Shown here: positions 1 through 53,530 of the stretch, in pieces
How positions within the stretch are numbered: position 1 is the stretch's first letter
How the letters are laid out: every line of letters begins with the position of its first letter
Source of the DNA: Paraglomus brasilianum
Taxonomy: Eukaryota
Assembly: GCA_910592345.1 (NCBI GenBank)
Contig: CAJVPI010000106.1
Span: forward strand, 1 to 53,530
Direction: 5' to 3'
Length of the DNA stretch: 53,530 nt
The notes under the pieces: generated by a model
What the model saw: only the letters and a program-made list of their open reading frames with translations
Told to the model about the DNA's origin: nothing
Database searches by the model: none
Position numbers and translations under genes: made by a program

Positions 1-4
1 TTTT

Positions 5-168
5 ACAGCCACATCATAATTAGCCTCACATAATAAAATGTTCACTTTGTCTGGTTTTGTTGCAGCATGCCCCATATGGAAGTTTAACACAGAAAGTTAA
101 ATTACTTAGTCAGAGCTTATATGGGGCAAAACCAGACAAAGTGAACATTTGATTATGGTGGCTGAAAG
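5..168. repeat. Nested inverted repeat / MITE-like fold-back (possibly truncated by the window edge)
   Basis: AATGTTCACTTTGTCTGGTTTTG (~37-59) is the reverse complement of CAAAACCAGACAAAGTGAACATT (127-149). GCCCCATAT/ATATGGGGC and CAGCCAC..CATAAT/ATTATG.GTGGCTG also pair. Confidence 0.6.
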
Positions 169-678
169 TTAACTAATTGACAAATAATATTTTGATTATC
201 ACAGCAATAATAATAACTTGTACACAAATTTTATGTAGCAAATTCTATTACTATCTAAAAATTATACATGATTAAAGGGTTATCTCTATATAAAAATATT
301 AATATGAAATTAATTTACATTACATCCACTATTACTATGGAACCCAAAAATTATAGCACTATTAGAAGTATTTTAAAGAAAGAACAAGAAGAAAAAATTT
401 CTCCATATGTTTTAAAATCAATGACACCAAAATTACCTAGTACTAGAACAAGAAAAAAAATCACTTGTGAGATTTATCAAGAAGTAAGAAAAATAATAAA
501 CCATAAACAAACCTTAAACCCAGCTCATTATGAACCAACAAAGAAACAAACCGTAAGGAAAACAACACCAGCAGCCATTTGTTGAATGGACTTATACTTT
601 TCTGTAAGAAAAATAACAATAATTTTTTTTCTTTACAAATTTACTTTTACTATAAAATTTGAAGAATAACATTTAATT

Positions 679-1777
679 ATGAATAGTAGTGATTTCGAAA
701 CATGCGGCATGAGCCGCTGAGACTGAGAACATTTTTTATGTTCTCAATGTGGAGTATTGTCAGAAACGAAATCCATACGTGTAGTTACTGTGCGAATTGT
801 GGAAAAATAGCCGCAAAAGAATTAGAAAAACATTTTACTTGACAGAATAGTGTCCCGGTTTATAATTGTCAGCACAATCCTAATGCACAGCCTGCAATGT
901 GTACAGTAAAAGTCTTAAAAGGTAGAGAAAATCGTTACTTAAAGCCTTAGTCACTGACTTAGGAAACAGTGTTTTTACTTACTCGGAGATTAGACCTAAT
1001 GCTAAGGGACATTGCGTCCTTGTTACCAAGAAGCATAATAAAGATGTTTGGGAAATAAGCCAAAGAGAATGAAACGATATGTTACCCGTTTTAAAAGATA
1101 ACATTGCCAGAATAAATAGAGTTTATGCACCCCTTGGCTTCTGAATCGGCATTCTGGTAGGGAAGTTTGGCCTTCAAAACAAAAATCACTTTTATTGCCG
1201 AATAGTTCTTAAATACCTGGTTAATGAGAGAACTTACTCAACTGCCAAAAGTTACAAAAAAATAAGATTGAAGAACAAAAACAGATAAGCGAAGTTTTGG
1301 AGACCAATTCAGAAGGAATTTATATCGAAACTAACAAAGTTTTTGCTAGACTTTGCAAAAGGCTACACAGTTATTGAAACAAAAAATTGTTTACCAAAAG
1401 ACATAAATGCTATCGATCTCGAAAATTGAGCTCAAATGGGTAAAGTGATGCAAGAGTGCATTAAAAAAAAAACTAAATTGCGACGACTATATGATCTCAA
1501 TGACTATTGAGCTGAGATGTTTGAAATTGAAAAATACGGAGGCGTTTGTTCTCAAAGAGCTGTTAATGAACTCTCAATCGCAATACAGCCTACATTTGAA
1601 CAAGACAGACACCGAAGTCGAGGAGAAGAAGGAAAAAGAGAAATGAGAGGCTCCATGGAAAATGAAAGAATTGCCGAAAAACTAAGAGATCCCGAAGCTT
1701 ATTATCGGAAGTGGGACAAAACTCCAAAGGTTGAATTAGAAAATCGACTTAATAAGATAGAGAAAGACCTTACTTAA
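679..1777 (+). pseudogene. Decayed HIT-family (histidine triad-like, probably tandem-domain) gene using UGA=Trp; probable Mollicutes-related endobacterial origin
   Basis: The frame from ~941 reads ...SEIRPNAKGHCVLVTKKHNKDVWEISQRE(TGA)NDMLPVLKDNIARINRVYAPLGF(TGA)IGILVGKFGLQNKNHFYCRIV. This matches the HIT pattern PxxxGHxLvxxKxH...GfxIg..G...Q...H with an eroded triad. A second similar block AKGYTVIETK...IDLEN(TGA)AQMG...DY(TGA)AEM runs into ORF 1517-1777. No introns; a frameshift and one TAA (1286) are present. Confidence 0.6.
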
Positions 1778-2209
1778 TGATTGATTGTGGAACCTGTTAT
1801 ATTTCCTAATTATTTTAACAATTACGAGTTTCCGCATACGTGTAATGTGTAATCGTCAATAACGTGTAATTTACAGAGCATAACGACGGAAATAAACTAT
1901 TTAAGCACTATAACCATTCTTCCTACAGGTCTACGTAAAAAGTCTATAGAGCAAGTTGGCCATGAAAAAATGCTGGAGTCGGCAAATAAATTCCTACGTA
2001 ATTAAAGTTTGACTTGTGCCTTATTGATGATCATGGCAAATACAAAGGCAAAATTCGAGGAAGAAAAGCACGTGATCCAGAAAAATATTCTACGTTACAC
2101 TGTATGCAATAGCGTCGTGGCAATGTCCGTTTAATCCAATTTTTTTAATATATATATAACAATTAAGATCAAGAAAAAAAAAGAATTAATCGTAACATTT
2201 TTTATTTAT

Positions 2210-3814
2210 TCAATATTGGCTTAGGACAAGTAATGTCTTTGAACTCGTCTCTAAAAATGGGCAAATATTATGATAAAGATATTCTTGTCTTTTGTAATCC
2301 AAAGGAGGAGGGGTTAATACTAGGATGGAAAAGGATTTAATTTCTTTGGTAATTTCAGAAACACTTACTTTTCTGGTCTTCAACAAATTAAATTCAGTAT
2401 AAGCACCATTGGCAACCATCTGGGCTTTGACAATTCCAGGTTGAGCTGCTTCAAATAGAAAATGTTGACATTTTTGTATGCCATTCAATTTTTTAAAGAA
2501 AATCCCGAACACGGAATTAAGATCTAAGTATTGAAAGCCTTTTCCGTTGTCATAACATTGAGCTTTGTTTAATCCCGCTGTACTCGATCTTTTCACAACC
2601 TCAACAATATTTCTTAATCAATCCAAAGCTACCATCATACTTAAATTAGTATGCCCAGGTATCATAGAATTTAATTCGATACTTTCATATAGGTAAATCA
2701 AATTGTAGCATTATTTTTATTCTGTCCTCCCGCACCGCCACAAGTAATCTTTAAATGCTTTTCGCCTTTGTTCAATTTCTTTATTTCATCGAATACCATG
2801 CTCAGCGTACCATTAGGACCTTTGCCAATAATCTCGTTTTCATCGAGAACGTAATTAATTTGTTCACGAACTGCTTCATTTTGGATGCCAAATAAATGCA
2901 CTTTACGCGGACTGAGATAATAAATCTTACTTACTGTTGATCAGAATGGGGAACGTGAATGTTTTGCGCTCAATCGTAACTGTAATGAGCAGTCGCGTCA
3001 ATACTGCAAAAATTGGCTTTACCTCCCATCACAAGATAATTCTCGTCTATTAATTTCCTCTGTTGTTCTGCTAATTTCGTATTTTTGTTATAATAACTCC
3101 TTTCTAATTTAGCCTTAACTAAATGTTTTTTACGTTTTAATAAATTTTTCGCTTCTTCTTCCTTGCGAGCATTATACTGTAAGCCATTCCGAAAGTGTTG
3201 ACAAGTATCGCATAAATCCGTTCTTGGACGAATATAAGCCGTTAGTTGGTGCCATAACTTGCGGAACGCATCATACTTTAACAATTTTAAAGTGCTATCG
3301 TTTTCGAGACCTGCAATAAAATCACGATAGACCGATTTGTAACTCGTTTCAGCTGGCAAAAGTGTAAGCGATTGAGTAATGCGATTGACATTTCTAATTT
3401 CTACCAGGACTTGGTAATCCATATAATTTTCGAAAAATTCTTCACGGCGGTAGCAACGGTTATATCACATCGCGGACTCTTTTTACATTACCATGAACAC
3501 GCGGTGTTATACCATTTGTTGCTAGATGTTTTCGAGTGCGCGCGGCCAATTCCTAACATATTGAGATACGTTTTCTGGCAAAGTGGCGTATTGCGATCTC
3601 AATAATAAAAAGTTCTCTTATTAGTACGCGTTTTCTTTTTAAGACGTCGGCTGGCAGTTATCTCCCCACCATTCATCGCTTTCAGCTGGGCCATTACAAA
3701 TATATCTTGTTCAGATCTAGAGAGGGCTTGAAACGCTTCATGTAACTCGGCAAACTTTTCTTTTGGAATTCTTTTTGAGCAACCACAGTTGCAACCTATC
3801 TCCAAGAAACGCAT
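2210..3814 (-). mobile_element. Degenerate DNA transposase (Sola/CMC-like type, CxxC plus D-x-x-G-Q-N-K-N motifs), pseudogenised
   Basis: Collinear fragments GCNCGC, PLCQKTYL, RPRTDLCDTC, AHYSYD*AQNIHVP, LFGI...KGPNGTLS, ITCGGAGGQNKNN, FxxxQPGIV, interrupted by stops and frameshifts. The superfamily assignment is uncertain and no TIRs were identified. Confidence 0.65.
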
Positions 3815-4499
3815 TGCTTTTCAGAACTGTTATAATTAGAATTTTTCATATACGGGTAATCCTACATATATATTTTATCATTATTGGTGTTTCATTATAT
3901 AGTTGGGCACTAGATTAGTTATAATGATTTCAATAATTGATGCCGAAATTAATACTCAAGATAGAAGTCACAATTAATCAACATTAACATCTTTACTTTT
4001 TATTAAAAACGCGGAATATCATCATATAAGTTTTTATCTACTCGCAATTTAAGTCTAATGCTGGTATTTGCCTACATCAAAAGCACTAATGAAGAATATT
4101 TAGGAGAAATTTCTTTTTTTCAATCATTCAAGCCATGCACCATCATGGTTTTTCTACAAAATTTTCCCATCTTCAGTACCAGCTGGCCAGTTAATATTCT
4201 CACAATGGATAGCAGTCAAGTTGACTGAAAGGGAGAAAGAGGCATCAGATGGAGTTACAACAGTACTAGACTATAGACATGTTATTGACTCTTGATTGAA
4301 GCAGTAATAGTAAAGGAAACTGGTTCTTTATATAACATAAACTTATAGACAAAAAATTCATCTACTTTTGTAAAGAGATTACTGTTTGATATTAATATGA
4401 CTGAAATGATTCAATATCAACATCTGCTTTTTATTTACTACTACTCAATTCTAGACAAAGGCATTACAACATAGAGATTATTTCTGATTCCTGGATCTC

Positions 4500-6400
4500 C
4501 AATTTTAATCTTTTCCAACCAGATCAAATCATGTTCCTTCTTCAAAGCTTATCATCTTATACACCTTCTGGCCAATCCACTTGTATATGATTCATAAATG
4601 GTGGGTAGCAGTCCTCAGTTTCTCTCCCAGTCCAATCAAAATCAATCAACATCACTTGTTGGTTTGACTTTTTAACCATTACATTGTTCATTCCCAGGTC
4701 AGCAAACACAAGATTATGGCTGTGTAAAAACTGAATTGCACTTTCTATCTGATGAAAGACAGATTACTCCCAGCTCTTGCAATGTATCACCTTCTATAAA
4801 CTCCATAACAACCATCTTCCAATCTTTAACATCATCTATAGCAATTAATTCTGGTGCATAACCCTCAGCTGCACAGATAAATTTAACAACAATGGATTGT
4901 GAATATCCTGTATCATATTCTATCAGCCAAATAGATATTTGCTTCACGAAATTCTTTCTTCAATGGCTTGATGTATTCTATATGATGGGAACAACCATTA
5001 ATGGTAATCATCATTTTTTGCAAAAAAGTGTGGGGGCACATCTTGAGATATCACTTGAGTTGAGGCAGCTCTATTATAATATGCTCTCAAATTATCAAAT
5101 TCTCTTTCCAATGCCCACAAGAGTCATGATATTAATCTCTTTGTATTAATGTCCATAGTTGGCATTGGGACAATATATGGTGTCAGTGGATCCATTACTG
5201 GTTTTCCAGGAAAGGGAACCAGAAATCATCATCCATGGTCCAGCAACTGATACACAGGCAAACTCGATAAGTTGGTCTCTTGATGATTCAATTTTGGCCT
5301 AAGAAGGCCAAAACTTCCCAAGCCCTTTTCTCAGTTTTAATATTTAAAACCTCTCGATAAGTCGGTCCATCATGCATGACCGACTTATCGAGTTTGCCTG
5401 TGTATACAGTATATAATAAAACTTGGACAACAACATCTTTCTCACCAGAATTTATCTGGCATATTTGCCCAACCACTATAATTATAATTTTCCATATATG
5501 GGTAATCCTATATTACTCTGTGAAAAGAAAATTTCATTAGAAAAAAATTGGTTTATAATTTCAAAAAAAAGAATTATATTTACCTCACAGCCTGTACATC
5601 TCCCAAATTTTCAAATGCCTTATTATTATCAATAAAGCTCCAGACATGCAATAACAACCACAACTCCAAGTGATTCTTCTTAAGACTGTTTGCTTTATAT
5701 TCCTGAAACCTATAAAATAACCAAGAGTTCAGTTCAGAGAGACACATAGAGAGGCACAGGTATAATCTAACAATGCATACAAATTATAGACTGTGTTTTG
5801 TATCCAGTCATGATCAAAATCTTTCTGCTAATCAAAATTTTGATCCATAGCTTCTTGTCAAAAAACCAATTGCCTAAGTTCAGCAGTCATTTCCTATCCA
5901 AAAATATATAAATCTTAAAGAAGCAAACAAATCATAATAATAAAGGTTAATTATATAATAACAACAACTTACTGGACAGAAACTGTTAAGATATGTCAAA
6001 AGTTTGTTGGACATTGTTGGGAGTGGTTTTGCTTAAAATTTCTGAATCCCAGCAAGTTTACCTTCCATAAAATCACCTTTATTCAAATAGTTTATGGCCA
6101 TTTGACTTTGAAGAGCAATGCAGATTAGAAACGAACTTATCACATCATATGACAAACCAAACGAAAAAACATTACTGGAGAGGGAGAGGCCTCAGTTGAT
6201 GCTTCGGCGTCAAAAGAATCATCTCCACTTTTATAGGATGAAGGGGGAGAACGATCGTGAAGGTTGGGAGGTGTAATAATAGTGTAGTGAAAGCTTCTTC
6301 TGCTGTTCTCTTTTTGGGATTTTCAGGGTCTTCCATGGACAGAAACAAAATTAGAAATCTTTAATCTTGAGCTATGAATCTCGTTAAAGATACTTACAGG
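4500..6400 (-). pseudogene. Fungal atypical protein-kinase-like pseudogene (Crinkler-associated type)
   Basis: Fragments CCPSFII..SVAGPWMMISG, IVVKF..GYAPEL..WKMVVMEFIEG and HNLVFADLGMNNVM..VMLIDFDWTG..YPPFMNH..VDWPEGV*, with stops, frameshifts and a MITE insertion. The 5' boundary is approximate. Confidence 0.65.
5253..5402. mobile_element. ~150-bp MITE (Tc1/mariner-pogo-like, TA-flanked) inserted in the kinase pseudogene
   Basis: TA-CACAGGCAAACTCGATAAGTTGGTC ... GACCGACTTATCGAGTTTGCCTGTG-TA terminal inverted repeats, plus an internal copy of the TIR core at 5353-5367. Confidence 0.7.
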
Positions 6401-9400
6401 ACAGGCTCTTGTTTTTTACCAGAATTACTTTTGCGATCAGATTCTAACGTGCGTTTTGTATTGTTTTTCTTTACTAAATTATACCAAGCCGTCAGAAACA
6501 TACTGATGGATCTTTGTAACTGATTCTATATTGCTCCGTAATTGAGAAACCTGTAGCGTATACATATCAAAATTATCTAGTACAGATAGCGCACTATAAC
6601 TAGAAAATCGTGTATAAAAGAACAAAACGAGTACCTTCATACTGTTACGGCAAGCCGATCTGATGAATCAGATAAGTGAGTCACATGGTAAAATCTTCCT
6701 CGCGGTCAAGCAAAATCCCATGATCGACGACGTTAATTTTAGGATGGGCGTTGCGTTTTAGGCATTTTTGCGTGTCAGCACAAACACAGTTAGCTAAATT
6801 AGAATATGATTGGTTCTTCATAGAAATTACGATTGTTAATTAATTTTAATCCTTTTCGATTTTTGAGTGTCGCTAAAGGTATATAAGCGACCCTTATACC
6901 ATTATCGAATTCTCATGTTATTAATGTTATTAATGTTGTTCATGTTGTTCATGTACATTTGACTCTGATATCTCAACTCTCATGTCAAAAGCTGTGTGAG
7001 ACTCGAGATAAGACATAAAATGAGTCTGCGTTACTACTCAGCCCTGCGCATTCAGAGCATATCACATTACATACAAAATTTTGATGTGTAGAGCACATCT
7101 TGGTTCGTCAATACTGCCAATACTAAGTGTACTAGTACAAACACGTAATTTGACTAATAGTGATTTTTCGATCGGCCAATCAAACGGCAGTATTACGCTT
7201 ACCTCGCATCAATTGCCAAAATTAGTGTAAACTTACAAAGCTTTATTATTATTAGTTAATGCCAAGAAACTGTGAGATCTGGGAGGGTGTGCTAAAGCTG
7301 CAAAAAACAAAGATATTATATCTGTGTTTAATGTTTAAAAATATCAATGGAAGACATGTCAGGTATTTAACACAGAGGGAAAAAATGTAGCAATCCACAG
7401 TAACGGTTTCGCTTGATTCCGACATCATGGTAGCAACGGGTATTAATGATTTTGTTATAGCTTGATTGCCACTTTCTTGTTTATTTGTCATGCTCTGTAC
7501 ACAAGCATGTAAATATCTGACTAAATTTAGTGACGTAAATCAATATTTTAGCAATAGATTTCATCGTTTTTTTACTGATAATAATTTCGCTTATTTTCGG
7601 AGCTATACGGCATTATTACGTCTTCAAGTTTAAATTGAGACTGTTATTGTTATCTAATTATACGATCATGCATAACAAAAGATATTCATTGTTTATTGTT
7701 AATATTAACTTTGTCTGTCACGCGGGATATCCTTCTCATAATTGAAGACTGTAGCACAAGTCTTTGTTCTGGGAAAAAAACATGTGTGAGATGACTAGAG
7801 CTCTCTCTCACAAATAGCATCGGAATGCAGCATGCTGAATTCTGGCTGTTGCAAAATCTCATAATGGCACAGTAGTTAACATACACGCTGTCATGTCTGC
7901 ATTTCTGTGTGCTTCTAATTCCTTGGGGAGAATAGCCTGTTGATGATAGACTTCGAATGGCACATACGTACGTATCTTATAATGAAAAAGAAGCAAAGAA
8001 GTGATAGAAATCACAAGTCACTCTTTCAACAATTGACATATTCGACGTTCATAATAGACGGTGTCGTCAGTAAAGACCCCGATATTCAGGTCCTAAGTAA
8101 ATAATATTATATAAGTTATTAATGGAAATACCAACAACGATAATGATGACAATTATTGCGCCTGTAAATAAACGCAAAACGGTTAGTACAAGAAGGTTTC
8201 ATGGCCTCAAAGCACAACGTATTAATTATTCATTTACTATTATCATATTAATACTGCATGAAAAAAACTTATTTGCAGCAATTAAATGCGCATACCGCGG
8301 ATAAAAAATATCGCACGCTTTTATTTCTAAGATATTGAAAAATGGGTTATTTAAACTTATAAGAAAATTTATTTATTTATTTATTTATTTATTATTTAGA
8401 GTAAATGTCAATATTTGCAATCATGGTTGGGCATAGATAATAACAATTATGTGCAAAAGCACATTCCATTGATTGATTCATAGTAGTAAGCTGTTGGAAC
8501 TGTTGTGCGATGGCATCTTTTATCATTTTGCGATTGCTGGCTAGCCAATTTTTGAGGAGCAAGCTCTTTGGCAAGACTTACTTACGCGCGCAAAGGCAGA
8601 AAATTACTAACTTATTATTATGCTTATTACATCACGCAACATTAAATAACGTAAATATCTCATTTAAGCGACTGATAAAGTGAAAGTTTTAATTGGTTGG
8701 AATAAGGTAGACACGTGGTATTTCTCGTTAATATGCTTATTGGCCAAGTCGTCGCCAATGTAACCAAGTTTGTAGTCACATGCAAGTAATTGCATCTGTA
8801 AAATACATTAGTTTTAATATTTAACCTCCACAGATACTCTATTAAATGGCCAGTCAATAACCATGGGCATATTAAAGAAATTCCCCAGCCACAATGTGAG
8901 CATACTTCAGGTCACCAAACGCACCAGACTCTTCCGCGCGTTGTTGTATTCAGATTATATTTTCGTATGACGTAGTAAGTAGGTATTGTTGCCTACTTTC
9001 TGATAAGAAATCCTAAGGTTCAACAAGAATGCCAAATAAGTTCAACGACATTTAACAAACGTGTTCTAACTCCTTTGTGACATTGTGCAAACCCCAAATA
9101 ACATAAGAAGCTTTAGCTAATCAACCAATAGGTAAAAGCCCCGATATCTCATTGTCACCACCTAACACTAAATTGGAAACATAAAAACAACAGCAGGCCC
9201 CCAACAGATGGGTACATTTGCTTATGGTAACATGTAACGTACTAACACTTACTAAATACCCGCCCCATCCCTCATCACTTTAAAGGGTATATGTTACACA
9301 AATCGATAATGTGAAGGTTCGTTGAGCATCCACACAATTCTAATCATCTTGATTTTTTCCACAATCAACTCTCCCTCCCACCTTTTTCTCACATGCAACC

Positions 9401-9415
9401 TCTCTAGTTTCCCAA

Positions 9416-12400
9416 ATGCGCTCCACAAACGGCTCGCTTTTGACTTCTCCAATAAGTGAACTGAAGGTTGGTTTTTGTTATTGATGGCAATCAGAAAGAG
9501 TTCGAGAGCATAATGCACGTATAAATCGTCTGCATTAAGTTTCTTGCGTGTTTCGTCTTAGAATAACAAGCATACAAAGTAAAACTGTTACCTATAACTC
9601 AGAATTATTGGCTCATAGTTTACTCATTCTTCTATTAAAGGAGCTCCAAGACAATGAAGTCGAGGCGTTAAAAGGCATGAATTCCCCATTGTGCTTTGCA
9701 ACACCCACCTTTGCCATTGATAACAGAATTACTTCAATAAATAAACTTTTGCCCAATTAGCTATATTTATGGACGACTATGAACCTGTTGTTACAAAGAA
9801 TGCGTGGAAGGTGTGAAAATGATGTTGGATTGACTGAATCGCGTAAAGATAGAGAGAAACACCACAATGCTGTCAACATAAAGTGATTTATCATGTCTCT
9901 TGTTTCGAACTACATTTGTTAATATGTTGCTTACCGTGTTCGAAAGTAGGTTACCCCAACGGGACATGAATTTAAGTTACGCTTACAGCCTAACGAAGAC
10001 GACTTGAAGAAGACTGTTAGTGTAGAGCTACATGTCAAGTACGATTACAATCATGATGTTTTATTTAAAGTATTTTCCCAACACTATTCTAAACATTTCA
10101 CATTTCATTGCTTTAGATTTCCCAAGACATACCCACGCGTAGCACCAGACATCAGGCTTCTGAATCCTCGTGGTCTCTCTAATACGCAACGTACTGATCT
10201 CCAAAAGAATTTATCAGTGTTGATAAAGGAAAATCTAGGACAGGAAATGGTGTTTACTATAGCTCAGTTTGTGCAGGAATATATTACTGCAAATAATAAC
10301 GTTGTTAGGGGTGTTGGTGCGATGAGTTTTCATGAACAGATGTTAAGTAGGATCGAACAGACCACAAAGGTAAGAATAGCGAAGATGGTAATAGATAGCG
10401 TGAGGAAATGGTTGGAAGGAACTTGAGTGACAGCGAAAACTTTTTATAATCACTTATGGCTTACTCTTTCCCCTGTTTCCTTAATCCCCGACCAATCTTT
10501 TCATTTCACACCACATTCTCCCCCTTCAAAGGCCGAACAGCAAAAGGCTCTTGAACAGCAAAAACATCTAGAAGAAGTGCAAAACATGGAACAAGAAAAA
10601 CTCATCGCGAAGATAAAAGAAGATAGGGAGCAGAAAGCAAAGGCGAAGGAAGCTAAGCGAAAGTTAAAAATGTTACAGAACCAGCACGATACGGACGGCG
10701 GAGACGAAGTGGAGACGGCTTTTCCTACAGTCTCTTTTGACAGTTTTATACCTTTGGAGATTGACAATCAAGAAGTAAGAACCCGAGAAATGGGCATTTG
10801 GGAATTGAGTTATAAGACGAGATTAGAATGAACGGATGTTATAAGTTTGGGGAACTGTAAATTTATTAATTCTAAACTTGCGTTTTATACCATTTTTCAA
10901 ACCATTTGTAATTGGTTCTGTTATAAATATTTTTTCCTTGTATCAGTCTCCAAAGTTTAAATCTGTAATTCTCGGTCCACTTATAGGCAAAGGTAGTTTT
11001 AGCTTTCATATTACTGCATCGTTATGGCTTATGCTCGATCTATTTTCTTTTCGTATGAAACCAAGGAAAAGCCCTAATCAGATTGTCTGTAATTTTAACA
11101 AAGGACCCATTGGATACACCCACATTGTTCATCCTGCAGACTTGCAGTTAAAAGGGGAATGGAAGGGACCAGTATTTTCCAAATGCTTTGCATTGAAAGA
11201 AGTCGATATTAGTGGATCTCATTATTTGGAATTGGATGGAAAGAAGAAGGTAAATGACAATATTGTTCACTCGGTATAGGACAAGCAGAGGCGGTAGAAA
11301 GGAGTTATGAAAGCGTTTGCAAACAGTATCGCGCATACATAACGGTTCATGTATGCCTACGCGAATTCTCCTATCCAAGCATCTTTTCTCATACTTTATT
11401 CTAAATCATTTTTCGCAAAGCTTGAAGAAATAGAAAAAGAACTGGAGCGCCTTAAATCTCTTCGTCATCCCAATTTGATATCTATCTACGAAGGAAAATT
11501 GGAACGATGTGATTCTGGATGGTATTTACATGTTCTCATGGAACATGCAAGTGGTGGAACATTGCTTGATCTATTGAGAAAGTGCGGTACAATTAGACTG
11601 GAGATGGCGAGAGAATATATGAAGCAGCTGTTGAGTGCACTGGATTATGTACATTCACACAATCTCGTGCATAAAGGTGGGATTACCTAGTAATTAGATT
11701 TTACTGAACTTGGAACAAAGCTAATCTCTAGGTGAATATAATAATCTGGATTCGTTTGTACAGATATCAAAGCCTCCAATACTCTATTTCAAGTTGTTGA
11801 GTCCGATGAATGTAAAGCAAAATTGTCCGACGTCAGTTACCATAGGAAGCTACTTGGTGAGTCTTCAGCCGCTCGTATTCGTGGAGTATGCTGAGTATCC
11901 ATTAAATCGGATTTATTCGTTTTAGATATGCACAAAAGCCATCCTCTTTCAGAATATTCTGCCGAAGAAAGGAGACCTCGATGGTATGTATAGTGCTAAC
12001 AATGGCGGACTTTGACATTTTTATCTAGTTCTTAATATTCAACATTCTTTATCCTTGTAGGAGATCGCCTGAACATGAAACTCGACCGAATTTGTATTCA
12101 AGGTTTGGCTTGGACACATTTACTTGCGTAGACTATTCTATATAGTGTGTTTTGTGTATTGATCGCGTTCACTTAAAGAATCTGTGTTGACTAACTTGTA
12201 GGAAGAATGACATTTGGTACTTGGGAATAATATTTGTGCAGATGCTCTGTGGATGTAAAGTGGTGGATGAGTACGAATCTATTGACGATTTGCTTGAATC
12301 GCGTATGTGAAGATGCATGAGATGATTGTGAAATTATTATATTATTTAAATATTCTTTTTAATTCGTTCTGCAAATTTATTATGTCAGGCGATCATGACC

Positions 12401-15400
12401 TTCCGGAACCAGTAGTAACGGTTCTACGACGAATGTTTGAAAGGTAGGGCCTTGTTATTTATTATATAAATGTTTCATTATTTAATCAGATCGCACATTG
12501 ATATTCTCTCTCCCAAATCCACCTATCGCGTCCAGCGACTATCGCAAACGTCCAACAGCCTTGGAACTACTCCATGACCATTTCTTCAACGACGACCCAA
12601 TGGCAAGCCCTTTACCACTTTCATTCCTCACTTCTTCGAACGCAAATACCGCCACAACACTTGTCTCTCCACAAGAAATGACTTTACTTGGGAAGAGCCC
12701 CGTATATTTTTCATCAAGTCCGCCACATTCTCAAGCACAATGTACGACTTCAAGATATAAGAGCGATTTTGAGGAGATTACCTTTCTCGGAAGAGGTAAG
12801 AATCGGCCTTGAGATTGAGAATTGATAAAAAGATGCTTAAATAATATGCTTGCTTTGGTTAGGTGGATTTGGAGAAGTCGTAAAAGCACGAAACAAGCTT
12901 GATGGCCGGTACGTAATCTTACAACAAGTCAATATGTTGCTAACCCTGGGCAATGGCCGAAGCGAGTATACATGAGTTGCTTGATAAATTTCTTATGCTA
13001 TAAATCTTCTTTCTCTCAAATTGCTTGCATAATATATATTTAGGTTTTACGCCATAAAAAAAGTTAGATTAAATCCAAACGATTTTGAAAACATTCGTAA
13101 AATTTTACGTGAAGTAACTACTCTCTCAAGACTACATCATCAATTTGTTGTAAGATATTATACAACCTGGTTTGAAGGTAAGTTGATTTGAAGTTTATTG
13201 GGAGTCTCTTAGTCATAACACTATTTTTGCTTTCTTTTATTTCTCACTTACTCTTGTTTGCTATCATTCCACAGATTCTGATGGTCTTTATGAAGAACAC
13301 GCGTCCTTTGATTCTTCCGATGCCTCATCTCTTTCGTCTACCCACTCCTCATCTTCTGTTACAGACACGGCTTCTTCATCTGATCCCATACCTCCTACGA
13401 ATAATTTTGATTTCTTATCAACTTCAAAATCAAATAGTAGGAAAAGTTATAACATGATTCGATTCGGATATTCTAGTGAAGAAGATGAAGATGACGATTT
13501 CGAGGGCGGGGTAAAATCGGGAAAGGACGGAAATGGTACTAATGACAAAAATAATAACAACCATAATCGGAATAATGGGAATAATGGGAAAAGCACAAAT
13601 GATAAGAAGGCATCAAAAGAGAAAACTTGGATACTGTACATACAAATGGAATATTGTGAGAAAAAGACATTACACGATGTCATTGAAGAAGGCATTTCTG
13701 AAGAAGAAGGATGGAGGTGAGAGCGAAAGACATTTGTTGCCATTTGTGTGATATGTCTAAAATAATAACATTATTATCTAAAAATTGCATTAACAGATTA
13801 TTTCGGCAGATTGTGGAAGGTCTGGTTCACATTCACAGTCAAGTAAGGCTCAAGCTAATATCAGTTATTTTTATTTCATATTACATGATTTAAATTCTTA
13901 TCAGACTACTTGTTTACAATTATAGGGAATGGTATGTCAGTCGTAGACTTTTCGTCCGCTCAACTTTTTATGTCAGTATTATCCACTAACAGGCTTACGC
14001 ACTCTTTTCACGCGCCCATTCTGATATGGGCGGACGTCTTGCGCATATATATTATTCACTGAACACATCTCACAGATTCACCGCGACTTGAAACCGAGTA
14101 ATATTTTTCTCGATGCCAACGGTGATGTGAAAATTGGTGATTTTGGGCTTGCAACCACGAATGCTCCACTTATAGATATAACGGCGCCTCAAGTTCAAAA
14201 CTACCAGTCCTATGAATACGCTCCAGCGCAGGATGAGTCTTTGACTGCTGGAGTTGGCACAGCTCTTTACGTTTCTCCCGAAATCGCCGCCAATTCCCAC
14301 AACCTTTCTCGCTATAACGCGAAGGTTGACATATATTCCCTTGGCATTATCTTTTTCGAAATCTGTTATAATTTTTCTACAGAAATGGAAAGAAGAAAGA
14401 CTATTATGGATTTGAGGAGGACAGAGATAGAGTTTCCAAAAGAATTTCCGTGCGAAAAGTTAAAAAACCAAGAAGCTATCATTAGATGGTGTTTACAACA
14501 TAATCCAAAAGATAGACCAACGAGCATGGAGTTGCTGCGAAGTGAATACATGCCGCCAAAAATGGAGGATGAATATATTCAAGAGAGCGTGAGGACTATT
14601 GGTGAGTAAGCAGTTGAGGATTCTCACTCACGTGCATTCTTCTTATTCACCGATCTATTTGTTCACTAACTCACCACTCACCCACTCATCCACTCACCCA
14701 CTCACCCACTCACCCACTCATCCACTCACCCACTCACCCACCCACCCACTCATCTCATACAAATCCCTTCCAACATTTCAACCAGCTAACCCGAACAACC
14801 CATATTATCAGAAACTGATGACAGCCCTTTTCACACAACAAAGTGACAAGCACAAGGACTATACCTATGATTATAATTCTGGGCATTCCAACTTTGCTGC
14901 ATATAACGAACTAACTTATAGCAAAGTTCGAGATCACATGGTCAAAATATTCCGCCGTCATGGAGCAATCGAGTTGAATGCACCGCTATTGATGCCAAAG
15001 ACAGATTTGTACAAAGAGGATAGAGAAGCGGTATATTTACTTGATGCGGAAGGCGCAATAATTCAACTACCGTTTGATTTGACTGTACCATTTGCCAGAT
15101 ATATTGGAAGGCATAATATAACAGACATTAAGAGATACGTGTTTGGGAAAGTATACAGAACGAATCCAGTCGGAGGTCAACCAAGAGTCTTTGCCGAAGT
15201 TGATTTCGATATTGTACATAGCACCAGCAGTTGTTCAATGATACCCGAAGCCGAGGTTCTCAAAGTTGTCGATGAAATTATTGAAGAGTTCCCACTGTTG
15301 AATGCGGGGGATTATTGTTTCTATGTCACACATGCAAACATTGTAGACGCAATCTTTGACTGTTGTCGAGTACCTTGTGACATTAGAAGAGGGGTTTGCA

Positions 15401-17523
15401 GCGTGTTAAGCAAGCTTGGAAAAGTATCAGCAGGGCAGATTAGAAAGCAGTTGATGGTGGAGTATCAATTGCCAAGGAGCATTTGTGACGAGTTGGAGTT
15501 GTTCGATTTTAGAGGTATGTGGTATTATAATTATAGATGCCACTTTGTATGTAGTAATAAAGCAGAATGACCGTTTTGTCCGTTCGATTACATTAATCTT
15601 GTTCGCATTTTAATAGGTGAATTAGAAACGGTCTACAAGAAAATCGAAAAGTTAGTACCTGTAGAGCCAATGAGAACTCGAATAAAAGATGCGGTTCGCG
15701 AGTTAAAAACGTTATCAGCATATTTGAAAGATCTTGGCGTCCATAGACAGCTCGTGTTTGTTCCTTTGTTAATGTAAGTTATCAATTTTTGTGTGTGTGC
15801 GCGTCAGAGAGACACAGTTAACTGATTTTTATCCGCTACCTTGTCATAAATTTGTGACAGTCACAACCATCACTATTACAAAAACGGCATTATTTTTCAA
15901 GTGCTTCAAGACAACAACAGGAAAGATGAATCCATACTTGCCGCCGGTGGCCGTTACGACTCGCTCATTCAACAGTTTCGTTATCCAATTGGATTTGCTG
16001 GGGGTATAACTGGGAGGAAACAGATTTATGCTATTGGAGTAAACATCGCCGTCCAGAAGATTATTAATGCTTGTGTGCATCACCAAGCTTGTTTTAGTAA
16101 AAGTTCGGCAGGGAAAAACGTGGACGAAGAGAAGAGTTACGGCATTTGGATGCCTAAGAAGGTGAGATTGTTTGGATGAAGGAAGAGCTTGGGTTGGGAT
16201 AGAGGGTGACCGCAGACAGAAGAAACGCGTAAGAGATAAATTCGAGAATCAAATTGACGAAATTGTCAATGCGTTTATACATATTACGATAAATTTGCAA
16301 AAGACTCACTGCACAAATTCACGCATGCTTTACACATAATTTCCCCTCCCTGCATTAGTGCGACATTTATATAGCTAGCTTTGGCAAAGTACAACTTGCT
16401 GAACGCCTTGAAGTTGTCCGTGAACTCTGGTCTCACAACATCAGAGCAGACTTTATGTATGAAGATGGAGCTTATTTAACACCAGAAATGCTAATTCATA
16501 ATTGTCGACACCAAGGAATCAACTGGATTGCGATCTTGAGGCACAAGTCACAAGATCATTATAATAAATCCGGGAATTCACGCGATAGTGGAATTAGCGT
16601 GAAGGTGAAGAATGTGTTAAGAAAAACGGAAGTCGAAGGTTTGTCATGTAACATATGTAATGATGACATATAAGGCTATAAAACCTGGAGGCATTTGGCA
16701 AGTGATTAATTTCTTTTATTACGTATATTAGTACCCCGATCCGAGTTGTGTATGTATTTGAGTTCGGAGATTCAGGATCAGATGAGGATTGACCAAATAT
16801 CCGGTGCTAGAATGCATAGGCATCATTCTATATCGCAGTCAGATCAGCGTACGTTAAAGTTGTCATTTTAAACGGTTTATTGTTTATAACGAACTAGGGT
16901 TAATGGTCATAATTGTCTATTAGTGTTATTATCAGACTTTATACCAGCGAATCAATCAACGTCAATAGAATCTTCAGCTCATTATTCGAATCTTCCAGTT
17001 ACTATTGTTTCATTGCAATCTAATAAGAAGATGAAACATAAGCAGAAGCAATTGCTTATTGATAAAGGTGTGTGGTTGAATGGAGAAATTAAGGAAAATG
17101 CTTGTATGATATTAAACAAACTAACACCTTTTTGTATTTATAGCTCATTTGAATATAAATACTATAATAGATGATATTAAGTCTGGCAATGTGCCTATTA
17201 TGGCACTCGATATAAATAAGGAATTACTCAAGAAACTATCTAATTGTTACGTCTTAGAAGATGACTCGTTTAAAAAGGGTGAATATATATTGACGATAAT
17301 ATGTTACAAACACTAGTATTATTCATTTTTAACACCTACCAATTGCGACCCTATTCCATTTATCACACACGTTTTAGTTCTCGATGCAGTGCCAGCCAAT
17401 TATCGCGAATATATGATACAGATAAGAGATGTTTTGAAGAAACATCACAAGCATGGTCATAAGCATGTGTGGTTATACTCACACAAGGATGATTATGGAT
17501 TAATATATCAGCTTCAATCATAG
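9416..17523 (+). CDS. GCN2: eIF2-alpha kinase GCN2 (multi-exon, about 25 exons)
   Basis: RWD domain (ELQDNEVEALKAIF...FPKTYP), pseudokinase, kinase (SRYKSDFEEITFLGRGGFGEVVKARN, YIQMEYC, IHRDLKPSNIF, DFGLA, GVGTALYVSPE), HisRS-like domain (LPFDLTVPFAR, EVDFDI, AAGGRYDSL) and C-terminal domain. Start inferred at ATG 9416 (MRSTNG...), stop TAG at 17521-17523. Confidence 0.95.
14668..14755. repeat. Intronic 8-bp microsatellite (CACTCACC)n in GCN2
   Basis: Tandem CACTCACC/CACTCATC units inside the intron starting GTGAGT at ~14602. It explains the THSP repeats in ORF 14599-15570. Confidence 0.85.
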
Positions 17524-17905
17524 TTAATTGGGATTAATAATTTTGGTGGGGAGATCATGTATATTGTATTTTTTATAGTTTTTTTAATGTTTCAGGTTTT
17601 TTACGTGAAAATTTCATAGCCAATTCCTTTTGGAATATCCTTGCCTAAATAAATTACAAAACTGGCAAATTAAATTATCACAGTTCCCGAGGGGATATGG
17701 AGAAATAAAAGATCACTTATAATTCGTTATATTCTCGATTGTGAACGTTTTCAATCTTATTGAATACGTTCGAGAAAAAGAAATGTTATTTCATCAAAAG
17801 ACCCTATGATTACATGCGCATAGTGTAGAGGATTAGTATGAGTTATTATTAGGCGCAATTAACTAATAGCATTGATGACAGTTTTAGTTGAAGACTTCCT
17901 TCTTG

Positions 17906-18284
17906 TTAGTAAATGTACATTCTATCAATATGGATATATGGGGCATGACGTCGTATGACTCTTTCACTATTAAAGTTATTCCTGCGGTAACTAAGGTTTT
18001 GGCTAATTCTTTTTTTTTTTTTTTCGTGTAATGTTCTATTTTTATAGTAAGCCTTGGTATCCTTCTCCAGTTCATCATCAATATCTTCTCCACCATTTGC
18101 CAGTCTTTCTGTTTCATCCATCCATCGATTTTCTAACTTTCTTCAAGAAATCGCGTCGAGTAAAATCTTCAACAAAAGGCATACGTCACTCAATTTCTCA
18201 CTCACTTTGTTGCCCCGTCATGAGAAATGCCAAGATAATTAGTCACACGGAGCACGGATCGCCTGCCAAGGCTTGTACAAAAAT
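17906..18284 (-). other. Possible exons of a small unknown gene or pseudogene
   Basis: A plausible splice gives HFCTSLGRRSVLRVTNYLGISHDGATK|NRWMDETERLANGGEDIDDELEK (GTGAGT donor, TTAG acceptor). No start exon or family was recognised. Confidence 0.25.
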
Positions 18285-19974
18285 GCTATCGCTATGTGAA
18301 CTGGAGCATTTAAATCACCTTCTAGGAAACAGGGTCTAGACATCTGCGAAATCTAAGCGGTAACGCAATACTAGCTTGCAACATTAGCAATTTATATCCT
18401 TCCCCGTCCGCCAAGTGAATCCAGAGTCGTCTTGAGAATATGTTTCTTTTAAACAAATCAAAAATCACAAACCCACCATTATTCCCCTTGTACGCACAAG
18501 CACAAATATATAACCTCTACACACAATTTACATTATTAACGACCAAACTACTAATCTTTATTGGCAAGTAAACCAATGAAAAGTGAGCGTTAGTAATGAG
18601 TTTTGCGTATTCGTCCCGATTTTGTTGAGAGGCGACAACTGGTGTATAAATGCCTGTCCGTAGTGAGCCGTGCAAATTCCATGACAAAATCTGGATTTCA
18701 TTTTTAACCCAATTACTCTGATCATTATCAGAATTCGCCGAATTCTTAATTCACCGAGTCGTGAATCGAGACACAAGATCTTATCCAACCATGCACAGTC
18801 TTTGCTCTTGCTGAGTCACATTTTTTAAATAAGGTTTTTTAGATCACAATAAAAGGAGAAATATCTATATCTATCGGTAAAATCATTCGTCAAATCGCTA
18901 ATCTCACATTATTCCCTGCATTTACAAAGGAACCTACAAGCATTCGTCAGAAAACCCAATTCATACTAGCATCATATTAGACAGGAGAACTTTTGTTCAA
19001 CTGCAGATCTGTAGACATTTCCCAAACTTTAGTCTTTAAACACCCATTGTAATTGGTACTTATTATTGCTCTACCATAAATGGTCGTTGATCATCCAAAT
19101 AAATCTTCATTGATGCAATTACTGCAGGTATGACGCAGACAGCTCTCACATCATTCCGTGAATTCAACGGCTGATTTATAGAAGACAACCAACGATTAAT
19201 GATCTTGGTCGCCGACATGCAAGCTTGTGTGCCTAGATTCTGATTCATACCTGCTGAAACTAACCTTTATCGTTATCAAAGGAGAATTAACATATCGTGC
19301 ATTAACAATGGAGGTAATGTTTATTTCTTTGAAAACCAATCAAATGAGCGCCGAATAAGTGCTTAAAATAAAGTCGATTCATTGGTGTTTTTGTGCTATC
19401 GATGTTAGAACTAATAGACGCAGAGCGAAGATCGGTATCCATTTAGTTATAATGCGGCATTGTTTACATATCTTTAGAATAAAGCTTGCTATAATGGTTG
19501 TAGTATAAAATGTTTGGTGGATATGCAATAATATTAAACACCATTCTTTTGCTTGCTTTCATTTCATTTGTCCATATTATTATGAATTGATTAAATTATG
19601 ACAAGACCTGGCTGTCTATGTCAAGCGGATGATAACGTCGAAAGAGAAAATAAATTGACCTCTACGTTTTCATTTTTAACACAGATGGAGGAGATAGAAT
19701 TATTATAGCCACATTCGGTTAATGGTAAAGCCATTGCAGTAGACGCACATCACTCCCATTATACATGCACGCTTATGCACTGCTATCACGAACAATGTAA
19801 ACATCATACGGTTGACAAATTGATTCGATCGCCAAAGACAACGTCCTTAAATTGTCATAATGGGTACGTCATTAGCGGTCACCACAGCTGTTGTGTTTGT
19901 AAAATCATTCAATTATAAATACCCAAGAGTCTTATAGTGAAGAGGAAAAGAAAGGAATAGCTTGCCACGGTCCA

Positions 19975-21288
19975 ATGAAGCCAATGACTTCGCCCAGAGC
20001 GTGTTCTTCTAACGATCTGTCTTCTATAACGACTCCCACATCTACGGTGCTTACTCCCGCCGAATATAATCTTGTACAATATCCACCTTACCATCACAAT
20101 GTCCCTCTCAATACTCTTCTGGATTGTCGTACCCGAAAAAGGTCTCCTCCCCGCGCAAAAAATTTATGGCTTATTTTCCGAATAGCTTTCGCAAGCAATC
20201 TGCGTGCCAAATTCCCCGAAAGATCTTATAATCTTAAAGAAATATCAAAGATGGCTAGTGAAGACTGGAAACGTCAGCCCTTTACGGTAAAGCGTTACTT
20301 TAACGCACTTTCCAAGTTGGCTTTGCAGCGTCATAAAATTATACATCCCGAATATACTTACAAGCCGAGAGGGAGAAGGCAGAAAAAGAAGTCCCAATTA
20401 TTGTTCATCGAGGTAAACGAAGATAAGATCATGACGCGTAGGAACTATAATAAGAACGCAAACAAAAAGCAAGAGAGCAGAAAAGACGAATGTGGTGAAT
20501 TTTGCAGTAGAGAGGTTGAGAATGAGTGTGGGTATGTGGAAGATATCAGTGAGCAATGTCAATCAGAGGCGAGTCAAGCTATTGCTGAGCAATATCCCGT
20601 AGATCAGGTTATATCTGAGCAATGTTGGTCAATGGATGATGTTATCTCTGAGGCTTATCAGACAGTAGATCAGGTCATCTCTGAGTCGTGTCAGCCAGTG
20701 GATCAGGCCACCTCTGGGTCGTATCAGCCAGTGGATCAGGTCATCTCTGGGTCGTATCAGACAGTGGATCAGGTAATTTTTGAGCCGTATCAGGCAATAA
20801 ATCATTCGGTCGCTGAGCGGTATCCGGTGGATCAGCTTGAATTTCCAATGAACCACGTTATCGCCGAGCAGTCTCCTTTGAGTCAAATTACAGCTGAACA
20901 GTATCCAGCAAATCAGGCCATAGTTGGACACTATCCAGTGAATTATGATATTGCTGAGCAATACCAGTCAGACGTGAATCAAATTATAGTTGAGCAACAC
21001 CCAGTGTATCAGTTTATGGCTGATCAGTATCGGTCGGAAATGGATCAGACTGTACTTAAGCAATATCTACTGGGCCATGATCAATATCCGGTGGATAAGC
21101 TTATACTTGAACGATTTCCAATGGATCAGGTAATGGCTGAGAAACAATCTATTGTAGAACAATATCTGCTTGATCAGGTTCTCGCCGAGTATCCAGTGGA
21201 TGGGCTTGTACTGCGACAATATCCTGTGGATCACACTTTAGAATCGCAGAATGAGTTATACGATCAGGTAATCAATCGGATCAGGTGA
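19975..21288 (+). CDS. MATA-type HMG-box transcription factor with C-terminal ~11-aa QYPVDQVIxE repeats
   Basis: PPRAKNLWLIFR...EISKMASEDWKRQPFTVKRYFNALSKLALQRHKIIHPEYTYKPR matches the MATA_HMG box signature. Intronless 437-aa ORF with TATAAATAC about 60 nt upstream. Confidence 0.9.
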   Translation: MKPMTSPRACSSNDLSSITTPTSTVLTPAEYNLVQYPPYHHNVPLNTLLDCRTRKRSPPRAKNLWLIFRIAFASNLRAKFPERSYNLKEISKMASEDWKRQPFTVKRYFNALSKLALQRHKIIHPEYTYKPRGRRQKKKSQLLFIEVNEDKIMTRRNYNKNANKKQESRKDECGEFCSREVENECGYVEDISEQCQSEASQAIAEQYPVDQVISEQCWSMDDVISEAYQTVDQVISESCQPVDQATSGSYQPVDQVISGSYQTVDQVIFEPYQAINHSVAERYPVDQLEFPMNHVIAEQSPLSQITAEQYPANQAIVGHYPVNYDIAEQYQSDVNQIIVEQHPVYQFMADQYRSEMDQTVLKQYLLGHDQYPVDKLILERFPMDQVMAEKQSIVEQYLLDQVLAEYPVDGLVLRQYPVDHTLESQNELYDQVINRIR

Positions 21289-24109
21289 TCTATCCCTTCA
21301 ATAATTGAAGTATGAGTATATATGATTGTATATATATGGCACCTCTATGGCAGAAGAGTTATTTATGATATGCATACACATTTGTTATCAAATAAGCCTT
21401 ATAGACACTTCTATTATTATACATAGTCTAGAGTATTATATTTACCTTTGTGATTGCAGCACATAAATTATATCATCAGGCGGCCAAATTGCATTCACAA
21501 TAACAAGCTACAAAATCAAACCCGAGGTATTATTTATAATACCTCTTGTTGATACGATTTTCATATATGCTCGTAACTAGCTATTAATAATGATAATGGA
21601 ATTTTGGTCTTCAGCCAATAGGAATGAGTACGTTTGGCAAATTCGATATGATTGGTTGGGTAACGGATATCTTAGATATATTTATTACTAGCCTTTCAAT
21701 TTTTTATGGCATAACTGCATCAATTAGAAAATATAAATTTCACAATGTAATGGAATTAATGTGACACCTTTTACATATCCTTTCTACATAGTGGCTCCCT
21801 TATACTGAAGACGAACAATCCGTCATTTCGTAGAAATTTATGGTAAATTAAATGTTCCGTTGAACCAAAGCTAACGTCTTGCACGAACGGCTTCGGTTTA
21901 ACGAGAATTTGCTAAAATCGATAAAGGTGGAATTACTGAAGAATATACAGTCAACTGAGATGCATTTACGCATTTTACTGATTCGCATATGTATTAGTAT
22001 GTTTGTTTAAGATGCTCAAATATTCATTTATTAAATGGCGATTTCTAAGCCGTTTGCATGCTATATAATGTAATTCACACTCCTACAATGACCGGGACAT
22101 TATTAAACGATTGCGGGAGAGCAATCCCTACTTTTAGTTAAATAAAGTGACAGCTTTGCTACTCACGACCTAGTGTTGATCGGTAGACACTAATCCGAGA
22201 TTATTAATTTGTTGTCCTCGAGTATGTCCACTATTCTCTTCCGATGGGATTATTTCGGAAGTCTATAGGTTGGGATGTAATCGTAGTTGTATAAAACGCG
22301 TTTCTTCTTAAGCAAATACTATAGGAATTATAGGTCTGGCTAATAAAGACCGCAAATAACCTGTTCGAATATAATAATAATAATTTTTTGTTTATTTTGT
22401 TTGATAAATATGCAGGTAGTGCATAATAATAACACATAATTTCGTATAGTATTATTTGATTTTGTCGTGACTCGTAATACGAATTACTAATTATGTAATT
22501 TTCGTCTTTACTTTATCGCTTCGCTTGTTAAGAATGTCTATGAAATCAAATTATTTACAATAAAATGAAATACTGTTTTGGCCGTGCAGCCGAATGGTAT
22601 ACTGTAAACCGTCCTCTCTTGATAAATGCACGATTAATTGTTTATACGTTAATCTGTGAGGGATTTATTAAATTACGTCGCGTTGAAGCCACAGATTATA
22701 TTGAATGGGAAACTTCAGGTATAAGAAAATCCGCAAATAGAGTCGACGATATTCTTGAACTTGCAAAATCGAGTGGACAATATAAGGTAGAAAAAGATAG
22801 CTTATGTTGGTACTGGTAATGTATTGTGCAGACGATAGAAATAGATGCCAACATCTGTGTGGACATGTGAACCAAATTGTGTGAATTACAACTTAACAAA
22901 CAATTTAAAGAATGATAATGATATGCATCGATGTTCAGTTAGAGTTTTCATATTCACGTTTATCTTATATAATTATTCTTGGGTTAAATTTCAAATGACA
23001 CAATGCACTTTCCGAATGTATTGCATTTCTAGCATAGGGAATACGGTCTTGGGATGGTTTGCAAAAAAACCATGTTTAATGTTCACAAAAAGAAGATGAA
23101 GAGACTTGTGATATCAAAGATGAACTATGCTTATGCGTCTGATATCATGTCGCAAATAAATATAAATCATAACGGTATCAGTGAAAACTGCGGATATATC
23201 ACGGCACCGCTGATTCTTTCCTACGAGAACTGATGAGCTCAAATGTTGTTTAAATTTACTTGTAGAAGATAAGTCAGAAAGGATGTTGGGTTAACAGGCA
23301 AACGTGGGAGGCTTTGATGCAAGTCCTGAGAAAGGGTACATACTTCCATGTTCTACGGCGGGGGATCAATGCTTTACGGATGATACCGGCATGCTCTGCA
23401 AACTTAGCTTTGTTAACGTTATTATTATAGGGGCAGGGCCTTTTATTTGAATCCCGAGAAGGGGGATCTATTTGCTTTATGGTGATCTGCATTTTTTTTT
23501 GACAAGAAACCAGTCAGAGACAAAGTTTCGTTATTCAGATCCGTTAAACTTTGATCATGCTTTGTAAAATTTACTTCATAATATTAATATCAATACATTG
23601 TAGTTAACATATGCAAGAAAGACAATGCATAGAGTCAGTCACACTGAATGTTCCTGAGCGCTAAACAACGGTAACACCACACCCATAACAACAATGAGCC
23701 GCAAGTTCGCAGTTAGAACAATTGCAAATAGCCGATTTTTGCTATTTATTACGGAATTATTTGATTGGTCGAAAATTCACACCCATGTATTTGATCACTT
23801 GATCATAAATAGTGATAGTTCATCGGGGAGTACTGGTGATGTGATATAAAATTTATTATATAACCGACCTTTTCCTCAGGCGGCAAAAGTAAGTTGGTTA
23901 CTGCTGAAGGTACAACTGAAGTAAAACTACTTCCCTGGGTGGCTTCCGTTATTTGTTATTGGAAATGTTGTTGTATTGTATTATTTGTTCTCTACCGATA
24001 CTTTGATGTAAGAATTCCCTAGCGACTAATAAGACATATTACGGAATAATTATTTCGTTATAAAATTATGGCGATTAATAAGCAGGGCATGAGAAGTATT
24101 CGGTTATTA

Positions 24110-24908
24110 CGTAGGGTGGCTGAAAAGTTCTGATCGTGGATTTTATCTTGACAAGTGCTGGTCTTGCCTAAAAATAACGACAAAGATTCAAAGCTTGAGG
24201 TTTTGAGGAACAAGTGAAAAAAAAGTTGGTGCGAGTTGACATGCTAGTTGTTGAGTAGCATTCATTTTTTCATGGTACACTAAAACAATTGGAAAAAAAA
24301 ACGATTTAAATATAAATTTCAAAAATTCATTTCCCTTGCAATCTTTTTTTGTCTAGAGATTTGCGATGTGACCATTGTCATAAATAAAAATCACGTGACG
24401 GAGATTTTGCAGACGATCTATGGTAACGATTACATTCCGATCGAATACTACGAATCCATGCGCTCTATGCAGTTCCTAAAGATTGTTTGAACAACGAAAG
24501 GGATCATGCAAATTGCTTAGAAATGTATGGAGATAGGAATTTATAAAGATTATATTCATAATGTTATAATACATATGAAGTGATTTGCAGTATTCTAAAA
24601 TCAAATGTCGGGTGTTTGAAACATTTGTTTGCAGACATTGAAATTTCGCAAGTCACGAGGGTTTGTCATGTGGCGTGTTCAGAGAAATTATCAATGTCGT
24701 TCCTAATTTTTATGACGAATTAGAAATTTCCATTCTTTCTAACCATGGTTATTTTCCAATTGTTTTAGGGTACCGTCGACAAATGTACAATTACCTGGTC
24801 AATTCATGCTTCTGCTGTCCACTGGAACCTCAGGCTTGCAACTATAGTCTTTGTTTTTAAATACGTTGAGATAAATGTCCACGATCAGAACTTTTCAGCC
24901 ACTCCACG
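24110..24908. mobile_element. ~800-bp non-autonomous TIR element (Tc1/mariner-like, TA flanks)
   Basis: Left TA-CGTAGGGTGGCTGAAAAGTTCTGATCGTGGA; right TCCACGATCAGAACTTTTCAGCCACTCCACG-TA. These are ~35-40 bp imperfect TIRs with no transposase ORF between them. Confidence 0.75.
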
Positions 24909-26581
24909 TATATTATTCTCTGAATTGACACTTTATAAGTTCTTCGCGATTAATAAGACAAGTAGCAGAGTATTCGTTTATCGACGCTTTGTCGTAACAT
25001 CTTGGCGACTAATAAGGAATGCATGAGAAGTGTTCAGTTTGGAAAGATTGCGATTATAAGACCTTATTTTAATACAGAAAAGGCGTTCGTGATAATAAAG
25101 ACACCGAGAGTTGTTAGAACGTTGATACTCGTAACATACAAAAGTTATTGTGAATCCATCATTATTGTAAATACCGTTATTGTGAATTTATCGTTATTCC
25201 GTTCAAGTTAAAATAATTATTTCGTCAATGAGGGGGAACCTATGCCAAAATGTTAGTAGAATATTGGAGCCATAGTGTGTGATAGAGACACGAAGCGAAA
25301 TCTTGATGAAAATCCAATCGGAGCATTACAGTGGAAAGAGAAATATTAATGTTGAGGCTGAAACTAAACCTTCATTAACGAGATAATATCTACGATATAA
25401 TATATAACGGGTATTAGATATTTTATATATGAGCGGCATTTCTTTGTCTGCTACGTTTTAGCAGGAACATCTGTTAAACCTGACCTTCGGTGATATATTA
25501 TTCGTCTTCGTCTGTGAACAAGTGTTTTACGAAACACGAATCATGAAAGATAATGGTCAGCGTAAAATCATTCGTCTAGCAAGAAGGAAACTATTCTCTA
25601 AAGAAATAATTAGTTATGATAATGTCCGATCTTAGAGATAGAAGGTTAAGAACACAAAAGAACAAATGCTATCGAGTTAAACATATGAAGGATCGCTATG
25701 GCTTGAGGATAACGCTGGCGAAGACTGCTCAATGGCACTAGCCACCATTCAAAACTATAATCAAAGTTCATGTATATTAATACCAAAAATAATAAAAATA
25801 TAAATATAATAGGATATACACCCTGTTACATTCGACTGAATTAGTCAATCAGTTCTCACGTGCCTTCCAATAAAGGTAAACTAATATTGTTCAATGAGTA
25901 ACTATAAAAAGTAACCTGCTTTAATAAGTATAAGCAGGTAACACCGTAACATAAATTTACGATAGACGAAAAACGTCATTATGATTGATTAGAGATGTGG
26001 CACTTGCATCAGAGAATGAGCATATCTTGTCTGGTTTTTTAGCTCATTCAATCTTGGCGATAGCATGATAGCATCGCCCTCTTGGGCTGGTCCAAGCTTG
26101 CGGTCTCTCGATTAAATTCAACTTAGCTATTGGGATTCTTTTTCTTTTACGCAGCTTGGGAATCCTTTGTTTAGCTTTATTTATTCATTCCATATGAAAA
26201 ACCTTAACGTCTAATTGGTGACATTGTTGGCTTGTATGACATCTGTCACATTGGGCACAGGCGATTACATACAAACTGTTTGGTTGATGCTTTCGGTCCG
26301 CTAATAATCCCTTCCCATCATTCTCTTTTCCTTATTTGAGTTTCGCTTTATAGCCACCTACGCCATTCCTTTCCTTCCTGATAGATATCCAGCAAAAAAC
26401 ACGCATCACATATACATCACATAATCTAAACACCCCTATCTTATACATATTGTCGGTCTATACCTATATATTAATATATTAATATATAGCAGACACCTCA
26501 CGTTCACATTCACTCGTCTTGTAATTTATAGTTCGCAATCCCTTCCCCCTTTTATAGAACAACAGAGTATAACAATTTCAA

Positions 26582-29500
26582 ATGTGCACAGCAGTTTGTC
26601 AACGTTGGATAAAGCATGCTACCATTATAAACAACTGCTATCCTACAAATCCAGAAGAAAAATCTCCAAAATCTAGTGAACTGTCGCGTTTGGTATGGTA
26701 TGCCAAATCCCGACCCGCAAAGCTGACTAAATGTGGGGTATACCTGGAAAAGAGAATCAGTGGCGACGTGGCGAAGAGAAGGAAACAGTACGTGTGAGAA
26801 AATCCAACGAGGGTAGAGTGAATGTGATTAGAGTCTACTAAAGATAATGGGTGTTAGAGCAATTACTAATAGTCAGATTCGACAAAACTGAAAGAAATTA
26901 ACAATCTAACAATGTTGACAGGTCCGAATAGCGGCTAACCAGTCGACCAAATAACATTGTGCACAACTAATATTCTGATATACTATATAATAACGATCCT
27001 CACTAATATTCTATGGCCCTCTGTTTCACTCGTAGAGATCTAGGAATCTCCTTGGAAATCATAAAGACACTCATAAGAGAATGTAATGAAGGTCTCAATA
27101 TGTTCTCCAAAAATGTAATCAAAATCATTATCGCTACTTTGAATACTGAAGATATTGATCTGGCCGGCCATGCTGCATCTGCTGTACGTTATCCAAATAA
27201 TTATTCTGCATTATCCTCTTGCAAGTATTCAATGCTTATGGTTACATCAATTTATATTATTCGAATAGTTCATCATATTCTGCGCACATCACGATGGCTC
27301 TACACTCGGTGTTGACAATGAGTTTACCCAAAACTATGAAGAGTTGATCAAGCAGTTCGCAATGTACGCCGCACGTCAAAGCAATGATAAAGATATTGAG
27401 ATGAGGTCGGTAATAATAAACTATGTGACAACTAAAATCTTCTTGGTTGTTGGATTGCTAATTTCTTGTCTAATCCGTTTCATTCATTGTATTGGTTAGA
27501 TATCGTTCGATCGGTTTACATGCTTTACAAGCGGTGACAACATCATCAGCAAGTTATTCAAAGACTCAACTTGAATCGATTGTCCCTGCCATATTATACA
27601 ACCTTACTGATTCGAGTATCGGCCTTGAAGCGTTACAAAAACAGTCAGTATTTGTGTTGACGTGACAATATCTATGGACGTTGACACTTTCAACCTGTTC
27701 ATAACCAACATTATTATTCTCACATTTACTAGTGATTCACTCGATGAAGAGGCTGTGCCAAACCAAAGGTTATCTATAACAATAGAGGCAATATCAGCAG
27801 AGGCTAACGCACGACTCGCATACCATTGCCTGAAGCAATTATTCAATCCATCAAAGCTCACACACGTCGAATGGTCAGTACAACCAGTATTTGTCTTTTT
27901 GGATAAAAACGAAATGTGGTGGCCAAAGTCATTTGGAATTACCCTTGTTCTGTGTATATTGTCTATGCTACCTGTAAGTGCCGATAAATAATTACACTAT
28001 ATAATTTTTAATTCACCTATGACATGATTTCCATTAATATGTTTTTCTTTATCAATAGCCTCAAGATCGATACACTCTCGTATCAGTTATAAAAGGACAA
28101 CTAGAATATACGCCCGAATTTACACCTCAAAAAGCAACTTTGGTACAGATGCTTTCATCCATTCTTACCAGCCCATTAACTCTCGCGGGATTACCCATTT
28201 TAGAGGTGTTGGATTGTTTACTACATTTGGTATTAAAATTGAGGAAAGTGGAGAATTTCATGGATGAGAAAGCCTCTCTTAAAGAAGAGATCAAGCAAGA
28301 GAACATGGGTAATATGGAAGAAGTCGAGAATGAAAGAGAGGATCAATTAGAAAAGATTACTTTACAAGAGTTGTATAAGTCTATCGGTAAGCAATGTTGT
28401 CGTTGTATAAAGATATCTATTTGAAACTATAGTATATTTACGCTTTCCTTTCCTCATTAGGCGGCTTAGCGACCCACATATACTACAACAACCAGATAAC
28501 GGACATTATACATCACATAGTCAAATATCTACGCTTGGAACAGTCGACGCTTCCATCTTCGGACATCGATAATTCAATCACTGAAGGCACGCCTACACCT
28601 GAACAGCGTAAAACACTCCTTAGGTGCCTTAGTCTAGTTGTTCAAAAAAATCAACTCGAATCACCGCCTGTCGAAGTACCGGTTGAAGTATTTCAAGATA
28701 GTCTACAGCTGTGTCTTGACACTGACGTTAGGGTAAGAAGGGCTTACGCGAGCGTATTGGTCACGTTCCTTAATGGCGAAATATCAAAAAACTTGAGGGA
28801 TAGCGCCCAAGAATGTTTAAAGCATCTTAGTAAAGATACAATACAATTTTTGAATATGATACACGTATCCTTGTATCAATATGCTTTAATGGATAACGCG
28901 GAGGCTTCGGACTACATTGCACTATTGGACATTTTAAAAGCATTGTTGGTTCGGTTTAGAGGCGAGCAGCTTGTTAGAGCTGTGCCTTTCTTGTTCAAGT
29001 TACAGGTAAGCGACGTATTATATATTATATACATATACTTATGTTCTACGTGTGTTCTTTGCTCACTCGATTCATCTTATTAGGCGGATGCTACAGAATT
29101 AAAAGTTGATGATGTTCGGCAGCGAGCACTTGCAAGTGGCATATTGCGATACTTCCAAGAAGTTGCAATAATGTTTGATTTGCCTGATCTACAGACGTAC
29201 CTCGAAAAGGTGAGACAATATTAAGCTATATCGCGTATTCAGCTTATAGTGGTCTAATTCTGTTTGATTCTCAACATGGCGAATTAACTTTTTTTAATAC
29301 CAAATTTCCTCACAGATTCAAGATGAACGCCTCTCCAAAAATCAATGGTCTCTTGACATAAATCCGCGCACACTGACCACTCCCACAATCGACGAATCCG
29401 CCCTTACCCCGGTTGACCTCTGGCTCGATCGCTCAGCTATAGTGTCCCAACTTGTTAATCTTAAAGACCTCAACGAGATTGTTGGCTCGAATCTATCTGA

Positions 29501-29971
29501 GAAATTGATGACTGAATGGACGCCCGAAGGAGGATTCGAGAACATTAAACGCGAAGTCTTCAGAATACAGGTGGCAGATCCTCAAAAATTAACATCGATA
29601 ATGGTGATGGACAATGGCTCGGGTGAGTTGCAGAAGATAGACAAAAAGGTGACGGATTTTCAGTATGCGTTGGATATAGGCCAGACGAACGATTCAAGTG
29701 AACACGGGACATCCGTTACATCCGATATGGAGAGTGTGACCACCGTTCAGCTGTCCTCAGGGTTAGGAGGGACGAAGAGAAAAATAAAGGAAAAGTTGCG
29801 AAATGAAGTTGCAGCTTTTTTAAATACGATTGATCGTGCAAGGTATGAGTTGTAGGTTTGTTATGTATGTTACGGATTAGCTCATGTATGTTAACCGGCC
29901 ATATTTTGCCATGCCCTCTTTTTGTCAGTACAAGGCAAAAGATAATAGATCCACCATATCCGACAAAGTAG
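26582..29971 (+). CDS. EFR3: EFR3 plasma-membrane PI4-kinase scaffold (about 10 exons)
   Basis: N-terminus KHATIINNCYP...PKSSELSRLVWYAKSRPAKLTKCGVYLEKR, internal GGLATHIYYNNQITDI, last exon ...IDPPYPTK* (29929-29971); GT-AG introns. Confidence 0.9.
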
Positions 29972-30455
29972 AAAGTAATGCTTCACGCAAAGCCGATTTA
30001 TTATTCGAATACTCTCTTTTATTTTCATTCGTTAGTTGTTATATCGTTGTATCCACAGTCATTCTTTGAAACTATTATTTGTACAGGATGAAACGATTGG
30101 TTACAGCTACCGAATACTTGTGTTTTACTGCAAAGGACAATGTTTATATTTTGGCTTCTTGATGCGCATCGGTATAGAACGTTCATAAATTACATAGAGG
30201 ATTTAGAGATTGAAGAAGAAAAGAAAATACAAGCAAAAAAAACAACTATAATATAGTTCAATATTTCGTGCAATCATCCCTTGTCATTTATCATTATCTC
30301 GTCTACCAAAAGCATTGGCAAACTTGAATTTTTTAGAGGGATTTATCTAATAAAAAAGAATAATAAAATTAATAAGAAACATCATCGGGGGTCGTTTAAT
30401 AGAATTAATTAATAATATTAACGAAGCGAATGTACAGTATAATGAAAGAACGCAA

Positions 30456-31102
30456 TTATGTTTTCCGGTTACTAGCCGTCGACAAGCACTAAGAATCAGA
30501 ATATATCATGTTAATAGCTAAGCGACTAATTTAATCGTCACTTAATGCCACCAAATTACAATACTCTACTTGATTGACTACTTCCAGCAGGTGACGATTC
30601 TCCAATGCAGCAGCGACCCTCTCCTTATCATTCAATTGTTTATTAACAGCCTGCTCTGACTGATGAGTTCCCTTTCTCACATTAATATCGACCTTGAATC
30701 TCTCGGGCAGACTTCTCAACAGTCGTACTCTGATACATAATCCGATTAGAGTAGCCATCGAGCAATGTGGAATTGTAGGTGTGAATTCGACTGCTATGTG
30801 GTTATTCTTGTCGTCCACTGCTACGTGCTCTAGTCGTGTAACATTTAATTGTTCGAGTGTTAAAGGATGCTCTGGATCCGATATTGCACGAATTAGATCT
30901 GAAAGTAATGAAAAGAACGAGGTTGAGAAGAAAACGTTCTCTTGTAATACCAGTCTGTAGAAGCAACATACAAATTACCGAAAACTTCTTGCGAATCAAT
31001 GACATCGTCGACATCTTCGTTGTCATCCTCAGCACGAGTGACACGATAGGACTGTTTTGAAGGGATATAGACAGTCGGGTTGGCGTTAATAAGCTCAGGC
31101 AT
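30456..31102 (-). CDS. CIA2: Cytosolic Fe-S assembly component CIA2/FAM96B (MIP18), 3 exons
   Basis: [12 protein letters not shown]...[27 protein letters not shown]...[35 protein letters not shown]...[24 protein letters not shown]...[13 protein letters not shown]. Confidence 0.95.
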
Positions 31103-32359
31103 GTTCGCTATAGAGAGTTTTGTGATTATCTTCGTATTGGGGTACAAATATATAGTCACCTGACGTCATCCTGTTTCCTAATTTCCTCATTGTTTAAATC
31201 GTCTGTTCGAGTTTGTTATATTTTATTATTTATTTAGCAATATTCGTTGAAAAATTAGACGGAGAGCTTAGTATTAGCTTGAAATGGTGGAGAGATTTTA
31301 GTCTAAATATTTTATGAATTCATCTCTAACAAAATGGATGAATTAAACACATACAGTATCTCACAATAGATTATAGTTTCTGTTAATATTAATATTAATA
31401 ACAACGCTCGTAAATTAGCGAATTATGTATGGATTTGTGAATATGATAGAAGTTGATGCCACATATCAGCAAAATTGCTTGAGTAACAGCAAAAGAGAAG
31501 GTATGTGCAGAAAATGTTTACGAAAAACAGATCAAGAGCTTTCTCCTAGCCCAAGTGAATATATGAAGAGTCCCCTTTGCTTTACAGTAATCGATACCAG
31601 CTCCATCAGAGTACAATGTAATCACGATCTTTTTGTAGAATTAGGAGTGGCGACATTCAGTGAGGTTCGCTCACAGATATAACCGTTCCTCTTTCGGGAG
31701 AGAATTCATCAATTTATGATCATATCTTCACGGTATGGCTCAAACAAGCGGCGCGTGAATATGATATGAGGGGACTTTCTATGGGACATTATCATCTCAT
31801 TTGGCCGTCAATAGATGTAGACTGGTTTAAATTTGTATAAGCAAGTCATTGGGGGTTTAGCTCGCCTGAACTACGTCACATTTAATATACAGATGTTTAA
31901 CTGCCAACTTCAACTCCAGATCAACTGTAGCTAAAGTTTTGACGAGCATGACTTTTTTTAAATGTGTGATAGTTTATCACTAATCATTTACGTTTACATC
32001 CTCACTTGTAGAGCTGAGGCCGATTAGTGGGATCATTTTGTAAACCTCTTTTAAGTTCCCAATCTTATATTTTGCCTCTGCTCACTATAAATGTAGAGTT
32101 GCAATTAATGTGAACGTCTATTTAACTATACGATCTGACGAATTGTACTTGGAGAGTTCTGTTTTTACGTTAATTTATTAATCCGAGGATTGATTGATAT
32201 ATCAACTATAATATGTATTAGCGATGACGAGGAGAATTACGTGTAACAATCACAAACGATTCGATTTAACAATTAGTTTATAGAAGGTGTACGCACTTAG
32301 CATTAGTGATAAATTATTTAATCCTATTCGAATATTGGAACAGTCAACAATCTTCCAGT

Positions 32360-34296
32360 TTATATAACAGTGTCTTCAGGATCGTAATTCTCGTTAATCA
32401 ACCGATATAGATACGATGGTGGATGGCCACCTCTACAAAACACCGAAATAATGACCGTAAGTTAGCAGTGAAACATCCATCACAATGCATACCGGCTCGG
32501 CACTCAATTTCTTCATCACTTACGTGTTTGTAATATATAAGTCTACTAGTTCAGGTGACACATAGTCATAATATGGATTCAAGATTGTAGCTTTATCAAC
32601 AAGATCGCCTACAAAGTGCAGAATAGATTAATTCTATCAAAAAGTTTATCCCAACGCCAGTCCGTTTCACCGACTTTTAACCAATCCTTCGTCACTATCA
32701 CACATTCCTCACCACTTACCTTCATCGAAACTCAGTACGTTTTCTGGAGACTCCAAATCATTAAATGAATCTTCATCATATAAGAATAGTGGGGACAGTT
32801 TGTAGAGACCCATGCAAACTACAACCGGTGTTGAGTGATGCTTAGCTGCTGCTGCCATGAGTCGCGTGCCACTTATTGCTATGAGTCCTCCATTAGCAAG
32901 CACTGTCAATTAAGAGAACCAATTGGTGGCATGCTTTAACTAACCGAACGATATATATAATTTACATTTTTGCTTCTGACTAACCAGCATGAGTTCCCAG
33001 AATGACTTTATTGACTCTCGACATGACTGCAAATATAGCAGAGTCTGATATTACAGTCGTGTCTATTCCCACTTGACATAACGATAAAGCAAGATCATGA
33101 CCCAGATATCTATCAATTATAATAATATAAGAAAAAGGTGTCGGAACCTAAAAAAAAAAACAAGTTATGGGGCACAATAATCCTAACCTGGGAGACGTTT
33201 CAGCGACAACTACAGAAAACTTGCGCTTTTTTGCTGCTGCTTTGAGGAATCCTTCCACAGTTTTTGAAGATCCAAGTGTCATTATTATCTCACTGTTTGT
33301 CAATGGTAATTCGAACAGAGATGAGAAAACGCATTTTTATACCAAAACCAAATCGATATACTCACTTTGTATGAATATGTTCCATAGCCTGGTCCCATAT
33401 ATTAACATACATATTCTCAAGCTCGTTAATCATTTCGTTTATCTCTTGTATGATATTTGGCTTCAAATGTATAGTTTGCAAGTTATGGAATAAACATTGT
33501 CACTATTTAGTTATTGTTGGCTATCAGTAAAAGCTAATTGACATTATAGTTGATTACATTCAAAAAAAAAAGGATATTTTGCATTCGCTCACGAACAGGC
33601 TGTCTCAATCCATTGTCGCCTAGTAAGTTTATCATCGATGAAGAAGAAGTATAGAATCCGGCAGACCTTGCACTTGAATCTTTAGCAGAATAGTCCAGTA
33701 AACTTGTACTTTGCTTGAAGACAGAATGAGACTGTGACGTGAAAAGATTTTTGCTACGAGTTTTATCATCTCTGTCATCATCATCATCATCTTCTTCTTT
33801 TTCTTCTTCTTCTTCTTCATGATCAGGATTCCCTAACTCTTCCGCGTGCTCCATAAATGATGCTTCTGTTGCTTCATCATTACTAGCATCTCGAATTACT
33901 CGTAGCACATGCCGCACTATATTTCCCACCGCCAGTTCTATTATTTAAAATAGGATCGCTTCAATTATTTCACAATGTAAGAGTTGTGACCTGATAACCA
34001 TTCTCTAGCCTTACCGCTCGGCTGAGCCTGCACCAACTTCCTGCCAACATTTTTTACTAATTTGATTAATGTGTCTACATCAGTCCATCGAGTAGTCGAG
34101 ATAACGGAGCGTAGGAGAAAGGCTGTTGCGAGTGATACTGAGAAGGAACCAGTTACCTGGCTAAAAATAAAAGCAGTATGTTAAGAATGATATAGTAAAC
34201 CGTTATGATAATTGTAAATTCCTTATCTAATTACCGTCTTCTTAGTCGCCCTACAAGGGATTCCGTTTGTGCTTTCAAGTCGCGTGAATTTGTCAT
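32360..34296 (-). CDS. GCD7: Translation initiation factor eIF2B beta subunit
   Basis: [16 protein letters not shown]...[16 protein letters not shown]...[22 protein letters not shown]...[27 protein letters not shown]...[12 protein letters not shown]...YKLSP...[30 protein letters not shown]. Includes one AT-AC intron. Confidence 0.95.
33469..33577 (-). other. U12-type (minor spliceosome) AT-AC intron in GCD7
   Basis: 5' splice site ATATCCTTTT, branch point TTCCATAAC about 13 nt before the terminal ...CTATAC. Removal restores the frame [17 protein letters not shown], while the nearest AG acceptor opens on an in-frame TGA. Confidence 0.9.
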
Positions 34297-35234
34297 TATA
34301 TTGCACTGCTCACTTTTTGTGGGATTGAATTTTATATAAATTCTTTCGGCCGATCATCACCATCAAAATTTCGCTGGTCGCGTGACTGTTATTGTGACAC
34401 AATTATCTACAAGTCAACTTACGTTTGTGCAGAAATTAATAAAACAAAGAGATCGTCTTTGCTATCAATGTATGAAATTTGCAGCAAATCTTCTTGCCAT
34501 TGATGTACTAACAACGGTTACTATTGCGATTAGTCTTACAATCCCAAATTTTCACGTCTAGTGGTGCTCTCATCACACTACTCCCCTATCAGATTTGGCA
34601 ATCGAGGTTGCTAAAATTAGCAATCAGGTAAAGGGTCGGTCCCATAAATGGTAATTATCAGTAATCGTGCATCAATCTTCTAATATGACATGTATGATTT
34701 ACCACTTTATTTGGCAAGAAATTACGAGTCCGGAACGAGCACTTTGTCTCGGGGCCCTTAGCTTTCAATTTACTACCAGAATAAAAAGTAACAGAAGCAC
34801 TGCAACAGCATTAAAATTTTATTCATTTTTAGGAAATTCTAAAACTAACTGTAAGGCGTCTCGCTCTCCTGAGAGTTGTTGCAAAATACTTTCTCCCTTA
34901 GTGTTAGGGATTACCGTTGAAAAAATTTCTTTGTAATAAATATCATCGCTAGTGCTAATTATAATGGTTGTGCGGTCGATTTTGTCAATCAAAACGTTAT
35001 GAAGATAGTTGTAAACTTCGTCCATATAGTAATTGTAATAGGGAAATGCAAAATTTACAATTATTGCAAAGTTTTTCGTTGGTCATAATATAGTTGTGTC
35101 ACAATAACAGTCACGCGACCTGCGAACAGTTTCACAGTCATCTAACTTGCTGCGTCGTTGTCGTCCGTTGTGCACACAAACTAACTTGCTGCGTTGTCTT
35201 GTTTTCATCAAACTACTACTCCGCAAATATAACA

Positions 35235-35846
35235 ATGTCCCTAAAAGATCTGAAAATCAAAACAAACATTGTCAAACGGTAGAGTAAAGTCGTTTATATT
35301 CACTATGAAGGGCTGATAGCATTAGTCTAACGTTGGTATGAATAAACAAATGCCTGCTGTTACCGGTGAGTGTTTAGTATCCATTCCGAATCGAAATCGT
35401 ATGCGACCGAGCTGGAATATCAGCAAAAACGAATTGACAAATTTATTGAAGAGAATAGGGACGAATATGACATTAAAAAACAAGTATGTAAATCAACACT
35501 GTTACTCGCTCAATGTTAAGCTCATTCTGTAACCCTTCTGTAATCATTCTATTGACTATTCCAGAAGGAAGTATTAGAGGAAACACTAAAGATGATCCCT
35601 GACTGTAAGAACAGGTTGCAAAAAGCATACCAAGAGTTACAAAATCTTGTGGTGAGTTGTGTTTAAAACATATTGATAGCTAAGATTGTTCAAATCACCA
35701 CCACTGTAGAGCACATGTGAACCAGTCTTCTAATCCTGCTTACGATCTTTGGTGTTGTTTATTTTCAGAATATAAACAATCCATCATGGGAGGGTACTGA
35801 TGAATTAGCAAAAGCAAAGGAGACACTGGAGACTGTCAAATTTTAG
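35235..35846 (+). CDS. RBL2: Tubulin-specific chaperone A (4 exons)
   Basis: MSLKDLKIKTNIVKR|IHSESKSYATELEYQQKRIDK...DEYDIKKQ|KEVLEETLKMIPDCKNRLQKAYQELQNLV|NINNPSWEGTDELAKAKETLETVKF*. Confidence 0.92.
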
Positions 35847-36067
35847 AAATATGGATTATAAGTGTTATTTAAATAAACTTATGTGACAATAGAGTCTCCA
35901 AATAAAAATTGTTCAATCAATTGTATTATTTGTACTCAATATTTATTGGTTTCTTTGATGTAAACATTACTTTCTATTGATAAGAGTAGAGGCATTCGCT
36001 GAGTTTAATTAGTAACCGAGACGTACGAGTCGTGAGTATGGAAAACCCAATTAAAGGCTATAAGTTT

Positions 36068-36110
36068 AGCAGAGCAGAGTAGGGGAGCAGAGTAGGGGAG
36101 CAGAGTAGGG
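36068..36110. repeat. Short tandem repeat (AGCAGAGTAGGGG) x~3
   Basis: Direct inspection. Confidence 0.7.
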
Positions 36111-38088
36111 TATTGCCGGCCTCGTTTGGAGAAGTTAATTCTCAAGGTTAATTGCCAATCGCTCGCCGTGGTAATAGTAATTAATTCGACAAATGTCATA
36201 GTCATCTAATGCCATTATAATCTTAAATCTCCTTGAGAGTGGTTAATAGTGTCCCATATCAAATACTTGAAAACAAATTAACTATAGAATCAAAATAAGT
36301 GTTAATAGTATTAGTATGCTTGATTTAACTGATAGTGTTGTCAGGCTTTCTTTACAAAGATAAAACCATTGATATTATAGCAACCCAAGAAGTCCCGTGA
36401 TTATTCCCGTGGCAATTACGATAATTAATTGTTTACTCTACACGCGTTTGTTATAGTCAGAAATACACTTATACCCTAATCGACATTGATCCCAACGGTA
36501 GAGAACCAAGGCATACTCGAGGACAAATTAATTATGTCTATGCATCACACCAAGTCGCCACACTCCGCTCGAAATTAGCCAAACGAGTCAATAGTCAACT
36601 GCTCTCCGTGATTGTCGACTCGACACAGTGCTCTTTGTTATTTTGGGCAGTACGAGTTGGAGCGTTTGGAGTCAGCAGTCCAGTGCATATCCATAACACA
36701 TTGATATTTTCAACACAATTGCCCTGCCCTGGATTACAACCATCACTGCTGTAAGACGTTTAAATGGTTGTCATGTAAGATAAATGGTTAAGACGTGTGT
36801 ACTTAATTAGGTGACCTTGAGATTGGTGCCTCAACTCCGAAAAGCCTTCCTTTGCCCGAATACTATGATTTTCTGTTGACATTGTTTGAGCTATCACAAT
36901 GTTACGTGTAATATATTAGAACTAGTATAAACAAACAATGCAAATGATATTGTTAACATGATTACTCACTCACGCTGCCTACCTGGAGGTTTTGCTCAGC
37001 ATAACCCTCTCTTTCTGTTACGTCCAGTTCATAAAACTATGCGCTCACTCATTCCATGTTATAGCTTAGACTAACCATTTTGGCATGCTTTGACGGAGGA
37101 AAATTATATACGGCATACAACAATATTATGACTCATGTCACGTAAACAAGAGGAATATGATTGTATTAAGTTTATTGTTCGAACCCAAGGGTGATCTTTT
37201 TAGCGCTGACTATTATTAACAATACGGCCTCTTATAAATACCATTCGATCAACCCATCAGATAATTAATCAAATCGAACAGCCCCACAAGCATATAAGTT
37301 GATATGAAAAGCGGTGAATATAGGGTAGAACAATGTTGTTGATGGGTTATTATGCACAAGATCAACGAGTTGAGAGTTTCACAATATAATGTATCGAGTC
37401 AATCCAGCTCGGGATAAGCACATTTACTGTATATACTATTGTTGCTGTAGTAGTAGAAAAAAGGTGCCTATTTCAAATTGGTAAAACAATAAACCATATT
37501 ATAATGATTGCCGATAATATTTCATTCAATAGTACGAAATGATCTACTCTAAAGCAACGATTTTGCGTTATCTCAATCGCCGAGTCAACTTCTGCGATAA
37601 TTTAATTTGCATCCGTTCGATTCCTTTGCATGGAAACAATAATTGCTATTATCGGGCTTTAGAGGCGTATCTAAGCTAAAGTATGGATCACTATGTTTAT
37701 ATTTCCAATCGCAAGTAGCTTAAAATTGGAGAACCGTTGATTAATCAATTTATTAATAACATTTGTTTAAGGAAAGAAAAACTACATTTAGTTTTCACAT
37801 CAATTGTAATTATATATACAAGAATCAAAAAGACCTCATGTCGATAAGATAAATTAGAGATAGACAGAGAGTATTCATATTGTGGATAGTCTCAAATGAG
37901 AGTAGTAAAATTAAAAAGTCCAGTCGTCTTTATACGACTATTAAGATTGTTCAGCGAATTTTTGCTTTTGATATTATAAATTTGGTTTCAATTAACAAAG
38001 TTCGATTATTAATCGTTACTGGCGCGCAACCAATATGCTCGAGATGCTTCTCCATCGATTTTCCGTCTGATAGCCAGAGGGCTCCATT

Positions 38089-38223
38089 TCACATGATCGT
38101 GCAGTTACTACCAGCCGGACCGTCGTTAGGATTAGATCCGTGCTTCTTGTAATTTGCCAGCAAATCGGCGACAGTATCGAGGATGGTGGTAGGTGAAGCG
38201 GTAGAGTTTGTTGTGGATTTCAT
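38089..38223 (-). CDS. Putative CaaX lipopeptide pheromone precursor 1 (44 aa: MKSTTNSTASPTTILDTVADLLANYKKHGSNPNDGPAGSNCTIM*)
   Basis: Small ORF ending in CTIM-stop, with dibasic KK before the conserved tail. Paralogous to 39829-39954 with mostly synonymous differences. TATAAATACA about 115 nt upstream. Confidence 0.85.
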   Translation of the reverse strand: MKSTTNSTASPTTILDTVADLLANYKKHGSNPNDGPAGSNCTIM

Positions 38224-39828
38224 TGTGATATATTATATATTATAGCAGGTAGAAGTCTTTTTGATTTTGTAATTCTTCGCTGAAGAATCTTGGTTTGAAT
38301 AATGAAAGACGGAAAGGTGGAAGTCGAAGTGTATTTATAGTGTCGATGCGACTAGGGCGTATACTAAATGGTCCATTGTCTTTATCATAGATATATGCAT
38401 TGCATTGTCAGAGTTGTCATTACGGCTAATGCATATGCTATTGTTCTCGATAGTAAGTGTGACACGAATGCAAATTTAGAACAATGTTAAGCGTATCGGC
38501 ACAAGAACAATAGGAAGCAAATGTCATGAGTTCGATACGAAACCATTATACGATTACAATTACATATCATAAATCGAAACCTGTTTGATAATCGATAGCA
38601 TTGTCCTATGGAAACTAGTATTGTTCCAACAATATTTTCGCAAAAAGGGATTGCATGCGGATGCAAGTCTACAAACGCAGTTTTGTGACAAAAACAACAT
38701 TTGCCTTCTTAATTTAGTTTCTAATATAAACTGATTGGATCCAATGTGTTGCGGTTCTTCGTCTGCTTCATATATTTCAGGGTGAACATGCTTCAGAAAA
38801 AGAGTGGAAATACGCCTTAAACTGCCCATTTTATCCACCACCGAATAAGGCAAAGAAAGTGATTTGCCGTAATACCGATACCCACTGTTACACATGAACA
38901 AATCCGGCCTGATTTAATGTTTGACAATTTTTAATTTGTTTGTTAACCATATTTATCATCTTAAAGATGACAGGCCGTGTAACATAGGTATTGACCGCAT
39001 ATTGTTTCAACCACACAATGGAGCATTCTTCTTCATAGGAGACGTTTCGACCGATTGTCGTCAAATGAAGCTGACAGTAATAGTGTCAAGTTTCCCGCAG
39101 GTTTCTTCATACGCCACCCCCGGACGATTTAGATGACTAATACAATTAAGTTGACGCCATTATCTTGCACACTGATCATATGAAAAATATGTGTACAAAT
39201 AAAATGCCATATGCCGTTTGACGACCATGACAATTTATGATTGTTGAGATAAAACAATTGACAGTTAAACATTAACCATTTGACGTCCACTTTAATGGTG
39301 GTAACCAAGGAAATTGAAAGTCTGGGCTATGAAATTCATAATGGTGGAGGTTCAATTCATAATAGTGGAGATTCAATTAATAATGGTGGAGATTCAATTC
39401 ATAATAGTGGAGATTCAATTCATAATGGGGAGATTCAATTCATAATAGTGGAGATTCAATTCATAATGGGGAGATTCAATTCATAATTTATTAATAAAGT
39501 TAATATATCAATCTCTGCTTCTCAAATTTATCAATAGCGAAATTGAGTACCGTCGGGCTGAATGCTAACAATTGTTTTATTGTAGTTGCGCTGCGGGCTG
39601 CTGAATAAACAACAATATTCATGGATCGCTATAATATACAAATATTGTAATGTATACAATTACAATGCATACTATTAGGCATAATAATAAGCGTTGCGTT
39701 CGATTTTCTATTCAATTCTTGTTAATTATAAATACAGTACGTACGCTACCGTATTTTAACAATACTTTTGCATTTGAGCGAAAATTTGATCTTTATCCAA
39801 CTAGTACGCATTCATCTACTTGATTAAA
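38224..39828. promoter_or_regulatory. Divergent promoter region with two TATAAATACA boxes and many ACAAT/ATTGT HMG-box-type sites
   Basis: TATA boxes at 38330-38339 (-) and 39727-39736 (+). About 25 ACAAT/ATTGT pentamers counted by eye, clustered near 38370-38635 and 39565-39765. Confidence 0.6.
39333..39487. repeat. Minisatellite, ~7.5 copies of a 20-21-bp unit AATTCATAAT(A/G)GTGGAGATTC
   Basis: Direct tandem units with no unique spacers. Confidence 0.9.
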
Positions 39829-39954
39829 ATGGACTCTGACAACAAATCCGCTGGAATTACTTTCGTTGCCATCACAAACCTCATTGCAGAATTGAAGAAA
39901 CACGGTTCTGATCCTAACGACGGTCCCGCGGGAAGCAATTGCACAATTATGTGA
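39829..39954 (+). CDS. Putative CaaX lipopeptide pheromone precursor 2 (41 aa: MDSDNKSAGITFVAITNLIAELKKHGSDPNDGPAGSNCTIM*)
   Basis: AAAATGG start context, CTIM-stop, KK site, TATAAATACA about 100 nt upstream; 18 of the last 19 residues identical to the paralogue. Confidence 0.85.
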   Translation: MDSDNKSAGITFVAITNLIAELKKHGSDPNDGPAGSNCTIM

Positions 39955-41323
39955 TAAACAACCCCCTTTCTATTATTATTATGGCGTACATCAAATTGGG
40001 TTGAAAGAGAGCAGGATAACCTGGAACTTAAACATATTCTTCACCATAAATTGAACTATAACTCAACTTCAGGGAGAGGATTGTCGTCAATAGTTCGATT
40101 GAGAGGCTTTGTTGACTCACTAATCTGAACATAAATTTATCAAATAATATTAATTCTATTTACCAATTAATACATAGTCGATGATATTATATTTAACCAA
40201 TCTATCGTTTGTATGTTTTGCTTAATCTACATTTTTACTCGTGTGAATTAATAAAGTCCCTGTATAAGTTTATTCGTGGCATGTAATATTTAGTATCGTT
40301 TAAACTGTTAGACATTAAGTTTTTTTGAGAATATAATAAATTGTGTAAAGACATACTGTATTTAGTTTTTTGGTAAAACAAAAAATTCTAAAGTTATGTC
40401 CAATCACAAAAGTTGTGCCGTTATGCCTTTTGTCACATACCGAAAGATGTGCGTTCTTTATTGGCTGCCCTAACGTTTGAACACTAAAAATGCACTTTCC
40501 GTTACCTACTGACCATCTGTTATAATGAGCATTTGATTGGTTTCAAAACTCTTTACTAGGTAGCAAAATTGTGTTGCACATTTGTAGGATGATCTTTTGT
40601 AAAGTGTCAGTGGGAGAGCAATCGGTAATCAACTTGTCCAAACGAGGTGGCAACTCTCCTCCATGAATTACAGGTATTGACCTTTTAGCTGGGCTTTAAT
40701 ACTCACGATCGATTCGTATGCGTTAATCCTGGAATGCTAATTAACTTCGAGTTACTACGTCGATTTTTACCGTGGGATAAAATATCTGGTAGCCCTATCG
40801 GTCGAGGTAACTCAAACAGTTCCGCTCTACCAGCACAATTACTTATTATAGTATCGAAGAGCTACTCAATAAGACGGAGTTGATTAAAGAAATTGATCCT
40901 AAAAGTCGAGAATTCGAGGGAGGGTAATGTTCGCTAGTGAATATTACAACATTTCTATCGTTTCATTACAGCATTAGCTGCTGATCTAATTGTAGGATTA
41001 ATTGATGTGCATTGTGGGAGGCATTTATTTCACCGACAGTGACAGTCATTTCACGTGACACATTGTTTATCGCACTTATCATTGGTTTTCGATGAAATTT
41101 GATGAACCCACATTGTACGTCTTTCTATTTTAAGCTGATTCATTGCTCTGACAATTAATAAATTTTACTTGTCTTAAAAAAGCGTGCATAAAATATTATA
41201 CAAAAAATTCAATCAGCTTTCTAGTTTCGCTAGTTTCGCTACACATCAGTATTTGCAAAATATATATCATTACGCGTATAAATATATTATATAATCGCCT
41301 CCAGCCCGCAAGACACAATGACA

Positions 41324-44300
41324 TTACTGATTAAAACTTTCGAATTCTTCATTGCGGCGATTATTAGTCGCCAATGTGTGTCCAGTACCTGAAAGTAGTA
41401 AATAGGTAATTAATTAGAATTGCGACTTGTTCCTTCTTGAAATCATTGTAATCAAATAAGTATATTCACCGCCGATCACTGCATTGCAATCTGGGCATCT
41501 GCTCTCTACCACTGCACCTCCGCAGTCGGCAATAGTATAAGTGTGTCCATTAGGACAAGTATACCTAAATTGAGTAACGATTTGAATAAGCTAACGCTCG
41601 CGTTTATGAAAAGAATTAGAATATGTAAGTTTGTATTATGCCTACCAGTGCCCACTACCTCGCAAGTCTTCACTCATTGCTTGGAATATCTGCAATTTTT
41701 CCGTTTTTGTCAACACCCCTCCTTTTGCTAAATTCGTAAGTTCATTGATTTCCTCAATAGTATCCTCCATTCTTTTTTCGCATTGGCTTTGAAAGTGTTC
41801 AGCCTGAAGAATAGGAAAGATTTCATGGACGAGGGTTTCAAATCTTTGGAGGATTTCTTTTAATTCGTTAATTATCTTCTTCCTCTCTGCTTTTCCAGTA
41901 GCATCGTTTGGATCTTCGGCTATTTTTCTATGTTTAAACCTATACCGGTAATGTCGACATTGCACTTCTGCTAGTTCAAGGGTAGCTGACACATATTGCT
42001 TATAGTATTTTGTTTCCTGTGCTACTTTGATTATAACTTGCAGATGTGACATAGTCGATTGAAGAATAAATAAAGCAAAATTAATCCAACCAGGTTTAGT
42101 GTCAAGACTTCTGTTATCTTGGTCATTATCTGATAACGCTTGAATTATATAATCAACTTCTTGAAATAATATTTTTTGAACGTTAATTATAATAAAAAAT
42201 ATGTCTAGATAACATCGACGATCAATAACTGGAAGTACCATTCCTACTCCGTGAAGAGATTCACGTTGTAATACAAGTATTGTGCTATCAGCATCATCTT
42301 CTGCAATTCCCATATTCCTGATGGTCTCAATAATATAATCCATTTCAATTAATCTTGATCTATATAAACTTGCTACAGCTGCTTCAAATGCCGCTTTCCA
42401 AGGTGGGCTCTTAGTTTCAGCAAGTAGATGCGAAAGACTTGCATATATTTGAATCAAAATATTAGTATTCTTGATCCAGTAATCGTTATGAGGTTGAGGT
42501 ATTCCGTAACTCTTGCGGAGGTTTGTGAATTCATTCAGTTTGGCCAGTTCTTTGACATTGGAATCTCCTGGAATTTTAAAAACTCCAGATGACTTTTCAT
42601 TTGAATTAAGATAAATGGGTTTCTTGATATTTGTGAGAAATTTTTCTCGATTTGCGTCTAATGTACTGATACTTATTTGAATTCTTTCATTATAACTGTG
42701 CAATAGGCTCCTATACTTCGACAAGAATTTCTTATTTTGTATGTCAAGTATTGCCTTTTTGATAGGCCTTCCATATCTTCTTATATTAGTAATTGGACGT
42801 CGACATAGTGGACATCTATGAATGCTTCCTAACTCGTTTGGAAGAGTACGAACTCCAGTCCAAATCTTCTCAAAGTCTGCCTCACCATCAATACCATCAT
42901 AAAATCTGTTCATCTCCAATTGCTGGTCAAGATAAGCCATAGTAAATGCATGCTCACATTCTAGAACAATCATCCTATTAATGTCCCAATCAACTTCGCC
43001 AAACTCCTCTAACATTGCCGCATTAGATGTTTGCTTTCGTATATCGGGTAGGGCACAGATGGGGCAGAATTCAACAGGAACACATTCTTCTCCACATACA
43101 CCAGGACATTGGTGATCACAAGGTAAGAGTTTCTCGCATCGGTGGTTGCATGGCAGTCGAATACAAGGAGCTCCACAACTGAGCGAACATTTGCCTTGAT
43201 GTTTACATTGCCAATCACATGGCTCGGAACAGACATTGCAAGGTTCGGAGCATCTTTTGTTACATGTAGAATGTCTACATCTAATCATGCATTTTCCGCT
43301 GCATAGTGGACAGGGCTTTCCATCGTGACATGCACTCGTACAACGATGTTCACAATACAAATTACGTCCGCACACTTGCTTGCATGGGAAATGATTAGTT
43401 TTTGTCACATGACCGTTTTCATCTAATGTAGCTTCTTTCGTGGCTGATGTGCGGATAGATCTGCGCTGACATTCCTCACAGTTCGAAGCGCAAGAATGAC
43501 TACATCCTAACGGCATTCCACATTTTTGACTGCATTTAACGTCTTCTATCGCTTCAAAACAATGCCTTTTTTGTTGGTGGCCACACCTGGGGAGAACGCA
43601 ATCAATAAGCACCTCACATTTAATTAACGTCGGATCACATGCCTGATAACAAGGGGCTTTCTTTTTAATATGTCCACAAGGTAATTCGACATTATTGATA
43701 GTTAGATTACAGTTCCCACATGGCTCTCCACAAGTCTTTGGACATGCGTGTCGACATGATTCGTGTAGTCTCTGACATGGTTTATAGCACATGACACCAA
43801 TGTGATCAGGATCATCGTAGTGGCATTTGTACTGGCATATGTGACCACATTTCAGGGTGAATCCGCATGGCTCCTGGCATCCGCCATCAGGTGCGAATTC
43901 GGAAAACTGTTCAGGCTTTTCGACGAAATTAATTGTATCAGGATGTCTTTCGCATTGCAATGGGAATGCACTGCCTAGTTGACCACGTTCTCTGAGTGTA
44001 TTGATTACTGTTGGCCACATTTTCATTCCCTCCCGTTCTGCTTTCTCAACAAGGAGATTGGCATTTCCCAGTAAGAACATACCATGTTTAGCACGAGATA
44101 ATAGCACATTGGTACGGTTCTTTGATTTCAAGAAGCCAATAGTGGCTTTGCTGCTATATTGAGATATATTTCGGACGAGTGATATAATGACTATTGTTGC
44201 CTCTTCTCCTTGATAGTTGTCAATGGTCCGCAGTGTAACTTGTCTCGTCAGTGATTTTTTTAATGCTGTGGGTATAGCTACCGAAGATGAGGCTTCGTTG

Positions 44301-47300
44301 GTAGAATCAGCTTCTACAAGCTCATCTTCAGTCATCATAGCAATCTGCTCGTTGTCTCTTTCATCAATGATGACTACAAATTGCTTGTTTAGCGCATCTC
44401 TTATCTTAATCATCTGCCCCAAATAGGGCGTCAACACGGCAATGTCACCATCTTTATCATAGCCATTTCTAACAAAGTATTTTACCATTTCGACAACCAT
44501 CTTCACTTCGAATGAATTTGAATGGGATTGCATCGCAAATTGATTACTACCAGCTGCGTCTTCTGGATTCATATGATCAAAGAAGAAAAGATTATACGGT
44601 GTTCCACGCACAGGAGGGTATTTCGTTGTAACTTCATGATCTATGAGATCAGGGTACAGAGTGTCCCTTACTAGGTCAGCTATTTCGCCACGCATCCGTC
44701 TTTGAGTTAACAATTTGACCATCGGCTTTTTCTCGTTTACCAAACGTTCAAATAGGGACCTGTCGAGCGCATAGTTCTTACCGACGTCGGAGTCTAAACT
44801 AAGGCCGTATGTTGCCACGTGTGGTCTAAGTTGCAAGTGATCACCAATGAGAATGAGATGCTGTGTCTCATTCAATGGTGCAAGGATGTGAGCTTCCAAT
44901 ACTTCGCCTGCTTCCTCACATACGATTATACGTGGAGCTACTGAACGTATCAGCGATTGGAATTTGGCCGCTCCATTTGTAGTCATCCCAATTACTTGAG
45001 CGGATTTGAGTATTTCCTTTCGAACTCCATCGTGAATATCTGGAATATTGTTGGGGCATAGACAACAAAGATTAACATGGTATGAAAGGCAATGATGACA
45101 ATTACACTTATTATTGTTCAGCGAGTAGCTCATGAAGGCATACTATTCAATTACTTACTATCAACTTCCTTCCGTTTCTCTGTGTGTTTTTTAACCAACT
45201 CCGCTAACTTCTCAATAATCTCTTCATTTATCAATTTTCTCCAATGGTCATGTAATCTCCTTCGCTCAATAATACTCATATCCCACACACTACTCCCATA
45301 ATTGCATTCCTCAAGCAAAACGTCCAAAGGTCTGTCTGTTTCTGGTATTTGTATTTGTAATGCTTGCATCAAAAATTGATTGTTTGATGATTCAGAATTC
45401 GTTGCTTCTTCGTCAATCATTGTTATATCTTCGTCTTGATTTTGTAAAAGCTCAAACGGATTTTCGGTATTTTTATTTTTCCCTTTTCCCCGTTTACGTT
45501 CTCTCTTTTCTATTTCAATATTTTTCAGACGTTCAATAGTCTGCTGCTTGCGTCTGATGTCAGTCCCATGAACCCATTGAGCAAATAGCGATCGCGGCTC
45601 GCGGCCCCTCCCAGCACCGACATACTCCCATTCTTCATTATCATCTTGATTTACTTTCCTATTATTAAACTCAGTTGCGTAACTATTATTAGGATCGAAG
45701 TCTTCTTCTTCCAATTCGATAAATTCAGAATGAAAATCTACCGGGCCCTCCGTCAGTTGCTGATAAACTGAGTTGTGATCGACCATGAGCAACATTTCTA
45801 CATCCTTTCGACATATCAAATTTGTGGTTAGATTAATACCGTTGAGGATGTGATGTCAACATGTGACTACGGCTACTTACGCTCCAATCCATTGTCTTGC
45901 GAGCCAAACGCTCAGTCAACACATGCGCTTCTTTCGATAAAGTCTCCAATTCGCTATAGGCAGCCCCCAACATACGCCTTAACAGAGAAGTAATTCATAA
46001 ATATAACGTAGTGGAAGTAAAATGTGCGGTGTAGGGTATAATGTAGGTTCATATCTAGTTTTAAAATGTGTACTCATAATTACTTACCTATGTTCAGGGG
46101 ATTTTTGTTGTTTGCGAGAGCGTTCTTCCAAAGCAAATGGTTTGATCTCTTCCGATTTCGATCGACTTCCCAATCGAACAACGTCTTTCACCCCAACATG
46201 TAAGAGATTTTCAAGGAACTGATCCAGTGCATGATTAGTGAAGCCTGTTACGATAACAAGAACGGTTATGAAGAGAAGTTATACAGCTTGCTAGCAAATC
46301 CGTTGTTGATAATTACATATTGTCAATACGGGACCAATGGAAGCTCTCTTCTGATTTGATTCATCCAAAAGAACTTTCATCAATTCTACTCCGACGTATG
46401 TCTTTGGTATTAAATAAGAGCGTTAGAATGTCTAAAACGTAAATTTATAGAACTGGGCGTTGACCAACCTTTCCGGTACCGGGTGGCCCTGAAGACAGTA
46501 TGATTAGGATTGATTAGAGACGAGTCTAACTCGGTATAAAGGAAAGACTGCATATATGTAAACTCAATATGTAATCAGTATGTTACTATACCTTCGATCA
46601 AAGCAATTTCCCTGCACAGAGAATAGGTTAGTGCCTCGGCCTGACTTTCATCCAGCTTGCCTGATTGGACTAATGTCTGCACAGCTGAGTTCCGTGAAAG
46701 TTCATTATCAGGCTCTAACGTTAAAGCTGTCTTCTTATCAAGTAATGCCGACAGATCGAATTTAAAACCAGGCGCGCGTGCGTACAACGGTGGTTCGAGT
46801 TTGGCGGTCAGTTCTTCTTCTGTTGCCGGAGCAAGATGTCGAGAAAACGGGAGTGCCCCCGGACTGAAATCTTGGAGCGCTTTCAATATGTGAACATAGG
46901 ATTCGAAGTAAACTCCAGTTGATTCTACCATAAATCGATCAGGAAGTTTAGGCCCAGTCTCCGATAGCCTGCGGGCAAGCGTCATATCCTCTAAAACGAT
47001 TGGATAGATCGAACTTTCGATAAAATGGACGCCGATTATCGCTTCATCTGCCTTCTCTGACAGCGAGTTTTCATTTCTTTCAGCAATTACTAACGTATGG
47101 ATAATACGTAAGTTTCATAAACTACTGTACAGAACATCAACTTATTGTATACTCACCGCCGAAATAAAGTGTAAAGGCATTCTTAGAACTCACGATGTCC
47201 CGGTCCTTTTCATAGTCATTAGCCCATAACACACAAATTAAACTCCCATGCATTAATTTTCTTGATCTCTCCCAATAAAACTTTCTCTGTTCTCCAGTTT

Positions 47301-48799
47301 TAATAACTTTCGGCTGTTTAAATCCTACTCGAACTAGAAACCCTCTGTTTTTATTCACTTGGATACCATTAAACTTGACATTCGCATAAACATTCAAGTC
47401 TCCACCGCTGTGGTTTCCTTTATCTGATTTAAATCTTCCACCCTTGTCTAATAGTTTCGCTATCTGTGATTTGTCCTTGTCTAGATCTGCCAAGAAATCA
47501 TGAAGACCAATGCGTAATGGATTTAACATGTCTTCACGTACGAGTCGAAATTGAGTGTCTAACAGACGGTCTGGACCGGGTTCGAGAAAGTGAGGAGTGG
47601 TGGGGAGAGTTGAAGGAAGAAAGGGATTGCGTTTGCAGAGAATTTCATCTGCAGTGGGGATTACGCGTATTTCTTGAAAGTTGACTGCATCATTGTCATG
47701 GCGTTTCCCATGCTTAGAGTGTTCACCTAAGGAATACGAAAAAGAAGGTAAATCTCTCATTATACCAGAAAGTACATAAGATGATGGCCATACCTGGTGG
47801 ATCATACGACCGACATAAGTCCAACTGCATGGCTGCAGTTATAGCTTCTTTGTTCAACCCAACATTTTCGAACATTATCTTTGTAACTTCCATCCCCCTC
47901 TCTAGGCTTCTCCTTCCCGAATCCAATATTTTTTTCATTTTGTTCAGTTCCTTGTCTATAACTGTAAAGCAGTATGATCCCAGACCGTCACTACTCGATA
48001 AAATATCTCCATACATAAGACCGTTCGACAAAAATTCTTTCCATGCAATAGTTGCCCGTTCTAATCTTCCTCCTATCTTCTGTAATGTCACGTTCATCCT
48101 AGCTTCTTTGATTCTGCCGAGTATTTCATTCACAAATCGTACAAGCACTAAAAGTATCTGAGCATAACTAACAGGTATGAACGCATTTACGTTGAGTAGT
48201 TCCTGCTCTGTCGTAGACGTGTCTTTAAGTGATTTCCTGCGTATTAACTCGTCTACACAACGCAACATTTGATCATGAACGATGGTGTCCACGTATGTAT
48301 ATACGGTCGAATAGATTATATTCACTTGCTTTTCGAGAGTCGATTCTCGAACGCCGTTCCTAACAAGCAGTGCTATGAAAGGTAACATTACAGACTGGAA
48401 GGATACCGATCTATTGCCGACTCCCGCATCAACGTTCATTGATGTATTATTGCATATGAATCTTATCCTAGGTATCCCTTTGTCACTCGACAACTTATTC
48501 ACCACCTCTTCGGCCAATGGGTTGCCGGGGGATGAGGCCATAAGACATGAATTAATAAATGATCTCATATCAGTATGACTCCAATCTTCTTCCCTCCTGA
48601 GTAGATATGGCCACTGTTTTTCGGATATATTAAATTCTGGCGGAAAAAACACAAGCGAGTCACTGCCACCACTAGCAAGAACAGATGACTGAAAGTTTTC
48701 AATGAGTTGGTGCTGATAATTCCTGAAGCCTATGGCTTTCATGGCTTGACGCTCCTCTCTGGTGAATGCCTGTCGTTGTCGTAGTGGTTGTTGTTGTTG

Positions 48800-48836
<37 letters not shown>

Positions 48837-49024
48837 GGTTGTTGTTGTCGTAGTGGTTGTTGTTGTAATTGTTGTTGTTGTTGCTGCTGCTGCTGCTGCT
48901 GTTGCCGCTGCTGTTGCCGCCGCCGCCACTGTTGCTGCTGTTGACGCTGTTGTTGTGGAGTGGAAGAACTAGACCCTTGCCTTGGATCCTGTGCATTTGG
49001 AGGGTTGTTGTTTCTTTTCACCAT
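41324..49024 (-). CDS. ZNFX1: ZNFX1/SAD-3/Hrr1/RnhA-like UPF1-family (SF1) RNA helicase with NF-X1 zinc fingers, RING-like and RZ-type finger
   Basis: RHDNDAVNFQEIRVIPTADEI, LDTQFRLVREDM, ALIEG|PPGTGK|TYVG, CFTNHALDQFL, GMTTNGAAK, VCEEAGEVLE, LIGDHLQLRP, QRRMR, TIDNYQGEE, VLLSRAKHG, Cys-rich repeats, C-terminal GHW|YTCPNGHTYTIADCGG..SRCPDC..IGG|TGH. Stop at 41324-41326. Confidence 0.93.
48770..48956 (-). repeat. Coding CAG/CAA polyglutamine tract in the helicase N-terminus
   Basis: QQQRQQQQQWRRRQQQ...QQQQPLRQRQ within ORF 47723-49024. Confidence 0.9.
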
Positions 49025-51869
49025 TTCTTAGTTATTTAAGTTATGTCCTAAGGTTTTTGCTACACTCGAAATGATCGAGTATGCAATGTTGGTTATGAGT
49101 ATTTTGGATGATGACATTGCTCTTATCATTATCCTGCGGTTATGGCAATCGGAATCGCCCAACATTGTCATCTTTAAAGGGATGCGTGTAACGTAATATA
49201 ATTGCAGATATGTGAAAATTTACCCCCATTGCAGTCACATCACATAATAAACATAAAATGATTGGAATGCAAGTCACAGATGTCGGAAAGTTGGGCATCA
49301 AAAGATGCACAATAATTAATATGTTAGTAATCCATCAACGATTGAAGTAATAAAAGGGTCGTTAGCAATCGTAAGTGATAGAACAGTGAGATACAATATT
49401 TAAAGCGCATAGAAACACCAAATCGAAGCAGTTCATTAACCGTGCTGTTAAACGATCTTTGAAAAGCAATTGGGGCCCAAATACTCCAATACATCCTCAA
49501 ATGGTTACGCTGTGCTGTAATGAATGGAAAAACAAATACTGAGAAGTATTACATATTTATTGTTAGCTTCAACTGGCGTGGCTTATGCCAATTGATACAA
49601 ACTTCACAAGGCCATTATTAACAGACTCAATATTCCTATACCGATAGACAAGGACTTTGCATACACACACCGAAAGTTTCGCTCGCTTATATAATCCCCC
49701 TTGACAAGCATATGTTGACGAACAGAAGAAACTCTTAATTAGTTGGTTTCGATTTTTTGAATAATATCGTCGTTTTAATGGAAAATGGGTAAATCTTCGA
49801 ACAGAACTCGTGTAAAGACTGTTTTATTCAAATTGAGTCACTAAATTATAAGACAATGGATATTGTAAATTCACTCTCTATTAATGAATCAGCGTGATTA
49901 CAAAGCATCGACCCGATATTAACTAAAATGTAAAGTTATCTATCGATTTGTGCATATGGTACCTTTTTTTGGTCTTGCTGATTTTACTACTTATATCTCT
50001 CCTAGAGCAGAGCCGGCTGCTAAGTTGAAGTCTAGGTTTAATCTAAAACACGTTTATTATTATTGACACTTAAATCGTATGTGCCAACCTGTCTAACTTT
50101 ATCGCCTTTTTTCAACATATTATAGCAGAAACCACTCATTGCATCATATCGCGTCGGTAAGTCGGCGATACGGGAATCTATCAACCTAAAAGGAACAAAA
50201 CGCTTGAACATTTGTAAAAAACTGTATAATATATTAATTACAACATTTTCTAAGGCCATCGAAAGTATGTGGGAGTCTTGGAAAAGGCTTCGTTGTCAAG
50301 TAGTGTTAATACGCAGTGGACATATTAATATTTGTCGGTGAAATGATCGTTGGAGTACTTATACTAGGATTCTCACGTAGCGACGATCTACAAAATGTTT
50401 GCAAACGCATGTTGTATTACGCCAAACACACTATCATTGCCTCAGTTCTTACCATAAGTGATGTCAATGCAGAGACGTAAACTCCAAGCATTCGATAAGC
50501 CGTGCCAATATGCTGTACGTAAGTTCCAAACATTGAAATCATGATTTCGAATGGATACTGTCATCACTCTTAAATATCGACAAACATTAAAATCGAACGT
50601 TCCCGAATTGAATTAAACCGATTCGTAAAAATAACCAATGTCAACTGATCAAACAAATAAACTATCAAAAAAGGCCAAGCTATCTCGAAGATGACGGGGA
50701 TAATGTAATCGATATTGTTATCACTAGACTATTAGACTATTGACGCTGATAGCATTACGATTGGACAACATCTCCTCGGAAAGGTAACAACACAAACTAA
50801 CGTTACCGAAAGCGGTTATACTCTGACGCTTCAGGTCAATTCGACATAATTTTAACCTAATCATAAGAGTACAAGACACATAAATATCAAATAAACATTG
50901 ATACATCAATGACTGCATTATCAACCATTGAACTAACAACACGACACTTTCCTTTTTCAAATCAACAATAAAGAAATAAAATGTTACTCTTTATATTGCC
51001 AATATTTGTTATGAAATACTTGTCCATCTATAAAAATTCAACATAGTCGTTTAAAGTATCAAGTTGTATGCGCGATATTTGATTTTCATTGTAAATTGTG
51101 CGTTGTCCATCAACGCTGGCTGTCTACAATAAAGGCAGGCAGGCTAAACCATTACCCTCTAGTTACGAGATAGAGGAGGGGAAGAAATAACAAAGTTACT
51201 TGGCATCCCGTGATAAATGAATGTCAATGGAATATTTATAACGCATTGCCCTTGTGTAATATCGAGTGGCTGATTGATTGTGCCAAATATTGTGACGGCC
51301 GATGCTGATTTATGATCCGTGACCGATTATCTGCGCAATAGTAATAGTGCCAAGCCTATTAAAAAAGAAACATTATTCAAATAATGCCAAAAAAACTGTA
51401 ATTACGTGCTTTCACCCGAAATACCAACCTAAAAATATTACAAGACGCGAGGAAGACCTAAAAAGGTATCGTCTACTGTTATCTGGCTAAGGGACAGTTC
51501 CTTATTTTATAGATAGTATGTTGGTTTTGAGTTCAAATATTGGTACCATGTGAGAAGCCAGAAATCACATACATTGTGACTCTATTTTGTTGAAGCCAGT
51601 AAGTCTCTATTTTTCTAATAAGATCTGACAATGAGTGACCTCAATTACAAGAATAGGCCAGGGTTTATCCTAAGAATATGTTTCATTTAATTAGAATCAC
51701 ATTAGCAAAACAACAAGGGCAAAACCGCTTCATACTTTTCCATCATATTCATTCCTACGCACCTGAGGTTTTCTCGCAGGTTGAAGAGATGCATCTGCCT
51801 TTTTCCCTCCTCCAGGCGTTCTTGACGCTTTAATCAAAGATATAAGTAATAGACACGTACTAGAATACA

Positions 51870-52307
51870 GTGGAAAATGAACCCGATATTTCTCCCGACT
51901 TACCTGCAAATTATAAATCCGAACTCAGCAATAATGAAGTCAACAACCAATCGGAAACATACCCTCCTGGATATATACCCCGAGAAGAGCGGGAAAAACG
52001 TCTCAGGCGATGGGCTATAGATCATAATGAGGATCCCGATAAGTTCGTGACCATTACAGATAAAGACAAAACTGATTCAATAGACTATCTCACAAGGATA
52101 GATGTTGACGCAAATACCTGTCTCTTTAATATAGAACAAGGTAACGATCCCCACGATTTTATGGAAATGACGCATCGGGAAAGATTGATAGGAGAAGAAA
52201 TCTTACGCCGTAGACTTGAAGATGCAGGCGAATCCATATGGCTTGACACTGATGAAGAATGGATAAAAAATAAAACCATACTCCAGGAAAATGGATTGCT
52301 ATGGTAA
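51870..52307 (+). CDS. Hypothetical intronless protein, probable repeat or mobile-element cargo
   Basis: 145-aa open frame (GTG start in the track) with two similar EDPDKFVTIT / NDPHDFMEMT modules; no family recognised with certainty. Confidence 0.4.
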   Translation: MENEPDISPDLPANYKSELSNNEVNNQSETYPPGYIPREEREKRLRRWAIDHNEDPDKFVTITDKDKTDSIDYLTRIDVDANTCLFNIEQGNDPHDFMEMTHRERLIGEEILRRRLEDAGESIWLDTDEEWIKNKTILQENGLLW

Positions 52308-52490
52308 GTTATTACAACTCGGTTTGATCGTTATGGTAAGGTGAGAATAAAAAGGGTTTATAGGTAGAAACATCCAATGGAGGGGGCTTTTTTGCCTCTT
52401 CAAACTAGCTAATATAAAATTTTTCAATAAAAATATTACAAAATTACGTATTATTTATGATATATATATATATAATATACTATAAACAAA

Positions 52491-52793
52491 ATGAACGATC
52501 AAGAATTGGAACCCCCAGAAAAAGCGCTCAACTTACTAACTGACCGGATGATAAATCTGAATGGACCAACATTCCGCAAATTAATCCGCAATGGATATAG
52601 ACATGTTAGTGATTTATCGAATTACTCAGAAATATCTGAACATATCGATTATGGTTGTTCCGATCACACAGCCATCTTATTTAATATATGGAAGCCAGCA
52701 GTAATACCACCACCCGAAATATTACAAAACAGACCGGACATATATCGCAAATATCTTATAACTGTTGAATCGTGCCAGAATTTATTTGAATAG
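52491..52793 (+). CDS. Hypothetical protein (NLLTDRMINLNGPTFRKLIRNGY motif), probable mobile-element or viral-like cargo
   Basis: Intact 100-aa ORF with an AAAATG start. The NxxTxRxIxxNGPTfxkL motif resembles short repeats seen in large DNA virus proteins (from memory, not searched). Confidence 0.45.
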   Translation: MNDQELEPPEKALNLLTDRMINLNGPTFRKLIRNGYRHVSDLSNYSEISEHIDYGCSDHTAILFNIWKPAVIPPPEILQNRPDIYRKYLITVESCQNLFE

Positions 52794-53056
52794 GTGTACT
52801 AAATAATAGAAAATGAATCATAAACCTTAATATAACCTGGACCTCTATTTCCAGAGCTATATTTTTTTTCGTTATAATCTATGTATTAGTTAAATTCAAA
52901 TCGGTGTACCAGTTACCCCGTACATCGACATATACTCTCTTTTTCTGAACATGGGAGGAAAAAGATAATTAATTTCGATTTGAAAAAATATTTTCTATAG
53001 TGTATATAACCTAAAGAATTATTCATAAACTACTCAACCTATTATAACATTAGACC

Positions 53057-53530
53057 ATGCCAACTATTGCAACAAAAATCGTTGAAAAATACACTCTCAC
53101 CCCAAAGATGAGCGACTCTGAACTTAGCCAATATACCTCAGAATTTCTTAAGAACTTTACCGATGATAGAAAGCGGAATCAAGGTCGACGACGTCTTCGG
53201 GATGGCTTTAAATTTAGCAGTAATCAGGTGAGCATATTGATACCCAACCAGAGAAGTGGGAAAACTAAAACTATAAATATTGTCGAAGGTAGTTGTAGAA
53301 TAGTTATGGCATCGCCTCCGAAAAATCTGGAAGAAGAAATTATCAGAGAGATAACAAAACGAATCTTGCAAAATAGATATGGGTTTAGTGAGGATCAAGT
53401 AAATGCCTTATTCTCAATCCAGAAAAACGGAAGTAGCTACAGTGTAACTGCCTCAGATAAAAACGTAAATATTGCGATTTCCAACAAACCCTCGAAAGGA
53501 ATAGAGGAAGAAACTATTGGAGATATGGCG
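53057..53530 (+). CDS. Hypothetical protein, open to the window end (MPTIATKIVEKYTLTPKMSDSELSQY...EETIGDMA)
   Basis: 158 codons without a stop from ATG 53057; missed by the ORF track because it is truncated. Internal repeat LRDGFKFSSNQV / LQNRYGFSEDQV. Confidence 0.6.
   Translation, partial: MPTIATKIVEKYTLTPKMSDSELSQYTSEFLKNFTDDRKRNQGRRRLRDGFKFSSNQVSILIPNQRSGKTKTINIVEGSCRIVMASPPKNLEEEIIREITKRILQNRYGFSEDQVNALFSIQKNGSSYSVTASDKNVNIAISNKPSKGIEEETIGDMA

Follow-up and report, generated by a model that had tools for sequence, protein, structure and literature searches.

Arbuscular mycorrhizal fungi (AMF) are supposedly asexual, and cryptic sex has long been debated in these fungi, in which a sexual or fusion programme has never been observed. 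Genes for the STE3 receptor and the STE6 transporter were identified in Rhizophagus irregularis and Glomus cerebriforme, and no pheromone gene was found (Halary 2013, PMC3834313). A hallmark of a-class pheromones is that their genes occur in multiple copies and are conserved mainly in the mature part; in ascomycetes they are cleaved by Axl1/Ste23-type proteases at Asn↓X and have a mature length of 5–20 residues (bioRxiv 2021.09.28.462209). The lipopeptide pheromones of basidiomycetes are sensed by STE3-like receptors (PMC5871698), which have been described as occurring predominantly in Dikarya (bioRxiv 2024.11.25.625238) and, as a family, as generally conserved in fungi (bioRxiv 546531). In a co-inoculation study of AMF, pheromone genes were reported not to be upregulated (Mateus 2020, PMC7490403). 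Our literature search, in which subscription journals were thinly covered and an earlier description is possible, found no AMF pheromone precursor described after 2013. Nothing on AMF pheromone precursors was found in PMC9620820, bioRxiv 2026.01.14.699541 or PMC5871698, and searches with the peptide words GPAGSNC, NPNDGP and DGPAGS, taken from the core described below, returned unrelated work only.

The window, by which we mean the whole 53,530-nt stretch of the Paraglomus brasilianum contig CAJVPI010000106.1 (assembly GCA_910592345.1), is an intron-rich fungal sequence with a GC content of ~36%; Paraglomus is an AMF. It contains two divergent single-exon ORFs, A and B, each of which terminates in CTIM-stop (Table 1), with an in-frame stop located two codons 5' of the ATG in gene A. 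A loose CaaX-ORF pattern matched three times in the window, as compared to a mean of 0.5 in 30 shuffled sequences; a CaaX ORF by itself is weak evidence, and the case is carried by the gene pair and its family. Observed directly were the ORFs, purifying selection on the core and the CaaX box, a multi-copy family, and the presence of the genes in contigs from RNA libraries. A and B are paralogous and likely encode precursors of a farnesylated lipopeptide of ~14 residues that would be exported and sensed by STE3 as a partner-recognition pheromone, a reading to which we assign a probability of roughly 0.58.

Table 1. Positions of the gene pair and associated features in the window.
Feature	Position	Strand	Remarks
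Gene A, CaaX precursor MKSTTNSTASPTTILDTVADLLANYKKHGSNPNDGPAGSNCTIM	38089..38223	-	single exon, 44 aa; RNA-library contigs X8, X13, X16, X19
Predicted mature peptide of A, HGSNPNDGPAGSNC	38101..38142	-	N-terminus placed at the conservation boundary
CaaX box CTIM of A	38092..38103	-	from sequence; prenylation and cleavage predicted (PMC9231725 supplement)
Gene B, CaaX precursor MDSDNKSAGITFVAITNLIAELKKHGSDPNDGPAGSNCTIM	39829..39954	+	single exon, 41 aa; RNA-library contigs X8, X13
Predicted mature peptide of B, HGSDPNDGPAGSNC	39901..39942	+	conservation boundary
CaaX box CTIM of B	39940..39951	+	from sequence; prenylation and cleavage predicted (PMC9231725 supplement)
Shared divergent upstream region, AACAAT-enriched	38224..39828	.	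12 sites vs 2.9 in shuffles
TATA-like box TATAAATA	38332..38339	-	116 nt upstream of the ATG of A
TATA-like box TATAAATA	39727..39734	+	102 nt upstream of the ATG of B
Minisatellite in the spacer (21-bp unit, 7.5 copies)	39333..39487	.	no role assigned
Contig cover of gene A	37728..38228	-	RNA-library contigs
Contig cover of gene B or a close copy	39794..40323	+	RNA-library contigs
GT..AG intron, 106 nt, upstream of A	38438..38543	-	skipped in one contig (38345-38696), depth 3.3

We compared the codons of the two genes to each other and to those of their homologs. The initial annotation had counted nine synonymous differences and a single non-synonymous one (AAT/GAT) over the last 19 sense codons of A and B, and exactly these differences were recovered. 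They correspond to a Nei-Gojobori pN/pS of 0.029 (binomial P = 5.8e-6), with nine of the ten located at the third codon position (P = 3.6e-4), P values that are optimistic because the 19-codon boundary was picked after seeing the data. Synonymous divergence has reached saturation (pS 0.76), and identity falls to 43% over the 30 nt past the stop, such that the similarity at the DNA level ends at the stop codon; the 88-nt "inverted repeat" is therefore conserved coding sequence. Together with the finding that the CaaX frame is the best conserved of all six, these values bear out the suggestion of an old duplication under constraint at the protein level, as opposed to an inverted repeat in the DNA. 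The pattern was repeated in the homologs: among seven sequences, variation across the last 17 codons affects 15 of the third positions, 6 of the first and 2 of the second. Furthermore, a Ser codon alternates between AGY and TCT among the family members, a switch that requires constraint on the protein.

Upstream of the KK pair, the two proteins had been said to barely align, but Leu and Ala are retained and a hydrophobic pattern is common to both, although pN/pS in this segment is 0.65-0.86. The proposal that selection is confined to the mature peptide proved too strict, as the aaX tail is also constrained (Met in 8/8 and Ile/Val in 8/8 sequences) and the pro-regions of two metagenome loci, L002 and L003, have a pN/pS of 0.14 (P = 0.015). 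Constraint on the pro-region is weak, but not absent.

Besides the pair in the window, the family has members among metagenome loci (five), ENA proteins (two) and gene models of P. brasilianum (two), with the common core [YH]G[ST][ND]P[NK]DGPAGSNC-x[IV]M-stop. This core is rich in Gly, Pro, Asn and Ser, as are some basidiomycete lipopeptide pheromones. In the eight complete sequences, ten residues are invariant, the ATG is located 40-51 codons from the stop, and all eight end in C-x-[IV]-M-stop. The metagenome scan, which demanded an 8-residue core word and did not demand x[IV]M-stop, matched 96 stretches, of which seven passed tblastn. Because of this core word, DGPAGSNC is invariant partly by design of the search, which is not the case for [YH]G[ST][ND]P, x[IV]M-stop, the ORF length or the synonymous divergence. 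One of the loci (L001) is a 99.9% identical copy of gene B, and L002-L006 contain intact ORFs of 40-51 aa that end in YG[ST]NPNDGPAGSNC-x[IV]M-stop. The seventh, L007, was rejected as a chance match, with stops that flank a match of 10 residues and no CaaX box. Also rejected were matches of 12-13 residues within longer ORFs without a CaaX box in two viral contigs (L008 and L009, 2 of 11 stretches) and in bacterial genomes (L010 and L011).

Three of the loci, L004 (2566-2721), L005 (1009-1164) and L006 (32-187), constitute another subfamily, whose 51-aa ORF has a hydrophobic N-terminal extension and an internal Met, a possible alternative start codon, that lines up with the first residue of gene B. 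The contig of L005 also carries an ORF for a bacterial-type PolB exonuclease (264-902, minus strand) that adjoins the fungal-type gene, and is probably chimeric upstream.

A profile search returned five matches among 379 candidates, which were gene A, the ENA proteins P0002 and P0003, and the P. brasilianum models P0004 and, with a weak match (E = 2.0), P0005. P0002 corresponds to L002 plus a tail, which probably reflects a TGA read through by the gene caller, and P0003 has an Asn/Lys change within the core. Residues 1-33 of P0004 are those of L003. Both P0004 and P0005 track the family to GPA/GPAG, after which they diverge and lose the CaaX end. In A and L003 a donor-like GT is present at the corresponding codon, and the RNA contigs of the window genes run unspliced across it; we therefore infer that the CaaX box was probably lost from these two models by a mis-called intron. 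Models of this kind, devoid of a CaaX box, are a possible reason for the family having escaped annotation.

With gene A as the query, a phmmer-type search recovered only A itself. A search with B against 1.84 billion representatives gave four matches, gene A and three long repeat proteins, which were ankyrin-like or helix-turn-helix-like by eye and were rejected as chance. No Pfam match was obtained for seven of seven members at E values up to 10, the pheromone families included, and the ESM Atlas gave no usable match. Searches that demanded core words yielded family members from Paraglomus and unnamed samples, and from no other source.

The 14-residue estimate for the mature peptide, counted from His/Tyr, fits the family since strong conservation begins at this column, and it was kept for that reason and not because of KK. 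The pairs that precede His/Tyr in the eight sequences are KK, KK, TN, KI, KS, KN, KS and KN; only the first Lys recurs (7/8), KK is absent from six of the eight, and the role of KK as a cleavage signal, as had been suggested, is not supported. Cleavage at KK by Kex2 was rejected, as KK is not conserved, there is a single unit and no signal peptide is evident in A or B. Nor were the features of a KEX2-type (alpha-type) repeat precursor found, with one unit per ORF and polar N-termini in A and B. An Asn↓Tyr site is located right before the core in three of the eight sequences (L002, L005 and P0003), by a rule that derives from ascomycetes. Gene A has Asn↓Tyr three residues further upstream, which would yield a 17-mer, and none directly before His, and no Asn↓X site is present at the core boundary in B, L003, L004 or L006. 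No protease site is shared by all of the family members.

For all five variants of the CaaX box in the family (CTIM, CSIM, CNIM, CIIM and CNVM), the SVM and Freq methods in the supplement to PMC9231725 predict prenylation and cleavage, with negative FlexPepBind scores for four of the five. Short ORFs that end in CaaX-stop and are predicted substrates for prenylation and cleavage, as in a-class precursors, are thus what was found. For comparison, ~15% of 8000 Cxxx motifs were predicted to be cleaved and an a-factor with CSIM supported mating in yeast (PMC9231725), and in a Ras reporter Ile at a2 and Met at X were the two positive patterns (PMC10320760).

Of 24 sequencing runs listed, 20 contain part of the stretch, and the contig evidence comes from six of these. 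Runs X13-X20, of which X14, X15, X17, X18 and X20 were left out, share 0.08-0.18 of the words of the stretch; X13, X16 and X19 are recorded as RNA, while X8 is guessed to be RNA, but holds a spliced contig. Both ORFs are covered by RNA-library contigs from these four runs, which represent four studies and carry no information on strand or level, and judging from these contigs both genes look expressed, as expected of a-class precursor genes. The gene A contigs of two studies end at 37728, a weak hint of the 3' end of its RNA. There is no RNA-library contig cover at 38712-39793, and the DNA runs X5 and X6 cover 39500-39966; a contig hole of this kind proves nothing. The contig that skips the intron upstream of A is possibly a long 5' UTR isoform of A, or else a separate or upstream regulatory RNA; a 111-aa ORF without a Pfam match is located on the same strand at 38560-38895.

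Among the ORF variants listed, three of three changes in the core are synonymous (38116, 38137 and 39921), and two of two changes in the pro-region are non-synonymous (L15F and V18I), both of which match the residues of gene B at the same offset. Two different in-frame insertions of 6 nt near the N-terminus of A are also among them. Contigs from X8 and X13 match the B ORF with five differences and diverge directly past its stop codon, which suggests another copy or a relative.

In the spacer between the two genes, the observed number of AACAAT sites was reached in none of 1000 dinucleotide shuffles (0/1000 reach 12), with AACAAT being one of seven motifs tried. Upstream of L003, L004 and L002 there are 6, 6 and 3 sites, numbers reached in 10, 23 and 43 of 1000 shuffles, respectively, and TATA-like boxes are also present in L002-L005, at -95 to -167. 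AACAAT is not enriched upstream of L005, nor in five of six control stretches. It is enriched at 34000-37700 (15 vs 5.2, 0/1000 shuffles), downstream of A and around an exon for tubulin cofactor A (35370-35516), and the enrichment is therefore not specific to promoters. The same side of gene A also has a perfect triple repeat of 13 bp (36072-36110).

The AACAAT motif resembles the HMG-box core, A(A/T)CAA(A/T)G, but a G follows at only 14 of 56 ACAAT sites. An HMG-box gene (PF00505) is located 17 kb from the pair (19903-21288, plus strand) and is a candidate regulator of the pair; the part that encodes its C-terminus contains a 33-bp tandem repeat (20633-20793). AMF carry many HMG-box genes. 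In Podospora, pheromone genes are controlled by HMG factors (PMC3730723), and by analogy control of the pair by HMG-box factors through the AACAAT sites may be taken as a lead only.

Other neighbors identified by Pfam include a kinase gene with RWD, kinase and anticodon-binding domains, EFR3, CIA2, an IF-2B-family gene, tubulin cofactor A (TBCA), and a ZNFX1-like helicase; the names "GCN2-like" for the RWD kinase gene and "MATA-type" for the HMG-box gene are a reading of ours. The helicase gene (41417-49027, minus strand), which is located directly downstream of B, encodes a zinc finger of the RZ type and a long tract rich in Gln. The CIA2 exon shares 98% identity with Paraglomus occultum (3 differences over ~151 residues) and at most 91% with other AMF among the best 120 of 4184 matches, which places the source of the window in Paraglomus. 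The STE3 Pfam domain was not detected in the 108 scanned of 165 stop-to-stop frames (at least 45 aa, unannotated stretches of the window; the 57 unscanned lie mostly in 3700-9900), nor in 20 longer or selected fragments of the window, and the pair is therefore not visibly a linked pheromone/receptor locus.

That A and B give rise to a released lipopeptide signal of some kind, used either in mating and partner recognition or in vegetative growth and self-signaling, is very likely. The same lipopeptide biochemistry could serve a signal other than mating, an autocrine or vegetative one used throughout the genus in hyphal self-fusion, density sensing or symbiotic development and perceived via STE3 or another GPCR. 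The core is almost invariant across copies with saturated synonymous sites, no sign of mating-type alleles was seen among these deeply diverged copies, and no linked receptor was found in the scanned frames of the window, which speaks for self-signaling and against the pheromone reading; the genes are also present in plant and rhizosphere RNA libraries from four studies, and a role in vegetative growth as well has been described for mfa-1 of N. crassa (PMC5871698). However, a-class pheromones of yeasts are likewise multi-copy and conserved within clades (bioRxiv 2021.09.28.462209), the core variants H/Y, S/T, N/D and N/K could carry specificity, and a divergent allele could not be found because the searches, which demanded core words, were blind to it. 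On balance, we regard such a signal without a role in mating as less likely than a pheromone.

It is improbable that the products remain uncleaved, as farnesyl-anchored intracellular microproteins in which an amphipathic N-terminal helix and a conserved tail bind a partner at the membrane. Such a protein would suit the absence of a protease site conserved across the family and the hydrophobic periodicity of the pro-region, where the hydrophobic moment is 0.31-0.50 in five of the eight sequences, but it is just 0.12-0.27 in L004-L006, and the helix-like part varies freely and tolerates indels, in contrast to the Gly/Pro/Asn-rich tail, which hardly changes; nor did the seven members match any Pfam family. 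The idea that the conserved element is a DNA or RNA element, or the product of an antisense frame, with the CaaX ORF being incidental, is largely refuted. On the antisense strand, a shadow frame stays open across the core in seven of seven sequences, with 9 of 17 columns invariant, and the Logan contigs are silent on the RNA strand. Nevertheless, the sense frame, which was the most conserved in the six-frame comparison, has 13 of 18 columns invariant and a shared stop where similarity ends, whereas the antisense frames span 20-99 codons with no common start or length, and the TATA-like boxes and the GT..AG intron are oriented in the sense direction.

The partner-recognition pheromone thus remains our preferred reading. 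In this scheme, the Cys of the precursor would be farnesylated, aaX removed and the Cys methylated, as predicted from yeast data. By analogy with yeast a-factor, the N-terminus may be trimmed before His/Tyr by a cytosolic protease, the lipopeptide exported by a STE6-type ABC transporter and its signal relayed through STE3 and a MAPK cascade, with the gene pair under the control of HMG-box factors acting through the AACAAT sites. For AMF, receptor, transporter and MAPK genes have been reported without a ligand (PMC3834313), and A and B supply a candidate. There is an even chance that they represent the first peptide pheromone genes to be identified in AMF and encode the ligand of the orphan AMF STE3 receptor. 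If so, the pairing of a farnesylated pheromone with STE3 would predate the split between Dikarya and Glomeromycota, and a synthesizable molecule would be at hand to trigger a sexual or fusion programme in AMF. A defined lipopeptide of 14 residues can be synthesized, which makes the question of cryptic sex in AMF directly testable on the fungus or on STE3 in yeast.

Finally, we compared the pair to known systems. Like MFA1 and MFA2, the a-factor genes of S. cerevisiae, and other ascomycete a-class genes, A and B are short single-exon ORFs with a C-terminal CaaX box that occur in multiple copies, with a predicted mature length within 5-20 residues and conservation concentrated between the putative processing site and the stop (bioRxiv 2021.09.28.462209), the conservation of DGPAGSNC being partly demanded by the search. 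Unlike these genes, the Paraglomus family has no Pfam pheromone match and an Asn↓X site before the core in only 3/8 sequences, and its host belongs to the Glomeromycota, outside Dikarya. Like the basidiomycete P/R (B/a) loci, such as mfa1/mfa2 of Ustilago and the B locus of Coprinopsis, where several CaaX precursors are often encoded at one locus (PMC5871698), the pair encodes CaaX precursors, but no STE3 was found in the scanned frames of the window and no allelic diversification was seen, and the neighbors are of a housekeeping type (TBCA, IF-2B family, CIA2, EFR3, ZNFX1-like). The AMF pathway hypothesized by Halary 2013 predicted a farnesylated a-type ligand for STE3/STE6 (PMC3834313), and A and B are of the expected form; its receptors come from R. 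irregularis and G. cerebriforme, whereas the named members of the family described here are from Paraglomus only. As judged from its sequence, the pair has the features of a-class pheromone precursors, except for a conserved Asn site.
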